In this document: piece after piece, positions 1 through 64,000 of the stretch
How the letters are laid out: each line of letters begins with the position of its first letter
How positions within the stretch are numbered: position 1 is the first letter of the stretch
Assembly: GCA_028404505.1 (NCBI GenBank)
Contig: JAOOBM010000003.1
Coordinates: 12,330-76,329 of the forward strand
Direction of reading: 5' to 3'
Length of the DNA stretch: 64,000 nt
DNA from: Acidimicrobiaceae bacterium
Lineage (GTDB): Bacteria; Actinomycetota; Acidimicrobiia; Actinomarinales; Actinomarinaceae
Position numbers and translations under genes: made by a program
The notes under the pieces: generated by a model
Told to the model about the DNA's origin: nothing
The model's input: the letters and a program-made list of their open reading frames with translations, nothing else
Database searches by the model: none

Positions 1-1
1 T

Positions 2-484
2 AACTTAAAAAAAGTTGATTACAAAGAATTTAATCTATCGAATAAAAATCAAAAATTTTTATCAAAATTAATAGAAGGAAAAAAAATATGTACATATATT
101 CCATTGGACTCTGAACTAGATATTAATTTATTTTTAAATACATTCATAGAAATTCAAACAACTTTTCTTGATAATAATGAGTTGAATGTTTGTCTTTTGC
201 AAGAACCTTTTGTAATCAACAAACTTAAAATTTTGGAACCACAAAATATAGAAATAGCTGACAGTACTGAAATATTTTTTGTACCAGGATTGGCATTTTC
301 AAAATCTGGAGTACGACTCGGTAGAGGAAAGGGTCTCTATGATAAACTTTTGGCAAAATATCCAAATTCAATAAAGGTAGGAATATGTTCAAGTTTGAAT
401 CTTTTTGATAATTTACCACAAGAATCACACGATATAATTATGGATTATGTTCTCACAGAGAACGAAAATTTTAAAATACATTAA
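2..484 (+). CDS. 5-formyltetrahydrofolate cyclo-ligase (MTHFS family), 5' end outside window
   Basis: GLAFSKSGVRLGRGKGLYDKLL matches the MTHFS signature. The same frame is open from nt 2 (NLKKVDYKEF...ICTYIPLDSELD), so the TTG at 104 in the ORF track is probably internal. Confidence 0.75.
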   Translation, partial: NLKKVDYKEFNLSNKNQKFLSKLIEGKKICTYIPLDSELDINLFLNTFIEIQTTFLDNNELNVCLLQEPFVINKLKILEPQNIEIADSTEIFFVPGLAFSKSGVRLGRGKGLYDKLLAKYPNSIKVGICSSLNLFDNLPQESHDIIMDYVLTENENFKIH

Positions 485-495
485 AATTACAAACT

Positions 496-1536
496 ATGGA
501 TATAAGCATCAATGTTGGTTATTTTGGACCACATATATCAGAAGACAAAGATCTAATTAAAAAATTAGATGATATTGGTGTATCTTGTGTCTGGACAGCT
601 GAAGCCTATGGCTTCGATGCGGTAACACCTCTTGCATATTTCTCCGCTTTGACTGAGAATATGAACATTGGTTCAGGAATTATGCAAATTCCTGCAAGAA
701 CACCAGCAATGACAGCAATGACAGCTGTAACACTTGATCAAATGTCTAAAGGAAGATTTAGATTAGGTTTAGGTGTTTCAGGTCCACAGGTGGTGGAAGG
801 TTGGCACGGTGTACCATATGGAAAGCCACTTAAAAAAACTAGAGAATATGTAGAACTAGTTCGAAAAATTATTAGCAGGGATGGAAAAGTTGAACATCAT
901 GGCGATTATTATGATTTGCCATTAGAAGGTGAAGGTACAACAGGCTTAGGAAAGCCCTTGAAGCTGATTGAGCAACCGTTCAGAAGTGAAATTCCAATAT
1001 ATTTAGCTGCAGTAGGGTTAAAAAATGTAGAGCTAACTGCAGAAATTGCAGAAGGATGGTTGCCATTTATGTACTCACCAATTAAGGGTGAGGATATTTA
1101 TAAAGAATCGCTAAGTAATGGATTTAAAAAATCTGGTGATTCTGATAAAAAAGATAATTTTGAAATTGTAACAACTGTATTTGGTCGTGTTTGTGAAGAG
1201 GACGAAATTGACCAATATCTTTATCCGGCTAGAAATATTTATACCTTGTATGTAGGAGGCATGGGCGCAAAGTCAAAAAACTTCTATTACAACTTGTTTT
1301 GTGAATATGGATATGAGGATATTGCAGATGAACTTCAAAATCTTTATTTAAGTGGTAATAAAAAAGAATCTGAAGATCTTTTTCCAAAAGAGTTATTAAA
1401 TGAATTAACACTTGTAGGTACCAAAAAAGACATTGAAAAGAAGTTGGAAACTTGGAAAGAAAGTAACATAACTGAGATATCTCTCTCACTTCCAATTGAT
1501 TTTGAAACGGTTAAATTCATAAAAGAATTACTGTGA
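496..1536 (+). CDS. LLM-class (luciferase-like) F420/flavin-dependent oxidoreductase
   Basis: 346 aa. Typical LLM features: WTAEAYGFDA, GRFRLGLGVSGPQVVEGWHG, C-terminal GT..(D/E)I..KL. Its stop overlaps the next start (GTGA). Confidence 0.8.
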   Translation: MDISINVGYFGPHISEDKDLIKKLDDIGVSCVWTAEAYGFDAVTPLAYFSALTENMNIGSGIMQIPARTPAMTAMTAVTLDQMSKGRFRLGLGVSGPQVVEGWHGVPYGKPLKKTREYVELVRKIISRDGKVEHHGDYYDLPLEGEGTTGLGKPLKLIEQPFRSEIPIYLAAVGLKNVELTAEIAEGWLPFMYSPIKGEDIYKESLSNGFKKSGDSDKKDNFEIVTTVFGRVCEEDEIDQYLYPARNIYTLYVGGMGAKSKNFYYNLFCEYGYEDIADELQNLYLSGNKKESEDLFPKELLNELTLVGTKKDIEKKLETWKESNITEISLSLPIDFETVKFIKELL

Positions 1537-2876
1537 AAATTCTTCTAACATCTTTCTATGATTTAGGTAAACAACCAAAAATTATCGCTGAAATTGTTGA
1601 TAAGTATAAATCTGAAAATATTCAATTTGATATAGTCGACTTTTCGATAGATAGTCCTGAAATAAAAATATATGAATATGATGTACTTGGTATATATGCA
1701 CCAATGCATACTGCAACAGTTCTATCAATTGAATTTTTAAAGAACATAACCCTACCAAAGAAAGTTTTTACATTTGGTCTCTATGGTGCTGTTCTTGAGG
1801 ATTTTGATTCATCAATTAAATACTTCAGCAATATTGAAAATGGTGAGTTAGATACATTTTTAGATATTAATAAAAATGAGTTATTCTCTTTGAAAAATAA
1901 CATACCAAACAGAGATATTCTTCCTGATATATCTAATTATGCCCACCTGGTAAACGGATCTTCAAATTTAATAGCAGGATCAGTTGAAACAACCTATGGC
2001 TGTAAACATTCATGCACACATTGTCCAATACCAATCTCATTTCAGGGTAGTTTTAAGACCTACAATTTAGAAAAAATATTACTTGATGTTGAAAATCAAG
2101 TTAAATCTGGAGCAATGCATATATCATTTAATGATCCAGATTTTTTTAATGGTCCAATTCATGCTCTTAAAGTGCTTGAAATTCTTAATTCAAAATTTCC
2201 AGATGTCACTTACGATTCAACTATAAAGGTAGAGCATATTATTAAGTATGAAAAATACTTTAAAGAACTATCTTCTTTAAATATGATTTTTGTTATCTCA
2301 GCATTTGAAACCACAAATGATGAAGTTTTAACAATTTTAGAAAAAAATCATTCTAGTACTGATTTAGCCAATGCTATAGAGATATCACAAATCAATAATA
2401 TGGATATTCGTCCTACATGGATGCCTTTTTCTCCATGGACAAATCAAAGCGATTTAATTGACATAATTAATTTAATTGAAAAATATAACCTTAGAGAAAC
2501 TGTTGATCCTATACAATTAACCATCAAATTATTGATCCCTAAGCATTCACTTATTCTCCAAAGGTTAGAAATAAAAGGATATCTAAAAGATTATGACAAA
2601 AATTCATTGAGTTACGTGTGGGATTATAGAAATGAGGAAGTAAATAAATTACAAGTTTCTCTTTTTAATTACTTATTGGAAACCCCTGATTTAGATGAGC
2701 ATAGTCAGTATCTAGGTATGGTTAAAATAATTGAAAATATGACACAATCCAATTTGAAATTAGATATAAATTACACATATAAAAATGTACCAAAATTATC
2801 AGAAACTTGGTTTTGTTGTGCAGAGCCAAGTCAGATACAACTTGATAGAATAAAAACTAACACAGCATTGATATGA
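1533..2876 (+). CDS. radical SAM protein with N-terminal Rossmann/B12-binding-like domain and C-terminal CCAEP tail motif
   Basis: CxxxCxxC cluster motif (YGCKHSCTHCPIP) and C-terminal WFCCAEPSQ. From memory this resembles the CUAEP/CCAEP-tail radical SAM family. Coupled on both sides (GTGA, ATGA). Confidence 0.75.
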   Translation: MKILLTSFYDLGKQPKIIAEIVDKYKSENIQFDIVDFSIDSPEIKIYEYDVLGIYAPMHTATVLSIEFLKNITLPKKVFTFGLYGAVLEDFDSSIKYFSNIENGELDTFLDINKNELFSLKNNIPNRDILPDISNYAHLVNGSSNLIAGSVETTYGCKHSCTHCPIPISFQGSFKTYNLEKILLDVENQVKSGAMHISFNDPDFFNGPIHALKVLEILNSKFPDVTYDSTIKVEHIIKYEKYFKELSSLNMIFVISAFETTNDEVLTILEKNHSSTDLANAIEISQINNMDIRPTWMPFSPWTNQSDLIDIINLIEKYNLRETVDPIQLTIKLLIPKHSLILQRLEIKGYLKDYDKNSLSYVWDYRNEEVNKLQVSLFNYLLETPDLDEHSQYLGMVKIIENMTQSNLKLDINYTYKNVPKLSETWFCCAEPSQIQLDRIKTNTALI

Positions 2877-3379
2877 CAGAAATAAGTAATGAAGATATAA
2901 ATGTTTCTACTTGGAAAATTCCAAGCCCATTAGGCATAATTGGAAGTCATGCAGAGGGTAAGTTCAATGGTATGACAGCGAGTTGGATTACACAAGTTAG
3001 TATGGAACCAGCACTTATTGGAGTCGGTATTGACAATAAAAGTGTTACTTTTGACTTAATGAACAGAAGTAATTATTTTACATTAAATATGTTTTCACCC
3101 GAATATACAAAAGTTTTCGTTAAATTTTCAAAACCTGCTGAGTACTCTGAAGGTTTCTTAAATAAAGAACCAATAACTTTAACAAAGAATACTGTTCCAA
3201 TATTTGATAATGCAACTGTGTGGTTTGAGCTAAAAACTAATCAAAAAATTGATCTTGGAACCCACACTTTCTTTATTGGTGAGATATTAGATTGTAAAAC
3301 ACTTAACCCAGATGAAAGGGTTGCATACATGGGGGACACAAGAATGAAATATGGTGGTGTACCTCGTGGTGGACATTAG
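2873..3379 (+). CDS. flavin reductase family protein (FMN-binding split barrel)
   Basis: 168 aa. GMTASWITQVSMEPALIGVGID is typical of flavin reductase-like domain proteins. ATGA overlap with the radical SAM gene. Confidence 0.8.
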   Translation: MTEISNEDINVSTWKIPSPLGIIGSHAEGKFNGMTASWITQVSMEPALIGVGIDNKSVTFDLMNRSNYFTLNMFSPEYTKVFVKFSKPAEYSEGFLNKEPITLTKNTVPIFDNATVWFELKTNQKIDLGTHTFFIGEILDCKTLNPDERVAYMGDTRMKYGGVPRGGH

Positions 3380-3452
3380 TTCACATTAATTTAATATTTC
3401 ACAATTTATCTTTCTGGGTTGTAGATCTATAATTTTATTTGAAAGGAAATTT

Positions 3453-3989
3453 TTGAAATTAAAAAAAGGCGATGTAATAAACGAACTTACTTTACCTTCT
3501 GTTGATGGTTCTACATTTAATCTTGAATCAATAAAAGGTAAGAAAGCAATGATATCTTTCTATAGATATTCTTCATGTCCATTTTGCCATCTACGAATAA
3601 ATGAAATTATTGAAAAGGAAAGTGAATTCGGAGATAATTTTGTACCTATTGCCATATTTGACTGTGACTTTGATGATCTAGTAAAAAACTCAAAAAAGCA
3701 TGATGGTAAAATCATAATTTTATGTGATGATGATCGTATATATTTTGATAAGTTTGATGTACAAAACAGTTTCATAAGATTTTTAGTTGGTATCACGATT
3801 AGAGTTGATCGTTTTTTCAAGGCTTTGCTAAAAGGATATAATCCAGCTACAAATATTAGCGGTGCATTTTTAGGAATACCTGCTGACATACTTATTGATG
3901 AAAATGGTATTGTTGAAAATGCTTTTTACGGATCTCATACTGCAAGTCATATTCCTTTGAATGACGTTGTTGATTTTTCAAAAAGTTAA
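3453..3989 (+). CDS. peroxiredoxin-like / AhpC-TSA family redoxin
   Basis: Thioredoxin-fold pattern LPSVDGSTFNLESIKGKKAMISFYRYSSCPFCHLRI (CPFC). TTG start preceded by AAGGA. TATAAT at 3428..3433. Confidence 0.65.
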   Translation: MKLKKGDVINELTLPSVDGSTFNLESIKGKKAMISFYRYSSCPFCHLRINEIIEKESEFGDNFVPIAIFDCDFDDLVKNSKKHDGKIIILCDDDRIYFDKFDVQNSFIRFLVGITIRVDRFFKALLKGYNPATNISGAFLGIPADILIDENGIVENAFYGSHTASHIPLNDVVDFSKS

Positions 3990-4041
3990 AACTTTAACCT
4001 CTAAAAAAAAGAAAATCTCTAAAGTTTAGAAATTTAATATT

Positions 4042-4152
4042 ATGAAATGTATTAAATGTAAACATAAATGGAAAAGAACAAAATTAACGGAGTATGTCTC
4101 CTTTTTATCGCAATGTCCAAAATGTAAAAGTAGAATAATTCTAAGGTATTAA
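4042..4152 (+). CDS. 36-aa zinc-ribbon micro-protein (not in ORF track)
   Basis: Hand translation gives MKCIKCKHKWKRTKLTEYVSFLSQCPKCKSRIILRY, with two CxxC pairs. Its TAA overlaps the ATG of the next gene (TAATG at 4150..4154). Confidence 0.4.
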   Translation: MKCIKCKHKWKRTKLTEYVSFLSQCPKCKSRIILRY

Positions 4153-4844
4153 TGAAAAAAGTAGCTTTTAAAATCCTTACATACATATCAATATTTTTGG
4201 TTCTTCCAATTTTAAAATTATTTGGTAAAAAATATTACGAAACTAAGGTAGTCCCGAAGCTATTGACCGTTCTTTGTAATACAAAACCTAATCATTATCA
4301 AAGAAAAAAAGTTGTTCCATTAGCAACTGGTGATGTTGTTGAAATAGGTGTAGGTCCTGGATTAAATTTGCAATATTATAACTTCGAAAAGGTCAACAAA
4401 GTTATTGGTATAGATCCTTCAGATGAACTAAACAAAATTGCTAAAAAAAATGCTGACAAGGTCAATTTAGATATTGAATTTAATTTATCCTCAGCTGAAA
4501 GTATTGATTTACCAACATCCTCTGTAGATTCAGTAGTTTGTACTTTCTCATTGTGTTCTATTCCTGATCCAAACAAAGCTTTAAATGAAATTTTTAGGAT
4601 TTTAAAGCCAGGAGGTAAATACTTTTTCTGTGAACATGGAATTTCTCCAGATACGACCACAAGAGTATTTCAGAATGTGACAAACATATTTTATCCAAAA
4701 TTATCAGGAGGTTGTCATGCAAATAGAGATATACCAAAGTTAATAACTGATGCTGGATTAAATATTGTTGAAAAAGATACAATGTACTTACCAGGATCTG
4801 TAAAGTTTCTTGGATACAATTACTGGGGTGTAGCTGTTCGCTAG
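4152..4844 (+). CDS. class I SAM-dependent methyltransferase with N-terminal TM helix
   Basis: Motif I VVEIGVGPGLNL, ILKPGGKYFFCEH, Methyltransf_11-like. Confidence 0.8.
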   Translation: MKKVAFKILTYISIFLVLPILKLFGKKYYETKVVPKLLTVLCNTKPNHYQRKKVVPLATGDVVEIGVGPGLNLQYYNFEKVNKVIGIDPSDELNKIAKKNADKVNLDIEFNLSSAESIDLPTSSVDSVVCTFSLCSIPDPNKALNEIFRILKPGGKYFFCEHGISPDTTTRVFQNVTNIFYPKLSGGCHANRDIPKLITDAGLNIVEKDTMYLPGSVKFLGYNYWGVAVR

Positions 4845-5740
4845 ATATCCTTTATTGATAAAATTGCATCAACGCATGCCTCTGGTTGATCTTCTTGTAA
4901 AAAATGTCCGGCATCTTCAATTGTTACGTGAGGCATATCTTTGCACCCAGGAATTAATTTATAAAATGAATTTTCAACACCAGAAAATATAGGGTCCTTA
5001 TCGCTAAATGCGCATAAAAATGGTTTTTTCCATTCTCTTAATATTTTCCAGGTTTCTTTATTTGGTTCCGCACTTGGAGTTCTAGGCGTACCTGGAACTA
5101 AGTTTGGAAATTGTCTAACTCCTTGTTTGTGATCATCATCTGGAAATGGAGCATTGTATGCAGCAAGCGCATTTTCATCTATTCCTTTTGTCGTGCCATT
5201 CCTTACTTGTCCAGCAACATGAAGATCAGGTTTTATCTGTAAAAATTCACGAAACACCGCAAACCCTTCGCTTAAAGGAGCCTTACCAGTAGGTAGTCCT
5301 GTATTTGCAGCAACAATTTTTTCAAATCTATCACCATACTTTGCTGCAAGCCTCAAACCTATCAAGCCACCCCAGTCCTGACAAAAGAGAGTAATATTTT
5401 TTAAATCAGTATTCTCAATAAATTGTGACATCCAATCTACAAATCCTTCATAGGAATAGTTATATCTCACTGAAAATTTATCAGATTTTCCAAATCCAGG
5501 TAAATCAGGAACAACTACACGGTATCCATTCTCTTTCAATGGATCGATCATGTTTCTGTATAAATATCCCCAAGTAGGATTTCCATGTAAAAGAAGAACA
5601 CATTCATCACTAGTTGAATTTTCATCAACAAAATGAATATCCAATTCTCCAAATTCTGATGTTACAGTTGTGAAATTTTCTTTATACTTCCAATCACTTA
5701 GATTTTCAAATAAAGTTAAATCTGTTTTTAAAATCGACAT
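4841..5740 (-). CDS. haloalkane dehalogenase (alpha/beta hydrolase)
   Basis: LLLHGNPTWGYLYRNMI and the nucleophile elbow CQDWGG are characteristic of DhlA/DhmA-type haloalkane dehalogenases. C-terminal GHFLQED. Confidence 0.8.
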   Translation of the reverse strand: MSILKTDLTLFENLSDWKYKENFTTVTSEFGELDIHFVDENSTSDECVLLLHGNPTWGYLYRNMIDPLKENGYRVVVPDLPGFGKSDKFSVRYNYSYEGFVDWMSQFIENTDLKNITLFCQDWGGLIGLRLAAKYGDRFEKIVAANTGLPTGKAPLSEGFAVFREFLQIKPDLHVAGQVRNGTTKGIDENALAAYNAPFPDDDHKQGVRQFPNLVPGTPRTPSAEPNKETWKILREWKKPFLCAFSDKDPIFSGVENSFYKLIPGCKDMPHVTIEDAGHFLQEDQPEACVDAILSIKDI

Positions 5741-5819
5741 GATTATATTTTAGTGATCATGATTAAAATTTTCTTATTTACTTCAAAGTAACTATCAAGC
5801 CTAAAAAACTTAAATTAAT

Positions 5820-6455
5820 ATGTATATGATGAGAAAAACTATCAATAAGTCTCTTCCATATATTGTTGGAATAATTATCGGAATCGTAAGTTTTCTACCA
5901 TTTACAAGACCAACATCTACAGCCGCATTCCTAACTGGTTTTGGGAAAGATGCTATTAATCAGTGGAATTATTATCTTGATTACGGATTAGAGTCACAAA
6001 ATATTTGGCAAAGGGCTTATGTTTCATTATTAGGATTACTACCTAGTGCTAGTCCCGAAGTTATTTATCTACAGACAAGTTTTGATGACAGGGGAGAGTC
6101 ATTATCTGGTAACTGTAGCTACACACTATCAGGAAAAGTTCCTGATGCACGGTACTGGAGTTATGCAATTTATGGAAATGATAACTATTATCTACAAGAT
6201 CCTAATAGCTTATTTGATGAACCAACTTTTGATGATTTGTTTGCTCAAGTTACAAATGGAAGCGAGCTTACATCAATAATTGGTGAAAATTACATAATTA
6301 AAATAGATAATAATCTAATTAATCAAAATGGCACATTAAGTCATTTTGGAAATGATTTCACCTTAATTTATAGAATTTACGGACCTAACTTAAATTATTA
6401 TGAAAATCCAACATCGATTCCTGTCGCAAGCATTATCAATGAGGGTTGTAAATGA
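5820..6455 (+). CDS. membrane-anchored DUF1214-like protein
   Basis: N-terminal TM helix. CSYTLSGKVPDARYWSYAIYG resembles the DUF1214 core (Y.l....P....FWS.t.Y). Assigned from memory of the family pattern. Confidence 0.45.
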   Translation: MYMMRKTINKSLPYIVGIIIGIVSFLPFTRPTSTAAFLTGFGKDAINQWNYYLDYGLESQNIWQRAYVSLLGLLPSASPEVIYLQTSFDDRGESLSGNCSYTLSGKVPDARYWSYAIYGNDNYYLQDPNSLFDEPTFDDLFAQVTNGSELTSIIGENYIIKIDNNLINQNGTLSHFGNDFTLIYRIYGPNLNYYENPTSIPVASIINEGCK

Positions 6456-6991
6456 AAAGTTGGACTATAAAAATTTCAATAGTTGCCTTGGTCACCCACG
6501 TTTTTTTAATTTTTATGGGTCCATATATTGTTATGAATCAACTGGATAGGAATATTGCTGATGCTATCGAAAATCCCTTCGAAGGTTGTGAGGATACTTA
6601 TGAAGGTATAATTGGATATTTAGACCAAGTTTGTATCTCTAAAAGATCCTCAACAAGAATGCCAAATTATGATTTTATGTACACCATGTGCAGATATGAC
6701 TTAGCTAATGGGGATTTATTTGTATCTATGCCAGTACCAGAAGATGAACGTTACTGGGTTGTTCATGTGCACAATAACAATACGACTGTTGAGTTTAAAA
6801 TAAATAATTTACAAATAGAAAATGAAAGGTATGAATTTCTGATAACAAGCTCAAATAACCAAAATGAAGAAATAAAAACTATACAAACAACAAATAAAGG
6901 AACAGTTTTTTGGAGACTGTTAGTTAATACAGCAGATGAGATCTCTAAATTAGATCAGTTTAGAAGGACTACAGTTTGTGAATACAGATAA
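6452..6991 (+). CDS. membrane-anchored DUF1254-like protein
   Basis: N-terminal TM helix. YDLANGDLFVSMPVPEDERYWVVHVHN resembles the DUF1254 core (ldL..gPlvl.vP...RYy...). ATGA overlap with the upstream gene. Confidence 0.45.
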   Translation: MKSWTIKISIVALVTHVFLIFMGPYIVMNQLDRNIADAIENPFEGCEDTYEGIIGYLDQVCISKRSSTRMPNYDFMYTMCRYDLANGDLFVSMPVPEDERYWVVHVHNNNTTVEFKINNLQIENERYEFLITSSNNQNEEIKTIQTTNKGTVFWRLLVNTADEISKLDQFRRTTVCEYR

Positions 6992-8216
6992 TAATTACAA
7001 TCCTATTGATTTATCAAAAAGTTTTTTTGCAAAAAAAACATTGCCTAATCAGGTAAGTATTCAAGAGGGTTTCAATGTTGAGTTGTTTGAAGTTAACAAA
7101 AATTTAGCTTTCATAAAAAATTTTGGGAATGTAGCAGCTTTTAAAGATGGTACATCTGCGTTGTTGATAGATACAGGCATGGGAGTTTCATCTGTTCAAG
7201 TTGTAAGTAAATTAAAGGAATGGGGAATTGAAAATGTGGAATTTATTATTTATACCCATGGGCATGTAGATCACGTTACTGGTACTGATTACATCATTAA
7301 TGCATTTGCAAATAGCAACACAGAAGTTATTGGTCATAAAAATATTGTTAATAGGTTTGATCGCTATAAAAAAACTATTGGATATAACGGTATTATTAAC
7401 CAAAGACAGTTTGGATTACCTTCTCCGGTTTTTCCTAATGAATTTACTTATCCTGATACAACCTACGATGATAGTTATGAACTTGAATTTAACAATTCAA
7501 TACTGAAGTTGTTTCACGGGAAAGGTGAAACTGATGATGCAACCTATATTTATTCAGAAAAAGACAATGCTCTATTCACAGGTGATTTTTTTATATGGTC
7601 CTTACCGAATGCTGGAAATCCATCCAAATCTCAAAGATATGTGGGTTCGTGGGGAGAAGTGCTAAAAAAAATGTCTGAATTAAATTCGGAATATCTTTTT
7701 CCTGGTCATGGTCCATTGATCAAAGGAAAAAAACAAATTACTAAAGTACTTCTTGATACGAGTAATTGTATGTTGTGGATTGAGGACAATGTTTTATCAT
7801 TGATGAATAGTGGACATTCTCTTCGAGAAATTCATTCAAAATTATCACTTCCTTCTGAATTTCAACAGCCATATTTAGTTTCTGTATATGATGACTTCAA
7901 ATTTCTAATTAATTCTGTATGGAGACAATATGGAGGTTGGTACTCAGGAACTCCATCGGAATTAAAACCTCCTGCTCTTGATGAAATAGGAAAAACCTAT
8001 ATTGACATGGCCGGAGGAGAAGATAATTTACTTGAATTCTTAAACTCATTAGTTTCTTCAGAAAAATATAGAGAAGCGTCTGTTATTGTTGACGCCGTAT
8101 ACACAGTAAACAAAGAGTTATTTAGTGAGATTAAAAATGAAATTTATCTTAAATTATCTGAACAAGAAACTTCACTAATGGCAAAAGGTATTTATAAATT
8201 TGATCTTGATTCATGA
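6978..8216 (+). CDS. alkyl/aryl-sulfatase-like MBL-fold hydrolase (no SCP2-type C-terminal domain)
   Basis: MBL motif YTHGHVDHVTG. WRQYGGWYSGTPSELKP...GGEDNLLEFL resembles the alkyl-sulfatase dimerisation domain. The protein ends at about 412 aa. Confidence 0.65.
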   Translation: MNTDNNYNPIDLSKSFFAKKTLPNQVSIQEGFNVELFEVNKNLAFIKNFGNVAAFKDGTSALLIDTGMGVSSVQVVSKLKEWGIENVEFIIYTHGHVDHVTGTDYIINAFANSNTEVIGHKNIVNRFDRYKKTIGYNGIINQRQFGLPSPVFPNEFTYPDTTYDDSYELEFNNSILKLFHGKGETDDATYIYSEKDNALFTGDFFIWSLPNAGNPSKSQRYVGSWGEVLKKMSELNSEYLFPGHGPLIKGKKQITKVLLDTSNCMLWIEDNVLSLMNSGHSLREIHSKLSLPSEFQQPYLVSVYDDFKFLINSVWRQYGGWYSGTPSELKPPALDEIGKTYIDMAGGEDNLLEFLNSLVSSEKYREASVIVDAVYTVNKELFSEIKNEIYLKLSEQETSLMAKGIYKFDLDS

Positions 8217-8732
8217 TTAAAGGTCATGAATTACGCTGGTAACAACACCCCAGATTTGTGCTTCACTTTTTCCATTCAGCTCTATAGGCTCATAGTCTTC
8301 ATTCTCAGGTTGCAAGACAACTGATGATCTTTTTTTAACATATCTTTTTACTGTTAGCTCACCATCAATTATTGCTATTACCACATTCCCATTTTCGGCT
8401 TTGATGCTTTTATCGACTACCAAAATATCATTTGGGAATATTCCAGCGTTTATCATTGAATTTCCTGATGCCCTTACCAAAAATGTTGATGCAGGATGTT
8501 TTACTAGATATTGGTTGAGGTCAATCTTGTCTTCTAAGTAGTCATCTGCAGGGGATGGGAAGCCTGCTGCAACTCGGTCTCCGTATAGAGGAATTTCGTA
8601 AAGGCCTTTACTTACTATTTCTGAAATGTACTTAACTTTACTTTCCGGTACACGAATCGCTTTAGTTGCCTCGCCATACTTGCCTTGACCTCTAGGCCTT
8701 CCTGCTCCTTTTCTTGCTCCACCTTTTGGCAT
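8217..8732 (-). CDS. umuD: UmuD-like S24 self-cleaving peptidase with extended basic N-terminal arm
   Basis: RVAAGFPSPADDY aligns with the UmuD cleavage region (A56-G57). SGNSM Ser nucleophile and TVKRY Lys are present. The N-terminus is MPKGGARKGAGRPRGQGK. Confidence 0.8.
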   Translation of the reverse strand: MPKGGARKGAGRPRGQGKYGEATKAIRVPESKVKYISEIVSKGLYEIPLYGDRVAAGFPSPADDYLEDKIDLNQYLVKHPASTFLVRASGNSMINAGIFPNDILVVDKSIKAENGNVVIAIIDGELTVKRYVKKRSSVVLQPENEDYEPIELNGKSEAQIWGVVTSVIHDL

Positions 8733-8755
8733 AAAAATGTCTTTCTTTTATCTTA

Positions 8756-8773
8756 GAATAGTGTACAGTATTC
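8756..8773. promoter_or_regulatory. 18-bp near-perfect palindrome GAATAGTGTACAGTATTC in the umuD/umuC divergent intergenic region
   Basis: Read directly. 16 of 18 positions are self-complementary around a TGTACA core. It overlaps the -10-like TAGAAT at 8754..8759. Confidence 0.35.
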
Positions 8774-8790
8774 AAAGAAATAAATAAAGA

Positions 8791-10056
8791 ATGAAAAATA
8801 AAATTTTTGCTTTAGTCGATTGTAATAACTTTTACGCATCTTGTGAGAGGGTGTTTAATCCAAAACTGGAAGGAAAACCTATCGTTGTTCTCTCAAACAA
8901 CGATGGATGTATTGTTGCAAGGTCAAATGAGGCAAAAGCGTTAGGCATTCCAATGGGTGCTCCACTATTTAAATATGAACAATTGATAAAGAGAAACAAT
9001 GTCCATGTATTTTCATCGAACTATACATTTTATGGAGACATGTCAGCAAGAGTAATGACATCTTTACGATCAATAGTTGGAGACATCGAAATCTATTCAA
9101 TTGATGAAGCTTTTTTAGATATTAGCAAGTTTTATTATTGCGACTTAACGGAGACAGCGAATGAAATACGGAGACTAATAAAGCAGTGGACAGGGATACC
9201 AATCTCGATTGGTATTGGACCCTCAAAAACCCTGGCAAAAGCTGCAAACAGACAAGCAAAAAAATATGAGGAATCAAATGTCTTTGATATACGTGAAGAG
9301 TCAGAGAGAGTAAGGGTTCTAAAAGACCTCGAACTAGAAGATATATGGGGTATCTCAACAAGATGGGGTAGAAGACTAAGAAAAATTGGTATAAATTCAG
9401 CATATGAACTCTCAACAGGAGATCCAAGACAGATACGAAAGACTCTGAGCATTGTAGGAGAGAGAATCTATCATGAGCTAAATGGCATATCATGTATGCA
9501 AATTGAAGAAGTTAAAAATAAGAAAAACATAATTTCTTCAAAGTCGTTTGGGAAAAAAGTAACAAAAGTATATGAACTTGAAGAAGCTGTTTCAACATAC
9601 GTTGCAAGAGCTTGTGAAAAGTTACGAGCTCAGAATTCAAGAGCTGGAGGTATTCACGTATTTTTAAGAACAAGTCCATTTATAGAAGATGAAAGAAAAT
9701 ATAGCAATGGAATGAGCTCTTTCTTTACAATTCCAACTAGTAATACTTCAAAAATAATCAAAGAAGCGAAAAGATTAACAAATAAACTTTTTTTGCCAAA
9801 TTATGAGTATCAGAAAATAGGCGTAATACTCTTGGATATATCTGATGCCAAATATGAACAGTTTAGTTTCTATGAGCATGAGAATTATGAGAGATCCGAT
9901 ATTCTCATGGATTCACTAGACCAGTTAAATGATAGATTTGGAAATGGAACTCTATTTATGGGAGCACAGGGAATTCAAAAAAACTGGAAAATGCGAGCTG
10001 ATAGAAAATCAGCTGCTTACACAACCAAATTGATAGACATTCCTAAAGTTGATTAA
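8791..10056 (+). CDS. umuC: Y-family DNA polymerase, UmuC-like
   Basis: N-terminus [48 protein letters not shown] is classic UmuC/Y-family. SIDEAFLD catalytic motif. Confidence 0.85.
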
Positions 10057-11282
10057 CTTTCGATTGTTTTCCAGAAAGATCTTGTTCTAATAAACCAAAA
10101 AAGTCCAACGGAAAATCCTAAAGTCGGAAATATTTTAAATAAAGTTAAGACGTCATACTGAGTAGCCAAGTATCCAATAATAAGATTTGAGTTTGTAAAC
10201 ATTAAAAAATAAAAAGAGTAATCCAAACCTGCAATTCGTCCTCGAATATTATCAGGGGTCAAAATTTGTATACCGTAAGATGAAAAAGCCCATTGTGCAC
10301 CTCCACCACAGTGACCTAGGACAAGAAGAAGAGTTGTTATATATAAGCTAGGTGAGAAGGTTATTAGAAAGTAGAAAATACCCCAGATCATTATGCAGGG
10401 ACCAATAGTTGAAAGAAGTTTCTGATCTGTTTTTCCAAAAAAGTACCTAAACATTACTGGCCCTATAAATGCACCAACGCCACGAGCACTCCACATTAAA
10501 CCTGCTCCAAAATCACCAGTGTTGTATATGTCTAATGAAAGTATTGTAAACAATGAAAGTAAGCCAGCAGCTGAGATACCAAACATTCCCTTTGTTATGG
10601 TTAAATAGAATATTTTTTTATCTGATAAAACAAAATTCAGTCCATCTCGAAATTTTACTCTATTGCTATTGTCAACATTTCCTGAATTTTCATTTAAGTT
10701 TGTTTTAATTAGAAATACAAGGAATGCTGAGAACATAAAAGACAGAAAGTTTATGGTGAACAATTGATTTCTTGATAAAAATTCAGATAAAAATCCACCA
10801 AGTCCAGCCCCAAGTCCAGCAGCAATTCCCCATGTTGAGAAATTAAGTACATTTGCTTCAGGTAAATTTTCTCTTAATACTACATTTGGCAAGGCAGCAT
10901 CTGAAGCAGGCATATAAGCAGAATTTACAACGCCTAAAAAGGAAAAAGAAATAAGGATAAATAAAACATTTTCCGTAGATACAGAATACATAATCAATAA
11001 GACAGCACATCCGGATAGAAATTCCGAAACAGCAATTACAACTTTTCTGTCGAATTTATCAGCAAGATATCCTCCAAAACTACCAAGTATGACATAGGGA
11101 GCACTTTGTACTACAAGAACAATGGAAGTTATCAGCGGACTATTGGTAAGTTCATAAATAATGCTTAAAAGTGGAACTGTTAAAAACCAGTCACCCATAT
11201 AAGTTATAAACTTCGCATAAAAAAGTTTTTGAAAATCTTTATTTTTAGTTAATAAAAAAGTGTATTTCTCAAAGTTATCCAT
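10053..11282 (-). CDS. MFS transporter
   Basis: 409 aa, about 12 predicted TM helices. [11 protein letters not shown] loop motif between TM2 and TM3. Confidence 0.75.
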
Positions 11283-11333
11283 GACTCATTTACTGTAACT
11301 GCTCACTGATTTATGAGTGTTATAATTAATTTT

Positions 11334-12065
11334 ATGAAAACTGTACTTATCACAGGAGGGACCAGGGGTATTGGTCTTGCAATCGCTGAAAAATATTTAA
11401 GTGATGGAGATTCTAATGTAGTTGTTACAGGAAGAAAACCTGACACCTTAGAAGAACTTCAAAATTCTGTAAATAACGATAATTTTCATACAATTATGGC
11501 AAAAGCTGATGATGAAGAAGCCGCTGATCGTACTTGTAAAGAAATAAATGAAAAATTTGGATCTCTTGATATTTTGATCAACAATGCAGGAACAAATCCT
11601 GCTGGTGGAAACTTAATGGATGTTGATATGGGAGCTCTTGAAAAAACATGGGCAGTAAATCAAAAAGGTCCTTTACTTTGGGCAAGAGCAGCATACAAAA
11701 ATGAATTAAGCACAGCTATTATGAACATCTGTTCTGTAGCAGGATATTTTCCGTCTGATCTAATGGGGGCATATAATATTTCTAAAGCTGCTCTAATTTA
11801 CATGACAAAGCAGCTTGCTTATGAATTAGCACCTGATATCAGAGTAAATGGTGTTGCTCCGGCAATTGTTAGAACAAGGCTCTCACAACTTTTATGGGAA
11901 AATGAAGAATATTCAAAAAATCTTCATTTGCTTCAAAAACTTGGAGAACCAGAAGATATTGCAGAAGCGGTATATTTCCTATGCTCAGAAGAAGCTGGCT
12001 GGATAACTGGGGAAATACTAACTGTTGATGGTGGGTTTAGTATTAACGGAAATTCTTTATCCTAG
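11334..12065 (+). CDS. SDR family oxidoreductase
   Basis: TGGTRGIG cofactor motif, NNAG, YNISKAA catalytic motif. ATG at 11334 is preferred over 11313 because TATAAT (11321..11326) lies 7 nt upstream and the protein then begins MKTVLITGG. Confidence 0.8.
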   Translation: MKTVLITGGTRGIGLAIAEKYLSDGDSNVVVTGRKPDTLEELQNSVNNDNFHTIMAKADDEEAADRTCKEINEKFGSLDILINNAGTNPAGGNLMDVDMGALEKTWAVNQKGPLLWARAAYKNELSTAIMNICSVAGYFPSDLMGAYNISKAALIYMTKQLAYELAPDIRVNGVAPAIVRTRLSQLLWENEEYSKNLHLLQKLGEPEDIAEAVYFLCSEEAGWITGEILTVDGGFSINGNSLS

Positions 12066-12505
12066 TCATTCCAAACATTCAAACATAATTCTTCATCAAA
12101 GTATCTATTTATATAATTTTTTCCTATAAATGTAGGTTGCTTTATGATGGCCTCTATCAGCCAAATTTTTGTACCATTAACTAAATGTCCTCCAAATGCC
12201 TTACCATCTTTATCAGATACAGATATATGGATATGAACCAATGGTTTATTTTCAAATAATGTGATGTTTCCAAGACCACTCAGTACCTCAAAACCACCAT
12301 CAAAAAAGTGATCTTCGTATTCTTTAGTTTCTTGGTTAAAGTAAACAACATTTAAATTTTGAACAGCACCTATAAATGAAATTTCAGCAGTCTTTATTTT
12401 ATTGTTGATTGCATATTCAGTTAATGATTCGAGTAAATAGGTATCCTTATCAAATTTTACATAGTGAACTTTTTGTCTATTTACTTTATATTTACGGGTG
12501 TACAT
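12062..12505 (-). CDS. PPC (DUF296) domain protein
   Basis: LVHIHISVSDKDGKAFGGHL is the typical DUF296/PPC signature. 147 aa. Confidence 0.65.
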   Translation of the reverse strand: MYTRKYKVNRQKVHYVKFDKDTYLLESLTEYAINNKIKTAEISFIGAVQNLNVVYFNQETKEYEDHFFDGGFEVLSGLGNITLFENKPLVHIHISVSDKDGKAFGGHLVNGTKIWLIEAIIKQPTFIGKNYINRYFDEELCLNVWND

Positions 12506-12519
12506 TTATTACAGCTTAA

Positions 12520-13458
12520 CTAACCTATAAAATATTTTGCAAGCTCGTGATAGACGGGTATGCCAATGATTATGTTAAAAGGAAAAGTCACACCTAAGCT
12601 CAAACCAAGATAAATTGCTGGATTTGCATCTGGAATTGCATCTTTAACTACTGCTGGAACAGCAATATAGCTTGCACTGGCCGTCAAAACCATAAGTAAT
12701 GTTGCATTTCCAATTGAAAGTGCAAAATAGTTTGATGCAAATAATGCTAAAAGAGATCCTATAAGGGGAGTGATCAATGCAAAAAGTATTAAAGTTTTAC
12801 CCTTACCCTTTAGCTCTTTAAGTCTTTTAGCTACACGAGTTCCCATCACAAATAAAAATAAATATAAAACATATTCAAACAAAGTATCAGTGAAGAATTC
12901 AACATTATCTGAAATTGTGCCTTCGATACTAAAGCCAATTATCAGTGAGGATATTAACAATACATTTGGCACTTCTAAAAATGCTGTTTTTATTATTTCA
13001 AAATTATTTTGGTCAACGTTACGTTTTCTTGTAATAAGAAAAAGTGCCATAAAAATTGCAGGGAATTCCATTACAACGAGAACAGCTGACATATAGTCAT
13101 CAAATGCTTGAGAGTTTGTCGATAAATAGGATATTGCAGTAACAAAAGTGATTGCACTTACAGAACCGTATGTGCCAGAAAGAGCAGCTGCATCATCAAT
13201 ATTTAAATTATTTCTTAAGTATAAATAAGAAAGTATAGGAATAAGCAATGCAAAAAATATTCCAAGGGATATAGCGTTAACAACTTCGCTTGTGAATCCG
13301 TTTTGTTGCAAACTGATACCACCTTTTAGACCCAATGAAAGAAGCAAGTAATATCCTAAATATTTTGATAGAGCTGGTGGCAGTGTATCGTTAAATATTC
13401 GTCCAATGATGATCCCAGAAATAAATAAAATAATTGCTGGATTAAGTATGGCTTCCAT
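12520..13458 (-). CDS. sodium-dependent bicarbonate transport (SbtA) family permease
   Basis: N-terminus ILNPAIILFISGIIIGR...YLLLSLGLKGGISL matches the SbtA-family pattern. Polytopic membrane protein. Confidence 0.7.
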   Translation of the reverse strand: MEAILNPAIILFISGIIIGRIFNDTLPPALSKYLGYYLLLSLGLKGGISLQQNGFTSEVVNAISLGIFFALLIPILSYLYLRNNLNIDDAAALSGTYGSVSAITFVTAISYLSTNSQAFDDYMSAVLVVMEFPAIFMALFLITRKRNVDQNNFEIIKTAFLEVPNVLLISSLIIGFSIEGTISDNVEFFTDTLFEYVLYLFLFVMGTRVAKRLKELKGKGKTLILFALITPLIGSLLALFASNYFALSIGNATLLMVLTASASYIAVPAVVKDAIPDANPAIYLGLSLGVTFPFNIIIGIPVYHELAKYFIG

Positions 13459-13510
13459 TCAAATAGAAATGATAGTAAGCAAATCAATATTTAAGAGTTT
13501 TATTAAAAAT

Positions 13511-14275
13511 TTATTTTAATTGATCAATAACTTCTTTTGCCGTATCAATATCAACTGGATTTTCAACATTTCCATCTTTTTTAAAACTTGTTCCAATAAT
13601 CAAAATATCTGCAATATTTTCATATTGATTAATGTTTGTATGATCAACTCCTGATCCAATTGCTAATTTTCCAACAGGAACTATCTCTCTAACCTTTGTA
13701 AGGTCATCCATATTTATTTGATGACCAGTTCCATCACCCGTTACAATAACAACATCTGCACCAGCTCTGTTTATTAATTCTTCTGCATGATTTTCTATTT
13801 TCGAACCCTCTGGTGGTACTGCGTGTTTAACAAACACATCAGCATATATTTCAATATCATTATTTAGATTTTTTTTAAAATCAGAAATTTCATGTGCTTC
13901 ACCTTCAATTATTCCCTGGTCGGTAAACATCATTACATTATTTAAAACATTAATCCTTACAAAATCTGAATTCGTAGCTTCTGCAATTGATAGAGCTGCT
14001 ATTCCATCATTTCTTAAAACATTTATACCAACTTTTAAATCTGAATTTATTTCTAACTTTTGTACAACAGAAGTAAAACTAGCAAGAGTTCTTTTTGAAA
14101 TATCATTTTTTACAAAAGGTACATCACCAAAGTTTTCGATAATAATTCCATCAACCCCAGCAGTATATAAATTTTCTACATCTTTTTGGGCAAGTTTGGT
14201 GATCTCATCTAATCCTAAGGAATTTGACGGTGAACCCGGCAAAGCTTTTAAATGAACTACGCCATGGATGATCAT
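13511..14275 (-). CDS. BtpA/SgcQ family protein
   Basis: IIHGVVHLKALPGSP N-terminus and TIM-barrel-like pattern (IIENFGDVPF) are typical of the BtpA family. Confidence 0.7.
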   Translation of the reverse strand: MIIHGVVHLKALPGSPSNSLGLDEITKLAQKDVENLYTAGVDGIIIENFGDVPFVKNDISKRTLASFTSVVQKLEINSDLKVGINVLRNDGIAALSIAEATNSDFVRINVLNNVMMFTDQGIIEGEAHEISDFKKNLNNDIEIYADVFVKHAVPPEGSKIENHAEELINRAGADVVIVTGDGTGHQINMDDLTKVREIVPVGKLAIGSGVDHTNINQYENIADILIIGTSFKKDGNVENPVDIDTAKEVIDQLK

Positions 14276-14278
14276 AAA

Positions 14279-15016
14279 TTAAATTTTTGCGTGCTGTAGT
14301 TTTAGATATTTTTTTGCAAAATCCCCCTCAACTGAAAGAGTTGGTTTGAATCCCTTATTTGTCCTACCAGTTACAATCCTACACCAGTCACTTGCATTTC
14401 CTTTAATACTATTTTCTGACTTCTCATTTCCAAATTGCCACGCTCTGTATTCAGGACCAATTAATTCAATTCTCAAATCTTTAAACTTGACTTTGTTCTG
14501 TTTACTTGTGTGTTCTGCATTTAGCCATCCAAATAATGCAACATGTTCAATTCTTACTGTATCTTCATAATCTTTTTTCATACTGTCGTAAATGTCTAAG
14601 CCATGAGCCCAAGTTTCAGCTAATTTTGTAGATGAAAATGTGAGATAATCAATTTCGTTATTCCACCATTTTATTTTTTTTCCAGGAGATCCTTTAGCTA
14701 AAATTTCTACAACCTTTGCTCTTGAGAGTCTCCACCACTCAATAACATCTTGTGGTCTCATCTCATTACCTTTTTTTATACATTCTTTTTCAAATTTTTC
14801 TAACCCTTTTGGCCCCCTGTATTTATTGAAATCGGTACCTTTCTTTTTCATTGCGTTAAGCGCTAGATCTTCCAGTCCTGCTAGATAACTTACATGATTT
14901 GTGATGTTCCAATTCTTAAAGGTTGTTTTGGTATCCCAATTTCTTACAGGAATACTTTGTAAGTATTGATCTAGAAGTTGCTGTTCAGCTACAAGACTGC
15001 TTAATAAATCTTTCAC
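14279..15016 (-). CDS. DinB-like / mycothiol-dependent maleylpyruvate isomerase family metal-binding protein (TIGR03084-like)
   Basis: N-terminal DinB-type helix bundle pattern (LLSSLVAEQQLLDQYL..W...T....W.I..HV) with a conserved C-terminal part. Family assigned from memory. Confidence 0.55.
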   Translation of the reverse strand: MKDLLSSLVAEQQLLDQYLQSIPVRNWDTKTTFKNWNITNHVSYLAGLEDLALNAMKKKGTDFNKYRGPKGLEKFEKECIKKGNEMRPQDVIEWWRLSRAKVVEILAKGSPGKKIKWWNNEIDYLTFSSTKLAETWAHGLDIYDSMKKDYEDTVRIEHVALFGWLNAEHTSKQNKVKFKDLRIELIGPEYRAWQFGNEKSENSIKGNASDWCRIVTGRTNKGFKPTLSVEGDFAKKYLKLQHAKI

Positions 15017-15107
15017 AGTTCAATTTTAATTGTGAAACTCTCTTACTCCAATAGGAACATCAAATAAAATACTTTATTTATGATTTAAATCTACGTATTA
15101 TCTATAT

Positions 15108-15317
15108 ATGAAGAAAATCATAAAGTTAGTAATATCGACAATTTTAATAAAAGTATTTTATGACGTTTTTAATGAAAACAAGTTTGTTAAAGAACAGATT
15201 GATAAATTAAAAGAAGAAGTTACAAATTTAGAAATGTCTGATATCGATCAGAAAATTAAAGATTTTCAAAATAAAATCGACGGTTTTAAAAATAAAAATC
15301 AAGACTCTCCGGAGTAA
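15108..15317 (+). CDS. hypothetical small protein (N-terminal hydrophobic helix plus coiled-coil-like K/E-rich tail)
   Basis: ORF only; no recognisable family. Confidence 0.3.
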   Translation: MKKIIKLVISTILIKVFYDVFNENKFVKEQIDKLKEEVTNLEMSDIDQKIKDFQNKIDGFKNKNQDSPE

Positions 15318-15401
15318 AATATCTGGAAATTACTAGGTAAAACATTCTCATATTGGCCAACTTGGCTCGTCAAGTTAATAACAACTGCTCATTCAAATAT
15401 T

Positions 15402-15770
15402 ATGAAATTCAATCATACATTTATTGGCAGAAAGCTAATAGGGGAGAATATTTTACTCCTAGAAACAGTTGGACGTAAATCAAATAAATTAAGAAAAACA
15501 CCTTTGACTTATGTTGTAATTGATGAAGGATATCTTGTTGCAGCCTCATATGGAGGGAGAGACAAAACTCCTGATTGGTTTTTCAACATAAATACAGACA
15601 AAGTAAAAATACTCGTAAATAAGGAATACAAAGATGCAAAGCCTTTAATTGTTGATGAACTTGAAAAGGAAGAGTATTGGAAACTATTAACTGATTTCTA
15701 TCCTACTTTTAATCTTTACAGGTCAAAAACAGAGAGAGATATTCCTTTAGTAAAACTTGTTACAAACTAG
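15402..15770 (+). CDS. deazaflavin (F420)-dependent nitroreductase family protein (DDN/DUF385)
   Basis: LLLETVGRKSNKLRKTPLTYVV...AASYGGRDKTPDWFFNI matches the DDN family core. The start is uncertain because the family-like N-terminal helix (WPTWLVKLITTAHSNI) lies upstream of the first ATG. Confidence 0.7.
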   Translation: MKFNHTFIGRKLIGENILLLETVGRKSNKLRKTPLTYVVIDEGYLVAASYGGRDKTPDWFFNINTDKVKILVNKEYKDAKPLIVDELEKEEYWKLLTDFYPTFNLYRSKTERDIPLVKLVTN

Positions 15771-16746
15771 GTTTTATATTTGGACCGTTTCTTACCACGG
15801 TATTCCATAGTGTCGAATAATGATCAAGGTCTTCAGGATTTACATGAGGAAGAACCATATTTTTCCATGTTTCATGCAAAGGATCTGAAGCATTTTTGTA
15901 CAAATCTAATCCAACGGGAATTCTTTCTACAACTGTTCTAAGACTCATTGGCGTTTCAATATTGATGCTTATGTCATCAGATAAAAATGAGTTATTAATT
16001 TCAATAGCCAATTTGATTATTAGATCTGTGAATTCATTTTGTAATTTTGGATATCGTTTTTTAAATATTGATTCAAGCTGTTCTTTGTTAGGAAAAGGTT
16101 TATCCCAAATAACCCATCGATCAGCAAATGCTTTGTTTAGAGTTTGTGTTCCCGCATAATCTCTTAAGCTCGTTGGATTCATTGTTCCAAAAATATATGA
16201 GTCATTTCTTAATTCAATAACTTCTCCATTAGGAAGCTCTAGTTTTTTATGTCTATCTAATAGTGAATGTAAAGCAAATAAAACTTCTGGTCCAGCTGCA
16301 TTTAATTCTGATAGATTAATAATGGAAGGTCCTCTTAGTGCTCTGGTTAATTCGCCATCCTGCCATTTGGAATCTGTTCCACCAACTCCATCTCCATATA
16401 ATTGAACTGAACCAAGTAAAGTCACGTCTCTAACTTCACCTGATAAAGGAATCCGATAGTATGGATAATTTAATTTTGCAGCTAATTGCTCTATGTCGTG
16501 ATCCTTACCTGTTCCCATATGTCCTTTAAGTGCAATATGAATCGGGATTTCATTTTTAAACGTATCTTCTTTGCTCTTAATAATTTGAGCTAATTTATAT
16601 TGAATTCCAAAGTCTACATAATTTTTATCTAACTCAGGTATGCGTTCGGCTCTTGATTCATAATCAGGAATTGATTTTGATAGCTTACATTCATTTAGCT
16701 TTATATCACCCTTACCAGTTGGGTTTTTAAATATCTGTTCAGCCAT
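15760..16746 (-). CDS. CobS-like / MoxR-class AAA+ ATPase with atypical Walker motifs
   Basis: GHMGTGKDHDIEQLAAKLNYPYYRIPL resembles CobS GYHGTGKSTHIEQVAARLNWP (recalled from memory). ATG at 16746 shares one nt with the upstream TGA. The track uses the TTG at 16749. Confidence 0.7.
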   Translation of the reverse strand: MAEQIFKNPTGKGDIKLNECKLSKSIPDYESRAERIPELDKNYVDFGIQYKLAQIIKSKEDTFKNEIPIHIALKGHMGTGKDHDIEQLAAKLNYPYYRIPLSGEVRDVTLLGSVQLYGDGVGGTDSKWQDGELTRALRGPSIINLSELNAAGPEVLFALHSLLDRHKKLELPNGEVIELRNDSYIFGTMNPTSLRDYAGTQTLNKAFADRWVIWDKPFPNKEQLESIFKKRYPKLQNEFTDLIIKLAIEINNSFLSDDISINIETPMSLRTVVERIPVGLDLYKNASDPLHETWKNMVLPHVNPEDLDHYSTLWNTVVRNGPNIKPSL

Positions 16747-18698
16747 CAAGCAACTCCTGTAGATTCTTCAATATTCTTTATAAGTATATCCTTTGTGATG
16801 TTTACTATTGAATGAATTAACTCTTCAGGTTCATTTATTTGGGTTTTATTTATATATTCTTTCCAAGTGCCTCTTTCTCCAATACCTATCCCAATTACAT
16901 CAATCCCAACTTTGGAAGCATAATTGATAGAACTTTTTAAATCCTCAAGCGATCCTCTTGTCATACCGTCTGACAGTACGGCTAAAAGTTTTGTTTTAGA
17001 ACCTTTTTCTAGAAGTCTTTTTGTAGAAAACATTATATTTCTTTCATCAACATTGGTTCCTCTTTCAAACATGCTTGCAGGTGGGTGATCCAAATTAGAT
17101 TCTATTTTGTCTAATGACTCCCTTAAGTTTCTTGAAAATTCAATTAAACCTATAAACTTTTCATAATTTTCTTTCCATGAATCATCAAACTTTTTAATAA
17201 AATAATGATTTGTTGTATTGAAATAATATTCAGCATTCGATCCATAATTTGTATTTAGCATCGAGGAAACAGCCATCTTTCTCTTTAAATATAATTCTTC
17301 ATTTTCTAATTCATCTGCAGCGAAGCTCCTATTAAAAATTGCTACTTCAAAATCAATATCTAATTCATGGCAGATTTGTGCAAGATAACTTGCTCCTATT
17401 AATGCCGCAGAGAGTGACCAGGGATAGAAATCACCTTTATCTTTTTCAAGCATTGATCCACTTCCATCAATTAGTAAAGATACCGCATAAGATTTGTTTG
17501 AAAGCCGCTGTTTTTGTTCAAACATTCTTTCATACCTACCTGATGCAAGCATTAGAGGAACATGTGGTGATAAATCGCCCTGATCATAACCACTGATTCT
17601 TAGCCTTTTTTTGTTATGTATAAAGTAAGGTTTTATTTTGTTTGTAACTTTGAATACGGGCAGATCCCATTCTTCCAACAGGGAGTTATAAGTATTTAAT
17701 CCATTTGTATATAAATTTTTAAATGATTTTGGTAAATTTGTACTCAGTAATTTTGATACTTTACCATTTGGAAGATAAACGGTTGAGGATGTTCCAACTT
17801 TTGAAACATGATCATCCATAAAGTTAAGCTTTTCATCTTCTGAATCTGCACCCTTTTTACCTAAGAATTTTTCCAAGGTATTACCTGAAGTAATGTTTGT
17901 ACTAGAAGGAATTAAGACTTTGTTTAAATCATCAATCACGGAGTCTTCAAAATTTTCTATTGATTCTCTACGTTCTCCCAATGTTTGGTTATCAACATCT
18001 GGTAATAGATTGTATCTTCTACAAATATCTGTAATTTCTATCGTTATATCAATAGTGTCTTCTATCAAGTTTTTATCATATGAAAAATTATCTAATACTC
18101 TTAAAGTTTCTTTTAAAGGTTCTTTAATATTTTTTGGATACTTTTCTACATCTAATTCAACATATCCTGTGATGTTATGAAAAAGCAATGTTAAAAATTT
18201 ATTGAAAGGCTTTAAATTTTTTATGTTGATACTAGATTCTTTATAAATATCCTCGAGGATTGATCTAAGCCCGTTAAAGTTTTTTACAAATTGAAACTCA
18301 TCATAGGAATGCACAAGTATTTCAAAAATGTATTTTCCAAATGGACCTGCGAGAACTTCAAGAACTTCATCAATGTTAGTTAACCCTTCAGTGTCATCTT
18401 TATATTTTGTGAGATCTTCATCAACATTAAAATTATATTCTTCCATAGAATGGATAGCCTCATGGACTACAGTTCCAATTATTAATTCCTTAAATTCAAG
18501 TTCTGAATCTGAAACTGCATTAACCAAAATAGATGGATTTATGTTGATCTCGTTCTTGTTTTTGCTTTTGGTTTTACCAAGATTAATAACAATATTTGCA
18601 TTATCAGTTTCGGATTGTATTAGTCGTGTAATTGCTGGACTAATTTTTTGAAATATTTCAATAATTTGAGTTTCTAAAGTTTTTTTCTTAAATTCCAT
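16746..18698 (-). CDS. VWA-domain protein with N-terminal HExxH region (CobT-like or metallopeptidase+VWA DUF2201-like)
   Basis: C-terminal VWA with MIDAS motif LLIDGSGSM and LAVLSDGMTRG. N-terminal VVHEAIHSMEEY is an HExxH motif. 650 aa, coupled to the AAA gene. Confidence 0.65.
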   Translation of the reverse strand: MEFKKKTLETQIIEIFQKISPAITRLIQSETDNANIVINLGKTKSKNKNEININPSILVNAVSDSELEFKELIIGTVVHEAIHSMEEYNFNVDEDLTKYKDDTEGLTNIDEVLEVLAGPFGKYIFEILVHSYDEFQFVKNFNGLRSILEDIYKESSINIKNLKPFNKFLTLLFHNITGYVELDVEKYPKNIKEPLKETLRVLDNFSYDKNLIEDTIDITIEITDICRRYNLLPDVDNQTLGERRESIENFEDSVIDDLNKVLIPSSTNITSGNTLEKFLGKKGADSEDEKLNFMDDHVSKVGTSSTVYLPNGKVSKLLSTNLPKSFKNLYTNGLNTYNSLLEEWDLPVFKVTNKIKPYFIHNKKRLRISGYDQGDLSPHVPLMLASGRYERMFEQKQRLSNKSYAVSLLIDGSGSMLEKDKGDFYPWSLSAALIGASYLAQICHELDIDFEVAIFNRSFAADELENEELYLKRKMAVSSMLNTNYGSNAEYYFNTTNHYFIKKFDDSWKENYEKFIGLIEFSRNLRESLDKIESNLDHPPASMFERGTNVDERNIMFSTKRLLEKGSKTKLLAVLSDGMTRGSLEDLKSSINYASKVGIDVIGIGIGERGTWKEYINKTQINEPEELIHSIVNITKDILIKNIEESTGVA

Positions 18699-18739
18699 TT
18701 TTTATCATTATCATTAAAGACTGATAATACAAGTATAAG

Positions 18740-19492
18740 GTGAATATTAAGTTGAATGAAATTGCAAACAAGACTGTAATCGTTTCCGGTGGTAAAGGAA
18801 GCATGGGAGTGATGGTCTCAAATTTTATTAATGATCTAGATGACTTTGAAGTAATTGGGATAGTTGATCCTGGAGAAAATGACTCATCATTTAAAAACTT
18901 TTTAATATCGGATGATCTTGTATGTGATTATATTTTTGAATTTGCTCCAGCATCTGTTGTTAATGAAAATATTAAGATTCTTGTAAATAATGATGCCAAA
19001 TTAATAATTGGATCATCAGGTGTGAATGATGAATCAATTAAACTATTAAAAAATTCTGAAAAAGGAATTGCACTTATTCCTAATTTTTCAGCAGGTGCAG
19101 CTTTCCAAAAAGTTTTTTCTGAGCAGTTATCAAATACATTTAAGAATGTACACATAGTAGAAAAACATCATTCAAATAAGGAAGATGCACCATCTGGGAC
19201 TTCAAAAGATGTTGCTTCAAGTTTAGAAAAGATGAACTCAGAAGATATAGAGGGGGAGTATTTTGCAACAACCGAGGAAAATTCAATCAATATTTATTCA
19301 TTAAGATCGGATGATTATTTAGCTGAACAAGAAGTCGTATTTTCTAATACTTTTGAAGAATTTATTCTTGAACATAAAGTTAATGATAGAAAAGCATATT
19401 TAACAGGTATCGAGATAGTATTACGTGAAATGGAAAATGTAAATTCTTACGTTTATGGACTTGAAACTCTTATGAAAGAAGCAATGGACTGA
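18740..19492 (+). CDS. dapB: 4-hydroxy-tetrahydrodipicolinate reductase
   Basis: SGGKGSMG nucleotide-binding motif and EKHHSNKEDAPSGTS (DapB E-x-HH-x-x-K-x-DAPSGT signature). Confidence 0.8.
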   Translation: MNIKLNEIANKTVIVSGGKGSMGVMVSNFINDLDDFEVIGIVDPGENDSSFKNFLISDDLVCDYIFEFAPASVVNENIKILVNNDAKLIIGSSGVNDESIKLLKNSEKGIALIPNFSAGAAFQKVFSEQLSNTFKNVHIVEKHHSNKEDAPSGTSKDVASSLEKMNSEDIEGEYFATTEENSINIYSLRSDDYLAEQEVVFSNTFEEFILEHKVNDRKAYLTGIEIVLREMENVNSYVYGLETLMKEAMD

Positions 19493-19494
19493 TC

Positions 19495-20376
19495 ATGACT
19501 GAGTTTGGTAGTTTATTAACAGCTTCAATTACTCCATTTGATTCACGAGGTGTATTAAATACGGACACTCTATGGAGACTTTGTAGAAAATTGGTTCATG
19601 ACAAATCGGAAGGACTTGTACTTACTGGAACAACAGGAGAATCACCAAACCTTTCAATTAAAGACAGAGAGATTATTTACTCCACTGCTATAGATTCTGT
19701 GAGTGATAAAGCTAAGATTATTGCTGGTACTGGTACATATTCAACTTCTGAATCAATTGAAATTACTAAGATGGCAGATTCTCTAGGTGTAGACGGAATA
19801 ATGATTGTTACTCCGTATTATTCAAAACCTTCTCAACATGGAATTTTGCGTCATTTTGAAGAAATATCAAAAATAACAGATCTTCCAATAATGGCCTACA
19901 ACATTCCAGGTCGTACAAGTACGTTAATTGAACTTGAAACTCTTCAGACGCTTGTTGATGATATCGGCATTCATTCTATTAAAGATGCAGTTGGTGATTT
20001 TGAATTTTCTAAAAAGCAACTTGAATTGTTAAAGGATAAAGCAGATATTTATTCTGGAAACGATAACCAAACATATGACTTTGTAATAAATGGTGGAGTA
20101 GGAGTAGTTTCAGTTGCATCACATGTTATTGGTAATGAGATTTCTGAAATGATAAGTTTTGCCAAAGATAATGATTTAGAAAAAGCTGAAGAGATCAATA
20201 TGCAATTATCTAATTTATTCGAAGCAATATTTGAAGAGCCAAGTCCAGGACCAATTAAAAAAATCTTATCTGAAAGTTGGGAGGAAGTTGGAGAGCCTTT
20301 ACTTCCAATAACCTCAATTACACCTGAATTAGCCAATAAAATTAGGGGTTTTTACAAAAAAATAAAGGAAAATTAG
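19495..20376 (+). CDS. dapA: 4-hydroxy-tetrahydrodipicolinate synthase
   Basis: GTTGESPNLS, YNIPGRT and IKDAVGD motifs are typical of DapA. Adjacent to dapB. Confidence 0.9.
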   Translation: MTEFGSLLTASITPFDSRGVLNTDTLWRLCRKLVHDKSEGLVLTGTTGESPNLSIKDREIIYSTAIDSVSDKAKIIAGTGTYSTSESIEITKMADSLGVDGIMIVTPYYSKPSQHGILRHFEEISKITDLPIMAYNIPGRTSTLIELETLQTLVDDIGIHSIKDAVGDFEFSKKQLELLKDKADIYSGNDNQTYDFVINGGVGVVSVASHVIGNEISEMISFAKDNDLEKAEEINMQLSNLFEAIFEEPSPGPIKKILSESWEEVGEPLLPITSITPELANKIRGFYKKIKEN

Positions 20377-20396
20377 GCTTTTTTTACTATTTTCTA

Positions 20397-20405
20397 TGGT
20401 ATAAT
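20397..20405 (+). promoter_or_regulatory. extended -10 promoter element TGGTATAAT, 6 nt upstream of the ftsK GTG (leaderless geometry)
   Basis: Read directly from the sequence. No Shine-Dalgarno sequence can fit in the 6-nt gap. Confidence 0.4.
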
Positions 20406-20411
20406 ATACTC

Positions 20412-22769
20412 GTGGCTGTTAAGACATCCACTCGCAAAAGGGTTGATGGGCGTAAGCGGGTGTCTAAACCGAAAAATTTAATAAAAGTACCTCAAACTCT
20501 AAGAGGTATTTCAGATACTTCAAAAAATATCACTAGTTCATTTTTTAAGTCTTACCAAGCTGTCGCTGTCTTTATGACAGGTTTAGGCATTCTTGTAGGA
20601 TTATCTTCTTTTGGCAAAGCTGGTCCAATAGGAGAGTTCGTAAATAATTTACTTACATGGTCGTTTGGCTATGGTGTATATTTATTTCCTCTACTTTTGA
20701 TTTACGGTGCTGCAATTCTTATAAGAGATAAAGACTTTATAAATACCCAAAAAGTATTTATTGGAACAATCTGGGTACAAATATTCACTTCAGCATTATT
20801 TCACTTTTACATACACTCTGAACCACTGTCAATAAGTGTTGGGAGTGCTGCTCTACAAAAATCCGGAGGGTTTATTTCTGCATTCATTGTTTACCCATTA
20901 AATAATTTACTTGCTGCAGAAATGACGCATGTTGTGCTTTTATTCGGTTTGATCATTTCTGTTTTATATATGACAGATATAGAACTAAAAGATCTCATTG
21001 GTGGAGTTCAGGCAATTTTTGTTTACTCATATAGGTTTATTTTTGCATTTTATAAAGCTAGGAGAGAGGCATCTAAAATAAATTTTGATCTTATTAATAC
21101 TGAAACTATAACTCCATCAGAAGAAGTTGAAACTAATAATGTTGTTACATTGAAAAAGGAAAAAGTTAAAAAATCAGTTAATTCAAAGAAACCTAAGTCA
21201 AAAGAACCTTCATTGCCTAAATCGAAAAAACCAAATACAAAATCATCCAACTATGTACTTCCACCATTGAAATTATTAAAAATGGGTACTGATGTTTCTA
21301 CTTCAAAAAAACTTTTACAACAAACGGCAACAGATTTACAAAATCTCTTAAAAGAACATGGTGTAGAAGCAGAATTAACAAAAATTGTTCCTGGACCAAC
21401 TGTCACAAGATATGAGATTGAGTTATCACCTGGTGTTAAAGTATCTAAAGTTACATCGCTTTCACACGATATTGCCTATGCATTAGCTACACCAGATGTA
21501 AGACTTTTAGCCCCAATTCCCGGAAGAAGTGCGATTGGTATTGAGATTCCAAATAGACAAAGAAGACTTGTTTCATTGGGAGATGTTCTTACCTCACCAG
21601 AGGCAAAAAAATTAGATCATCCATTAAATGTAGGACTTGGATTAGATATTTCAGGTCAAGCTAGACTAATAAACTTATCTGAACTACCTCACGTTTTGAT
21701 AGCAGGTCAAACTGGTGCAGGTAAATCTTCTTGTATAAATTCAATTGTTACTTCTCTTTTAATGAGAACTAATCCAGATGAAGTAAAAATGGTAATGGTA
21801 GATCCAAAAAGAGTAGAGTTAGGACAATACAACAATGTACCTCATTTACTTACAAAGGTAATTACAAACCCAAAGAAAGCTGTTGATGCTTTATCTTGGG
21901 CTGTATCTGAAATGGATAGAAGATATGATTTATTAGCTGATGGGCAAGTACGAGACATTAATGGATATCATGAAAAATTTGATGCTGGATTATTAGATAC
22001 AGAAAAATTTGATAGATTTCCATACATAGTTGTGTGCATTGATGAATTGAATGATTTGATGATGGTTGCTGGTAGGGAAGTGGAGTCGGCCATTGTAAGA
22101 CTTGCTCAAATGGCTAGAGCAATTGGAATACACTTAGTTGTCGCAACTCAAAGACCTTCTGTAGATGTTATAACTGGTGTAATGAAAGCAAATATTCCTT
22201 CAAGACTTGCATTTTCTGTAGCCTCAACAACAGACTCAAGAGTTATCCTTGATCAGTCTGGAGCTGAAAAATTAATTGGGCTTGGAGACATGCTCATTGT
22301 TACAGCTTCAAATCCTAGATTAGAAAGAATCCAAGGTGCTTGGGTTACTGAGGAAGAAATTAAAGATGTAGTCTCATGGGTTAAGTCACAAAAAGAAGCT
22401 GAATATAATCCTGCTGTTATTGAAGAACAAAAATCTACAACTGTTCAAAGTGAAGATGATTTAGGTGAAGATGAAGAGTTAATTAAAACTGCTACAGATC
22501 TTGTTGTTAGATCACAATTAGGATCCACTTCAATGTTACAAAGAAAACTAAGAGTTGGATTTGCTAGAGCAGGTAGATTAATGGATATTCTTGAATCTCA
22601 AGGAATTGTAGGACCTTCAGAAGGCTCAAAAGCAAGAGAGGTTTTAATTACAGTAGAAGAATATGAAACAAATAATCTTTCATCAATTGATGATGCTAGT
22701 GATATTGAACAATCTGAGACTGCAGACGATGAAGTTGAGACGGCTGACGATAATTGGTACGAAGAGTAA
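20412..22769 (+). CDS. ftsK: DNA translocase FtsK/SpoIIIE
   Basis: N-terminal TM helices, K/P/S-rich linker, Walker A GQTGAGKSS, ATQRPSVDVITG, and C-terminal gamma domain SMLQRKLRVGFARAGRLMD. Confidence 0.9.
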   Translation: MAVKTSTRKRVDGRKRVSKPKNLIKVPQTLRGISDTSKNITSSFFKSYQAVAVFMTGLGILVGLSSFGKAGPIGEFVNNLLTWSFGYGVYLFPLLLIYGAAILIRDKDFINTQKVFIGTIWVQIFTSALFHFYIHSEPLSISVGSAALQKSGGFISAFIVYPLNNLLAAEMTHVVLLFGLIISVLYMTDIELKDLIGGVQAIFVYSYRFIFAFYKARREASKINFDLINTETITPSEEVETNNVVTLKKEKVKKSVNSKKPKSKEPSLPKSKKPNTKSSNYVLPPLKLLKMGTDVSTSKKLLQQTATDLQNLLKEHGVEAELTKIVPGPTVTRYEIELSPGVKVSKVTSLSHDIAYALATPDVRLLAPIPGRSAIGIEIPNRQRRLVSLGDVLTSPEAKKLDHPLNVGLGLDISGQARLINLSELPHVLIAGQTGAGKSSCINSIVTSLLMRTNPDEVKMVMVDPKRVELGQYNNVPHLLTKVITNPKKAVDALSWAVSEMDRRYDLLADGQVRDINGYHEKFDAGLLDTEKFDRFPYIVVCIDELNDLMMVAGREVESAIVRLAQMARAIGIHLVVATQRPSVDVITGVMKANIPSRLAFSVASTTDSRVILDQSGAEKLIGLGDMLIVTASNPRLERIQGAWVTEEEIKDVVSWVKSQKEAEYNPAVIEEQKSTTVQSEDDLGEDEELIKTATDLVVRSQLGSTSMLQRKLRVGFARAGRLMDILESQGIVGPSEGSKAREVLITVEEYETNNLSSIDDASDIEQSETADDEVETADDNWYEE

Positions 22770-23594
22770 TTAACTTTTTACTACTTTTCCTTTAATAATT
22801 CTATTTCTTATTGCTGCTGAAATTGTATCTGCTGTAAGAACTAAAATAATTGTACATATAAGTACAGTACCTGCTCTAGGAAAATCTCTAAACCTCAGTT
22901 GATTTATAAGTTCTTGACCAACTCCACCCGCGCCTACAACACCTAATACTGCAGAAGCTCTCAAGTTTATTTCAAACCTATAAAGCCAATAAGAAGTTAT
23001 TGTTGGCATTACTTGAGGAATTACACCAAATGAAAGCTCATTTAATTTGGATCCACCTGAAGATTTTATAGCTTCTAAAGGTCCTTCATCTATTCCCTCG
23101 ATAACCTCTGAAGATAATTTTCCTAATGTGCCAATTGAATGTATGCCTACTGCTAATGTTCCAGTAAATGGACCAAGTCCAGTAATTGGTAAGAAAACAA
23201 ATGCTAAAATTAATTCAGGAAATGCCCTTATTGCATTTAATATTTGTTTAGTTGTTCTACTCACAATTCCAACAGCAACATTTTGGGCAGCTAAAAAAGA
23301 TACTGGAAAGCTAAATATTGCTCCAATTACTGTTCCAGCCCATGCTATAAATAAGGATTCAAAAACTTTAGGTATTATTCTGTCAAATGCTTCTTGACTT
23401 AGATCAAGAGGAAACATAGCTCCTACTAATATACCAATTTGCCTTGGAGCATCTATTATTCTTTCTAAAGTTATCTCAAGTCCAGCTGCTGACCATAATG
23501 ACCCAATTATTATTAATGTGGTTAATGAATATTTGAGTATTCGTTGACTTAATGGCTGTTGTGGAATCTTCATATAATCCTTCTTCTTATCCAT
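22770..23594 (-). CDS. phnE: phosphonate ABC transporter permease
   Basis: PhnE-type permease pattern (EAIKSSGGSKLNELSFGVIPQVMP, GAGGVGQEL). Confidence 0.85.
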   Translation of the reverse strand: MDKKKDYMKIPQQPLSQRILKYSLTTLIIIGSLWSAAGLEITLERIIDAPRQIGILVGAMFPLDLSQEAFDRIIPKVFESLFIAWAGTVIGAIFSFPVSFLAAQNVAVGIVSRTTKQILNAIRAFPELILAFVFLPITGLGPFTGTLAVGIHSIGTLGKLSSEVIEGIDEGPLEAIKSSGGSKLNELSFGVIPQVMPTITSYWLYRFEINLRASAVLGVVGAGGVGQELINQLRFRDFPRAGTVLICTIILVLTADTISAAIRNRIIKGKVVKS

Positions 23595-24358
23595 ACACTG
23601 AATTGTTCAATAAGAATGACAACTACAAGAATTATTACAATAATTGGAGATATTCTATCAAACCTAAGAAAGATTCTTTGTGTTTCAATAATTCTACCAA
23701 CCCCACCTGCACCAACTAAACCAAGAATGACACTAGCTCTTATGCATAACTCAAAAATGTAAAGAAAATAAGCAGTATAATTTGGCAACACTTGTGGTAA
23801 CGCAGAAGTAAAAACTGATTGATTATGTGATGCTCCCGTTGCTTTTGCAGCTTCCATAGGTCCAGGATCTATACTGTCAATAGTCTCAGACAGAAGCTTA
23901 CCCATTATTGCAAGTGAAAACATAATTAATGCAAGAACACCAGCAAATGGTCCTATCCCCACTGCAACAGTGAATAACATAGCCCAAAACAAATCTGGAA
24001 TTGTTCTTACAAGATTTAAAAACGATTTATATAAAAAATAAGAGTATTTGTTTAAATTTGTAGCTCTTGATGCATAAAAAGCTAATGGTAAAGCAACTGC
24101 ACATCCAACGATACTTGCAAGGATTGCTATCTGTACAGTTTCGAGTAATGCATCTGCTGTGTTTTCCCAAGCCCATTGCCATTTGGGATTAAATAATGGA
24201 TCTGTAACAATTGCTCTGTTTGCTAGATTTTCCCTAAAGTCTTGAAGGTTGAAACCTATTCTTCTAAAAGAAAAAATTGTAAACAGTATTGCTGCAGGTA
24301 TACCTAAAGTTACAAGGTACGTTGGTGCCGGTTTTTTTGGTATATTAATCATCACCAA
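23570..24358 (-). CDS. phnE: phosphonate ABC transporter permease (second copy)
   Basis: EAAKATGASHNQSVFTSALPQVLP and GAGGVGRII. Paralogous to the downstream permease. Confidence 0.85.
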   Translation of the reverse strand: MVMINIPKKPAPTYLVTLGIPAAILFTIFSFRRIGFNLQDFRENLANRAIVTDPLFNPKWQWAWENTADALLETVQIAILASIVGCAVALPLAFYASRATNLNKYSYFLYKSFLNLVRTIPDLFWAMLFTVAVGIGPFAGVLALIMFSLAIMGKLLSETIDSIDPGPMEAAKATGASHNQSVFTSALPQVLPNYTAYFLYIFELCIRASVILGLVGAGGVGRIIETQRIFLRFDRISPIIVIILVVVILIEQFSVWIRRRII

Positions 24359-25112
24359 TTAGATCAGAAGATTTAATTGATCTTCCATATATATTTTCAA
24401 AATCTTCATCGGAAACATCGTTTACATTCCCATCAAATACAAGTTTCCCATCTCTAAGTCCAATAAGTCTATCTCCAAATTCCTTTGCCAAATCAAGAAA
24501 ATGCAAATTAACAATCGTGGTTATTCCAAGTTCAGTATTTACTTTCTTTAAATAACTCATTACAACTCTTGATGTAATTGGATCTAAGGAAGCAACAGGC
24601 TCATCAGCCAACATAACTTTTGGTTTTTGAGATAAAGCTCTGGCAATACCTACTCTTTGTTGTTGACCACCGGATAAGTTTGATGCTCTCACATATGCTT
24701 TTTCTAATATCTCAACCTGGTTTAAGGCTTCAAATGCCATTTCTTTTTGATCTTTAGGCCAAAGTCCCAGTATTGATCTAATTGTTGAAATATTACTCAA
24801 TCTACCAGTAAGAACATTTTTTAAAACGGTTGACCTATTAACAAGATTAAATGTTTGAAAAATCATTCCAATCTGTGATCTAATTTTTTTCAATTCCTTT
24901 TTTTTTGCACTCGTAACATTTTTACCTTCCAAATAGACAGAACCAGTTGAAGGTTTAACTAGATTATTTACTGTTCTTAGAAGGGTAGATTTACCTGCAC
25001 CAGAAAGACCTACAATAATGATAAAATCTCCATCATTGATCTCGAGGTTTAGATCTTTTAGTGCTTCAACGCCTCCTGGATAGGTGACGCTTACATTTTC
25101 AAATTTAATCAT
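24345..25112 (-). CDS. phnC: phosphonate ABC transporter ATP-binding protein
   Basis: Walker A GLSGAGKST, signature LSGGQQQRV, Walker B MLADEP. PhnC-type N-terminus. Confidence 0.9.
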   Translation of the reverse strand: MIKFENVSVTYPGGVEALKDLNLEINDGDFIIIVGLSGAGKSTLLRTVNNLVKPSTGSVYLEGKNVTSAKKKELKKIRSQIGMIFQTFNLVNRSTVLKNVLTGRLSNISTIRSILGLWPKDQKEMAFEALNQVEILEKAYVRASNLSGGQQQRVGIARALSQKPKVMLADEPVASLDPITSRVVMSYLKKVNTELGITTIVNLHFLDLAKEFGDRLIGLRDGKLVFDGNVNDVSDEDFENIYGRSIKSSDLIGDD

Positions 25113-25124
25113 AATAAGAATTTT

Positions 25125-25150
25125 AACCGGGCTGAAAAATCAACCCGGTT
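25125..25150 (-). other. GC-rich intercistronic hairpin between phnD and phnC
   Basis: AACCGGG (25125..25131) pairs with CCCGGTT (25144..25150) around a 12-nt loop. No clear U-tract on the coding strand. Confidence 0.4.
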
Positions 25151-25160
25151 AAAAAATCTT

Positions 25161-26294
25161 TTAATCGTCGTAAAGCCCGAATTCTTCAGCTGCTTGTTTT
25201 ACAACATCAAATTCTGAGTTATCTGCAGGTACGACATCTGTCCAGCCATAAATTTCATCCATAACTGCGGCTCCTTCATCAGTAGCCATGTAGTCAGATA
25301 ATATTTGATATATTTTTGATTTTATATCTTCTGGTAAGTCAGATCTTACAGCAACAACATCATTAGGAATTTCTGCTGAGATTCCTATAGCAATAACTTT
25401 TTCACCAACATCTGGGTTAGTTTTTCTTAAAGTTCTTCTTGCATCATCATAAGTAACGCCAAATTTAGCATCGCCATTGTACAATCCGGAAATAACTCCG
25501 TCATGAGATCCTGCAAAAACTTGCGTGATATCAGATGTGTAATCAATACCCATATTTTTCAACTGTAATGAAGGATATAGATATCCAGATGTTGAACCCT
25601 CTTCAACAAATAATACCTTTTCACCCCTTAATACATTTAAATCTGCCTCACATGCATATCCTGGGCTGACTGTTACATCAACTCCATCAATATTTCTAAC
25701 CTCTGGAATTTTTCCGTCATCACCAAAGGTCCAACCAACTTGTAATGCTTTAACATCTGGAGATTCTGTTTCAGAACCTAAAATAAGTGTTGGAACACCG
25801 TCAATATTTTCAAATGCTCCGATTACAGGTGGCGAATCACAAACACTCGCATCTGTTGTCCAGAAATTTGCGTGGTATGAACCAGAACCATATCTTACAA
25901 CTTTAGCAATTGCCTCAATTCTTGTTGGGAAAACATTTAGTGCATTAACATAGCCCAAAGTATTAAATGCTCCAATGTCAGCTTGGCCAGATCCCATTGC
26001 AACTAATAAACCAGAAAAGTCACTAGTTACAAATCCTTCAACCTCAATACCAAGTCCATCAGTTAAAACTTTCATTAATGGTTTGATATTGTCTTGAAGA
26101 TCAGCTTGTTCTGCACTTGGAATGAAACCGAATGTAATTTTATCTAAAACTTCAGCTGTAGTTACTGCTGGAGAATCTAGAGTTTCTACCTCTTCTTCAA
26201 CAACTGCAGATTCTTCTACTGTCTCTTCTTCAGTACCACCGCAAGCAGCTAGTACAAGTGAGAGACAAAGAAGTATAAGAAATGTTTTTTTCAC
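25161..26294 (-). CDS. phnD: phosphate/phosphite/phosphonate ABC transporter substrate-binding lipoprotein
   Basis: Lipobox LVLAACGG, E/V-rich linker, PhnD-like core (FGFIPS, YHANFWT). GTG start with GGAGGA upstream. Confidence 0.85.
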   Translation of the reverse strand: MKKTFLILLCLSLVLAACGGTEEETVEESAVVEEEVETLDSPAVTTAEVLDKITFGFIPSAEQADLQDNIKPLMKVLTDGLGIEVEGFVTSDFSGLLVAMGSGQADIGAFNTLGYVNALNVFPTRIEAIAKVVRYGSGSYHANFWTTDASVCDSPPVIGAFENIDGVPTLILGSETESPDVKALQVGWTFGDDGKIPEVRNIDGVDVTVSPGYACEADLNVLRGEKVLFVEEGSTSGYLYPSLQLKNMGIDYTSDITQVFAGSHDGVISGLYNGDAKFGVTYDDARRTLRKTNPDVGEKVIAIGISAEIPNDVVAVRSDLPEDIKSKIYQILSDYMATDEGAAVMDEIYGWTDVVPADNSEFDVVKQAAEEFGLYDD

Positions 26295-26374
26295 ATTTTC
26301 CTCCGCTAGATTACACTCTCATCATACAATTTATGACAGAAACTGCTTGAGTATTAAGTTAAAATTTTGTAAAT

Positions 26375-26836
26375 TTATAAATCGTTTGGTACGTATCCAT
26401 ATTCTCGCGAAAGAATACTTCCATCTGTATCGATAATTACAGAAATTGGTTGACCAATAATTTTTAAATTATCTCTCATATCAGATGTAGAAAACCCAAT
26501 TGTAATTTCACCTTTTAGATTTTCTGAAACCCAACTCATAGTTGAATCCACATCACTATGTGCCAATGCGATTACATCATAGTTTTGGCTAACTGCTGCT
26601 AGATTAGCTTCTAAGAGAGGCAACTCCTCTCTACAAATTCCTCAATAATCAGCCCAGAAAACAACAAGTGTTTTCTTATTAGTAAGATCTTCATTAACTA
26701 AATTTCCATTTTCATCTTCGTATATAAGTTCTTCAATTGAAGATGCTGCTGCACTATTTGTCGGTTCATTTGAGGTACTATCCGATCCTGATGAACAAAA
26801 AGATAGTAAAAGTAAAAGTATGATTGTTTTTCTCAT
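26375..26836 (-). CDS. TlpA/ResA-like thioredoxin-fold lipoprotein with in-frame TGA at the first redox Cys (candidate selenoprotein; alternatively a pseudogene)
   Basis: ORFs 26642..26836 and 26375..26623 share a frame. The junction reads VVFWADY-TGA-GICREELPLLEA, a U-G-I-C version of WCxxC. Signal peptide MRKTIILLLLLSFCSSG. Confidence 0.55.
26614..26632 (-). promoter_or_regulatory. candidate bacterial SECIS hairpin
   Basis: In the mRNA, AGAGAGG-AGUUG-CCUCUCU (7-bp stem, 5-nt loop containing GU) starts 9 nt after the UGA at 26642..26644. Confidence 0.4.
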
Positions 26837-26883
26837 ACATTTATCCTAGTTATATTTAAATTAAACATTGCTAACCTAAAAAT

Positions 26884-28092
26884 ATGAAAATTGGTTTTTT
26901 AACAATTGGTACAGAAATATTGCTAGGGGATACAGTCAATACAAACCTAACAAACCTTGGCAAACGTTTATATGAAAATGGATTTAAATTAGATAAAGAT
27001 ATTACAATTTCAGATCAAGAAGATGAAATTAATAATGCACTTAATTTTTTACTCAAAGATTGTGATGTAATTATCACTTCAGGAGGTCTTGGGCCAACAG
27101 AAGATGATATAACAAAGGAAACAATTTCTGAATCTTTATCAATGGAACTTGAGCTAGATGATGATCATCTAGAGTGGATGAAAGAACGTTGGAAAGCTCG
27201 CGGGTTAATTATGCCTGATACAAATATAAAGCAAGCTTATATTCCAGTTGGAAGTGAAAAACTAACCAACACTCAGGGAACAGCACCTGGTATAAAAATT
27301 AATCATGACAATAAATTCATTTTTATCTTTCCAGGACCGCCAAGAGAATTTATACCTCTTGTTGAGGATGAGTTGATCCCTTTTCTAAGTAAAAATTACG
27401 AAAAAGAAAATACAGAATATCAATTTGTTATGTTTTTCAATCAAGCAGAATCATCATTGGCTGCTGAAATAAATAAATTTAAACCAGAGGGATTAGATAT
27501 TGCTTATCTTGCAAGTAAAGGGATCATTAAATTACGATTTGATAAAAACTCTGTCTCAAATGATCAATCTGATATGTTTCTACAAAAGATAGATGAAACA
27601 TTTGAAGATGATATTTTATCTTACGAAAATATTACAGTCGAAAAAGTACTTGGAAATTTAATTAGTGATTCAAAGCTTCAAATCTCTTTTGTTGAAAGTA
27701 TCACTGGGGGTTTGATTTCCTCATTGCTTGTGAAGAATCCAGGGATAAGTAAATATTTTATTGGATCTGACATTGTTTATACAAAAGAGTCAAAAAAAAT
27801 ATTATTAAACGATGAAAATATTAATTTTGACGATTGGGAAGAATTAACGTATAACCTGACCATATCCTCATTAAATAAATATAAATCTAATATAGCTCTT
27901 ACAATTTTAGGAGAGGCAGGACCAATCTCATCTAGTCAATACCCTGTAGGAACAATCTTTATTTGTATATCAAATGGAAAGAAAACAGTTATTTCAGACC
28001 ATAAAATGAATGGAAATAGAGCTGAAATCTTAGAAAGAGCAGCAAATAAAGCTCAATGGGAATTGATTAAATTCATAAAAAACTTGTATTAG
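26884..28092 (+). CDS. cinA: competence/damage-inducible protein CinA (MoCF-binding domain plus PncC nicotinamide-nucleotide amidase domain)
   Basis: IGTEILLGDTVNTN, ITSGGLGPTEDDITKE and C-terminal ESITGG. Immediately upstream of recA. Confidence 0.85.
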   Translation: MKIGFLTIGTEILLGDTVNTNLTNLGKRLYENGFKLDKDITISDQEDEINNALNFLLKDCDVIITSGGLGPTEDDITKETISESLSMELELDDDHLEWMKERWKARGLIMPDTNIKQAYIPVGSEKLTNTQGTAPGIKINHDNKFIFIFPGPPREFIPLVEDELIPFLSKNYEKENTEYQFVMFFNQAESSLAAEINKFKPEGLDIAYLASKGIIKLRFDKNSVSNDQSDMFLQKIDETFEDDILSYENITVEKVLGNLISDSKLQISFVESITGGLISSLLVKNPGISKYFIGSDIVYTKESKKILLNDENINFDDWEELTYNLTISSLNKYKSNIALTILGEAGPISSSQYPVGTIFICISNGKKTVISDHKMNGNRAEILERAANKAQWELIKFIKNLY

Positions 28093-28105
28093 AACAAATG
28101 TTCTA
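28090..28105. promoter_or_regulatory. LexA (SOS) box TAGAACAAATGTTCTA upstream of recA
   Basis: Perfect GAAC-N4-GTTC palindrome (Cheo-box / actinobacterial type), 62 nt upstream of the recA ATG, overlapping the cinA stop codon. Confidence 0.6.
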
Positions 28106-28166
28106 GTAAAATTGTCTTACTTAGATGTTTTAATATAAATTAATTATTGTTAATTAAGGAGAAAAA

Positions 28167-29237
28167 ATGGATAAAGACAGGGCAAAAAAACTAGATACAG
28201 TTTTTGATCAAATAGAAAAACAATTCGGTGAAGGCTCGTTAATGAAGCTTGGTGCTGATAACATCAAAAAAATACCAGCTATTTCGACAGGAGCACTCTC
28301 AATTGATTTAGCTTTAGGTATCGGCGGAGTTCCAAAAGGTAGAGTTATTGAAATTTATGGACCTGAAGCTTCAGGTAAAACTACATTATCTCTCCATGTT
28401 GCAGCTGAAGCACAGAAAGCAGGTGGTGTGGCAGCATTTATTGATGCTGAACATGCTCTTGATCCGGTATATGCGAGAGCATTAGGTGTTGATGTAGATG
28501 AACTACTTGTTTCTCAACCAGATACTGGTGAGCAAGCGCTTGAAATTGCAGACATGTTAATTCAATCTGGAGGTGTAGATTTAGTAGTCATTGACTCTGT
28601 TGCAGCATTAGTTCCAAAAGCTGAGATTGAAGGCGAAATGGGTGATACTCATGTTGGTCTCCAGGCTCGATTGATGTCACAAGCTTTGCGTAAATTAACT
28701 GGTTCAATCAATAAATCAGGTACAACTGTGATCTTTATTAATCAAATCCGTGAAAAAATTGGTGTTATGTGGGGATCTCCTGAAACAACCAGTGGTGGTA
28801 GAGCTCTTAAATTTTATTCATCTGTAAGGATTGATGTAAGAAGAATAGAGACATTAAAGGTTGGACCAGAACAAATAGGAAACCGAGTAAGAGCCAAGAT
28901 AGTTAAAAATAAAGTCGCTCCACCATTTAAGGAAGCAGAGTTTGATATTATGTTTGGCCAAGGTATATCCAGAGAAGGTAGCCTTTTAGATGTTGCAGTT
29001 GAGCACGGTATTGCTAGAAAAGCAGGAGCTTGGTTTACATATGATGAAGTACAACTTGGTCAAGGTAAAGAGAATTCTAAGCGTTTTCTAAGAGAGAATC
29101 CTGACCTTGCTTTACAGCTAGAGACAGATGTCTATAAAGCTGTAGGTCTTATTGAATCAGATGAAGTCGAGGTTGTAGAAGATGAATCAACTGAAAATGA
29201 AGAGGAATCTTCAGAAGAGACTAAAAACAAAAAATAA
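28167..29237 (+). CDS. recA: recombinase RecA
   Basis: Unmistakable RecA sequence ([20 protein letters not shown], acidic C-terminal tail). AAGGAG SD 6 nt upstream. Confidence 0.97.
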
Positions 29238-29273
29238 CTTAATTTTCCTTATAATTTTTTTATAATTTGTTAT

Positions 29274-30647
29274 GTGAAAACTTCTATACATATAGAAAAT
29301 AAAATAAGACCAAAAGCATCTAGAAATGGTCTCAAATATCATATTAAAACTTTTGGTTGCCAGATGAATGAGCATGATTCAGAAAAAATAGCTGGAATAT
29401 TTAACAATGATGGCATGACAAAATCTGATGATATTGATAATGCTGATGTACTTTTTGTTAATACGTGCACAATCAGAGAAAATGCGGATGATAAATTATA
29501 TGGAACATTAGGGCATTTAAAAAAATGGAAGTCACTTGCACCAAATAGACGGTTACTTGTGGGTGGTTGCGCAGCACAAAAAGATAAAGAATTAGTTAGA
29601 GAGAGAGCACCTTGGGTAGATGTTGTTATTGGAACGCACAATACAACAGAAGTAATTAATTTACTCAACCAGGCAGAAGATTGGGGTCCGATTACAGAGA
29701 TTATTGAGGAAACAACTGATATTGAAACAGAAATTGCCGCTGTAAGAGAGTCAAGTGTCAGTGCCTTTGTTACAATTCAAATTGGTTGCAACAACAGTTG
29801 TACATTTTGTATCGTACCTTCTGTAAGAGGTATAGAGATAAGTCGAAGACCCTCAGACATTATCAATGAAATTAAAAGCCTTGCTCATGATGGAGTTAAA
29901 GAAATAACGTTACTTGGTCAAAATGTTAACTCTTACGGTAGAGATTTAATGATCGATAATAGGAGAAAACCATATTTCACTGAACTACTTTACAAAATTC
30001 ACGATATTGATGGTATTGAACGAATTAGATTTACATCACCACATCCCAAAGATTTTAAAATAGAAACATTAAAAGCCGTTGCTGACTTACCAAAAGTAGC
30101 GAATCAGATTCATATTCCACTCCAAAGTGGGAGTAATAAAATATTATCTTTAATGCATAGAGGTTATAACCAAAAGAGATTCCTCGAAAAGGTAGATTTA
30201 ATTAAATCATTAATCCCTAACGTATCGATATCGTCTGATATTATTGTTGGCTTTCCTGGTGAAAACGAGGAGGACTTTCAACAAACAATGGAGGTAGTTA
30301 ATTATGCTGAATTTGACTTGATTTATATGTTTAAATTTTCACCTAGACCTGGAACAGTTGCATCTGATTATGTCGATCAATTTGTTGCAAAAGAAAATAT
30401 CGATGAAAGGTTTATGAGATTAAAAGTTAGACAAACTGAAATTAGCGAAAAAAGGTATAAAAGATTCGAAAATACGAAACAAACGATGCTTGTAGAGAAA
30501 GTTTCAAAAAAAGATAACAATATTCTGACTGGTCGTATAGAAGGTGGTCATATAGTACATCTAGAATCTAGCAGTGAACATATTGGCAAACTTTTAAATG
30601 TGAAAATATATGATTCAACACCTTTTTTCTTGAAAGCCACTTTGTAA
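29274..30647 (+). CDS. miaB: tRNA (N6-isopentenyl-A37) methylthiotransferase
   Basis: UPF0004 N-terminal domain (TFGCQMNEHDSE), radical SAM motif CNNSCTFC, C-terminal TRAM. Confidence 0.9.
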   Translation: MKTSIHIENKIRPKASRNGLKYHIKTFGCQMNEHDSEKIAGIFNNDGMTKSDDIDNADVLFVNTCTIRENADDKLYGTLGHLKKWKSLAPNRRLLVGGCAAQKDKELVRERAPWVDVVIGTHNTTEVINLLNQAEDWGPITEIIEETTDIETEIAAVRESSVSAFVTIQIGCNNSCTFCIVPSVRGIEISRRPSDIINEIKSLAHDGVKEITLLGQNVNSYGRDLMIDNRRKPYFTELLYKIHDIDGIERIRFTSPHPKDFKIETLKAVADLPKVANQIHIPLQSGSNKILSLMHRGYNQKRFLEKVDLIKSLIPNVSISSDIIVGFPGENEEDFQQTMEVVNYAEFDLIYMFKFSPRPGTVASDYVDQFVAKENIDERFMRLKVRQTEISEKRYKRFENTKQTMLVEKVSKKDNNILTGRIEGGHIVHLESSSEHIGKLLNVKIYDSTPFFLKATL

Positions 30648-30649
30648 TC

Positions 30650-31477
30650 TTGCTATATTTTCTAACAGGTATTACTGCATCAGGAAAATCAAGACTTGCT
30701 CACGAAATTGCTATCGAAAGAAGCTTTGATATAATTTCCCTGGATTCAATGGCAGTTTACAAGGGATTGGATATTCTTACTGCTAAACCAAATGATGTAA
30801 TGAGATCACAAGTTTTATATTACGGACTTGATATAGCTGAACCTGATCAAAATTTTTCTGTAGTAGATTATCTCAATTACTTAATCGAGATGGAAATTCC
30901 AGAAAAATCCTTTGAAAAAGATTATCTTGTTGTTGGTGGTACCGGTTTATATTTTCGTTCACTAATTAATAGTTTTGAGTTTAGACCCACTGATCCAGCT
31001 ATAAGATCTGAATTAGAACAATTGAATGTTGATCAATTGTTAAAGTTTCATGAAATGTATGAAATTAAAACACCTGATGTTGAAATTAATAAAAGAAGAC
31101 TTATTCGTAATATAGAAAATTCAATTTTAGAAGATGTAAAGTATGTTTTCCCACCAATAAATATTCCAGAAAATTTTGTTGGTATATTTTGGAATCATCC
31201 TGATTATATAAACAGAATTAGTAAGCGAACTGATGAAATGATTCAACAGGGTGTCATAGATGAGATGAATGCTATTACTAATCCTTCAAAAACTGTATTA
31301 CAAGCTATAGGAATGAATTTAAGTAATGACCTTGCTGAAAATATTAATTTAAAAACGAATAGGTTAGCTAAAAAACAACTTACATGGTTTAAACAAGAAG
31401 ATAGAATAAAAATTGTTGACACCGATGATAAAAAAATTATTCGTAAAGAATTGGAAATGATTATAGATGGTAAATGA
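30650..31477 (+). CDS. miaA: tRNA dimethylallyltransferase
   Basis: P-loop GITASGKSRLA, DSMAVYKGLDILTAKP, VGGTGLYFRSL. TTG start. Confidence 0.8.
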   Translation: MLYFLTGITASGKSRLAHEIAIERSFDIISLDSMAVYKGLDILTAKPNDVMRSQVLYYGLDIAEPDQNFSVVDYLNYLIEMEIPEKSFEKDYLVVGGTGLYFRSLINSFEFRPTDPAIRSELEQLNVDQLLKFHEMYEIKTPDVEINKRRLIRNIENSILEDVKYVFPPINIPENFVGIFWNHPDYINRISKRTDEMIQQGVIDEMNAITNPSKTVLQAIGMNLSNDLAENINLKTNRLAKKQLTWFKQEDRIKIVDTDDKKIIRKELEMIIDGK

Positions 31478-32198
31478 ATCTTATATGTCAGGAACAGGCA
31501 ATGATTTTATATGTACTAAGTACGATCGAGACTTGTCAGATATAGAAATTATTTCAATTGTAAGTGATTCACTTTTTCCTATTGATGGAGTCATATTGGT
31601 AGAGGGCATAGATATTTCAACAGTGAAAATGCACTATTTTAATAATGATGGAACTCCTGCTGAATTATGTGTTAATGGTGTGCGTTGCGCAGCAAAATTT
31701 GCAGTAGACAATAATTTAGTGGATACTAAAAAATTGATTGTTAAAGCTCCAGTTGGTGATATAAAAGCATTTGTAGAAAATGATTATGTAAAAATTGAAG
31801 CACCTCTTCCTACGACTGGTGACAGTATCGAAATTGATAATTATATATGTACGACTAGTGAAGTAGGAAATCCTCATCTAATGGTTGAGGTCGATGATGT
31901 AGAGAAATTTGATCTCGAAAAATTTTCAGTAAATGCCAGAAAGCTAGATGTATTTTCTAATGGTATAAATGTTGAAATCTTTTCAGTTGTTGATCGTAAA
32001 TTTATTTACGCAAGAGTAAACGAAAGGGGAGTTGGCGAAACAGACGCTTGTGGTTCTGGAGCTTTAGCTTTGTTTACTTATTTAAGAGAAATTAATAAAG
32101 TTGATGATAATGCAATCGTTTTATATCCTGGTGGAGATCTCGAACTATCTTTTGAAAAAGAAAAGTTGTATCTTAAAGGTGAAGTTACATATCTCTAA
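31467..32198 (+). CDS. dapF: diaminopimelate epimerase
   Basis: SGTGNDFI, catalytic Cys contexts ELCVNGVRCAA and ETDACGSGALA. The start could instead be the ATG at 31485. Confidence 0.8.
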   Translation: MVNESYMSGTGNDFICTKYDRDLSDIEIISIVSDSLFPIDGVILVEGIDISTVKMHYFNNDGTPAELCVNGVRCAAKFAVDNNLVDTKKLIVKAPVGDIKAFVENDYVKIEAPLPTTGDSIEIDNYICTTSEVGNPHLMVEVDDVEKFDLEKFSVNARKLDVFSNGINVEIFSVVDRKFIYARVNERGVGETDACGSGALALFTYLREINKVDDNAIVLYPGGDLELSFEKEKLYLKGEVTYL

Positions 32199-32772
32199 TT
32201 AAAGAAACAACTTTTCCTATAGGTTGTATATTTTCATTAACTGGAATTTTTTCATAGTTCTTATTTGCAGGTACTAGGTATTGTTTACCCTGAATATTTT
32301 TGAGAAATTTAATCGTACCTTCTGAATTATTTATAAGAAATGCACCTATATCTCCATTTTTAATTGGTTCATTTTTATTAATAATAACTAAATCTTTTTC
32401 ATGAATTCCCTCATCAATCATCGAATCACCAGAAACTGATAAAGCAAATAAATCAGATTTTTCATCAGTATCTGGATAATTCACAGTTCCTATAACGTTT
32501 TCTTCAGCCATAAGTAAAGACCCTGCAGCAATTTCTCCTAGTATTGGAATTTTTTTGTTTGATAGTTGGTTGTTTACAGTCAATGCACGAGATTTTTTAT
32601 AGTTTTTTTGGAGTAGTCCCGATTGGATTAGTTTTTCAAGGTGATATTGGACTGTGCTTGTAGATTTAAGACTTACACCTTCACAAATTTCTCTTACTGA
32701 AGGTGCAAATCCATTTTTTTCGATAAATATATTTATAAAATTTAAAATATTTTTTTGTTTTTCGGAAACCAT
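32185..32772 (-). CDS. lexA: SOS repressor LexA
   Basis: N-terminal winged HTH (PSVREICEGVSLKSTSTVQYHLEKL), cleavage site IAAG, SGDSM Ser and GTIKFL Lys. Confidence 0.9.
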   Translation of the reverse strand: MVSEKQKNILNFINIFIEKNGFAPSVREICEGVSLKSTSTVQYHLEKLIQSGLLQKNYKKSRALTVNNQLSNKKIPILGEIAAGSLLMAEENVIGTVNYPDTDEKSDLFALSVSGDSMIDEGIHEKDLVIINKNEPIKNGDIGAFLINNSEGTIKFLKNIQGKQYLVPANKNYEKIPVNENIQPIGKVVSLIRDM

Positions 32773-32782
32773 AATTATATAT

Positions 32783-32799
32783 TAGTACATATGTTCGAA
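32783..32799. promoter_or_regulatory. LexA-box-like site TAGTACATATGTTCGAA in the lexA / LysM divergent region
   Basis: GTAC-N4-GTTC has one mismatch to the recA box half-site. It lies between lexA (start 32772) and the LysM gene (32837). Confidence 0.5.
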
Positions 32800-32836
32800 T
32801 ATAAAAAGTGTCATATGTGGTTTTTAATATATTTTT

Positions 32837-33094
32837 ATGAAAGAAAAGTTAATATTATTTACATTTTTGACAATGTTTTCACTAATAACTACGCCAATAA
32901 TTAAAAATAATTCTCTAATTATCGCAACAAACAATGAACTTATTACATATCAGGTCCAGAAAGGTGATTCCCTTTGGGATATAGCTTTAAAGTATGATTC
33001 AAATGATATTGAAAATTTCTTATTTGAGGCAAAAAAACTAAACAATCTTCAAAATTCGGCTATTTATGAAGATCAGATTTTAATAATTCCTTAA
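32837..33094 (+). CDS. small LysM domain protein with signal/TM helix
   Basis: YQVQKGDSLWDIALKY...IYEDQILIIP is a LysM domain. It is divergent from lexA and upstream of nrdR, as recalled for mycobacteria. Confidence 0.75.
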   Translation: MKEKLILFTFLTMFSLITTPIIKNNSLIIATNNELITYQVQKGDSLWDIALKYDSNDIENFLFEAKKLNNLQNSAIYEDQILIIP

Positions 33095-33128
33095 ATTATT
33101 TGTTAGAAATTCTCAAGATTTCTATAAT

Positions 33129-33144
33129 ACACAATATATGGTAT
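33129..33144. promoter_or_regulatory. NrdR-box-like sequence ACACAATATATGGTAT overlapping the nrdR start codon
   Basis: 14 of 16 matches to the NrdR-box palindrome as I recall it (acaCwAtATaTwGtgt). Only a single copy was seen. TATAAT at 33123..33128 lies just upstream. Confidence 0.3.
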
Positions 33145-33578
33145 GTCCGTTTTGTAACAAAGAAGATACTGCGGTTGTAGATTCAAGAAAAAATGTTGAT
33201 GGTGACGCAATTAGAAGGCGTAGAGAGTGTTCTGCGTGTAATACAAGGTTCACAACATATGAAAAATCAGAAATTGAGCTCATAGTAAAGAAAAGAAATG
33301 GTAATTTAGAGGAATTTCAATACGAAAAGTTATTTAGTGGTGTTGAAAATGCTTTTGGAGGACAAGAATTAAGTGAAAAAAAATTAAAAAACCTTGTTGA
33401 AACTATTTATCTTGATCTAAAGAATCATGGGAAAAAAATCGAAAGTAAAACTATAGGTGAAACTGTTCTGTCTCATCTAAAAGACATAAACGAAGTAGCA
33501 TATCTCCGATTTGCTTCTGTTTATAAAGAGTTTTCTGCTGTTTCAGACTTCGAAAAGGAAGCTGCGGAGTTAAATTAG
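33138..33578 (+). CDS. nrdR: transcriptional repressor NrdR
   Basis: MVCPFC...VVDSR...RRRRECSACNTRFTTYE zinc ribbon plus ATP-cone. Confidence 0.9.
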   Translation: MVCPFCNKEDTAVVDSRKNVDGDAIRRRRECSACNTRFTTYEKSEIELIVKKRNGNLEEFQYEKLFSGVENAFGGQELSEKKLKNLVETIYLDLKNHGKKIESKTIGETVLSHLKDINEVAYLRFASVYKEFSAVSDFEKEAAELN

Positions 33579-34636
33579 GGTAGATCCTCAATATTTTTAA
33601 GAATATTTTCATAATTTTCTCTAAATATTTCCAATGAATTATTAAAAAATGCAATTTCGGACTCTTTATTAAACTTTATGGCACTTATCAAAGTCATTGC
33701 TACCTCATCTTCATTATTTCTTAGTGAAGCAACTAATCTACCATGTAAATCTTGCGCTGTTATCAATGCAGAGCTTACTAGTTCTTTATGATTCTTTAAC
33801 TCATTTAATTCAGGTAATGTCTCAGCATTTAAGTTACTTTTTGCTCCAATAAGGGATAATTGAGCTGCAAGGGTATCAATATCTGTATCTTCATTTATAT
33901 CTAACGTTTCTTCGTAAATTAATATTTCTGAATGCATAATTCTGTAAGTGATTAATTGGTCTAATGTTTTTACAACATCAAAAAGTAAATTCAATGAAGA
34001 AAGAACATTTTCTTTATTTGTAATATCTCTATTTTCTATATTTTCTTGATATTGAAGCAATGATGCCTCAATTACCTGCAAATTAGCGCTTGCATTTGAT
34101 ACATCGTAACGAGAGTAGAAGGGGTTTGTTGCCACATTCAACAATTCTGATAATTGGTTAATTTTATTATTCGTTTCCTTTGAAATTGAGATTGCTATGG
34201 TTTCATTCTCTATACCAGTATTTCTTATATTTATAATAAAAATTGAAGCAAAGCTAATAATGCTTATAGTAGCTAATCCAAAAAGTGCAGGAGATACCCA
34301 TTTTCTTCTTATTTCTAAATCTGTCCAAATTTTCTTGATTTGAGATGTTATGTTTAACGGAACAAATGTTTCCGTATTTGGATTTGAGTTTTCTTGATCT
34401 TGAGTTCTAAATAAGTCATCATTTGTAATAACAAGTTCTTGTCCAATTTGTGTAGATTCAACCTCTACATCAACCATGTCTAACTCACTTGTAATTCTTA
34501 GATTATCCATTTCTTTGATAATGTCAGGAGTTTGAATTATTGTTGTATCTGTTTCAAAACCAAGAACATCTAGAATTTTGATTTTATTTGAGGATTTCGC
34601 TTTCCTTATAAAAAGATAATCTCTAATATTCATCAA
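33575..34636 (-). CDS. hypothetical single-pass membrane protein with helical C-terminal domain
   Basis: Central TM segment (ALFGLATISIISFASIFIINI). No recognisable family. Confidence 0.4.
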   Translation of the reverse strand: MMNIRDYLFIRKAKSSNKIKILDVLGFETDTTIIQTPDIIKEMDNLRITSELDMVDVEVESTQIGQELVITNDDLFRTQDQENSNPNTETFVPLNITSQIKKIWTDLEIRRKWVSPALFGLATISIISFASIFIINIRNTGIENETIAISISKETNNKINQLSELLNVATNPFYSRYDVSNASANLQVIEASLLQYQENIENRDITNKENVLSSLNLLFDVVKTLDQLITYRIMHSEILIYEETLDINEDTDIDTLAAQLSLIGAKSNLNAETLPELNELKNHKELVSSALITAQDLHGRLVASLRNNEDEVAMTLISAIKFNKESEIAFFNNSLEIFRENYENILKNIEDLP

Positions 34637-34649
34637 TGAAAGGTTACCA

Positions 34650-35087
34650 TTGAATAAAAATATTGAGATAGAAATAAAACTAATAAGCCCAAATGGAAAA
34701 ATACCATCTCAAAAATACGATTCTGATATTGGATATGATATTAGTGCATCTGAAAACATCACCTTAAAATCTAATGAAGTAACGTTGGTAAATACAGGTT
34801 TAGCAATAAATTTACCAAAACAATGTGCAGGATTTGTTTTACCAAGATCTGGTCTTTCAACCAAACATAAAATAACTCTCATCAATAGTCCTGGTTTAAT
34901 TGATCCAGGTTATACAGGTGAATTATTAGTACCTCTGATGAATCATGCTGATAAAGATTATGATATAGAAGTTGGTGATAGAATTGCTCAACTTGTTCTT
35001 ATAGATACAAATAAAGTAGATTTTAAATTAGTTGATAATCTTCCAGAGACAGATAGATCATCTGGTGGATTTGGTTCCACGGATTAA
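34650..35087 (+). CDS. dut: dUTP diphosphatase
   Basis: GYDI, PRSGL, GLIDPGYTGE, C-terminal RSSGGFGSTD dUTPase motifs. TTG start. Confidence 0.9.
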   Translation: MNKNIEIEIKLISPNGKIPSQKYDSDIGYDISASENITLKSNEVTLVNTGLAINLPKQCAGFVLPRSGLSTKHKITLINSPGLIDPGYTGELLVPLMNHADKDYDIEVGDRIAQLVLIDTNKVDFKLVDNLPETDRSSGGFGSTD

Positions 35088-35130
35088 TTTCTTTTTAAAA
35101 AACTCAAATATAAACTATCATTAATTTATT

Positions 35131-35203
35131 GCGGAAGTAGCTCAGCTGGTAGAGCGTAACCTTGCCAAGGTTAAGGCCGCGGGTTCGAACCCCGTCTTCC
35201 GCT
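35131..35203 (+). tRNA. tRNA-Gly (GCC)
   Basis: Hand-folded cloverleaf: acceptor GCGGAAG/CTTCCGC, anticodon loop TTGCCAA, T-loop TTCGAAC. No encoded CCA. Confidence 0.9.
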
Positions 35204-35207
35204 CACT

Positions 35208-35278
35208 GGCGACGTGGCGGAGTGGCTACGCAGAGGTCTGCAAAACCTTGTACACCGGTTCGATTCCGGTCGTCGCCT
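35208..35278 (+). tRNA. tRNA-Cys (GCA)
   Basis: Acceptor GGCGACG/CGTCGCC, anticodon loop CTGCAAA, T-loop TTCGATT. Lies 4 nt after tRNA-Gly. Confidence 0.9.
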
Positions 35279-35286
35279 CAAATAAG

Positions 35287-35964
35287 ATGATTGCAATAAC
35301 TGGCGCCGGAGAATATTTAGACACTATTCGTCCTTACGATAAGCTATTGTTGGATAAATTAGAAATTGAACCTTATGTTCTCTCATTTCCTACGGCAGCA
35401 GGTCTTGAAAGTGAAGAGAGAATACAGTATTGGCTTAATTTAGCTGATGAACATTTTGAAAAACTAGGTGTACAACATAAATCTATAAAAGCTCTTAATG
35501 TTAACGACTACAACAAGCCAGAGACCATAGCTGAGATCGAGAAAGCAAATTTTATCTATTTTTCTGGTGGAAATCCAAATCATCTTTATGAAACACTTAG
35601 TAATTCTCTTGCATGGGAAAAGATATTGGCTACTCACAATAATGGAGGCATTCTTGCTGGTTGTAGTGCAGGTGCAATGATTATGGGTGAGAAAATGAAC
35701 AAGGGTAAAGGTTTTGGATTTTTTAAAAATTCTATGGTCTTACCACACTGGAATGAGGTGTTGTATAAAGCAATACTGACTTCTTCTAAACAGATACATA
35801 AATCAAAATATAAAATTCTTGGACTGGAAATGAATACGTATCTTGTATTAAATGGCGATAAGTTAGAAATTATAGGAGATCAACAAGTTCATATTATGCA
35901 TAAGAAAGAAGAGCAATCATTCAAAAATGGCGACATATTAGAATTATCAGTATTGGATTTTTAA
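35287..35964 (+). CDS. peptidase S51 / type-1 glutamine amidotransferase-like protein (dipeptidase E or cyanophycinase-like)
   Basis: FSGGNPNHLYETL and nucleophile context GCSAGAMIMGE. ATG at 35287 is used because the track start (35248) lies inside tRNA-Cys. Confidence 0.7.
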   Translation: MIAITGAGEYLDTIRPYDKLLLDKLEIEPYVLSFPTAAGLESEERIQYWLNLADEHFEKLGVQHKSIKALNVNDYNKPETIAEIEKANFIYFSGGNPNHLYETLSNSLAWEKILATHNNGGILAGCSAGAMIMGEKMNKGKGFGFFKNSMVLPHWNEVLYKAILTSSKQIHKSKYKILGLEMNTYLVLNGDKLEIIGDQQVHIMHKKEEQSFKNGDILELSVLDF

Positions 35965-36609
35965 ATGTGTGGACGTTATTACTTATCAATTGATCTAGGA
36001 AATTTATCATTCGTAAATAATCTCAACGAGTATGATTTTGAAGATAATTTTAATATTGCTCCACAGGCAAGTGTTCCTATTGTAATCGATAATAACTTAG
36101 TGAATTGTACATGGGGGTATTATCCATCTTGGCTAAAGGATCAGAGTAATTCTAAGCCACTGTTCAACACAAGGTTTGAGTCATTGCTTGAGAAGAAAAC
36201 ATTTATTTCAGCTTTCAAAAAAAGTAGATGTTTAGTTCCAATATCTGGATGGTATGAATGGAAGATCATAGATGATGTAAAACAACCTTTTTTCTTTAAG
36301 CATAAAGAAAATCAAAATATGTTTGCTGCAGGGTTATATTGGCCAAGATCAGATGGATCAACAGAGTTTACGATTATTACAACAGCTGCTCCGTTAGAAA
36401 TTAATGAGGTGCATGATCGATCACCATTAATTCTTGATGACGTATCTATGGGTATTTGGTTATCCGATGACAACCCAGAGGATATTCATGTAAATATTTC
36501 ACATGATTTTGGTCATATTATTGAAAACTATCAAGTTACAAGATCAGTAAACAATCCAAAGAACAATAATGCATCGCTTATCGAAGAATTCAATGAAGTT
36601 CCATTTTAA
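35965..36609 (+). CDS. SOS response-associated peptidase (SRAP/YedK, abasic-site processing)
   Basis: N-terminal MCGRY with catalytic Cys2, NIAPQ, WYEW and HDRSPLIL motifs. Confidence 0.85.
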   Translation: MCGRYYLSIDLGNLSFVNNLNEYDFEDNFNIAPQASVPIVIDNNLVNCTWGYYPSWLKDQSNSKPLFNTRFESLLEKKTFISAFKKSRCLVPISGWYEWKIIDDVKQPFFFKHKENQNMFAAGLYWPRSDGSTEFTIITTAAPLEINEVHDRSPLILDDVSMGIWLSDDNPEDIHVNISHDFGHIIENYQVTRSVNNPKNNNASLIEEFNEVPF

Positions 36610-36812
36610 TGAATAGCCAATCTCCAATATATTCACTTAAGTTTACGATCTCGTGGATAATTGTTTACAGTGCAATTGTTTTAATTCTTTTTCAAGTTAT
36701 CAATTTTTTTATTGCTCTTTATCTTGGACTATGGGTTTTAAATTTAATTATTGAACTTACAGAAAGATTATTTCTTCGATTTGGCAAAAGAATAGTTACT
36801 GTAGAGAAATAA
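36609..36812 (+). CDS. small two-TM membrane protein, hypothetical
   Basis: ORF with two hydrophobic helices. Its ATG overlaps the SRAP stop (TAATG). Confidence 0.35.
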   Translation: MNSQSPIYSLKFTISWIIVYSAIVLILFQVINFFIALYLGLWVLNLIIELTERLFLRFGKRIVTVEK

Positions 36813-36854
36813 TCATTCTACAAATCTGATTTATACTGCTATATTTTTTTATAC

Positions 36855-36928
36855 GGGAGATTAGCTCAGTCCGGCAGAGCACTTGCTCGACACGCAAGGG
36901 GTCACAAGTTCAAATCTTGTATCTCCCA
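36855..36928 (+). tRNA. tRNA-Val (GAC) with unusual anticodon loop UCGACAC
   Basis: Acceptor GGGAGAT/ATCTCCC, anticodon stem CTTGC/GCAAG, loop TCGACAC, T-loop TTCAAAT. Confidence 0.85.
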
Positions 36929-36936
36929 CAAATTAT

Positions 36937-38220
36937 CTAACCATTTGTTATTTCTAAAACTTGATTACTAAGTTCTTTTAAATTTTTATTATTGTAATTA
37001 ATCGTCCAAACACAAATATATAAAATTCCTACAAATAGAAATAATAAAGCGTAACCTCTACCAGGACCTGTTCCAACAATAGGTGAAAGCAATTCAATAT
37101 TGTCTGGATAAAAGGAAAGCTCTAAGTAATCTCCAAATGGCCCAGCAATAAGTACACCAATTGGTCGTAGCATTTGAGCAATTGTTCCACGAAGTGCCAG
37201 AGCACGACCTCTTATATTTTTGTCTGTTATAGCTAACCATGCGCCAGATGAAATCGTATATTGTACTGTTCCGCTAACACCGCTAATTATTCCATATATA
37301 CAAAGAAGGAAAATACTTGGTCGTATAGAGCCGAATACCAAACTTATTCCCCCTAAAAGTCCACACTGAATTGCAAGCTTTAAGTTACCTTGAAGATGTT
37401 CTGAGAAACGTAGAGAAATAATTGAACCAATTAAAAATGCTAATCCAATGGTTGATTCGATTATTCCAAGACCCCTTGCATCTGAAAAAGTTAACACCAT
37501 TGGTGGTAAAAGGACAGTTGTAAAACCCCACAAAAAATTTGAGAGGCTAAGAACAGAAACGAGTGTTAAAAGTCCCTTTTGATTTTTTAGCCATAAATAT
37601 GCTTCTTTTAAATCTAAATATACATTATTGAAATTGAAACTTAATTTATGGATTTGATCATTTTTTTCACTTTTGAAAAAAGTGATAGTTACAATCCCAA
37701 ACAAACATGTAATTAGATCAACTATGATAACTCCAGTTAATCCAAAATATGAATAAATTAATGCTCCACCGATCGGACCTAACAAGACAGCAAATGCCTC
37801 AGCACTTTCGAATAATGCAGAGATTTTTGTAACATGTTCTTTTTTAACTACATCTCCAAGAAATGCACTCCAGGTAGTCCAATGAGCTATTTCAAATATT
37901 CCGAATGCTAACGCAAATGGTATAAGCATTATTAATGTCAATTTATCATTGATTGCAAAGTATCCAATTAGACACATTAATAATAAAATTATGAGATCAA
38001 AACTTATAATTAATTGTTTTCTTGGAAATCTATCAGCGAGAACACCTCCAAATGGACCTGTAAGAACACCAACTATTCCTACCGTAAACAAGATTGATGA
38101 TAATGCACTCGCTCTACCTGTTGTTTCAAATATCCATACACCAATCGCAAAAAAAGACATTGCAGAACCTGTCCAAGATAAAGTTTGACCAAACCAAAGT
38201 AAATAAACTTTTTTTTCCAT
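36937..38220 (-). CDS. MFS transporter
   Basis: 427 aa polytopic. GGVLADRFPRKQ loop motif. Confidence 0.75.
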   Translation of the reverse strand: MEKKVYLLWFGQTLSWTGSAMSFFAIGVWIFETTGRASALSSILFTVGIVGVLTGPFGGVLADRFPRKQLIISFDLIILLLMCLIGYFAINDKLTLIMLIPFALAFGIFEIAHWTTWSAFLGDVVKKEHVTKISALFESAEAFAVLLGPIGGALIYSYFGLTGVIIVDLITCLFGIVTITFFKSEKNDQIHKLSFNFNNVYLDLKEAYLWLKNQKGLLTLVSVLSLSNFLWGFTTVLLPPMVLTFSDARGLGIIESTIGLAFLIGSIISLRFSEHLQGNLKLAIQCGLLGGISLVFGSIRPSIFLLCIYGIISGVSGTVQYTISSGAWLAITDKNIRGRALALRGTIAQMLRPIGVLIAGPFGDYLELSFYPDNIELLSPIVGTGPGRGYALLFLFVGILYICVWTINYNNKNLKELSNQVLEITNG

Positions 38221-38240
38221 ATCGAATAGTTATTTAATTG

Positions 38241-38813
38241 TCAGCTATTTAATCTTTGTTGCTCGAAGAAATCTAAGCATTTATTTCGACCTTCTTGAAT
38301 TTTGTCTTCATCATATTCAATATCATAAAACTCAGCTATCTCTTTGTATTGAGACAAAATTTCATTACTCAAGGTTGCCCTGCATGCATTTTCAATAGGT
38401 GCTGCGGGATTAAAACAAGGTATTGTTGGATCAGCTCCATACTCAAGCAATATTTCGCTAACATCAGTATTGCCCCATATTGATGCTACACATAAAGCTG
38501 TAGCATTGTAATTTTCTTTAAAGTTAATAAATATACCAGGATTTTCTAGTATAAATTTAGCTGTTTCTGGCTGGTTATACAAAGCAGAAAGCATTAACGG
38601 CGTATATCCATTTTCATCCTTAATGTTTAAATATTTTCTATTGATTTCAACAAACCTTTTAATTTCATCTAAATCATTATTTTTAATATTTAAAAACATT
38701 TGCTCGTTAGTTACATCATCATAAAAAACTTCAACAGGAGCTTCTTCTGATTGTGCGCAACTTGTAATTAAAAACATAAATACAATTACTGATAAAACTT
38801 TAGATTTTTTCAT
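38241..38813 (-). CDS. ankyrin-repeat lipoprotein
   Basis: Signal peptide with ITSCAQ. ANK repeats (DENGYTPLMLSALYNQPETAKFIL; ATALCVASIWGNTDVSEILLEYGADP). Confidence 0.7.
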   Translation of the reverse strand: MKKSKVLSVIVFMFLITSCAQSEEAPVEVFYDDVTNEQMFLNIKNNDLDEIKRFVEINRKYLNIKDENGYTPLMLSALYNQPETAKFILENPGIFINFKENYNATALCVASIWGNTDVSEILLEYGADPTIPCFNPAAPIENACRATLSNEILSQYKEIAEFYDIEYDEDKIQEGRNKCLDFFEQQRLNS

Positions 38814-38920
38814 TACTTATATAATAACTGTTATGAGTTTTTGGAAATTGATTTCAAAAGATATTCAAATGATGATTATTTTTGTATACCTTGGAAATTT
38901 ATTCGGATTTTTGTTTTTGG

Positions 38921-39511
38921 TTATCTATTTCTCAGCAGTTCAATAACTTTTTCTCTTCCCTCTATAATTTTTGTTTCATCATAAGGAATATTGTATTTTT
39001 CTCCATGATCAACATATAAACTTTTTATGTAATCTGAATAAGGTGCACCTATAGCAATGCTCAATGAAACTGATACTCCAATTTGTGTTTCAAAACATTT
39101 TGCTGATATGTCAGCACCAGCATCTAAAAGAATAGTGACAACACTGGTATGTCCCCAAGCTGCTGCATTACATAGTGGAGTAAAATTATCATCGTTTATC
39201 AGGTTTAGATCTGCACCGGCATCAATTAGTGCATTTGCAATATCTGTTAATCCATAAATTCCAGCAAAATTCAAGGGTGTATTAGAAAACGTTCCATCTT
39301 GAACATTTATATCTGATCCATAAGCAATATGTTGATTTACTGCTTCTAAGTCATCATCTATAACTGCAGATATTAAATCAATAGTTGGTTCTTCAACACT
39401 TGAACTTACTGTTGTTTCAACTGATTCATTGTTTTCAGTTACATCAGCATTTTCACCTCCACATAATGCAATAAGGACAATTATTGGTGTAAGAAAGTAT
39501 TTTTTATTCAT
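38921..39511 (-). CDS. ankyrin-repeat lipoprotein (paralog of 38241..38813)
   Basis: Signal peptide with ALCGG. ANK repeats (NTPLNFAGIYGLTDIANALIDAGADLN; FTPLCNAAAWGHTSVVTILLDAGADI). The C-terminal tail is similar to that of the neighbour. Confidence 0.7.
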   Translation of the reverse strand: MNKKYFLTPIIVLIALCGGENADVTENNESVETTVSSSVEEPTIDLISAVIDDDLEAVNQHIAYGSDINVQDGTFSNTPLNFAGIYGLTDIANALIDAGADLNLINDDNFTPLCNAAAWGHTSVVTILLDAGADISAKCFETQIGVSVSLSIAIGAPYSDYIKSLYVDHGEKYNIPYDETKIIEGREKVIELLRNR

Positions 39512-39573
39512 ATAAGTCGAGTTTAATTAATTGTTTAATACGATGACGCAACTATCTTATTTATTATTTTTAG

Positions 39574-39930
39574 TTAATCAGCGTATTTTTCAGCACCCAT
39601 AAAATGAATAGAAACATAGTCTTCTTCTCCTACAACCCAACTGTCGTGGGGCGTATTGGATACATAGAATATATCTCCAGGACCAATAACTTTTGGCTCC
39701 TCATTTTCAAATGCAACAGTGGCCTTACCACTAATTACCATTCCTAAATGCTCAGTCTCGCAAAATTTTGTACCTGAAAGGGGAGATACATCATCAGACC
39801 ATTTCCATCCTTTATGATAGGTTGCTTTGCCAATTGTCATATGAGGTAAGTTGACTACTTCATATTTTCCTTTATCAAACTCTCTAACCTCATCAGGGTT
39901 TTCGAATCTTTTAATAATGTAATCATCCAT
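39574..39930 (-). CDS. cupin domain protein
   Basis: Cupin motifs (ETEHLGMVISGKATVAFENEE...GPGDIFYV..TPHDSWVV). ATG at 39930 (MDDYIIKRFENPDE) is preferred over the hydrophobic 15-aa extension. Confidence 0.7.
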   Translation of the reverse strand: MDDYIIKRFENPDEVREFDKGKYEVVNLPHMTIGKATYHKGWKWSDDVSPLSGTKFCETEHLGMVISGKATVAFENEEPKVIGPGDIFYVSNTPHDSWVVGEEDYVSIHFMGAEKYAD

Positions 39931-39949
39931 CTGCTTATAATAATTCAGT

Positions 39950-40822
39950 ATGAATAAACAGACACAAAATATCATTAATATATCTTTAACTTTGCTTGCT
40001 ATATATTTTTATAGTTTTACTGCTAGCAATATCGAAACAGAGATTCTTGGTTTCAATTCATTTAAATTTTTGATATCTATGGCAGTATTAATTCAATTTT
40101 TAATATTTGTTCCGTCATTCTTTTTTCAGACCGAAAAATTTTATGATCTTACAGGAAGTCTCACTTATGTATCAGTTACAAGTATTGCTTATTTCTCATT
40201 AGACAACCCAACAACGATAGATACGATACTTTATCTTTATGTCATTGTCTGGGCTGGAAGACTTGGGATTTTTCTATTTAGGAGAATTAATAAAGACGGT
40301 AAGGATGAGAGATTTGATAAAGCGAAGAAAAAATTCTTTTGGTTCTTACAATATTGGATGGGACAAGCGGCATGGGTAGTCTTTACGGCTGGTGCTTCTA
40401 TACTTGCTATCCTTTCTCCAGTTGAAACTGAATTAGGAGTTCTAGCTTTTATTGGAATATTTTTATGGTGGTCAGGGTTCTTAATTGAAGTTATTGCTGA
40501 TTATCAAAAAAGAAAATTTAGAGAAACATCAGATCCAAAAACCGAGTTCATATCAACTGGCCTTTGGGCAAGATCTCGTCATCCAAACTATTTTGGTGAA
40601 ATAACGCTTTGGATTGGTATGACTGTATTATCGCTTAGTTCGTTATCTGGAATTGAATATGTTACAGCAATAGTTTCTCCAGTCTTTGTTTACTTACTTT
40701 TAAGAAAAGCAGAGGGAGTTCCTATGTTGGAGCGTATTGCTGACGAACGTTATGGTGATTTACTTGAGTATCAACAATACAAAGAGAACACTCCTGTACT
40801 TATGATGAAATTATTTAAATAA
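39950..40822 (+). CDS. DUF1295 / steroid 5-alpha-reductase-like membrane protein
   Basis: Polytopic. GLWARSRHPNYFGE signature. Confidence 0.7.
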   Translation: MNKQTQNIINISLTLLAIYFYSFTASNIETEILGFNSFKFLISMAVLIQFLIFVPSFFFQTEKFYDLTGSLTYVSVTSIAYFSLDNPTTIDTILYLYVIVWAGRLGIFLFRRINKDGKDERFDKAKKKFFWFLQYWMGQAAWVVFTAGASILAILSPVETELGVLAFIGIFLWWSGFLIEVIADYQKRKFRETSDPKTEFISTGLWARSRHPNYFGEITLWIGMTVLSLSSLSGIEYVTAIVSPVFVYLLLRKAEGVPMLERIADERYGDLLEYQQYKENTPVLMMKLFK

Positions 40823-40823
40823 T

Positions 40824-41618
40824 ATGAAAAAATCTTTGATTTTGCCAATCATACTCCTTGTTACGTGTGGCGGATCTCAAGAAAACATATCCGATGTTGC
40901 ATATCAAGAACCATTTATATCTGATTCAATTCAGGAAATGAGTACATCTAGATCAATGGAATTGTCTACCGGTGATTATATTATTAAAACCGCCTACGGA
41001 ACCATAGAAGTATCATCGTCAAATTTTCAAAATACTATTAATGAATTTGAAACATTAATTTTGAATTATGAAGGATCTATATCAAATACATATTTATCAA
41101 CTAACCATCAAGGATTACAAAGTTATACACTAACCGTAAATATCCCAGCTGAACAATTTGATAAATTTATAAGTGATTTAGAAGATATATCAGAATTTAA
41201 AAATATCAGTATCAATGCAAATGATGTGACAACTTATGTATTGAATATTGATTCACGTCTCAAAGCTCTTATCAATGAGAAACAAGAGCTTGAAAAGATA
41301 AAATCTGATGCTTTAAATACATCCGAAAAACTAGAGGTTCAGTCGCAGTTGAGGTATATCAATCAGGAAATTGAAATTTTAAAAGATCAAAAAGAGTTTT
41401 ATGAAACGTCTGTAAACTATTCAACACTTTCTTTAGAGATAAGGGAGGGTGCTGGAATTTCACTATTTTCCTGGAATTATTATGTTGAGAGGGCTCTGAA
41501 CTGGTTAGAGTCGCTAATTGGATATCTTGTATCTATTTCAATAGTTGGTATCCCAATAGTTATATTTATTTATTCTGTAAGAAAATTTTCAATTAAGAGA
41601 AATAATATAAAAACGTAA
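40824..41618 (+). CDS. DUF4349-like lipoprotein with C-terminal TM anchor
   Basis: Lipobox LVTCGG. TLTVNIPAEQFDKFISDLEDI...NDVTTYVLNIDSRLKAL matches the DUF4349 pattern from memory. Confidence 0.6.
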   Translation: MKKSLILPIILLVTCGGSQENISDVAYQEPFISDSIQEMSTSRSMELSTGDYIIKTAYGTIEVSSSNFQNTINEFETLILNYEGSISNTYLSTNHQGLQSYTLTVNIPAEQFDKFISDLEDISEFKNISINANDVTTYVLNIDSRLKALINEKQELEKIKSDALNTSEKLEVQSQLRYINQEIEILKDQKEFYETSVNYSTLSLEIREGAGISLFSWNYYVERALNWLESLIGYLVSISIVGIPIVIFIYSVRKFSIKRNNIKT

Positions 41619-41623
41619 GTGAT

Positions 41624-42829
41624 ATGAGTCAAAATATTGTTGAGACTGAGTATCAATCTACATTACCTATCAAGGGAATATGTCATGATGATTTCCAAAA
41701 TGTAGCTGAAATATTTGCTGAAAATTTTGATAAATATTCCGAAATAGGTTCTTCATTATGTGTTATTGCTGATGGGGAAGTTACTGTAGATTTATTTACA
41801 GGTCATACAACAAACCAGAAGAACGAAGAGTGGAATGAAAACACATTAGCTGTTGCGTTTTCATGCACAAAAGCTGCTGTTGCTTTATGTGCTCATATTT
41901 TAATTGATAAAGGACTTCTTAATGTTGAAGAAAAAGTAACAAAGTATTGGCCTGAATATGGCAAGAATGGAAAAGAAGACACAACAGTAGAGATGATATT
42001 GAATCATTCTGCCGGGTTACCAGCTGTAAAAACGAGGGTAAAAGATGGTGGCTTTTTAGATTGGGACTATGTTGTTAATTTATTGGAAAATGAAGAACCT
42101 TTTTGGACACCGGGAGAGCAAACAGGCTATCACATGATGACAACAGGATGGTTAATAGGGGAAATAATTAGAAGAATTTCTAGTAAATCTTTAGGGCAAT
42201 TTTTCAAAGAAGAAATTAGTGATCCATTAAATCTTGAGTACTGGATTGGTTTACCTGAGAGAGAGGATCTCAGAGTAGCTAAAGTTACTCCTTTCACATC
42301 TAGTCCATCAGATAAACCCAGCGCATTTGCCGATGCATTTAGAAATGACCTATCATCTATGCAGAGATTATCACTTACAAATACCGGTGGTTATGACTAC
42401 AACTCATCAGACACTTATAGGTCTGAATTAGGGGGAGTTGGAGGTATTACAAATGCACGGTCACTAGCTGAAATGATGAAACCACTAGCACAAAACAATG
42501 AAAGTATTCTTTCTAAAGAAGGTGTTAAGCGTTTAAGTCAATCAAATATTAGATCAAATATAGATAGTATGCTTTTACTTCCAACAAACTTTTCTGAAGG
42601 ATTTATGTTAAATATGGACAACAGAGGAAAATTTGAAGGCGAAGGGGGCTCTTTTTTAATTGGTAATAGTGCGTTTGGTCATGTTGGATTTGGTGGAAGT
42701 AGCGCAACATTTGCTGATCCTGATTGTAATTTAGCTTTTGGTTACCTTGTAAACAAATTAGGTGGTGAATATTTAATTAGTGAAAGGGGACAAAGCCTAA
42801 TTGATGAAGCATATAAATCATTAATCTAA
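41624..42829 (+). CDS. serine hydrolase (class C beta-lactamase / EstB-like esterase family)
   Basis: S-x-x-K motif FSCTKA. Y-x-N-region-like HSAGLP and overall family pattern. Confidence 0.8.
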   Translation: MSQNIVETEYQSTLPIKGICHDDFQNVAEIFAENFDKYSEIGSSLCVIADGEVTVDLFTGHTTNQKNEEWNENTLAVAFSCTKAAVALCAHILIDKGLLNVEEKVTKYWPEYGKNGKEDTTVEMILNHSAGLPAVKTRVKDGGFLDWDYVVNLLENEEPFWTPGEQTGYHMMTTGWLIGEIIRRISSKSLGQFFKEEISDPLNLEYWIGLPEREDLRVAKVTPFTSSPSDKPSAFADAFRNDLSSMQRLSLTNTGGYDYNSSDTYRSELGGVGGITNARSLAEMMKPLAQNNESILSKEGVKRLSQSNIRSNIDSMLLLPTNFSEGFMLNMDNRGKFEGEGGSFLIGNSAFGHVGFGGSSATFADPDCNLAFGYLVNKLGGEYLISERGQSLIDEAYKSLI

Positions 42830-42994
42830 ATTTTCTTTATCTACATCATTTAATTATTATTTAAACGGCTATCTATTTTGAGGAATTTAAATAGCTATTT
42901 AGATAAGGGGTTTTTCCAGGATGGGAACCCTCTTATCTTACATCAGACAAATTCGCTAAAACCAACGACGATTTCAACTGTTAAAATTATCTAT

Positions 42995-43414
42995 ATGGAA
43001 GTAATTAAACCAGATAATAAAGACTTTAGAATTGCTGAACTACACGTTGAAGGCTTATCTAATCCTCAGATTGCTGATGCATTAGGTATTAATAGATCTA
43101 CTGTTTATAGAAGATTGCAAACCGCACAATGCAAAGCTGTTGTAAATGAAATACGAAATATTTACCATAATTCATTAACTGCAAGATTGCATAATTTAGC
43201 TGCAAAAGTAATCACTGCTTATGATAAAAAGGTTTTAGACGGTGATGTAACTGCTGGAGAGTTAAATGGATTTTTAAGAGTAATATCCAACTTATTTATA
43301 AAGGATCCCATTCTGTATGAATTTGAAAATCCAGAAATCGTAAGTTATTTACAATTTCAAAGAGACCTAGATGTTACACCTGTCGAGAGATTTAAGAATG
43401 CTGAGTATAATTAA
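42995..43414 (+). CDS. helix-turn-helix DNA-binding protein (sigma-70 region 4 / LuxR-like HTH)
   Basis: FRIAELHVEGLSNPQIADALGINRSTVYRRLQ. ATG at 42995 is preferred; the TTG-initiated extension from 42878 runs through a structured leader. Confidence 0.5.
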   Translation: MEVIKPDNKDFRIAELHVEGLSNPQIADALGINRSTVYRRLQTAQCKAVVNEIRNIYHNSLTARLHNLAAKVITAYDKKVLDGDVTAGELNGFLRVISNLFIKDPILYEFENPEIVSYLQFQRDLDVTPVERFKNAEYN

Positions 43415-43420
43415 TACAGA

Positions 43421-44572
43421 ATGAAAAAAGCACCTTTATTTTGCTTTCTACTATTTCTTACTTGTGGAGGAGCAGAAAGTGACACAATTGTTATTCAAGA
43501 TTCCTCTGACGTTACAGTCCTAGATTCTTCAACTACTACTATCCAAGACACGACAACTTCTTCACAAGAAACCACCACAACTATTGAGGACACAACAACA
43601 ACATCAATATATAAAAATAAATGTGACGATTGCGAATATGTATCTATCAATGAATTGATTTTAAACATTAATAATGTACCAAAATTTGCATGGAATGATT
43701 ATCAAAGAATTTCAAATGAAAATATTAATTTTCAAAGTGAATCATTCGAAATCATATTAAATGTTGGTCCATCTACCAACTTATATTTTCAAGATAATGA
43801 AAAATATATTCAAAAGGGAATTAGTTTTTGGCAAAATTTTAATCTTCCAGAAAAGTATTACGGATTCTTTTATAACTATGGAGATCTTGATTGGGCTACA
43901 AGTGAGTTAACTACTACTGGTTTTGAAGGTGGGATGGCAAAAGCTCCATGTCGTGATGGTATATGTACCGGGGCTAACTCAGGAATATATCAAAGACCTC
44001 CTCATTTCGGAGTGGGTGTATTTGGTATTCATAGTGGAGATTCAAAAGATGCTTATAGGTACGGTCCATTACATATTCATGAAGTAACACATTCAGTTGT
44101 TGCATCTCAATGGATAGGTAATGCTAGCAATCCCCAACAAAGTGCTAATGATGCTTCACCTTGTTGGTTAAATGAGGGAATTGCTCATGCAGCTGGAATA
44201 TCACTTGGAGTTGATACATATGATGAATATTTAGATATGAGATCATCTCAAGTTACTGCTAGACATATACAAGCACCATTTAATGATTACTCAGCTCCTA
44301 CAGTTTTAGATTTTTACAATAAAAGTATTCCTGGGCTTTGTATTAAAAATCCTGATTATGTGCTTGGATATTCCATCGGTTATTTAACAGTTGAAGCCAT
44401 GAATGCAATGTCAGGTGCTGACTCTGCAATGCATATGTATTCAATAATGGCATCTGGAAGTGATTTTGAGGAAGCTTTTCAAATTACTTATGACATATCA
44501 TGGAAAGATGCAAAACCACTTTTTGCTGAGTATATAAGTGCTGTTATAAGTAATTTGTTTACATCGTATTAA
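43421..44572 (+). CDS. secreted lipoprotein, gluzincin (M1-like HExxH...WLNEG) metallopeptidase domain
   Basis: Lipobox FLTCGG and a Thr/Ser-rich linker. HIHEVTHSVVASQW followed 25 aa later by CWLNEGIAHA, the spacing and motif of MA-clan M1-like peptidases. Confidence 0.55.
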   Translation: MKKAPLFCFLLFLTCGGAESDTIVIQDSSDVTVLDSSTTTIQDTTTSSQETTTTIEDTTTTSIYKNKCDDCEYVSINELILNINNVPKFAWNDYQRISNENINFQSESFEIILNVGPSTNLYFQDNEKYIQKGISFWQNFNLPEKYYGFFYNYGDLDWATSELTTTGFEGGMAKAPCRDGICTGANSGIYQRPPHFGVGVFGIHSGDSKDAYRYGPLHIHEVTHSVVASQWIGNASNPQQSANDASPCWLNEGIAHAAGISLGVDTYDEYLDMRSSQVTARHIQAPFNDYSAPTVLDFYNKSIPGLCIKNPDYVLGYSIGYLTVEAMNAMSGADSAMHMYSIMASGSDFEEAFQITYDISWKDAKPLFAEYISAVISNLFTSY

Positions 44573-44593
44573 TTTGAAAGAATATAAATAATT

Positions 44594-45628
44594 ATGGAAA
44601 TTGGAATAGACTCGTTTGCTAAAAAAACTCAAACTAATGACGGTGGGACAGTGGATGATGATGCAAAAGCAATGTCTGAATTAATTGATAGAATTGTACA
44701 TGCAGATAAAGTGGGACTTGATGTTTTTGGACTTGGAGAGCATCACAGAGAAGAATTCCTAGATTCAGCAGCTCATAATATACTTGCAGCAGCTGCGGCA
44801 AAAACAGACAATATAAAACTTACAAGTGCAGTCGCAGTTATCAGTGCAACAGATCCTGTTAGACTTTTTCAAAATTATGCAACCTTAGATCTTATTTCAA
44901 ATGGAAGAGCCGGCATTGTCGCTGGTAGAGGATCTTTTACCGAAGCTTTTCCTTTGTTTGGTTTAGATTTCGGTGATTATGATGATTTATATGCTGAGAA
45001 GCTTGATCTTTTACTAAAAATTAGAGATGAAGAACATGTTACTTGGTCTGGTAAATTTAGACCTCCTTTAGTTAACCAAATCGTATATCCAAGACCTGTA
45101 CAGGATAAATTACCGATATGGGTTGGAGTTGGGGGAACACCTGCATCTTTTGTTCGGGCAGGAACTCTTGGTTTACCATTAATGATTGCTGTTATTGGTG
45201 GTGAAACACATAGGTTTAGACCACTAGTAGATCTTTATTACGAGGCAGCAGAAAAAGCGGGTCATGATAAATCTACTTTAAAGATTGGATTACATTCTTT
45301 AGGTTTCGTTGCTAATACTAAAGAGGAGGCTATTGAGAAATATTACCCTGGTTACAGAATCTGGTTCAATCAAATTGGTAAAGAACGAGGATGGCCACCC
45401 GTCACAATGGAGAGATTTGGAGAACAAATAGGGGATCTGGGTGCTTATGTAATTGGAGGCCCCGAAGAAGTTGCAGATAAATTAGTAAGACATAGTGAAG
45501 CTTTAGGGGGATTATCACGTTTTACATTTCAGATAGATAATGCAGGTTTAAGTCACGATGATTTGTTACAAACATTTACGCTAATTGGAGAAGTAGTAAA
45601 ACCACTTGTTAATGAACGGCTTCAATAA
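44594..45628 (+). CDS. LLM-class flavin/F420-dependent oxidoreductase
   Basis: GLGEHHREEF, SNGRAGIVAGRGSF and other luciferase-like monooxygenase family patterns. Confidence 0.8.
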   Translation: MEIGIDSFAKKTQTNDGGTVDDDAKAMSELIDRIVHADKVGLDVFGLGEHHREEFLDSAAHNILAAAAAKTDNIKLTSAVAVISATDPVRLFQNYATLDLISNGRAGIVAGRGSFTEAFPLFGLDFGDYDDLYAEKLDLLLKIRDEEHVTWSGKFRPPLVNQIVYPRPVQDKLPIWVGVGGTPASFVRAGTLGLPLMIAVIGGETHRFRPLVDLYYEAAEKAGHDKSTLKIGLHSLGFVANTKEEAIEKYYPGYRIWFNQIGKERGWPPVTMERFGEQIGDLGAYVIGGPEEVADKLVRHSEALGGLSRFTFQIDNAGLSHDDLLQTFTLIGEVVKPLVNERLQ

Positions 45629-45702
45629 GAGAATTTAAATTATTCAATTGGATTTAATTATTAATTGTGTAATATTTAATTAGGTAATAAGCCTGTTACC
45701 TC

Positions 45703-45734
45703 AAAAAAGAGTTCAGGAAACTGGACTCTTTTTT
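45703..45734. terminator. bidirectional rho-independent terminator
   Basis: AAAAAGAGT-T-CAG-gaaa-CTG-G-ACTCTTTTTT lies between convergent genes. An A-tract and a T-tract flank the stem. Confidence 0.6.
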
Positions 45735-45753
45735 ACATAATAGAACTATTTTT

Positions 45754-46128
45754 TTAGCTAAGCCCACCTTTATATCTTTTAGATATGGGATTCATGGGTG
45801 CAAGATTTTCCATTAACTCATCTGATACATCACCAAGAACGGTCATTTTTTCAATATTTGCTATCTCTCGAAATTTTAAATTAACAGGTGTTCCCATCAC
45901 TTTTCCAGCTAACCCTTGAAAATTTTCTGATTTCTCAAAAACCTCAACCAAAGTTCCTGTGTTGGAATCTTCATCAAGAAACCATTCAAACTTAATCAAT
46001 CCTTCAGGATCGACACTATCAATAAACTGGCATTGTTCATTCAATATGAAATCTGTAAACATTTCCCTGTCATCGAATGACACATCAATAATTACTGTTA
46101 TGTTTCCACTGTTATTATGTAGTTGCAT
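45754..46128 (-). CDS. hypothetical protein (possibly ABM/dimeric alpha-beta barrel-like)
   Basis: 124-aa ORF. The family assignment is only a weak impression. Confidence 0.35.
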   Translation of the reverse strand: MQLHNNSGNITVIIDVSFDDREMFTDFILNEQCQFIDSVDPEGLIKFEWFLDEDSNTGTLVEVFEKSENFQGLAGKVMGTPVNLKFREIANIEKMTVLGDVSDELMENLAPMNPISKRYKGGLS

Positions 46129-46138
46129 TTTTCTCCTT

Positions 46139-47674
46139 TTATATCTCTTTAATTATAGAACTTGCTGTGTCAACTCTAATGTCGTGTGAAGCTTTCCAAC
46201 TTTCTGCAGTATTAACAATTGCTGATATAGGTCCATAGCTATTTTGTAAATCGTTAAGTTGATTCACTTTATGACCTTTCTTAATAAGATCATTAATGAT
46301 TTTTTCATCTATTCCAGGTTCAATATTTATTTCAGATACTGATTCTTTTCCAAATTCATCAATATTCCATCTAGGAGATATCATTGCATTTTCTAAATTT
46401 TCATTTTTAAGTAATTTTAAAATAAAATTGCTTAATAGTTGTGGTTGATATCTTCCACCTCTTGTACCTATGACCATATCCAGATTTCCATCTACACTCC
46501 ATATGGTTGGAGATAATGTATGAAGTGGTTTTCTTCCTGCCCTTAATGAGTTTGGATGATTCTCAATCAGATTAAATCCTGCCCCTCTATTGTGCAAAAA
46601 GAATCCTAAATCATCAACACCAATAGTGCTACCAATACCATGAAAATTAGATTGAATTAGTGAGACTGCATTCCCATCATTATCTTTAGTGCACATGTAT
46701 GCCGTTCCACCACCTAGTTCTTTTGGTTGACCAAATACTGAGGTCATATTTTTATTAATCAGTTTTGAAAGAGTTTTAAGATATTCAAGATTAAGCCCAT
46801 TAAATTGCTGTATATTTTCACCATAATCATATGTCAGGTCATCTCGCTCAGATGCAATTGCTCTATATGATTCAACAAGTGTATGAAAGTCAATATTATC
46901 TGATCCATCATCTAGGAGCTCATAAATTTTCAATGTTCCGAGTGTTAGATAACTTTGTGTGTGAGGGGGAGTAACCCAGCCTGTTTTGCCGTACACATCT
47001 ATTGATAAAGGTTCAATCCACTTTGATTCAAAAGTTCTCATATCGTCTTCAGTGATTACATGATTAAGCGTTTCTGAAATTTTCTTTGCAACTGATCCTG
47101 TATAAAAATATTCAGGACCATCGATACTTAAACGTTTTAAAGTTTTACCAAGTAAGTTTCTTTTAATAATTGCTCCTATTTCTGGTGTTTCACCATCAGG
47201 AAATAATTCCGAACCCGATTCTTGTTTAATTAATGTATCTTTATGCAATGAAAGGGAATGATGTAGTTCAGTTGAGACTTTAAAACCTTTATCACATATA
47301 TCAATTGCAGGTCTAAAAATTTCATCAATACTTAATTTCCCAAATTGTTGATGCATCTCAAACCAGCCTTTAACAACTCCTGGAACAGTTACCGACATTG
47401 GGTGATCTAAAGGAATACTTTCTTGAGAAGTTAATTGTGAAATATCTACATTTGAACCAGCATATCCTGAAGAATCTAAACAATAAGGAGTGTTCTCACC
47501 ATTAATCCAAATTAGTGAAAATAAATCACCACCTATTCCACAAGTCTCAGGTGCTACAACTCCTTGGACAATATTGGTACTGATTGCTGCATCAACAGCG
47601 TTACCACCGTTATTAAGAATATCCATTCCTGCATTGGTTGAAAGATAATGTGGAGAAACTACGATGTTAGACAT
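46139..47674 (-). CDS. gamma-glutamyltransferase family protein
   Basis: N-terminal SPHYLSTNAGMDIL..GGNAVDAA and the nucleophile region GGGTAYMCTKDNDGNAVSLIQSNFHGIGS. Confidence 0.85.
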   Translation of the reverse strand: MSNIVVSPHYLSTNAGMDILNNGGNAVDAAISTNIVQGVVAPETCGIGGDLFSLIWINGENTPYCLDSSGYAGSNVDISQLTSQESIPLDHPMSVTVPGVVKGWFEMHQQFGKLSIDEIFRPAIDICDKGFKVSTELHHSLSLHKDTLIKQESGSELFPDGETPEIGAIIKRNLLGKTLKRLSIDGPEYFYTGSVAKKISETLNHVITEDDMRTFESKWIEPLSIDVYGKTGWVTPPHTQSYLTLGTLKIYELLDDGSDNIDFHTLVESYRAIASERDDLTYDYGENIQQFNGLNLEYLKTLSKLINKNMTSVFGQPKELGGGTAYMCTKDNDGNAVSLIQSNFHGIGSTIGVDDLGFFLHNRGAGFNLIENHPNSLRAGRKPLHTLSPTIWSVDGNLDMVIGTRGGRYQPQLLSNFILKLLKNENLENAMISPRWNIDEFGKESVSEINIEPGIDEKIINDLIKKGHKVNQLNDLQNSYGPISAIVNTAESWKASHDIRVDTASSIIKEI

Positions 47675-47811
47675 TAATTAAAGTATCTATAAAATGCTAA
47701 GACAATAAATGATCCCCAAATTATTTTCTCAAAACGTTTTGTAATCCAGAGTCTTCCATATGATTTGTGAAATCCAAAAAATAAAAAGAATTTTCTAATG
47801 ATTGTGCTCAT
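47674..47811 (-). CDS. 45-aa hydrophobic/basic micro-protein (not in ORF track)
   Basis: Hand translation gives MSTIIRKFFLFFGFHKSYGRLWITKRFEKIIWGSFIVLAFYRYFN. Its ATG overlaps the upstream stop (ATGA) and its TAA overlaps the GGT-family ATG (TAATG). Confidence 0.4.
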   Translation of the reverse strand: MSTIIRKFFLFFGFHKSYGRLWITKRFEKIIWGSFIVLAFYRYFN

Positions 47812-48638
47812 CCCTCTTTTAACTCATTAATAAATTTATCTAATTCACCATCATCCATTGATATTGTGTATTTTGAATTTGGATATTTACTATTTTCTAC
47901 ATCATTTTTAAATGCACTAATTGCTTCAGATCTTTCTAGTTTTAATTCATTTAAAATTTTATTACCATCACCCCATGATTTCGCATGTCTAGGCATCTTA
48001 ATATTTTTTGTTTCTCCAACAATGTCTTCAAAAAATAGAAATATAACATCACCACCAGAACCTGCGCCGAGAGAATTTAATACAAGATCGGTATGTTTAC
48101 TAATTTCAATCAAAGCATCTTCTGCGACGCATTCAACTTCTGCCCCAAATGCACCTGCATTCTCAAGATCTTTTAAATCTTTGAGTATTTCTAGTGCTTC
48201 ATTAACTGTTTTTCCTACTGTTCTTATACCTCCAAATTTTGTAGCATCTGATGGAACCATTCCTACATGTCCTTGAACGTGCATACCTTCATTAGCAAGC
48301 ATCTCAACAATTTCTGGGCTACGTGGGGTTAACACTGAATCAGCACCTTTCATTGCTACTTCAATAGCACCTTTTAAAATATCGTCTTTTGTTATGAATC
48401 TACCTGCAAATAAAGCTGCAGTAATGAATGTATTTGGAGCACCGTTTCTTACATCTTCATATGTATCACTTCCAGTGATGATCATGTCAATATTTTGCTC
48501 AGATAAGATTTCTGCTTCTTCTCTATTCTGTGCAGTTACCTGAGTCATTTTTACACCCTTTTTTTTATTTTCTACAATATCTCCAATAGTTAAATTTCTT
48601 TGAACCTGTTCATGTCCGTAGGTATAAATTCTTTTCAT
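47808..48638 (-). CDS. 3-methyl-2-oxobutanoate hydroxymethyltransferase (PanB) family protein, divergent
   Basis: GHVGMVPSDATKFGGIRTVGK, LENAGAFGAEVECVA and LGAGSGGDVIFLFFED align by eye with E. coli PanB blocks. The VGDSLGM block is not conserved. Confidence 0.55.
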   Translation of the reverse strand: MKRIYTYGHEQVQRNLTIGDIVENKKKGVKMTQVTAQNREEAEILSEQNIDMIITGSDTYEDVRNGAPNTFITAALFAGRFITKDDILKGAIEVAMKGADSVLTPRSPEIVEMLANEGMHVQGHVGMVPSDATKFGGIRTVGKTVNEALEILKDLKDLENAGAFGAEVECVAEDALIEISKHTDLVLNSLGAGSGGDVIFLFFEDIVGETKNIKMPRHAKSWGDGNKILNELKLERSEAISAFKNDVENSKYPNSKYTISMDDGELDKFINELKEG

Positions 48639-48703
48639 AGATACATTGTAGATTCATGGTATCTTGAGGTTCAAATCTGAAACGCAAATCATAGTGATAA
48701 CAT

Positions 48704-49657
48704 ATGTGTATGAAGGTTTACTTACAAGCAAGGGGAAGTTATGAATCGTTGCTTGATTTATCAATATGGTGTGAAAATAATAATATTGATCGTATTGGAT
48801 TACCCGATCATTATATCGTTGGTAAACAACGAAAAGATAAAAATGAACCAGCACCAGCTTTAGATTTATTAACCGCAATAGCTGGATTAGTTCGCGATAC
48901 AGAGTCAATGATATACTCCGTTTTAGTATCTCCAATTACATTCAGACATCCAAGTGTTCTTCTTAAAATGGCTACCACTATTAATGAAATGGCTAAGAAA
49001 AGATTTAGATTAGGTGTTGGAACTGGATGGTTAGAGATTGAGCATGAAGTATTTGGTATATATTTTCCAGATCTTAAAACAAGGTTTGAAATGTTACACG
49101 AGGCACTTGAATATATAACTCAAGGTATGTATGGAGAGAATAAGGGGATGAATGGTAAATATTATCAACTTGATAATGTTCCTTTACTTCCAAGTGCTCA
49201 AGGTGAAGTCCCAATAATTATTGGCGGTGGGGGAAAGAAAAAAACACCTACTCTTGCTGGTAAATATGCTGATGAATTTAATATCTATGCAGGACCTAAA
49301 GATGTACTAAAAAACAGTATTGACCTTTTCTATGATGTGGCAAATGAAAACAATAGGGATGTAAATAAACTTGAAGTTTCCACTGCCTGTCCTCCTGTAG
49401 TTGGATTTACAAAAAATGAAGTTGATAAATCATTAATTGGTGCAGCTAAATCTCTCATCCAGCCTAAAGATGAAATTGCTAAGAACTGGAAAGATAGAAG
49501 TTATTTATACGGAACTCCCGAAGAAATAGCTGAGACAATTGTGATGTGGAAAGATGCTGGAATTCAGTCCGTATATCTTCAGTTACTTGATTTAGACAAA
49601 AATAAAAGAGAGAACGATATTGAAGTTATTAGAAAAGCTGTTGAATTAGCTAGTTAA
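48704..49657 (+). CDS. LLM-class F420-dependent oxidoreductase
   Basis: RFRLGVGTGWLEIEHEVFG and C-terminal GTPEEIAETI..W...G. Luciferase-like family. Confidence 0.75.
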   Translation: MCMKVYLQARGSYESLLDLSIWCENNNIDRIGLPDHYIVGKQRKDKNEPAPALDLLTAIAGLVRDTESMIYSVLVSPITFRHPSVLLKMATTINEMAKKRFRLGVGTGWLEIEHEVFGIYFPDLKTRFEMLHEALEYITQGMYGENKGMNGKYYQLDNVPLLPSAQGEVPIIIGGGGKKKTPTLAGKYADEFNIYAGPKDVLKNSIDLFYDVANENNRDVNKLEVSTACPPVVGFTKNEVDKSLIGAAKSLIQPKDEIAKNWKDRSYLYGTPEEIAETIVMWKDAGIQSVYLQLLDLDKNKRENDIEVIRKAVELAS

Positions 49658-50392
49658 AATTCTAAGAGAGAGCAATATTGAGACTATTACAAGTATTGGT
49701 CTTATTAATTTGTCACCAACCTTTATTGCAGACTTTGAACCCAGATATGCTCCACCTGTTCCTCCTACTGCCATAATTAATCCGAGCTCCCACATTACGA
49801 AGCCTTGAAATGCAAATATAATAAATGCTGCAAAGTTAGAAGCAAAGTTTAATAATTTTGATGTTGCTGTTGATTCAAGAAGGGATTGATTCTTGAACAC
49901 GAGAAATAACATTACAAAAAATGAACCTGTCCCTGGTCCAAAAAAACCATCATAAAAACCAATTAGAAAAATTAGTGGTGTTAATAAAACTATATAATTG
50001 CTTAAGTCTGTCTTAACCTGTCTATTGATTATAAAAAATACGGCAACTGTTATTAATAAGATCGGAATTAAAGTTCTTAATATTTCATCCGAAAGTCTAC
50101 TAACCATTAAAGTTCCTGCTGATGATCCAATAAAAGACAATATAAAATATTTATTTCTATGTATATCTGTCAAATACCCGTTAACGTAGTAATTTCTTGA
50201 TGATGTAAATGTACTGAAAGAGGATTGAAATTTATTTGTACCTAACACTGTTAAAGGATTTATGCCTACTAACAACATCGATGGGGTAGTTAAAAGGCCA
50301 CCTCCACCAGCAATAGAGTCTATAAATGAAGCTAGTATAGAAATTCCAAAAAGAAATAAATATACTGCTTCAGTGTTATTTGTAATATCCAT
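49646..50392 (-). CDS. sulfite exporter TauE/SafE family protein
   Basis: Polytopic, with the repeated GGGG/GxGxG patterns (IAGGGGLLTTP, FFGPGTGSF) typical of TauE/SafE. Confidence 0.8.
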   Translation of the reverse strand: MDITNNTEAVYLFLFGISILASFIDSIAGGGGLLTTPSMLLVGINPLTVLGTNKFQSSFSTFTSSRNYYVNGYLTDIHRNKYFILSFIGSSAGTLMVSRLSDEILRTLIPILLITVAVFFIINRQVKTDLSNYIVLLTPLIFLIGFYDGFFGPGTGSFFVMLFLVFKNQSLLESTATSKLLNFASNFAAFIIFAFQGFVMWELGLIMAVGGTGGAYLGSKSAIKVGDKLIRPILVIVSILLSLRILTS

Positions 50393-50448
50393 AAAAAAAT
50401 TTAGAAAATTTTACTTGTTTATTTGATAATAGAACTAGATTTTTAATA

Positions 50449-50709
50449 ATGTTCGAATTAGTTGCAACAAGATTATTTCAAGGTTTTCTATCTGGTATAG
50501 GACTTGCTACATTATTTTATTTATATCCAATAATGAAACATATTCTAAATGATAAATACAGAAAGACATTTGAAATTTCTGAATATGGAAAAGAGCTTTT
50601 TAAGATTGAAACAATAAAATATTTAAGAAAAGGCCTTATCTATGGTTTCATATACGGTGCACTTGTGGGAACTGTAATTGGCCCTTTTGGTGCTGTTCTT
50701 GGCGTTTAG
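50449..50709 (+). CDS. small membrane protein, hypothetical
   Basis: 86-aa ORF with two hydrophobic segments. Confidence 0.3.
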   Translation: MFELVATRLFQGFLSGIGLATLFYLYPIMKHILNDKYRKTFEISEYGKELFKIETIKYLRKGLIYGFIYGALVGTVIGPFGAVLGV

Positions 50710-51227
50710 TGGCTTATAAGAAACCAAAAAATACAAATCTTTTTATTTTTCTAATCACAATCTTATTAATTGTTATCAACATACCTGAAGGATCAAGATC
50801 TACTGATTTAGGTAATTATAATTTAAATGATTCTGGGTCAACAAAATTGAACTTAAATATTTATGATGTACAAAAAATAGAGATCCACATAATTGATATT
50901 TATGAATCTGGTGATAAATTTTGTAAATTTGACGAGATATATATTTATGGCTCTTTAAAAAGTTCCGGAAAATTTGTAAGAATTCGTGTAAGTGAAGTAA
51001 CTGTAACAAAAGGTCTTAAAATTTTAAACAAAGCAGAAAGTGAACACTATTCGAAACAATTTTACCAAGAACCTATAGGAATTATATCAACAACTTTTCG
51101 TTGTAATAATGAAAGTATTTTTATTCAATTTGAGGAAAATTTAAATGTTGATTATTTACAATTTGTTCAGAATCAAGATAATTCTTACAAAGCATTTAGA
51201 ACACTCAATATCAAAGCATCATCTTGA
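50709..51227 (+). CDS. hypothetical membrane-anchored protein
   Basis: N-terminal TM helix. No recognisable family. Confidence 0.3.
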   Translation: MAYKKPKNTNLFIFLITILLIVINIPEGSRSTDLGNYNLNDSGSTKLNLNIYDVQKIEIHIIDIYESGDKFCKFDEIYIYGSLKSSGKFVRIRVSEVTVTKGLKILNKAESEHYSKQFYQEPIGIISTTFRCNNESIFIQFEENLNVDYLQFVQNQDNSYKAFRTLNIKASS

Positions 51228-51249
51228 TAAAAATAGTTATTATTCAGTT

Positions 51250-52713
51250 ATGAAATATTTTTTATCAATAGACCAGGGTACGACAAGTACAAGGTCAATT
51301 TTGTTTAATAGTGATGGTACCGTTGCCAACTCACATCAAATAGATATTACTCAGTATTTACCAGATAATAATTCAGTTGAACACGACCCTAAAGAAATAA
51401 TAGATTCAGTAACTAATTGTATTAAAAATGTTGTTAAAGATATAAATAATAATGAAATTGTAAGTATCGGAATTACAAATCAAAGAGAAACAACTCTTGC
51501 ATGGAGTAAATCTACAGGCAAGCCACTTCACAACGCCATAGTATGGCAAGATACAAGAACACAAAATATTTGTGATGAATTGATCGCAGATAAAGACCTA
51601 TCAGATCTTTTTATAAAAACAGGATTACCAGTTGCTACATATTTTTCTTTATCTAAGATTTTATGGCTTATACGCAATGTTCCTGATATTAAAAAGTCTT
51701 TGGAAGATGATGTTTGTTTTGGGACGATTGATAGTTGGCTAATATATAATTTAACCGGAAATTTCTATACAGATGTAACAAACGCATCCAGAACTCTTCT
51801 TTATGACTTATATGATATGGAATGGAGCAGTGATCTTTTAGAAAAATTAAATATACCTATCAACTCTTTACCAAAGGTAAAACCATCCTTTTCGAACTTT
51901 GGAGAGATGAAGGAGATAATACCGGGTGTTCCTGTTACTGCCATTTTAGGTGATCAACAAGCTGCATTATTTGGACAAAATTGTATTAACAAAGGTGATG
52001 TTAAAAATACTTATGGAACTGGTTGTTTTGCACTCACAAACACAGGAAATGAAATTGTTAAATCAAACAACGGATTGTTAGCAACTGTTGCTTATCAAAA
52101 AGAAGGAGAAGATCCAATGTTTGCATTGGAAGGCTCAGTTCCAATTGCTGGTGCTGCAGTCCAATGGTTAAGAGATAATCTAAATATTATCGATAAGAGT
52201 GAAGATATTGAATCATTAGCAATGTTGGAGAAAGATAATGGTGATGTGTATTTTGTCCCTGCTTTTTCAGGATTATTTTCTCCTCATTGGGACGAAACAG
52301 CAAGAGGTTCTTTATTTGGACTAACTAGATTTTCTAATAAATCACATTTAGCAAGAGCGGTGCTTGAATCTGTAGCATTTCAAACATACGAGTTACTTGA
52401 AAGTATGGAAAAAGATCTTGATACCAAATTTGACACTCTCAAAGTCGACGGGGGAATGGTTGCAAACAATTTATTAATGCAATTTCAATCAGATTTACTT
52501 GATAAATCTATTCAATCTCAAGAAATTAATGAGATTACTGCTCTTGGTGTAGGAGTGGCTAGTTATCTTTATGTTATGGATTTGCCACTTTCATCAATGG
52601 GAAATTATATTACGTCATCAAAGACTTGGAATCCTAACATGAGTAATGAGACAAGAATTAACTCTCTTGAATCTTGGTACAAAGCTATAGAAAAAGCTAA
52701 AAATTGGTTATAA
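51250..52713 (+). CDS. glpK: glycerol kinase
   Basis: MKYFLSIDQGTTSTRS start is typical of GlpK, as are ITNQRETT and GDQQAALFGQ. The track's upstream extension from 51145 was rejected. Confidence 0.9.
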   Translation: MKYFLSIDQGTTSTRSILFNSDGTVANSHQIDITQYLPDNNSVEHDPKEIIDSVTNCIKNVVKDINNNEIVSIGITNQRETTLAWSKSTGKPLHNAIVWQDTRTQNICDELIADKDLSDLFIKTGLPVATYFSLSKILWLIRNVPDIKKSLEDDVCFGTIDSWLIYNLTGNFYTDVTNASRTLLYDLYDMEWSSDLLEKLNIPINSLPKVKPSFSNFGEMKEIIPGVPVTAILGDQQAALFGQNCINKGDVKNTYGTGCFALTNTGNEIVKSNNGLLATVAYQKEGEDPMFALEGSVPIAGAAVQWLRDNLNIIDKSEDIESLAMLEKDNGDVYFVPAFSGLFSPHWDETARGSLFGLTRFSNKSHLARAVLESVAFQTYELLESMEKDLDTKFDTLKVDGGMVANNLLMQFQSDLLDKSIQSQEINEITALGVGVASYLYVMDLPLSSMGNYITSSKTWNPNMSNETRINSLESWYKAIEKAKNWL

Positions 52714-53069
52714 AGTTTATCACGCTTGGTTATGTTGGGTTTTTCGTAGTCGCTGGAATAAACCATTTTATAAATCCAATTTTTTACGACAAAATTGTAC
52801 CTGATTTTATTCCATTCCCACGTTTTGTTCATTTAGTAACAGGTGTAATCGAAATAATTCTCCCATTGTTCTTTTTTACAAGATTCAGAAAAGAAGCAGC
52901 TATTTTGATGATAGTTTTCCTTGTTGTTATTTATATTGGTAATTTAAATGTATGGATAAATGATCTACCTTATGGAAATCGCTATTTTTCAAATTATCAA
53001 CATTTCTTAAGAATGCTTTTGCAGCTTTTCTATATTGGAATAGCCTATATTATCTATTTATATGAATGA
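52704..53069 (+). CDS. small integral membrane protein (DoxX-like?)
   Basis: Four hydrophobic helices. The family call is weak. Confidence 0.35.
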   Translation: MVIKFITLGYVGFFVVAGINHFINPIFYDKIVPDFIPFPRFVHLVTGVIEIILPLFFFTRFRKEAAILMIVFLVVIYIGNLNVWINDLPYGNRYFSNYQHFLRMLLQLFYIGIAYIIYLYE

Positions 53070-54333
53070 ACTTACATTTCCAGAAAAATTTCTCTTTGGT
53101 ACAGCTGTAGCATCATATCAGGTCGAAGGTGGAATTTACAATAATGATTGGACTATTTGGGAAAATAAATTTAACTCTGTTTGTGTAGAACCATGTAATG
53201 AAGCATGTAAACATTATGAAATGTTAGACCAAGATATAGAGCTTCTTAAAGAACTTGGTATAAAAGCTTTTAGATTCTCAATAGAATGGAGCAGGATCGA
53301 GCCTTCAGAAGGAAATTTCGATACTGACGCAATTAATCATTATGTAGAAAAAGCAAAAAAATTAATTGCAAACAACATTACTCCTATAATTACTTTTCAT
53401 CATTTCACCACTCCTGAATGGCTATACAAGAAGGATTCTTGGCTCAATCCAAATGCCGATAATTATTTTGACAATTATGTTGAGAAATTAATGGAGTACT
53501 TACCAAATGAAATTGAATATTTTAATACAATAAATGAGCCAGGAATATTTGCCTTCTTTGGTTATTTTTCAACTAATAAATTCCCTCCAGGTATAGCTAA
53601 TGAAACAAAATTCATACAAGCATCAGAAAATATTATGTCTGCTCACAAAAAGGCATTAAAGACAATAAAAAAATATAATCAAAATGCAAAAGTTGGCATG
53701 ACTCATGCTTTACAAGAATGGGAAGATGATGATAATAATAAGTTAAAGGAATATTTGAAATATCATCTTGAGGATAAATTTTTAGATGCTTCAATAGATT
53801 ACGACTTCATAGGTTTACAAACATATACAATCGTAAGATACCCAAATAATATTTTTTTAAAGATCTTTAATTTTTTACTTTTAAATATTGGATTTATAAG
53901 AAAATTTATATTACCTCGTATTATTCAAATTTTTGCAGGAAGAAATGGTGCAATTACAAGCGAAACTCGTACAACAAAAATGGGGTATGAATATAGACCA
54001 GAAGCAGTGCTATATAACTTAAGGAGATTAAATAATATTTTTCCTGATAAAGAAATTTTTATTACCGAAAATGGCATAGCAACAGACAATGACGATGAAA
54101 GAATCGAGTTTGTAACTACTGTATTACAGGATGTCTACCGATTTCAAGCTGAACATAATAATGTAATTGGTTATCTGTATTGGTCATTGTTAGATAATTT
54201 TGAATGGGACCTTGGGTATCAAATGAACTTTGGTTTAGTAGAGGTTGATAAGGAAACATATGAACGAATACCTCATAAATCAGCTTCTTGGTTTGGCAAT
54301 ATTTCATCTTCAAACGTTTTATCTATTAAATAA
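53062..54333 (+). CDS. glycoside hydrolase family 1 (beta-glucosidase-like)
   Basis: FGTAVASYQVEGG, acid/base TINEP, nucleophile ITENG, WSLLDNFEW. Confidence 0.85.
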   Translation: MNELTFPEKFLFGTAVASYQVEGGIYNNDWTIWENKFNSVCVEPCNEACKHYEMLDQDIELLKELGIKAFRFSIEWSRIEPSEGNFDTDAINHYVEKAKKLIANNITPIITFHHFTTPEWLYKKDSWLNPNADNYFDNYVEKLMEYLPNEIEYFNTINEPGIFAFFGYFSTNKFPPGIANETKFIQASENIMSAHKKALKTIKKYNQNAKVGMTHALQEWEDDDNNKLKEYLKYHLEDKFLDASIDYDFIGLQTYTIVRYPNNIFLKIFNFLLLNIGFIRKFILPRIIQIFAGRNGAITSETRTTKMGYEYRPEAVLYNLRRLNNIFPDKEIFITENGIATDNDDERIEFVTTVLQDVYRFQAEHNNVIGYLYWSLLDNFEWDLGYQMNFGLVEVDKETYERIPHKSASWFGNISSSNVLSIK

Positions 54334-54354
54334 TATTCTTTTAAACTATAAGTT

Positions 54355-55068
54355 ATGGTCTATATTATTGCAGGAGCTACTGGAGTTGTAGGTAGTGCTA
54401 TATCAAAAGAATTAGCCAAGGAAAACGAAGTTCATCTAATTGGAAGAGATAAAGAAAAACTTTCTGCCTTAAGTAAAGAAATCGATGCCCAGTATTCAGT
54501 TATTGACTTAACTAACACCGTAGAACAACGTGAATTTTCTAAAATAATTCCTGACGATAAAGAAATTAAAGGTCTTGTAAATTGCATAGGTTCAATCTTG
54601 ATAAAACCTTTACACGGAACTAAGACTGAAGAGTTTGAAGAAGTGTTGAGAGTAAACCTTTTTTCTAGTTATTATCTTTTAAGTTCATTTGCTAGACGTA
54701 TGAAAAATGGTTCTGCAATATTTTTCTCATCTGTTGCAGGAACTAAAGGACTTTCTAATCACGAAGCTATTGCAGCTGCTAAAGCTGGATTAGAAGGTAT
54801 GGCAAGATCAGCTGCGGCTTCTTATGCAAAAGATAATCTTCGAGTAAACGTTATTGCACCGGGACTTATGGATACGAATATGAGTCAACGATTACTAGCA
54901 ACAGAACAAGCAAGAGAATTATCAAAATCAATGTATCCAATACAAAAAATTGGTGATTTTAATGATATACTTCCTGTTGTAAAATGGTTGTTATCAGAAG
55001 ACTCAAAATGGGTTACTGGTCAAACTATACATGTTGATGGGGGTCTATCAACGGTTAAGCCGAGATAG
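54355..55068 (+). CDS. SDR family oxidoreductase
   Basis: GATGVVGSAI, SSVAG, and a catalytic region with AAAKAG. Confidence 0.75.
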   Translation: MVYIIAGATGVVGSAISKELAKENEVHLIGRDKEKLSALSKEIDAQYSVIDLTNTVEQREFSKIIPDDKEIKGLVNCIGSILIKPLHGTKTEEFEEVLRVNLFSSYYLLSSFARRMKNGSAIFFSSVAGTKGLSNHEAIAAAKAGLEGMARSAAASYAKDNLRVNVIAPGLMDTNMSQRLLATEQARELSKSMYPIQKIGDFNDILPVVKWLLSEDSKWVTGQTIHVDGGLSTVKPR

Positions 55069-55074
55069 GAGAAT

Positions 55075-55437
55075 ATGTCAGATATAAAATATTTAGAAAC
55101 TCATGAGTGGTATCTCATGAAAGATGACGAAATTACAGTTGGTATATCCGATTTTGCTCAAAACGAGTTAGGAGATATTGTTTATGTAACATTGCCTGAA
55201 GTTGGACAAGAGTTTGAAAAGGGTGCAGCAGTAGTTGAAGTTGAAGCAACTAAAACTGTTGCAGATGCATATGCACCGATGGATTGCACTATTACAGATG
55301 TAAACTCACAACTTGAAACTGAGCCTGAGACCATCAATAATGATCCATGCGGTGATGGGTGGATGTTTAAAGCAAAAGTAAATACTGTTGATGATTCAGG
55401 AATGTCTTATCAAGAGTATGAGACTTTTGTATCTTAA
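55075..55437 (+). CDS. gcvH: glycine cleavage system H protein
   Basis: Lipoyl-lysine context VEVEATKTVADAYAP. AGGAG SD upstream. Confidence 0.9.
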   Translation: MSDIKYLETHEWYLMKDDEITVGISDFAQNELGDIVYVTLPEVGQEFEKGAAVVEVEATKTVADAYAPMDCTITDVNSQLETEPETINNDPCGDGWMFKAKVNTVDDSGMSYQEYETFVS

Positions 55438-56456
55438 TGGATAAAAAAACTACTCAACTACATAAATATCATCTATCTCAAGAAGCTAAGTTTATTGATT
55501 TTGGTGATTGGTCAATGCCTTTTTCTTATGAAGGTACTTTAAAAGAACATGATATTGTTAGAACATCATCAGGTTTTTTTGACGTATCTCACATGGGTCG
55601 TTTAGAGATCCAATATTCTGAAATTGAAAAAATATCAAAATTAATTTGTTCTGAAATTATCGATATTCCGTCTAACAAGGCACTATATTCTATCTTTACA
55701 AACGCAGATGGCAATGCTCTTGATGATGTTATTTTTTGGAAATTTGATGATAAGATCATACTGATTCCAAATGCATCTAACTTAGAAAAGATTAAATCTC
55801 ACTTAGTTGCACACAATGTTGAGTTTATTGATAAATCACCAGATACTGTTCTTATAGCCGTACAAGGACCAGATACTATTGAATTAATTCAAGATAGATT
55901 TGAGATTCCAGATAAGTTTTCAACAAATTTTACAGAAAGCTTTCTTTACGCTCGAACAGGTTATACGGGAGAAGATGGAGTCGAAATTCTGGCAAACAAT
56001 GAGGACGCAGAGTCATTATTAACGTTCTTAACAGAAAAAGGTGTAAAACCTTGTGGATTAGGTTCTAGAGATACACTCAGGCTAGAGGCATCACTTCCAT
56101 TATATGGTTTTGAACTGACAGAAGATATCACACCTGTTGAGGCATCTCTAAATTGGACAATTACTAATAAAAATGAGTATTTAGGTTCAAATAGAATAAA
56201 TGATCAATTGTCCGGTGAAAGCCATAAAGTTTTAAAGAAATTTACAATTGACTCAAGAAAGATAGCAAGAACAGAAACTGTTGGTATTGCTGGAGAAACT
56301 AAGGGTTTAGTTACTTCTGGTAACTTCTCCCCAGTATTAAATAAAAGTATTGGCTTTATATTATTTGAAAATATGCCCTCTCACGATTTAATAGAGTTTG
56401 ATATTCGTGGTAATTTAATAGAAGGCAATATAGTTAATAAGAGGTTTTTAAGTTAA
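55437..56456 (+). CDS. gcvT: glycine cleavage system aminomethyltransferase
   Basis: FDVSHMGRL, TGYTGEDGVEI, GLGSRDTLRLEA. Confidence 0.9.
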   Translation: MDKKTTQLHKYHLSQEAKFIDFGDWSMPFSYEGTLKEHDIVRTSSGFFDVSHMGRLEIQYSEIEKISKLICSEIIDIPSNKALYSIFTNADGNALDDVIFWKFDDKIILIPNASNLEKIKSHLVAHNVEFIDKSPDTVLIAVQGPDTIELIQDRFEIPDKFSTNFTESFLYARTGYTGEDGVEILANNEDAESLLTFLTEKGVKPCGLGSRDTLRLEASLPLYGFELTEDITPVEASLNWTITNKNEYLGSNRINDQLSGESHKVLKKFTIDSRKIARTETVGIAGETKGLVTSGNFSPVLNKSIGFILFENMPSHDLIEFDIRGNLIEGNIVNKRFLS

Positions 56457-57763
56457 TGTTTGTACCACATTCTGAGTTAGATTTAAAAAAGATGTTCGAT
56501 GAGTTAAAAATTAATTCATTAGATGATCTATTTACTCATATTCCTGACGCATTACTGCTAGAAAATGGTCTTGATTTGCCTGAATCATTATCAGAACTGG
56601 AGTCCATTGATTATTTTGATGATATTGCAGCTCGTAATAAATCAGAATTAGTTTGTTTTGCTGGTGGAGGTCATTACGACGTATATCTTCCACAAACAGT
56701 TAAATCACTAACTATGAGACCTGAATTTATGACATCATATACTCCATATCAAGCAGAAATATCTCAAGGGATTCTACAAGTTTTATTTGAATTTCAATCG
56801 TTAGTATGTGATTTAACTGACATGGAATTAGCTAATGCATCTTTATACGATGGTGCAACTTCTATAGCTGAAGCGATCTCAGTTGCAATTAACAAAACAA
56901 AACGTGATGGAGTTGTTATATCATCGGGTTTAAATCCAAATAGTAAAGAAGTTATCAATACATTAATTGATAGAAATAAATTCAATTTAGATTATGTAGA
57001 TTTGGATAACTTTTTATTTCCAACAAATTTTGAATTTGATGAATCTCAGGCTGCATTTGTAGTTTCTTACCCTCACTACGAAGGTTCATGTCAAGATTTA
57101 TCTGTACTTGTTGAACGAGCAAAAGAAAAAGGTCTTGTAACTATTTGTTATGTTGACCCATCAATGTTGGGAGTACTTACAACACCCGGACAAATGGGTT
57201 TTGACATTATTGTTGCGGAGGGACAATCATTAGGATCTCCGTTATCTTTTGGTGGTCCAACAGTTGGTTGGTTTGCTACAAAAAAAGAGTTTGCTCGATT
57301 AGTTCCAGGAAGATTAATAGGTGAGTCTAGAGATAAAGATGGAAATAAATCTTATGTCATGACTTTAAGAGCTAGGGAACAAGACATCAGAAGAGAAAAA
57401 GCTTCATCTAATATATGTACTAATCAAACTCTTAATGCAATTGGTTCAGCAATACATCTTTCCTGGCTTGGACCTGAGGGCATCTTTGAAATGGGATATC
57501 ATGCTATTCAAAAAGCTAATTATATGAGAAAACAGCTTATAAAAAATGGTTATGTAATTCCCAATGATGATTCAAGTTTGAGAGAGTTCCTGCTTGAAGT
57601 AAAGTCTGACGCCGCAGAAGTAATCCAAAAAATGGGTGATAAAGGTTTTCTTGCAGGAATTTTATATGATGAAAAGCACATACTTGTTGCTGTGACTGAA
57701 AAACGCAAAAAAAACGAGATCGATAATTATATAGAATCACTGATGGAGGTTGATAATGGTTAG
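56456..57763 (+). CDS. gcvPA: glycine dehydrogenase (decarboxylating) subunit 1
   Basis: TSYTPYQAEISQG, LYDGATS, REQDIRREKASSNICTNQ. Confidence 0.9.
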   Translation: MFVPHSELDLKKMFDELKINSLDDLFTHIPDALLLENGLDLPESLSELESIDYFDDIAARNKSELVCFAGGGHYDVYLPQTVKSLTMRPEFMTSYTPYQAEISQGILQVLFEFQSLVCDLTDMELANASLYDGATSIAEAISVAINKTKRDGVVISSGLNPNSKEVINTLIDRNKFNLDYVDLDNFLFPTNFEFDESQAAFVVSYPHYEGSCQDLSVLVERAKEKGLVTICYVDPSMLGVLTTPGQMGFDIIVAEGQSLGSPLSFGGPTVGWFATKKEFARLVPGRLIGESRDKDGNKSYVMTLRAREQDIRREKASSNICTNQTLNAIGSAIHLSWLGPEGIFEMGYHAIQKANYMRKQLIKNGYVIPNDDSSLREFLLEVKSDAAEVIQKMGDKGFLAGILYDEKHILVAVTEKRKKNEIDNYIESLMEVDNG

Positions 57764-59261
57764 TGGAGGAAACGCAAGTTCATTACCGTTGGTTGGTGGT
57801 AAGCCTGAACCTACGATTAAAGAACTATCAAGTCCTGGACGCCGTGCATCAAAATTTCCAAAGTTAGATGTACCTGAAGTAAAAATCAACCATGAGTCTC
57901 TTAAAAAAGAGAAAGCTAGACTTCCTGAAGTCTCTGAGCATGATTTGGTTATGCATTATTCAAGACTAGCTCATAGGAACTTCGCTGTAGATCTCGGTTT
58001 TTATCCACTTGGATCTTGCACAATGAAATATAATCCAAGGTTTGCAGATTCTATTGCCTCTGATTCTAGATTTGCAAATATGCATCCCTCAATGCCTGAA
58101 GAATTTACCCAGGGTTGTTTAAAGGTTTATTACGAAATTGGAAACTATCTGTGTGAAATTACTGGGATGGATGATGCTAGTTTTCAACCACCTGCTGGTG
58201 CCTCTGGTGAACTAACAGGCTTATTAATAATCAAAAAATATTTAGAAGTAAACAATATGAATCACAAGACAGAAATTATTGTCCCAGATTCTGCGCATGG
58301 AACTAATCCAGCTTCAGCAAGAATGGCTGGATTTACAGTTGTTGAAGTTGAAACAGATTCTCGCGGAATGGTAAATATTGAAAAATTAAAAGAGATTGTG
58401 AATGACAATACGGCTGGCTTAATGCTAACAAATCCAAATACTGGAGGGTTATTTGAAGAAGAAATCTTAACAATTTCTCAAATAATTCATAATGCTGGAG
58501 GTCTTTTATATTATGATGGTGCGAACCTTAATGCAATAGTTGGGGCATCTAGACCTGGTGACATGGGCTTTGATATAGTTCACTCAAATTTACATAAAAC
58601 ATTTGCAACACCTCACGGAGGTGGTGGACCTGGTTCAGGACCCGTAGCAGTAAAAAGTTTTTTAAGAGAATATTTACCAGGACCAATAGCAGAGAATAAA
58701 GATCGTAAATACAACTGGTATCACCCAGAAAATAGTATCGGTAGGATGCACGGTTATCATGGAAACTTTTTAGTTACTTTGAGAGCATTAGTCTATATGA
58801 AATTACTTGGTAAAGAAGGTCTAGATAAACTCGGCGCTTATGCGGTTTTGAATGCTCGATACTTAAGTTCAAAGGTTTCACAAATTATTCCTCTTGCATA
58901 TGATGAACCATGTATGCATGAGTTTGTAGCTTCTGTAAGAGATCTAAAAAAATCACATAAGATTAAAGCTTATGATGTTGGAAAAGCTTTACTTGATAAA
59001 GGCTTTCATTCACCAACAATTTATTTTCCTTTGATAGTTGAAGAAGCTTTGATGTTCGAGCCAACAGAAACTCAATCAAAAGAAACATTAGACGATCTGG
59101 CAGAAAATCTAAAGTTAATCGTTGATGATCTACAAAAAGATGACACCGTGCTTGAAGATTATCCAAAAAACTTACCTGTTGGAAGGCCTAATGAACTTAT
59201 ACCTGCTAAATATTTAACAGTTAATTGGGGAGACTTTGAACTTCTTGAAATAACTGAATAA
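57750..59261 (+). CDS. gcvPB: glycine dehydrogenase (decarboxylating) subunit 2
   Basis: YPLGSCTMKYNP, PDSAHGTNPAS, NLHKTFATPHGGGGPG (PLP-lysine context). Confidence 0.9.
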   Translation: MIMVSGGNASSLPLVGGKPEPTIKELSSPGRRASKFPKLDVPEVKINHESLKKEKARLPEVSEHDLVMHYSRLAHRNFAVDLGFYPLGSCTMKYNPRFADSIASDSRFANMHPSMPEEFTQGCLKVYYEIGNYLCEITGMDDASFQPPAGASGELTGLLIIKKYLEVNNMNHKTEIIVPDSAHGTNPASARMAGFTVVEVETDSRGMVNIEKLKEIVNDNTAGLMLTNPNTGGLFEEEILTISQIIHNAGGLLYYDGANLNAIVGASRPGDMGFDIVHSNLHKTFATPHGGGGPGSGPVAVKSFLREYLPGPIAENKDRKYNWYHPENSIGRMHGYHGNFLVTLRALVYMKLLGKEGLDKLGAYAVLNARYLSSKVSQIIPLAYDEPCMHEFVASVRDLKKSHKIKAYDVGKALLDKGFHSPTIYFPLIVEEALMFEPTETQSKETLDDLAENLKLIVDDLQKDDTVLEDYPKNLPVGRPNELIPAKYLTVNWGDFELLEITE

Positions 59262-59270
59262 TATGTAAGT

Positions 59271-60917
59271 ATGTCCCTTACAAAGTTAGATATAGACCGG
59301 TTTATAAGCACGTTAAGGACAAAATCAAAAGAATTTAATTCAATCACTAATGTTCAGTTAGCTTCAATGCTAGAAGAAACAATTTCAAATATTAATGAAG
59401 TTGCTTATTTTTGGGCGACGATTTGTTCAGACAATAAAGGAACGACTAAAACGCCTGCTGAGGGTGAGGAATGGGTAGGTGGTCCATATGCGGCAGTATT
59501 AGCTACACAATATTACAGAGATACACTTATCGACGATTCTGATTTAAATAAAGATAAATACAATGAAAAAGAAAATAGTTATAGCGTTTTTCCTAATAAC
59601 TTGATTGAACGTATATCTTTCCCATTCGTAAATGCAAAAGTTCTTTTTAATAAATCAATGTCCTTTGATGATATTAATAAATACAGAGGATTTTCTAAAA
59701 GATATGATATTGATCCATCAATAACACTAGTTTTAGGTGCTGGAAATTACTCCTCAATTCCATATCTCGATGTAATGTATCATCTCGTAACTAGAAGATC
59801 AGTAATATTATTAAAATTAAATCCAGTTAATGAATATTTAAAACCAGTATTTGAAAAAGTTTTTCAAAATTTTATTGAACGTGGTTATATTATTGTTACT
59901 ACAGGCAGTATTGATGAGTCAAAATATATGACAAAACATCCTGGAGTAAATCATATACATCTAACTGGCTCTGATAAAACTTACGAAGATATTGTTTATG
60001 GAAGAGAGCTATCCGTAAATGATAAAAAAGTAAAACAACTTCAAAAAATAAACAATAAGCCAATTACTTCAGAATTAGGTAATGTTACTCCAATTATTAT
60101 TCATCCTGGTAAGTGGTCTACATCGGATATAAAATATCAAGCTCGAAAAATTGTTACTGGAAAATTAAATAACAATGGTTTTAATTGTATATCTGCACAA
60201 GTTGTTGTTCTCCCAGATGGATGGGGACACACAGATACATTAATTAAATACATAAAACACTACATGAACAAGATTAAAGATAGAAAGGCTTATTATCCAG
60301 ATAGCATTGAAAGATTGCAAAAGTTAGAAAAAGATAAAGGTTATGAAAGAGTAAATTCTTTAAGCTGTACAACGCCACATCTTACTCGAGAGATAAAAGC
60401 TTACAATAAATACGAACTAGATGAAGTTTGGTCTTCAGCTTTATACTTCAAAAGAATTAATTATAAAAATGCTGAAGATTTTGCAAATAATGCAATTGAC
60501 TATTGCAACAATGAACTGTGGGGAAATCTTGGTGCATCTGTAATAATTAAAGATCAAAATAAAAAATTTAATCTACATTTAACAGATATTTATATTGATA
60601 AATTAAATTATGGTACCGTTGCAATAAATGAGTGGGCGGCAATGGGATATATTATACCTCAATTACCATGGGGAGGCTTTCCTGGTAATAAAGATAATGA
60701 CATACAAAGTGGTCAATCAGTCGTTCACAATTCATTGCTATTTGAATCACCTTTGAAAGGAGTTGTATATACGAAATTTAGAATGACTAGATTTATTGAC
60801 CCACCATGGTTTATTACAAATAGAAAAGCAAGACGATTATTTAGAAACCTTACATATTATCAAATTAGTAATTCACCAATAAATTTTATAAAGTTAATGT
60901 TTTCAGCACTAATATAA
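59271..60917 (+). CDS. aldehyde dehydrogenase superfamily protein (divergent, about 550 aa)
   Basis: TSELGNVTPIII (ELGG-like block) and NNNGFNCISAQVVV (catalytic Cys block). Confidence 0.6.
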   Translation: MSLTKLDIDRFISTLRTKSKEFNSITNVQLASMLEETISNINEVAYFWATICSDNKGTTKTPAEGEEWVGGPYAAVLATQYYRDTLIDDSDLNKDKYNEKENSYSVFPNNLIERISFPFVNAKVLFNKSMSFDDINKYRGFSKRYDIDPSITLVLGAGNYSSIPYLDVMYHLVTRRSVILLKLNPVNEYLKPVFEKVFQNFIERGYIIVTTGSIDESKYMTKHPGVNHIHLTGSDKTYEDIVYGRELSVNDKKVKQLQKINNKPITSELGNVTPIIIHPGKWSTSDIKYQARKIVTGKLNNNGFNCISAQVVVLPDGWGHTDTLIKYIKHYMNKIKDRKAYYPDSIERLQKLEKDKGYERVNSLSCTTPHLTREIKAYNKYELDEVWSSALYFKRINYKNAEDFANNAIDYCNNELWGNLGASVIIKDQNKKFNLHLTDIYIDKLNYGTVAINEWAAMGYIIPQLPWGGFPGNKDNDIQSGQSVVHNSLLFESPLKGVVYTKFRMTRFIDPPWFITNRKARRLFRNLTYYQISNSPINFIKLMFSALI

Positions 60918-60921
60918 GCAT

Positions 60922-62034
60922 ATGAAAAAATTTGGTTTTATACTTCTTTCTTTTTTACTAGTTTTATGTTCATCTTCAAATGATTCTACTGATGTTGTTG
61001 AAAGTACAACTACATTAGCCCAAGTGAATAATGATTCTCAAGACACAACTACAACTACTGTAAATACATCATCTACTTCTGTAGTTGAAAGTTATGTATA
61101 CGATAAAGAAAAAATGTCACCCTTCACTGGTTTAGAAATAAGCAATGAATTATGGTTAAAAAGACCTCGTAGAGTTATAGCATTCAAAATTGATAATAAT
61201 TATAATGCGCGTCCACAATCTGGTTTACAGGAAGCAGACTCTGTCATGGAGATTCTTGTTGAGGGAGGTATGACTCGCTTCCTTGCTTTTTACTTGGATA
61301 GAACAAGTGATTATGTTGGTCCAATCCGATCAGCAAGGCCAACAGATCCAACAATGGTTAGACCCTATGGTGGTGTATTAGTTGTGTCTGGTGCAACTGC
61401 TGGACTTATTCCTGCTATACGAGAACTTGGCGTACCAGTTTTAGAGGAGGTTAGTTCCCCAACAATGTTTAGAATTGACGAAAGAAAAGCACCACATAAT
61501 CTCTATGCAGACACTGAACTAGTAAGAGAATATATTGATAGTAGAGGATTCTTATTCAATCAGGATGTTAACCCGTTGTATAATTTTGGTACAAATCAAA
61601 ATAATTGGTCTCTAGGAGCAAATAGAGTGACTCTAAAATATAGTGAAAAAACAACTGTCATTTGGAAATTAGATACTGATCAGTACAGTAGATTTATTGC
61701 TGATGGGTATGCACCTAATACTGATGCAGTTGCTCATAACTTTATTACTAGAGATGGTTATGAAGACATTTTAAAATCGCCTACAGTGGTAGTCATTCAA
61801 GGGCCTTTGTATAATGATGAAGCTACAACACTTCCAAGCGTATTAACAGTAGGTGTTGGTCCTGTAACAATATTTCATGAAGGTAAATATATTGAGGGAA
61901 CTTGGAGGAGAAATGATATATCTGATCCTTTTGATTTTCTTGATACAAATCAAAATAAAATAGATGTACCACCAAGTAAACAATGGATACATTTACTTCC
62001 TTTAAATGGTGAAATTACCATTTCTGATAATTAA
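60922..62034 (+). CDS. DUF3048 (YerB-like) lipoprotein with Thr-rich linker
   Basis: Signal peptide with LVLCSSS. KIDNNYNARPQSGLQEADSVMEILVEGGMTRFLAFY...GPIRSARPTDP...APHNLYAD matches DUF3048 as recalled. Confidence 0.7.
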   Translation: MKKFGFILLSFLLVLCSSSNDSTDVVESTTTLAQVNNDSQDTTTTTVNTSSTSVVESYVYDKEKMSPFTGLEISNELWLKRPRRVIAFKIDNNYNARPQSGLQEADSVMEILVEGGMTRFLAFYLDRTSDYVGPIRSARPTDPTMVRPYGGVLVVSGATAGLIPAIRELGVPVLEEVSSPTMFRIDERKAPHNLYADTELVREYIDSRGFLFNQDVNPLYNFGTNQNNWSLGANRVTLKYSEKTTVIWKLDTDQYSRFIADGYAPNTDAVAHNFITRDGYEDILKSPTVVVIQGPLYNDEATTLPSVLTVGVGPVTIFHEGKYIEGTWRRNDISDPFDFLDTNQNKIDVPPSKQWIHLLPLNGEITISDN

Positions 62035-62091
62035 TTTTCATTTAAAAAATACACAATTATAAATTTAGTAAAATAATATTTAGGGTTGCGT

Positions 62092-64000
62092 ATGAATAAA
62101 AAATTACACAAAAGTTTATACTCTAAAAAAGATAGGAGACCAAACTATCCAACTGTCAGTAAGGTTATTGAATCAAATATCGATATTACAGATTCAATCA
62201 ATTTGGACGATGTTTCTCTTAAAAAAAGTAGCAGTGTTAAAAATAAATATACATTATCTTTGTTTTCGGGATTTCTACTTTTGGGTATTGTTACTTATTT
62301 TTCTATAAACACAAACACACAAATTGATACCAGTAGGGACGACATCTCAAATCCAACTGAAGTATCAGATACGATCATTAAATCAACTACAACAGTACCA
62401 ATGCCGTCTACAACAACTTCTACAACTACAGTATCGACAACTACGACAACAATTGTTAAAAAAGAAATTCTAAATCTTGAAGATGCTCAATACCAGCTCT
62501 ATGAGTTAGGTTTATATACTGGAGAAGTTAATGGAGTCCTTGATACTAATACAAAAACAGCCATTAAAGAATTTCAAAAGCGCTCAGGCCTTTTAGTTGA
62601 TGGAATTTTAGGTCCAATTACAAAAGCAGCGTTAGAAAAAGGTGAAGAATCATATATCGCTATTGGTGGAGCTGATATTGATACTTTAGGACAGCTTACT
62701 TATTCCAAAGATATCGAAAATGCACAAATATTACTCAAAGATTTAGATATTTATATCGGAGATATTGATGGTATAAATGGAGTAGCTACGAAAACAGCCA
62801 TTAAAGAATTTCAAAAGCGCTCAGGCCTTTTAGTTGATGGAATTTTAGGTCCAATTACAAAAGCAGCGTTAGAAAAAGGTGAAGAATCATACATTACAGA
62901 GAACAATCAGGCAATATCAGTCGAATCATCTAATAATTCGGCTCTTGATCTGAGATATTATAATCCAAATGAAAATTGTATAACTGGATATGTAAATTCC
63001 TCACAAGTTTGGGTTCCTGATCCTTGTTTTTATCCAGTTTTTGTATATAGGTATGGACAAATAGCACAAGTAAATTCTCAAGCAGAACTTGATGCATATT
63101 TAAGTCAAAATTGGTCACTTACCCAAGAAAAAATATACAATTCACTGGGTGAAGTTCCAACTCAAAATTACATCTCAGGAATTAATTCGCCAGTCAATGG
63201 ACTTCCAATGCCTTCTGGATCAAATAATTCCATAGTTATTGGAATTAAGAATGATAATAATGTAAGAGCTCGACCACAATCCGGTCCTCAAAAAGCTGAT
63301 GCTGTTTTTGAAGTATTAGTTGAAGGGGGTATGACAAGATTTATTAATATTTTCTATCAAAGTGATACTAGCTATCACGGGCCCATTAGGTCAGCACGAC
63401 CTACCGACCCAACAGTTTTAAGACCTTTGGGCGGTGTTTTAGTTGCTAGTGGTGCTACTGGAGGATTAATTCCTGAAATAAATGATATGGGTGTCCCAGT
63501 AATTACTGATAGAAGACCTGAATATTTCAGAATATCATCAAGAAGAGCTCCACATAATTTGTATGCAGATACATCAAAATTAAAATCTATAGCTGTATCA
63601 AAAGGTTATAAGAAAGTTAATGTACCTCAACCTTTGTTTCCATGGGGAGATCCAACTTTTGAAAATTGGCAAAACAACTCATTTTTGAATTTAGTTTTTT
63701 CTGGTTATACCGAGACAACATGGACATGGAATGGATCATCATATTTAAGAACTTATTATGATGCCTATCAAAATCAAAATAAGAATAATATACACAATTG
63801 GCTAGATGAAAACGGCAATACTGGACAAATTTCAGTCGATACTGTTATTGCTCTTTTTTGTGAACCATATGTACATCCTCTACAGTTACCATCTGTTAAA
63901 ACAGTTGGAGAAGGACGGGCAATAATTTTACATGCCGGAAAAATGTTAGATGCTAAATGGAAAAGAGGATCAAACCTAGATCCGTTTCATATTACAGACA
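62092..64000 (+). CDS. membrane-anchored protein with two PG_binding_1 domains fused to a DUF3048 domain; 3' end outside window (absent from ORF track)
   Basis: Hand translation is open from the ATG at 62092 to the window end. It shows a TM helix (LSLFSGFLLLGIVTYF), a Thr-rich linker, two copies of ...TKTAIKEFQKRSGLLVDGILGPITKAAL, then IKNDNNVRARPQSGPQKADAVFEVLVEGGMTRFINIFY...GPIRSARPTDP...APHNLYAD. Confidence 0.75.
   Translation, partial: MNKKLHKSLYSKKDRRPNYPTVSKVIESNIDITDSINLDDVSLKKSSSVKNKYTLSLFSGFLLLGIVTYFSINTNTQIDTSRDDISNPTEVSDTIIKSTTTVPMPSTTTSTTTVSTTTTTIVKKEILNLEDAQYQLYELGLYTGEVNGVLDTNTKTAIKEFQKRSGLLVDGILGPITKAALEKGEESYIAIGGADIDTLGQLTYSKDIENAQILLKDLDIYIGDIDGINGVATKTAIKEFQKRSGLLVDGILGPITKAALEKGEESYITENNQAISVESSNNSALDLRYYNPNENCITGYVNSSQVWVPDPCFYPVFVYRYGQIAQVNSQAELDAYLSQNWSLTQEKIYNSLGEVPTQNYISGINSPVNGLPMPSGSNNSIVIGIKNDNNVRARPQSGPQKADAVFEVLVEGGMTRFINIFYQSDTSYHGPIRSARPTDPTVLRPLGGVLVASGATGGLIPEINDMGVPVITDRRPEYFRISSRRAPHNLYADTSKLKSIAVSKGYKKVNVPQPLFPWGDPTFENWQNNSFLNLVFSGYTETTWTWNGSSYLRTYYDAYQNQNKNNIHNWLDENGNTGQISVDTVIALFCEPYVHPLQLPSVKTVGEGRAIILHAGKMLDAKWKRGSNLDPFHITD
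62554..62654 (+). repeat. 101-bp perfect direct repeat, copy 1 (inside PG-binding domain 1)
   Basis: Identical base for base to 62791..62891 (aaaacagccattaaagaatttcaaaagcgctcagg...ggtgaagaatcata). Confidence 0.9.
62791..62891 (+). repeat. 101-bp perfect direct repeat, copy 2 (inside PG-binding domain 2)
   Basis: Offset of 237 bp (79 codons) from copy 1, in frame. Confidence 0.9.

Follow-up and report, generated by a model that had tools for sequence, protein, structure and literature searches.

In the window, a stretch of 64,000 nucleotides from an Acidimicrobiaceae genome, two overlapping genes encode a CobS-like AAA+ ATPase and a CobT-like VWA protein, and the pair is read here, with somewhat better than even confidence, as an ATP-driven AAA+/VWA remodelling motor whose Mg-site residue pair would be inverted and which appears to be branch-specific and vertically inherited. 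The reading is built on alignments and on analogy with solved complexes. The pair is not a cobaltochelatase, and the 'cobaltochelatase CobS' labels on the Acidimicrobiia pair family are wrong. The genes of the locus are as follows.

16746..18698, minus strand: gene of the CobT-like VWA protein, 650 aa (ORF), with an HExxH-bearing N-domain, a linker, a candidate shaft and a VWA/MIDAS domain.
15760..16746, minus strand: gene of the CobS-like AAA_5 ATPase, 328 aa (ORF; ATG 16744-16746, stop 15760-15762).
14279..15016, minus strand: TIGR03084-like DinB-fold metal-binding protein by family assignment, downstream and syntenic.
13511..14275, minus strand: BtpA/SgcQ by family assignment, downstream and syntenic.

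The stop codon TGA of the VWA gene (16746-16748) meets the ATG of the ATPase gene (16744-16746) in a TGATG junction with an overlap of 1-4 nt, and the coupling claimed in a preliminary description of this DNA is seen in the ORF coordinates; a TTG one codon upstream of the ATG is an alternative ATPase start, giving 329 aa. The order VWA then AAA, described there as the reverse of cobS-cobT, also stands, since in each of 16 distant loci the AAA gene is immediately preceded by the VWA gene, whose product is there only 27-31% identical, and the same order was found at 77 of 80 further loci, the other three being assumed to be truncated at contig ends. The AAA gene comes first in the Cupriavidus, phage and plasmid homologues. 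A gene on the opposite strand (15402..15770) stands between the pair and the DinB-like and BtpA genes in the window.

The pair is carried by 501 genomes, in only one branch of Acidimicrobiia, and among the matches listed, 79 of 80 genomes are named Actinomarina, OCS155, Acidimicrobiia/Acidimicrobiaceae, Actinomycetota, Actinomycetes or just 'bacterium'. At ~1 Mb, the genomes of Candidatus Actinomarina rank among the smallest of free-living surface-ocean organisms, and despite this size the pair was present in 46 of the 47 genus genomes sampled, as well as in 48 other class genomes from 8 families (201 class genomes examined). The pair probably does something important, because it is retained in a ~1 Mb genome and throughout the Acidimicrobiia branch. 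In at least 9 families its place on the chromosome is the same, with dapB on one side and the DinB-like/BtpA genes on the other; no mobile-element genes were found near it at the loci compared, and its GC resembles that of the flanking DNA. The DinB-like gene and then BtpA follow the pair in the same order at distant loci, BtpA usually a few kb downstream and on the same strand. BtpA is present in 85 of the 201 class genomes and all 85 also carry the pair, a co-occurrence that is confounded by phylogeny because a single clade is involved. The DinB-like and BtpA/SgcQ genes may be functionally linked to the pair, and BtpA/SgcQ and the TIGR03084-like DinB-fold protein are the only client candidates to which the data point.

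In Pfam, the ATPase matches AAA_5 (PF07728) with 60.9 bits (cut-off 22; E 1.8e-16), and this domain score, together with the presence of K81, E147, N190, R210 and R270, places it in the AAA_5, or MoxR-CobS-midasin, group. The best characterised matches of the pair are CobS (TIGR01650; PDB 9ujv, matched at 8e-18) and CobT (PDB 9uka/21vt). The TIGR01650 score is 66.7 bits for the window ATPase and 44.1 bits for that of a high-GC relative, below the curated equivalog cut-off of 558.55, and in PHROGs the phage 'porphyrin biosynthesis' family phrog_249 matches with 101.8 bits (1e-28). The ATP site is laid out as follows.

16501..16524, minus strand: Walker A GHMGTGKD, residues 75-82, with Asp82 (GAT, 16501-16503) in place of the Mg-binding Ser/Thr.
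16306..16323, minus strand: Walker B equivalent IINLSE, residues 142-147, with Ser146 (TCA, 16309-16311) for Asp and the catalytic Glu147 retained.
16177..16179, minus strand: sensor 1 Asn190, invariant; by alignment position, N186/N182 of CobS in the preprints cited below.
16117..16119, minus strand: arginine finger Arg210 (FADRW), invariant; aligned with 'DRW/DRF' of CobS, phage and plasmid homologues.
15937..15939, minus strand: sensor 2 Arg270 (SLR), invariant; CobS sensor 2 is R271/R267.

The arginine finger of CobS is R210/R206 (bioRxiv 10.64898/2026.07.21.739949, 10.64898/2026.10.09.757910). The Asp in Walker A and the Ser in Walker B, proposed in the preliminary description as a reciprocal swap, prove to lie at homologous positions, where GKD and hhhhSE replace the canonical GK[ST] and hhhhDE of CobS. 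On midasin AAA domains (HMMER), GHMGTGKD falls on GPTSSGKT/GSPGVGKT and IINLSELN on IVLDELN, and in the MAFFT alignment GHMGTGKD / IINLSE stands opposite GLHGTGKS / LIFDEYD of Cupriavidus CobS, GHTGTGKT / LIVDEID of Cobavirinae phage CobS and GPTGCGKS / LIDEYD of a plasmid MoxR-family ATPase. No alternative hhhhDE motif was seen on reading the ATPase translation, and the alignments back the motif assignment. Asp82 and Ser146 occur together without exception, both in the 16 sequences aligned and in the 75 distinct cores of the family. The two changes are therefore fixed together across the whole family, but the co-variation that had been suggested as a check is itself not demonstrable, and neither is compensation, because the intermediate states GKD+DE and GKT+SE are absent (0 among the 75 distinct cores).

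Lys81, Glu147, Asn190, Arg210, Arg270 and the whole P-loop are invariant in the ATPase alignment (16 sequences). Since the catalytic residues do not vary and ATPase identity between Acidimicrobiia families is 55-60%, against 27-31% for the partner, strong purifying selection on the motor is indicated. The features of the partner are listed below.

17913..18698, minus strand: N-terminal domain of CobT_N type, residues 1-262; helix, small beta-sheet and helical bundle in AF2.
18450..18464, minus strand: HExxH (H79 E80 A I H83; HEAIH, residues 79-83), invariant.
18297..18299, minus strand: Glu134, candidate third metal ligand, in an E-D-x-x-x-E helix; invariant.
17844..17912, minus strand: linker of low confidence, residues 263-285 (pLDDT <50 in the full-length AF2 model).
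17499..17618, minus strand: candidate 'shaft/finger', residues 361-400, conserved yet predicted disordered (pLDDT <50).
16749..17498, minus strand: VWA domain, residues 401-650, with a complete MIDAS (D411, S413, S415, N549, D577).

Overall, the partner has the architecture of CobT, with an N-domain, a linker, a shaft that presumably inserts into the pore, and a VWA domain with a D-x-S-x-S...N...D MIDAS. Its CobT_C (PF11775) score is 19.7 bits (gathering score 21), and no Pfam match to PF06213 (CobT N-domain) was found in any of 17 family members; a phage CobT-like protein passes both. The VWA-family profile matches CobT 9uka_G and 21vt_A with E about 1e-3, and the PHROGs matches of the protein are phrog_1576, phrog_5298 and phrog_17276. 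The AF2 model of the N-domain (pLDDT 91.6, pTM 0.88) has viral VWFA or CobT-like proteins as its top Foldseek matches in BFVD (probability 1.0, TMq up to 0.63), and proteins of Gordonia (actinobacterial) phages are among the best of them.

The HExxH motif is invariant in 31 N-domain sequences, with a distant clade just 16-22% identical to the window protein, and all 77 upstream ORFs extracted have it too, though possession of the motif was a requirement of that extraction. The equivalent position reads HEAGH in the phage CobT-like protein, HEIGH in the plasmid VWA protein and DSMAL in Brucella CobT. Just 14 N-domain columns are invariant, and HExxH and Glu134 belong to them; in the AF2 model they lie in helices 69-84 and 121-138, respectively. 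The Glu134 helix aligns with 'EQARVE' of CobT, and with 'LEDIWME' of the phage protein in an hhalign N-domain alignment that is not significant alone (E 0.11). CobT_N has been proposed as a gluzincin, or M48-like zincin-type metallopeptidase. For the N-domain, Foldseek gave no match of any kind below E 0.8, and so none to a solved zincin fold, in the PDB copy searched, which returned no CobT_N; the peptidase-like matches in BFVD were weak, 'Lethal factor' at E 0.16 and 'Zinc-binding metallo-peptidase' at E 0.33. The likeness to DUF2201-type partners of MoxR ATPases that had been suggested for the HExxH region found no support: in Pfam, the window protein matched neither DUF2201_N nor DUF2201 at E<=1, and the 17 family members matched neither at E<=0.1. 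The HExxH motif falls instead in a CobT_N-type domain common to phage and plasmid CobT-like proteins.

Residues 263-285 have their counterpart in the disordered linker of CobT (bioRxiv 10.64898/2026.07.21.739949). The segment 361-400 sits 11-50 residues ahead of MIDAS Asp411, and the shaft of CobT, Q373-R413, sits 9-49 residues ahead of MIDAS D422 (CobST preprints, bioRxiv 10.64898/2026.07.21.739949, 10.64898/2026.10.09.757910). N362, R365, G370, D372, G374, D375, S377, P378, L382, G387, Y389, R391 and E394 are invariant in this segment. All five MIDAS residues are likewise invariant, DGSGS being residues 411-415 (17454-17468), and the CobT residues aligned with N549 and D577 are N518 and D546. 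Within the PDB, Foldseek ranks the VWA domain of NorD, from NorQD complexes (5e-7), and the MIDAS domain of MDN1 highest for the VWA fold.

A mechanism for the pair can be proposed on these grounds. The CobS/CobT motor of aerobic cobaltochelatase, the phage and plasmid CobST-like pairs and the Acidimicrobiia pair may derive from a common stock. On the model of the solved structures of CobST and NorQD, the ATPase would assemble into a hexameric ring, the N-domain of the partner would dock onto the ATPase lid domain, the conserved and flexible residues 361-400 would enter the pore as a shaft, and ATP-driven movements would be relayed to a client at the MIDAS face of the VWA domain. In all P-loop NTPases, [S/T]K+1 and Asp-WB are described as the sole strictly conserved, proton-capable residues, forming a hydrogen-bonded pair around Mg2+ (PMC9599734). 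In the Acidimicrobiia ATPase, the site would still be catalytic with this Mg2+/proton-relay pair inverted: Asp82 (Walker A K+1) may be the Mg2+ ligand, with Ser146, in the place of the Walker B Asp, hydrogen-bonded to Asp82; the site would then still have one carboxylate and one hydroxyl, and the two side chains would add up to the same length. HExxH and Glu134 of the partner may form a functional metal site, either peptidase-like or metal-handling. A fuller version, put forward only tentatively from the sequences, combines the inverted P-loop carboxylate and Walker B hydroxyl with a motor that would drive the trans-acting HExxH site on the VWA partner, as a two-component analogue of an AAA+ metalloprotease or as a new metal-insertion chaperone, and that would act on the co-inherited BtpA/DinB-like proteins.

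It is rather unlikely, though it deserves some weight, that the ATPase is catalytically dead or very slow and that the ring, likened to the degenerate sites of midasin or dynein, serves the VWA/HExxH partner as a scaffold or switch, whether nucleotide-binding or nucleotide-free. In many P-loop NTPases activity is lost when either [S/T]K+1 or Asp-WB alone is changed, and such a change is normally fatal to the enzyme (PMC9599734), so the ATPase could be a nucleotide-binding, non-hydrolysing scaffold, and degenerate P-loops do occur in the nearest relatives, where ~4% of 725 midasin-type P-loops are not S/T. However, degenerate sites normally drift, whereas here Lys81, Glu147, the sensors, the Arg finger and the P-loop stay invariant at 55-60% identity and both changes are fixed together in every core; moreover, there is a single AAA+ gene, and thus no active paralogue to power a mixed ring.

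Matches to viral proteins bear on another reading, an improbable one, in which the pair would be a mobile-element module domesticated from HExxH-keeping phage or plasmid CobST-like pairs and would have nucleic-acid, replication-associated or defence-related targets rather than a role in metal or cofactor handling. In its favour, phrog_249 outscores TIGR01650 CobS as a match for the ATPase (101.8 vs 66.7 bits), the N-domain is structurally closest to viral CobT-like proteins, those of Gordonia phages among them, and homologues of phages and conjugative plasmids carry HExxH amid replication or recombination genes. Against this stand the one fixed chromosomal site in at least 9 families without mobile-element genes nearby, a GC like that of the flanks, a gene order opposite to that of the mobile versions, and the PADLOC anti-phage defence models, which matched neither protein nor the high-GC relatives. 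That the pair is a genuine cobaltochelatase, or the motor of another class I tetrapyrrole chelatase with an unrecognised CobN-like subunit, is very improbable and already largely refuted, even though some sources annotate a 'cobaltochelatase CobS' and the closest solved relatives are CobS and CobT. CobN/ChlH (PF02514) was not found in the window's genome, in the 47 genus genomes (0/47) or in the ~95 pair-bearing class genomes, and the 13 of 201 class genomes that have it all lack the pair; CbiC and B12-binding domains above the cut-off were each found in 0 of 41 genus genomes, and the TIGR01650 score is far under its cut-off. The CobN and corrin pathway that would accompany CobS do not co-occur with the pair. 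The earlier claim of a CobN-less CobS/CobT-like pair is thus borne out by the matches to CobS, CobT and phrog_249 and by the genome-wide check for cobN, and CobN-less CobST-like pairs do exist in phages, as had been said there (searches here; PMC8651126).

The motor reading with an inverted Mg-site pair bears on how Mg-ATP hydrolysis starts, since a strongly conserved family has traded its Walker A and B residues with the rest of the site intact; if the inversion is true, the family would be a ready-made test of the pair as a Mg2+ ligand and proton-relay module. Seen alongside its phage and plasmid counterparts, the pair suggests a wide class of HExxH-bearing, CobN-less CobST-like motors, from which the cobaltochelatase motor would have branched off as a specialised form, losing the metal motif.

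Among known systems, the mechanism and structures of CobST have been described in Brucella melitensis and Rhodobacter capsulatus (bioRxiv 10.64898/2026.07.21.739949, 10.64898/2026.10.09.757910; PDB 9ujv, 9uka series). The pair resembles CobS in its AAA_5 ATPase of ~330 aa, in a close P-loop context (GHMGTGKDHDIEQ vs GLHGTGKSTHIEQ) and in the YxGTQxLNxAxxDRW block with its sensor and Arg-finger positions, and CobT in the N-domain, the disordered linker, the shaft ahead of the VWA domain and the five MIDAS residues. It differs in the absence of CobN or a corrin pathway, in the order VWA then AAA, in Asp for the Walker A Ser/Thr and Ser for the Walker B Asp, in the HExxH retained where CobT has DSMAL, and in scores under the cut-offs (66.7 vs 558 bits for TIGR01650, 19.7 vs 21 for CobT_C).

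The CobST-like pairs of phages and archaeal viruses, known from Cobavirinae, cyanophages, Gordonia phages and haloarchaeal tailed viruses (PMC8651126), give the best structural match of the N-domain and the best profile match of the ATPase; they too lack CobN on the same replicon, and HExxH is intact in their CobT-like partner (HEAGH), which has the E-D-x-x-x-E helix as well. Unlike the Acidimicrobiia pair, which is chromosomal, syntenic and vertically inherited, they have canonical GKT/DE, place the AAA gene first and reside in mobile genomes. In the conjugative-plasmid trio MoxR-family ATPase - DUF3150 - VWA (on Moellerella/Providencia MOBH plasmids, for example), the CobS-like ATPase aligns over 91% of the query and the VWA partner has HEIGH at residue 64, but the trio has an additional DUF3150 gene, canonical Walker motifs, the AAA gene first and a setting of plasmid transfer and recombination genes. 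NorQ/NorD and CbbQ/CbbO (PMC13036017, PMC9976466) share an AAA_5-type ring and a VWA partner with a finger into the pore, the NorD VWA domain being the top PDB fold match of the pair's own; however, their clients (cNOR, Rubisco) are encoded nearby, their Walker motifs are canonical and they are without the HExxH N-domain.

The two genes of the pair are found on the minus strand, in a sequence with about 32% G+C and in a genome of 0.96 Mb (80% complete) whose nearest relatives in public collections are labelled Candidatus Actinomarina or OCS155 cluster. The features of the region are as follows.

13511-14275, minus strand (that of the pair): BtpA/SgcQ (TIGR00259), from the family search
15402-15770, plus strand: F420H2-dependent quinone-reductase-like gene, convergent with the ATPase gene; the 3' ends overlap by 11 bp, covering the ATPase stop codon
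15760-16746, minus strand: ATPase, 328 aa by ORF translation, with the ATG at 16744-16746 and the end at 15760
16746-18698, minus strand: VWA protein, 650 aa, the TGA stop of which overlaps the ATPase ATG
18699-18739: spacer between the divergent starts of the VWA gene (ATG at 18698) and dapB (GTG at 18740)

The motifs named in the preliminary description are all present at their positions, namely HEAIH (79-83) and DGSGS (411-415) in the long protein, and GHMGTGKD (75-82) and IINLSE (142-147) in the short one.

The ATPase belongs to AAA_5 (Pfam, 1.8e-16). Its top NCBIfam model is CobS TIGR01650, with 66.7 bits against a cut-off of 558.55, and it matches the phage CobS family phrog_249 (labelled 'porphyrin biosynthesis') at 1e-28. 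Of the solved structures, CobS 9ujv gives the strongest match over one continuous stretch (8e-18, residues 26-274), with NorQ and CbbQ next; midasins outscore 9ujv only through the summing of several AAA domains. The Mg-site residue pair of this ATPase is inverted and invariant. The reciprocal swap proposed earlier was confirmed by HMMER alignment with midasin domains and by MAFFT alignment with three homologues (CobS of Cupriavidus, CobS of a Cobavirinae phage, and a MoxR-family ATPase from a conjugative plasmid). In all of them, Asp82 aligns with the Ser/Thr of Walker A and Ser146 with the Asp of Walker B; the catalytic Glu (E147) is kept. No second hhhhDE motif was seen when the window ATPase was read by eye; therefore, canonical Walker residues elsewhere in the sequence, which the preliminary description had considered, do not explain the swap. 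An alignment of sixteen ATPases (55-100% identity) shows no variation in the P-loop (G75-D82), in N144-L145-S146-E147-L148-N149, at sensor 1 (N190), at the Arg finger (R210), or at sensor 2 (R270). All 75 distinct Walker A-to-Walker B cores, from every fetched family member, have D and SE, and none is an intermediate of the GKD + DE or GKT + SE type. In 131 midasin-like proteins, the nearest outgroup, 96% of 725 P-loops have T or S and one has D, and the D/S combination occurs in none of these loops.

[quoted passage not shown] A literature search on 'GKD' Walker A motifs found nothing relevant. Judged from the sequences, the reciprocal exchange would plausibly leave the site with one hydroxyl and one carboxylate, and with no change in the sum of the side-chain lengths.

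The CobS/CobT-like AAA+/VWA pair is specific to one clade, in which it is strongly conserved. When 1.84 billion representative proteins were searched, the best 150 matches listed contained one other full-length 50% cluster (58% identity, high G+C) and then midasins, which account for most of the 150 and whose scores sum over several AAA domains; no intermediate relatives were among these 150. In a sample of 201 genomes of the class, the ATPase was present in 46 of the 47 from the genus, and in 48 further genomes from eight families at 55-60% identity. The single genus genome without it is missing the neighbouring genes too, which points to a gap in the assembly. Across the phylum (301 genomes sampled), the ATPase was found only in Acidimicrobiia. 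Scanning the genomes of 185,579 species for the sequence pattern gave 501 carriers. Of the 80 that were listed, all but one bear the name Actinomarina, OCS155, Acidimicrobiia/Acidimicrobiaceae, or just Actinomycetota, Actinomycetes, or 'bacterium'; the exception is a 'Kiloniellales' MAG contig, probably a binning error. The VWA gene is directly upstream of the ATPase gene in all sixteen distant loci (27-31% identity) and in 77 of 80 additional loci.

Next to the pair, dapB is on the opposite strand at a distance of 41 bp, followed by dapA and ftsK. Since the spacer is so short, the promoters of the VWA gene and dapB must fit inside or overlap it. The sequence GATAAT is present about 8 nt upstream of the VWA ATG. 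In a promoter and terminator scan of 15000-19000, sites were no more numerous than in shuffled sequences. High-G+C relatives have an M16 peptidase gene and dapB on the opposite strand, and the order after dapB is VWA, AAA, LOG/TIGR00730, a TIGR03084-like DinB-fold metal-binding protein, BtpA/SgcQ, an HD-domain protein, and Lhr; in L026, one such pair-bearing relative, the gaps between these genes are tight. The F420H2-dependent quinone-reductase-like gene is absent from the equivalent site in these relatives, where the LOG/TIGR00730 gene is found instead. Since Actinomarina has no LOG gene at the pair site and carries the F420H2-type gene on the opposite strand, the pair forms its own two-gene unit in the window's genome.

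BtpA is usually found a few kb downstream of the pair on the same strand. It is present in 85 of the 201 class genomes, all of them pair-bearing, and no genome lacking the pair has it; the association is striking, yet all of it represents one clade. The TIGR03084-like protein occurs in 165 of the 201 genomes and is too widespread for its phylogenetic profile to be informative. The '1 TGA' flags on its genes raised the possibility of selenocysteine codons; in the one flagged locus translated, the stop is upstream of the start and not intragenic. A defence system was also considered, and PADLOC returned no match.

The pair is not a cobaltochelatase. The preliminary description had noted no CobN nearby; PF02514 (CobN/ChlH) is absent from the window's genome, and the thirteen of 201 class genomes that have it all lack the pair. 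In the genus samples, neither CobN (0/47), CbiC (0/41), nor a B12-binding domain above the Pfam cut-off (0/41) was found, and the cobaltochelatase role was ruled out on these absences. Therefore, it appears that the organism neither makes cobalamin nor uses it through a canonical domain, which suggests a cobalamin-independent lifestyle for Actinomarina.

The C-terminal half of the partner is a VWA domain. The family profile matches CobT structures (21vt, 6e-4; 9uka, 1.5e-3), with N549 and D577 aligned to CobT MIDAS N518 and D546, and MIDAS D411, S413, and S415 are invariant in the family. The top PDB folds for the AF2 model (pLDDT 74.6) are the NorD VWA domain of NorQD complexes and the MDN1 MIDAS domain.

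The partner also carries an intact HExxH/Glu motif: across 31 N-domain sequences only fourteen columns do not vary, and these include H79, E80, H83, and E134. The suggested link to DUF2201-type proteins received no DUF2201_N support from Pfam. For the N-domain model (residues 1-262, pLDDT 91.6), Foldseek gave no significant PDB match, to a zincin fold or to any other; for the zincin fold this is a weak test, as the library did not return CobT_N either. Its best BFVD matches are viral VWFA or CobT-like proteins (probability 1.0, TMq up to 0.63) from haloarchaeal viruses, Gordonia phages, and uncultured phages, and the weaker ones are peptidase-like viral proteins. With hhalign, the motifs of the N-domain profile align with those of phage and plasmid CobT-like sequences, at a non-significant E of 0.11-0.14.

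Outside the family, the closest phylum non-member (genome G284) scores 98 bits to the family profile and has GKT and LLLEELN. At locus L131 of this genome (G284:C18, 3240-6126), there is a convergent pair of an AAA_5 protein (GKT; LLLEELN, with a Glu-Glu Walker B) and a VWA protein. Read by eye from ORF translations, their neighbours look like a corrinoid methyltransferase cluster, with a B12-binding protein, an MtaA-like protein, a CobW-like GTPase, and an ASKHA/ferredoxin-type activase. The window ATPase matched 3347 plasmid records by tblastn, and in the one record inspected, the conjugative MOBH plasmid locus L038 (NZ_CP129023.1, 5088-9287), three genes stand together for a MoxR-family ATPase, a DUF3150 protein, and a VWA protein that has HEIGH; RecT/lambda-exonuclease genes and traF flank this trio.

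CobT_N is reported to be similar to a peptidase M48C domain and to bind the lid of CobS (preprint 10.64898/2026.07.21.739949), and the cobT genes of cyanophages often carry a peptidase annotation (PMC8651126). The Cobavirinae phage CobT-like protein scores above the cut-offs of both Pfam CobT models and can be aligned with Brucella CobT over the full length (4e-29); Brucella CobT reads DSMAL where the phage protein has HEAGH. Further downstream, the phage and plasmid proteins have in common a helix of the form E-D-x-x-x-E...Y-x-G, the CobT counterpart of which reads EQARVE. Together with the plasmid HEIGH, these motifs indicate that HExxH is general to CobN-less CobT-like proteins and was lost in bona fide CobT.

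By analogy with the CobST and NorQD structures (PMC13036017), we infer a mechanism in which the ATPase would form a ring, the partner N-domain would dock on it, the partner shaft would sit in the pore, and a client would be held at the MIDAS. In CobT, the 'shaft' Q373-R413 precedes D422 and enters the CobS pore only with nucleotide bound (CobST preprint literature). Partner residues 361-400 are predicted to be disordered, yet contain thirteen invariant residues, and their position, 11-50 residues ahead of the MIDAS Asp, matches that of the CobT shaft.

Follow-up and report, generated by a model that had tools for sequence, protein, structure and literature searches.

Selenoproteins whose Sec opens a UxxC motif are an established class in marine metagenomes, as the first-pass annotation of this locus had noted. 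The GOS families Prx-like 1 (pfam00578), Prx-like 3 (pfam08534) and Trx-like 1 (COG0526) belong to this class (PMC2398784, Table 2; PMC1794560; PMC13188914). The gene described here resembles these families in its thioredoxin fold, in a predicted Sec that stands first in UxxC and aligns with the Cys of many homologs, in its matches to PF00578 and PF08534, in a candidate bSECIS directly after the UGA and in its abundance in surface-ocean metagenomes. The marine families come from anonymous reads, or from Deltaproteobacteria and Firmicutes, whereas the present gene is assigned to Actinomarinales and occurs order-wide. It also differs in having a predicted lipoprotein signal peptide and a TlpA/ResA-type block, FWADY-U-G-I-C-R-E-E-L-P. 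It is plausible that the Actinomarina protein is identical with one of the GOS families.

The best structure and sequence matches are the extracytoplasmic thioredoxin-like reductases ResA (Bacillus subtilis), TlpA (Bradyrhizobium), CcmG/DsbE, the Streptococcus pneumoniae lipoproteins Etrx1/2, StoA and SdbA. With this group the Actinomarina protein shares a predicted N-terminal beta-hairpin plus Trx fold, the W/Y-C-x-x-C-x-x-E-x-P layout, a cis-Pro loop (GQP) and, by prediction, export and membrane anchoring. Unlike these proteins, it would use Sec in place of the nucleophilic Cys and has Tyr for the usual preceding Trp, and its gene adjoins a phosphonate-type ABC transporter instead of ccdA/resBC or sco. 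A TlpA/ResA-like selenoprotein with a WAxxU context is also known, the ResA-like WAxxUGC selenoprotein NF041054. The Actinomarina protein matches this profile weakly (27.7 bits), far under the 300-bit cutoff, and is therefore not a member; its motif is U-G-I-C (UxxC) compared with U-G-C, and it has 153 aa compared with 354 profile positions.

For the RNA element, the closest described systems are the Escherichia coli fdhF-type SECIS and the bSECISearch consensus. The Actinomarina hairpin is likewise a stem-loop in the coding sequence right 3' of the UGA, with G-U in a small apical loop and with spacing and energy inside the model ranges. In contrast to the fdhF-type element, it is very compact, with a perfect 6-7 bp stem, no bulged U, a spacing of 16 nt, which is the smallest that the model permits, and an invariant AGUU(G/A) loop. 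It has no primary-sequence similarity to that element and no Rfam match, and its cognate SelB has been reported as divergent (bioRxiv 10.64898/2026.04.03.716425).

Sec use in Actinomarina was first reported in a 2026 preprint, which found selC, selA, selD and the divergent selB in 84/84 complete genomes and predicted about five selenoproteins per genome (bioRxiv 10.64898/2026.04.03.716425). Most of the targets were left "uncharacterised", and the preprint describes 69 deep-Sep "families". No SECIS was found in that work, and Rfam was likewise blank. The sequence of the TlpA-like protein is not listed in the preprint supplement.

A thioredoxin-fold gene with an in-frame TGA

The window, which is the whole stretch of 64,000 nucleotides that was analysed, comes from Candidatus Actinomarina, a lineage that is abundant in the ocean and has a GC content of 32%. 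Two minus-strand ORFs of this window lie in an identical frame. The first (26642..26836) encodes 64 aa and ends at a TGA at 26644..26642, and the second (26375..26623) encodes 82 aa from a TTG start. The gap between them consists of nothing but this TGA plus six sense codons (GGA ATT TGT AGA GAG GAG). Read-through of the TGA gives a 153-aa protein with the junction ...KKTLVVFWADY-[TGA]-GICREELPLLEANLAAV... and the active site FWADY-U-G-I-C-REELP. The complete predicted selenoprotein gene spans 26375..26836 on the minus strand (153 codons and TAA). The in-frame TGA (26642..26644, minus strand) is the predicted Sec codon for residue 65, which opens the redox motif U-G-I-C, and the TGT at 26635..26633 (minus strand) encodes the resolving Cys of UxxC. 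The arrangement of two ORFs in one frame and the junction with TGA at the first Cys of a CxxC motif, both pointed out in the first-pass annotation, are present as it described them.

The TGA was kept in each of the 24 loci from species representatives of the Actinomarinales (aa identity 47-98%) and was also found at 14 independent metagenome loci, including L001-L008, L010, L058, L059, L082 and L083. Over all loci compared, the codon was TGA in 38, TGY in five and TGG in none, with intact frames, so relatives show TGA or TGY here and not the frame disruption that would have spoken against a selenoprotein. TGA occupied the position in 33 of the 34 distinct clade gene sequences; the other, L009 (GCA_001628845.1), is a TGC variant inside the clade. 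The Cys forms P0126 (CPTC) and P0128 (CITC), which belong to the same FWADY subfamily in more distant lineages, use a TGY codon. Additionally, 19 outgroup genes read WCxPCREELPLLE with their first Cys aligned with the TGA, and wider-family representatives gave 139 motif matches with CxxC at the equivalent position. In the TlpA/DsbE/Etrx structures (PDB chains), the N-terminal Cys of WCxxC aligns with the TGA. The proposed correspondence between the TGA and the N-terminal redox Cys holds in all three sets, and the gene has the in-frame UGA aligned with Cys in homologs that is expected of a bacterial selenoprotein.

The 34 distinct genes contained no additional stops and no frameshifts. Median dN/dS falls from 0.17 upstream of the TGA to 0.10 downstream, so purifying selection is the stronger on the downstream side, and the C-terminal part of the protein is the better conserved part. 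At eight loci the protein was identical while the DNA differed, and the spacer codons varied freely at synonymous sites. The low downstream dN/dS and the identical proteins from different DNA indicate that translation goes on past the TGA. A UGA conserved in 33/34 sequences and followed by an unbroken frame under purifying selection (dN/dS 0.10) is the pattern of a selenoprotein gene.

Public annotation misreads this gene, as had been anticipated: the collections hold either fragments or translations with Trp at the TGA. Trp stood at the Sec position in 119/120 close homologs of one public protein collection, an artefact that arises because short low-GC contigs are called with translation table 4. 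Genuine Trp in homologs was considered and rejected, since TGA was present in the DNA of all six "W" proteins that were checked. The database error is systematic, and models and counts of this TlpA-like family now use a wrong active site.

The hairpin downstream of the TGA

A bSECIS-type hairpin lies at 26614..26632 (minus strand), where the sequence is translated as R69-E-E-L-P-L-L75. It forms a perfect 7-bp stem beginning 9 nt after the TGA. The arms of this stem are AGAGAGG (5', 26632..26626) and CCUCUCU (3', 26620..26614), and they enclose the apical loop AGUUG (26625..26621), all on the minus strand. The spacer between UGA and stem (GGAAUUUGU, 26633..26641, minus strand) encodes G66, I67 and C68. 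The loop begins 16 nt after the UGA, and the isolated hairpin has a folding energy of -9.5 kcal/mol. The published bSECIS criteria (PMC13188914, Fig. 2) are a loop of 3-9 nt, a stem of 4-16 bp, a distance of 16-37 nt from the UGA, a G within the first two loop positions and an MFE <= -7.5 kcal/mol. The candidate falls within these bounds with a loop of 5 nt, a stem of 6-7 bp, a spacing of 16 nt and a G at loop position 2 followed by U. The hairpin that the first-pass annotation called SECIS-like was confirmed at its coordinates, and it both fits the published bacterial model and is conserved with compensatory change.

The 9-nt spacer was found in 19/19 distinct sequences, and the AGUU(G/A) loop and the 16-nt spacing from UGA to loop were constant in all of them. 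Six core pairs were formed in every sequence (114/114 cells). A compensatory G-C/C-G pair occurred in three sequences, and G.U toggles occurred at three pairs. The G-C to C-G changes alter two amino acids (E to Q/R and L to V); double-sided covariation is confined to one stem pair, in three sequences from related lineages. The covariation score was 0.194, compared with 0.131 in shuffles, and was reached by 0/500 shuffles. The stem codons GAG and CTC are invariant though rare in the genome (23% and 3.8%, respectively), and synonymous changes in the hairpin codons were confined to loop and off-stem positions, to sites compatible with G.U and to the outermost pair. This pattern of codon invariance shows a dual protein and RNA constraint on the 19 nt.

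The MFE was -8.4 to -9.5 kcal/mol in 18/19 variants, and the L058 variant reached -5.9 kcal/mol, short of the -7.5 kcal/mol criterion. The hairpin was absent from all Cys-form homologs checked. In 19 Cys-form genes that encode the identical CREELPLLE peptide, at most 2 bp were paired in register, and Cys-form members of the subfamily had folding energies of -3 to -5 kcal/mol. When REELPLL was encoded with random synonymous codons, 2.3% of draws formed a stem of 6 bp or more. The energy of the 66-nt region did not differ significantly from shuffles (z = -0.80). Among the window's 47 in-frame TGAs with an open frame on both sides, the best downstream hairpin was that of the TGA at 26642..26644; the other 46, most of them in non-coding frames of other genes, had no comparable hairpin. 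Rfam returned no SECIS or other meaningful family, either in the whole window at gathering thresholds or in the hairpin region at E <= 10. Thermodynamics is thus not decisive, and the argument for the hairpin rests on conservation and covariation. It is conservation across the homologous sequences that makes the case for a putative bSECIS beyond chance decisive.

Protein family, export and genomic context

With U written as C, the protein matched Redoxin (PF08534, 31.4 bits, cutoff 26.6), AhpC-TSA (PF00578, 30.9 bits, cutoff 26) and PF00085 (27.1 bits, cutoff 23.5). These matches place it, at the domain level, among the TlpA/ResA/CcmG-like Trx-fold reductases (Redoxin / AhpC-TSA; cd02966). Profile matches to PDB entries included DsbE (3gl3), 2lja and TlpA (1jfu). 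An AF2 model of moderate quality (pTM 0.63; pLDDT 68, with low values around the active site) had the order beta-beta-beta-alpha-beta-alpha-beta-alpha-beta-beta. The top 50 Foldseek matches of this model were all of DsbE, Etrx (including Etrx2), TlpA, ResA, CcmG, StoA or SdbA type, at E values between 1e-7 and 1e-5 and TM scores near 0.5. The model therefore predicts, with moderate confidence, a Trx fold that carries a beta-hairpin at its N-terminus and an insertion in its centre. Scores against the NCBIfam equivalogs were 34.7 bits for TlpA (NF047696, cutoff 230), 33.6 for ResA (NF002854, cutoff 170), 32.9 for DsbE (TIGR00385, cutoff 123) and 28.9 for StoA (NF041202, cutoff 210). Because these values lie far under the cutoffs, the protein is a superfamily member and not an ortholog of characterised TlpA, ResA, DsbE or StoA.

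The N-terminus, MRKTIILLLLLSFC|SSGS, resembles a lipoprotein signal, with MRK, a hydrophobic core and Cys14. The predicted signal peptide (26795..26836, minus strand), recognised from sequence and homolog conservation, has a lipobox-like end, MRKTIILLLLLSF-C14, and the codon of the predicted lipid-anchored Cys lies at 26797..26795 (minus strand). F13, C14 and S15 were invariant among 23 homologs, and the Cys was present in 34/34 gene sequences. Position -1 to Cys14 is occupied by Phe, an atypical residue in a lipobox. The earlier reading of a lipoprotein-type N-terminus agrees with this appearance and with the invariant Cys, and we infer export and lipidation at Cys14.

Downstream on the same strand lie genes of a phosphonate-type ABC transporter (22770..26294, minus strand), recognised by Pfam as a binding protein, an ATPase and two permeases. 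No terminator-like site was found between the selenoprotein gene and the transporter genes. The two may be co-transcribed, their relation being one of genomic context. The synteny cinA / tlpA-like - phnD - phnC - phnE is conserved across the order. No ccdA/dsbD, resB/C, sco or msr partners were found among the 45 window ORFs scanned.

Probable Sec insertion and competing explanations

We consider it highly probable that this gene encodes a genuine selenoprotein, an exported and probably lipid-anchored Trx-fold thiol-disulfide reductase of TlpA/ResA/CcmG type with the redox motif U65-G-I-C68. The Sec machinery of the source organism is taken from the genus-level preprint, and our own searches covered the window and 24 related loci. 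No tRNA-Sec was found in the window or in the 24 Actinomarinales loci (10-20 kb) with ARAGORN or Rfam, and a scan of 45 window ORFs with NCBIfam or Pfam gave no selA, selB or selD. A tblastn search with a marine SelD query found no selD in the window and related loci. A metagenome scan for Actinomarina SelD (MRLT...G-U-G-C-K) returned Sec-form SelD only on contigs of 43-44% GC, which belong to a different lineage.

The alternatives differ in what the ribosome would do at the TGA. In SECIS-independent read-through, a near-cognate tRNA would place Trp or Cys at residue 65, and the hairpin would be a generic stimulator or pause. UGA is the leakiest stop codon, gene callers output a full-length product with W, and the DNA examined (the window and 24 related loci) contains no Sec machinery. 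Trp at the nucleophile position, however, would wreck a CxxC redox centre that is kept in all homologs, and TGG occurs in no relative, whereas TGC and TGT do. For Cys, TGY would be cheaper and would need no conserved rare-codon hairpin. The hairpin also obeys the bSECIS rules for spacing and loop exactly, and full Sec machinery is reported for the genus (bioRxiv 10.64898/2026.04.03.716425), so that we judge this explanation improbable. Programmed termination, which would yield a 64-aa lipopeptide and, from the TTG in the loop, a second protein of 82 aa, with the hairpin regulating re-initiation, appears very improbable. Both pieces are in the ORF-caller list, the second starting at TTG 26623 in the hairpin loop, and the fragments P0125, P0129 and P0130 exist in databases. 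Yet the break would split the active-site motif where strand beta-1 gives way to helix alpha-1, so neither fragment could form a thioredoxin fold. In 5/34 sequences the TTG is replaced by TTA, which is not a start codon, the 82-aa fragment has no signal peptide, and the six codons from TGA to TTG are strictly conserved (G-[ILS]-C-R-E-E) and complete UxxC.

Two further explanations are effectively refuted. One is a pseudogene, in which a nonsense mutation killed an earlier tlpA/resA gene of Cys type. A single substitution separates TGA from TGC or TGT, and the close relative L009 has TGC. The same TGA nevertheless stands in 33/34 distinct sequences over an order, down to 47% aa identity, with conserved synteny, a downstream dN/dS of 0.10 and neither frameshifts nor extra stops. 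Moreover, the genomes have been streamlined to an extreme degree, to about 1 Mb (bioRxiv 10.64898/2026.04.03.716425), and dead genes are therefore not kept. The other is an artefact or an altered code, that is, a sequencing or assembly error, or a code in which TGA means Trp or Gly (table 4 or 25). In its favour, the W in public gene calls and the low genome GC (32%) could be cited. The TGA was recovered independently from single-cell genomes, MAGs, Tara Oceans, JGI, ENA and Logan, which establishes that it is real and settles the concern about assembly error. TGA is an ordinary stop in the window, where it ends 11/56 long ORFs, some of them in tightly packed overlapping gene pairs. It is absent from the 18,314 sense codons of these long ORFs, and an alternative code was rejected on this basis. 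Homologs have Cys at the position, neither Trp nor Gly.

For the selenoprotein reading, Sec insertion at UGA65 is inferred from the conservation, the covariation and the fit to the bSECIS model. The hairpin, acting as a bSECIS, would recruit SelB.GTP.Sec-tRNA(Sec), and Sec would be inserted without termination. The ribosome would then melt the hairpin and translate it as R-E-E-L-P-L-L, the conserved block that follows CxxC in the family, in keeping with the protein and RNA constraint that the codons show on the same 19 nt. The signal peptide would direct export and lipidation of Cys14, so that the domain would sit on the outside of the cytoplasmic membrane. The redox cycle is modelled on ResA, TlpA and Etrx: the selenolate would attack a substrate disulfide (or sulfenate), Cys68 would resolve the selenenylsulfide, and a CcdA/DsbD-type membrane shuttle would carry out re-reduction. 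Candidate substrates are apocytochrome c, the CuA/Sco assembly system, and surface methionine-sulfoxide or peroxide reductases.

A broader joint reading is possible, though we hold it to be rather unlikely: the TlpA-like lipoprotein, as a surface selenoenzyme whose SECIS was carved from the active-site peptide, would together with SelD be the "anchor" whose benefit keeps the Sec apparatus in genomes of about 1 Mb, in an order that ranks among the most abundant bacteria of the ocean. As part of this reading, the SECIS may have been carved from an ancestral active-site peptide. The codons of C-R-E-E-L-P-L-L, a block found throughout the family, are self-complementary (GAG-GAG with CUC-CUC or CCU-CUC), so a few synonymous changes would be enough for a minimal 6-7 bp hairpin that binds SelB. 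If the reading is true, such an easily formed hairpin at minimum spacing would have made the switch from Cys to Sec unusually easy, and a selenoenzyme exported by the Sec translocon and lipid-anchored would sit at the cell surface of a photoheterotroph, an unusual site for a bacterial selenoprotein.

The locus gives one Actinomarina Sec target a family assignment and an order-wide taxonomic range. The candidate SECIS (6-7 bp stem, AGUU(G/A), 16 nt) can be used to find other selenoprotein genes of the lineage, and also to study the divergent SelB of Actinomarina. The gene plausibly assigns part of the anonymous UxxC Prx/Trx-like ocean reads (Sargasso Sea and GOS surveys) to a major taxon. An order-wide, predicted exported selenoenzyme in a streamlined genome is also relevant to how much selenium surface-ocean picoplankton require.

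Two other genes of the window were considered as a second selenoprotein and rejected. TauE/SafE (K07090-type) is a selenoprotein group in the preprint (bioRxiv 10.64898/2026.04.03.716425), and the TauE/SafE gene of the window is without an in-frame TGA. The radical SAM gene at 1533..2876 scored 367 bits against NF040546 (CUAEP/CCAEP-tail radical SAM (seleno)protein), under the 500-bit cutoff. It had been noted earlier as the Cys form of a family with Sec/Cys alternation, and it does carry CCAEP.

A conserved in-frame TGA in the reductase-like gene

On the minus strand of the window, an ORF of 64 codons (26836..26642) ending in TGA (26644..26642) is followed by an ORF of 82 codons with a TTG start (26623..26375). 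Both lie in a common frame, separated only by this TGA and six sense codons. Read through, they yield a 153-aa product, MRKTIILLLLLSFCSSGS...KKTLVVFWADY-[TGA]-GICREELPLLEANLAAV...YGYVPNDL. The first-pass annotation proposed this gene as a candidate selenoprotein with UGA at the first redox Cys. Re-reading the sequence showed all of its coordinates and sequence statements to be correct, and its interpretation is supported by conservation, Cys alignment, and hairpin covariation. We consider it very likely that the UGA is a Sec-decoding codon with a functional SECIS.

With each GTDB species represented by one genome, a scan recovered 24 loci, 47–98% identical to the query and all from Candidatus Actinomarina/Actinomarinales (single-cell genomes, MAGs, and the OCS155 cluster). 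TGA occupied the codon in 24 of 24 loci, in the context FWADY-TGA-G-[I/L/S]-C-R-[E/Q]-E-L-P. One contig labeled as archaeal (L026, PAEE01000009.1, 'Methanobacteriota archaeon MED870') bears the Actinomarinales selenoprotein gene and its hairpin and is probably mis-binned. The synteny miaB-recA-cinA/gene/phosphonate-type ABC transporter was retained even in the most divergent member, and eight loci encoded an identical protein from different DNA. Across all loci examined, the codon was TGA in 38, TGY in 5, and TGG in none, and no relative showed a frameshift.

The TGA aligned to the first redox-motif Cys in 19 outgroup genes with CREELPLLE (WCxPCREELPLLE), in 139 matches to the motif within the wider family, represented at 50% identity, and in DsbE, TlpA, and Etrx PDB chains, bearing out its earlier placement at the N-terminal redox Cys. 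Within the FWADY subfamily (homologs with FWADY before the redox motif), true Cys forms occurred in two more distant lineages, P0126 (FWADY-C-PT-C) and P0128 (FWADY-C-IT-C). Their loci (L054 for P0126, L055-L057 for P0128) lie on contigs of 35–38% GC in the context gyrA - DUF3566 - gene - ABC/FtsX, and they may be sister-lineage orthologs or paralogs within Actinomarinales genomes. A lone Cys codon inside the all-TGA Actinomarina clade, TGC at 461..463 of locus L009 (LUMQ01006488.1, GCA_001628845.1), could reflect a consensus error, variation within the population, or replacement of Sec by Cys in the very recent past. L009 retains the full downstream hairpin, as expected of a very recent change, and remnant SECIS elements of this kind have been described (PMC1794560, Fig. 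4).

Several other explanations of the TGA were considered. An altered genetic code (tables 4 and 25) was excluded. In the window, with a GC content of 32%, TGA ends 11 of the 56 ORFs that reach 150 aa or more, several of them where paired genes overlap or are closely packed, and is not found among their 18,314 sense codons, which shows it to be a stop in this organism. A genuine Trp would agree with the public protein records. Searching about 5.8 billion proteins gave 283 homologs. The top 120 were full length at 76–96% identity and carried W at the TGA position in 119 cases and C in one. The DNA behind public proteins was checked in L001-L008, L010, L058, L059, L082, and L083. Beneath six W proteins (P0034, read in eight independent assemblies, P0114, P0121, P0122, P0002, and P0113) it read TGA every time, and Trp was rejected. 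The C protein (P0008, locus L009) had TGC in its DNA. The stored W is an artifact of metagenomic gene callers that applied translation table 4 to short contigs of low GC content. Fragments of 63 aa and 83 aa appeared among cluster representatives because other callers split the gene, and P0125, P0129, and P0130 are N- or C-terminal fragment entries; the expectation that standard annotation would miss or split the gene thus held.

An assembly error was rejected, since the TGA was repeated in unrelated assemblies (Tara Oceans, ENA, JGI, Logan, and NCBI). Neither a pseudogene nor a gene terminating at codon 65 is compatible with the selection observed. In a codon alignment of 34 distinct gene sequences, median pairwise dN/dS was 0.17 upstream vs 0.10 downstream of the TGA, so purifying selection is stronger past the TGA. 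The alignment contained no extra stops or frameshifts, and conservation within the protein is highest in its C-terminal two-thirds.

The hairpin downstream of the TGA

The hairpin noted earlier, 9 nt past the TGA with its loop 16 nt downstream, is present on the minus strand at 26632..26614 as AGAGAGG/AGUUG/CCUCUCU, a perfect 7-bp stem, and fits the bacterial SECIS (bSECIS) model. That model has a loop of 3–9 nt, an upper stem of 4–16 bp, a UGA-to-loop distance of 16–37 nt, a required G at loop position 1 or 2, typically preceding G or U, and an MFE of at most -7.5 kcal/mol (PMC13188914, Fig. 2). The observed elements have a 5-nt loop, AGUU(G/A), with G at position 2 and U next, an upper stem of 6–7 bp, and a spacing of exactly 16 nt in 19 of 19 distinct sequences. 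MFE was -8.4 to -9.5 kcal/mol in 18 of these 19 and -5.9 in L058.

When the 19 distinct sequences were aligned, all 114 cells for the six core pairs were paired. Double-sided covariation was confined to one pair, where three sequences have C-G instead of G-C (AGACAGG/CCUGUCU or AGACGGG/CCUGUCU in place of AGAGAGG/CCUCUCU), and three further pairs toggled through G·U. This compensatory change keeps the helix and alters two amino acids (E to Q/R, L to V). The covariation score of 0.194 exceeded that of all slid registers and was reached by 0 of 500 shuffles (0.131 ± 0.018). The stem codons GAG, GAG, CCT, and CTC were invariant except at the compensated pair, and GAG and CTC are minor codons in the genome (23% and 3.8%). 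Synonymous sites of neighboring codons varied freely; synonymous changes in the hairpin fell in the loop, outside the stem, at G·U-compatible positions, or at the outermost pair.

The 19 Cys-form genes with the same CREELPLLE peptide showed only 1–2 bp of pairing in the hairpin register, and Cys-form subfamily members had fold energies of -3 to -5 kcal/mol. Random synonymous encodings of REELPLL gave a stem of at least 6 bp in 2.3% of cases. The fold energy of the 66-nt region was not unusual against shuffles (z = -0.80). The hairpin matched no Rfam family; Rfam SECIS models are reported to have failed on Actinomarina (bioRxiv 10.64898/2026.04.03.716425).

Protein family and proposed mechanism

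With U written as C, the protein scored above threshold for the Pfam domains Redoxin, AhpC-TSA, and Thioredoxin. Its best NCBIfam matches (TlpA, ResA, DsbE, and StoA) all fell far under their equivalog cutoffs, and membership in the "WAxxUGC" selenoprotein family was rejected at 27.7 vs 300 bits. The subfamily is isolated, with E < 1e-10 to only 19 of 1.84 billion representatives. An AlphaFold2 model (pLDDT 68, pTM 0.63) predicted an N-terminal beta-hairpin and a Trx fold whose 50 best PDB neighbors were all extracytoplasmic reductases, including DsbE 3gl3, the lipoprotein Etrx2, TlpA (with its ScoI and CoxB complexes), ResA, CcmG, StoA, and SdbA. We take Y-U-G-I-C-R-E-E-L-P and the later GQP loop to correspond to W-C-E-P-C-K-K-E-F-P and the cis-Pro of ResA. 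The positively charged start, hydrophobic core, and invariant Cys14, with an atypical Phe at -1, fit a predicted lipoprotein signal peptide. The general function is probably that of an exported thiol-disulfide reductase.

Comparative evidence strongly supports a mechanism in which arrival of the ribosome at UGA65 would be accompanied by binding of SelB·GTP·Sec-tRNA(Sec) to the AGUUR-loop hairpin, leading to Sec insertion, after which the hairpin would be read as the conserved R-E-E-L-P-L-L block. By analogy, we infer export and lipid anchoring of the precursor, with a U65/C68 pair that would reduce a disulfide of its substrate on the cell surface and depend on a CcdA/DsbD-type shuttle for recycling. 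The surroundings of the gene contained no ccdA, resBC, sco, or msr. Its sole conserved same-strand neighbor is the phosphonate-type ABC transporter, with no terminator-like site between them. In L059, a 1-kb contig with a divergent TGA form at 77..598 (plus strand), the upstream frame enters a transmembrane segment resembling COX15/CtaA where a lipoprotein signal would be expected. Either this is a real fusion or anchor swap, which would hint that the protein is connected with cytochrome oxidase assembly, or the contig may be chimeric.

Selenocysteine machinery and other genes of the window

ARAGORN and Rfam detected no tRNA-Sec in the window, only tRNA-Gly, tRNA-Cys, and tRNA-Val, and none was found in the 24 related loci. 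No selA, selB, or selD was present among 45 ORFs scanned (NCBIfam or Pfam) or by tblastn with a marine SelD. At the genus level, absence of all Sec machinery is countered by the literature rather than by our own analysis of the source genome: selC, selA, selD, and a divergent selB are reported in all 84 complete Actinomarina genomes, with no selenouridine synthase detected and about five selenoproteins per genome predicted by Deep-Sep, mostly uncharacterized (bioRxiv 10.64898/2026.04.03.716425). That preprint does not mention thioredoxin-like or TlpA-like proteins, and the present sequence is absent from its supplement.

A metagenome pattern scan found no Actinomarina SelD; Sec-form SelD (MRLTQFSHGAGUGCKLSP..., 344 aa) occurred only on contigs of 43–44% GC from another marine lineage (L061-L063, L065, L067-L069, L072, and L074-L081, with L079 frameshifted). 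These genes have their own conserved stem-loop past the UGA.

UxxC thioredoxin-/peroxiredoxin-like selenoproteins have been known since 2005–2008 and are among the most abundant in ocean metagenomes, the GOS list including Prx-like 1 (pfam00578), the marine-enriched Prx-like 3 (pfam08534), and Trx-like 1 (PMC2398784). The class is thus already known and would not surprise a specialist, and Sec use in the Actinomarina lineage has only just been reported. The lineage, universality, and annotation error are worth recording. New here are the family assignment, the order-wide conservation of the selenoprotein, a SECIS defined with evidence from compensatory change, controls from Cys forms, and the recognition that public databases list the protein in fragments or with an active-site Trp.

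As the first-pass annotation recognized, the radical SAM gene at 1533..2876 (plus strand) belongs to a Sec/Cys-alternating family and is a Cys form. It matched the CUAEP/CCAEP-tail (seleno)protein family NF040546 at 367 bits, under the 500-bit cutoff, with CCAEP about 20 residues from the C-terminus. Genes next to it encode F420-dependent LLM oxidoreductase and flavin reductase. The gene at 49646..50392 (minus strand) encodes a membrane protein of the TauE/SafE family (PF01925). The K07090-type group is a predicted selenoprotein in 49 Actinomarina genomes (bioRxiv 10.64898/2026.04.03.716425); the gene in the window has no in-frame TGA, being terminated by TAA and preceded by stops ahead of its ATG. 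An ORF of 650 aa without an NCBIfam/Pfam match (16746..18698, minus strand) sits immediately upstream of a gene for a CobS-like AAA ATPase (15760..16749, minus strand; TIGR01650, 66.7 bits, far under cutoff), forming an uncharacterized gene pair. SOS/DNA-damage genes (UmuC-like polymerase, RecA, LexA, and SRAP peptidase) are dispersed at 8791..10056 (plus), 28167..29237 (plus), 32185..32772 (minus), and 35965..36609 (plus), and the selenoprotein gene adjoins cinA-recA divergently.
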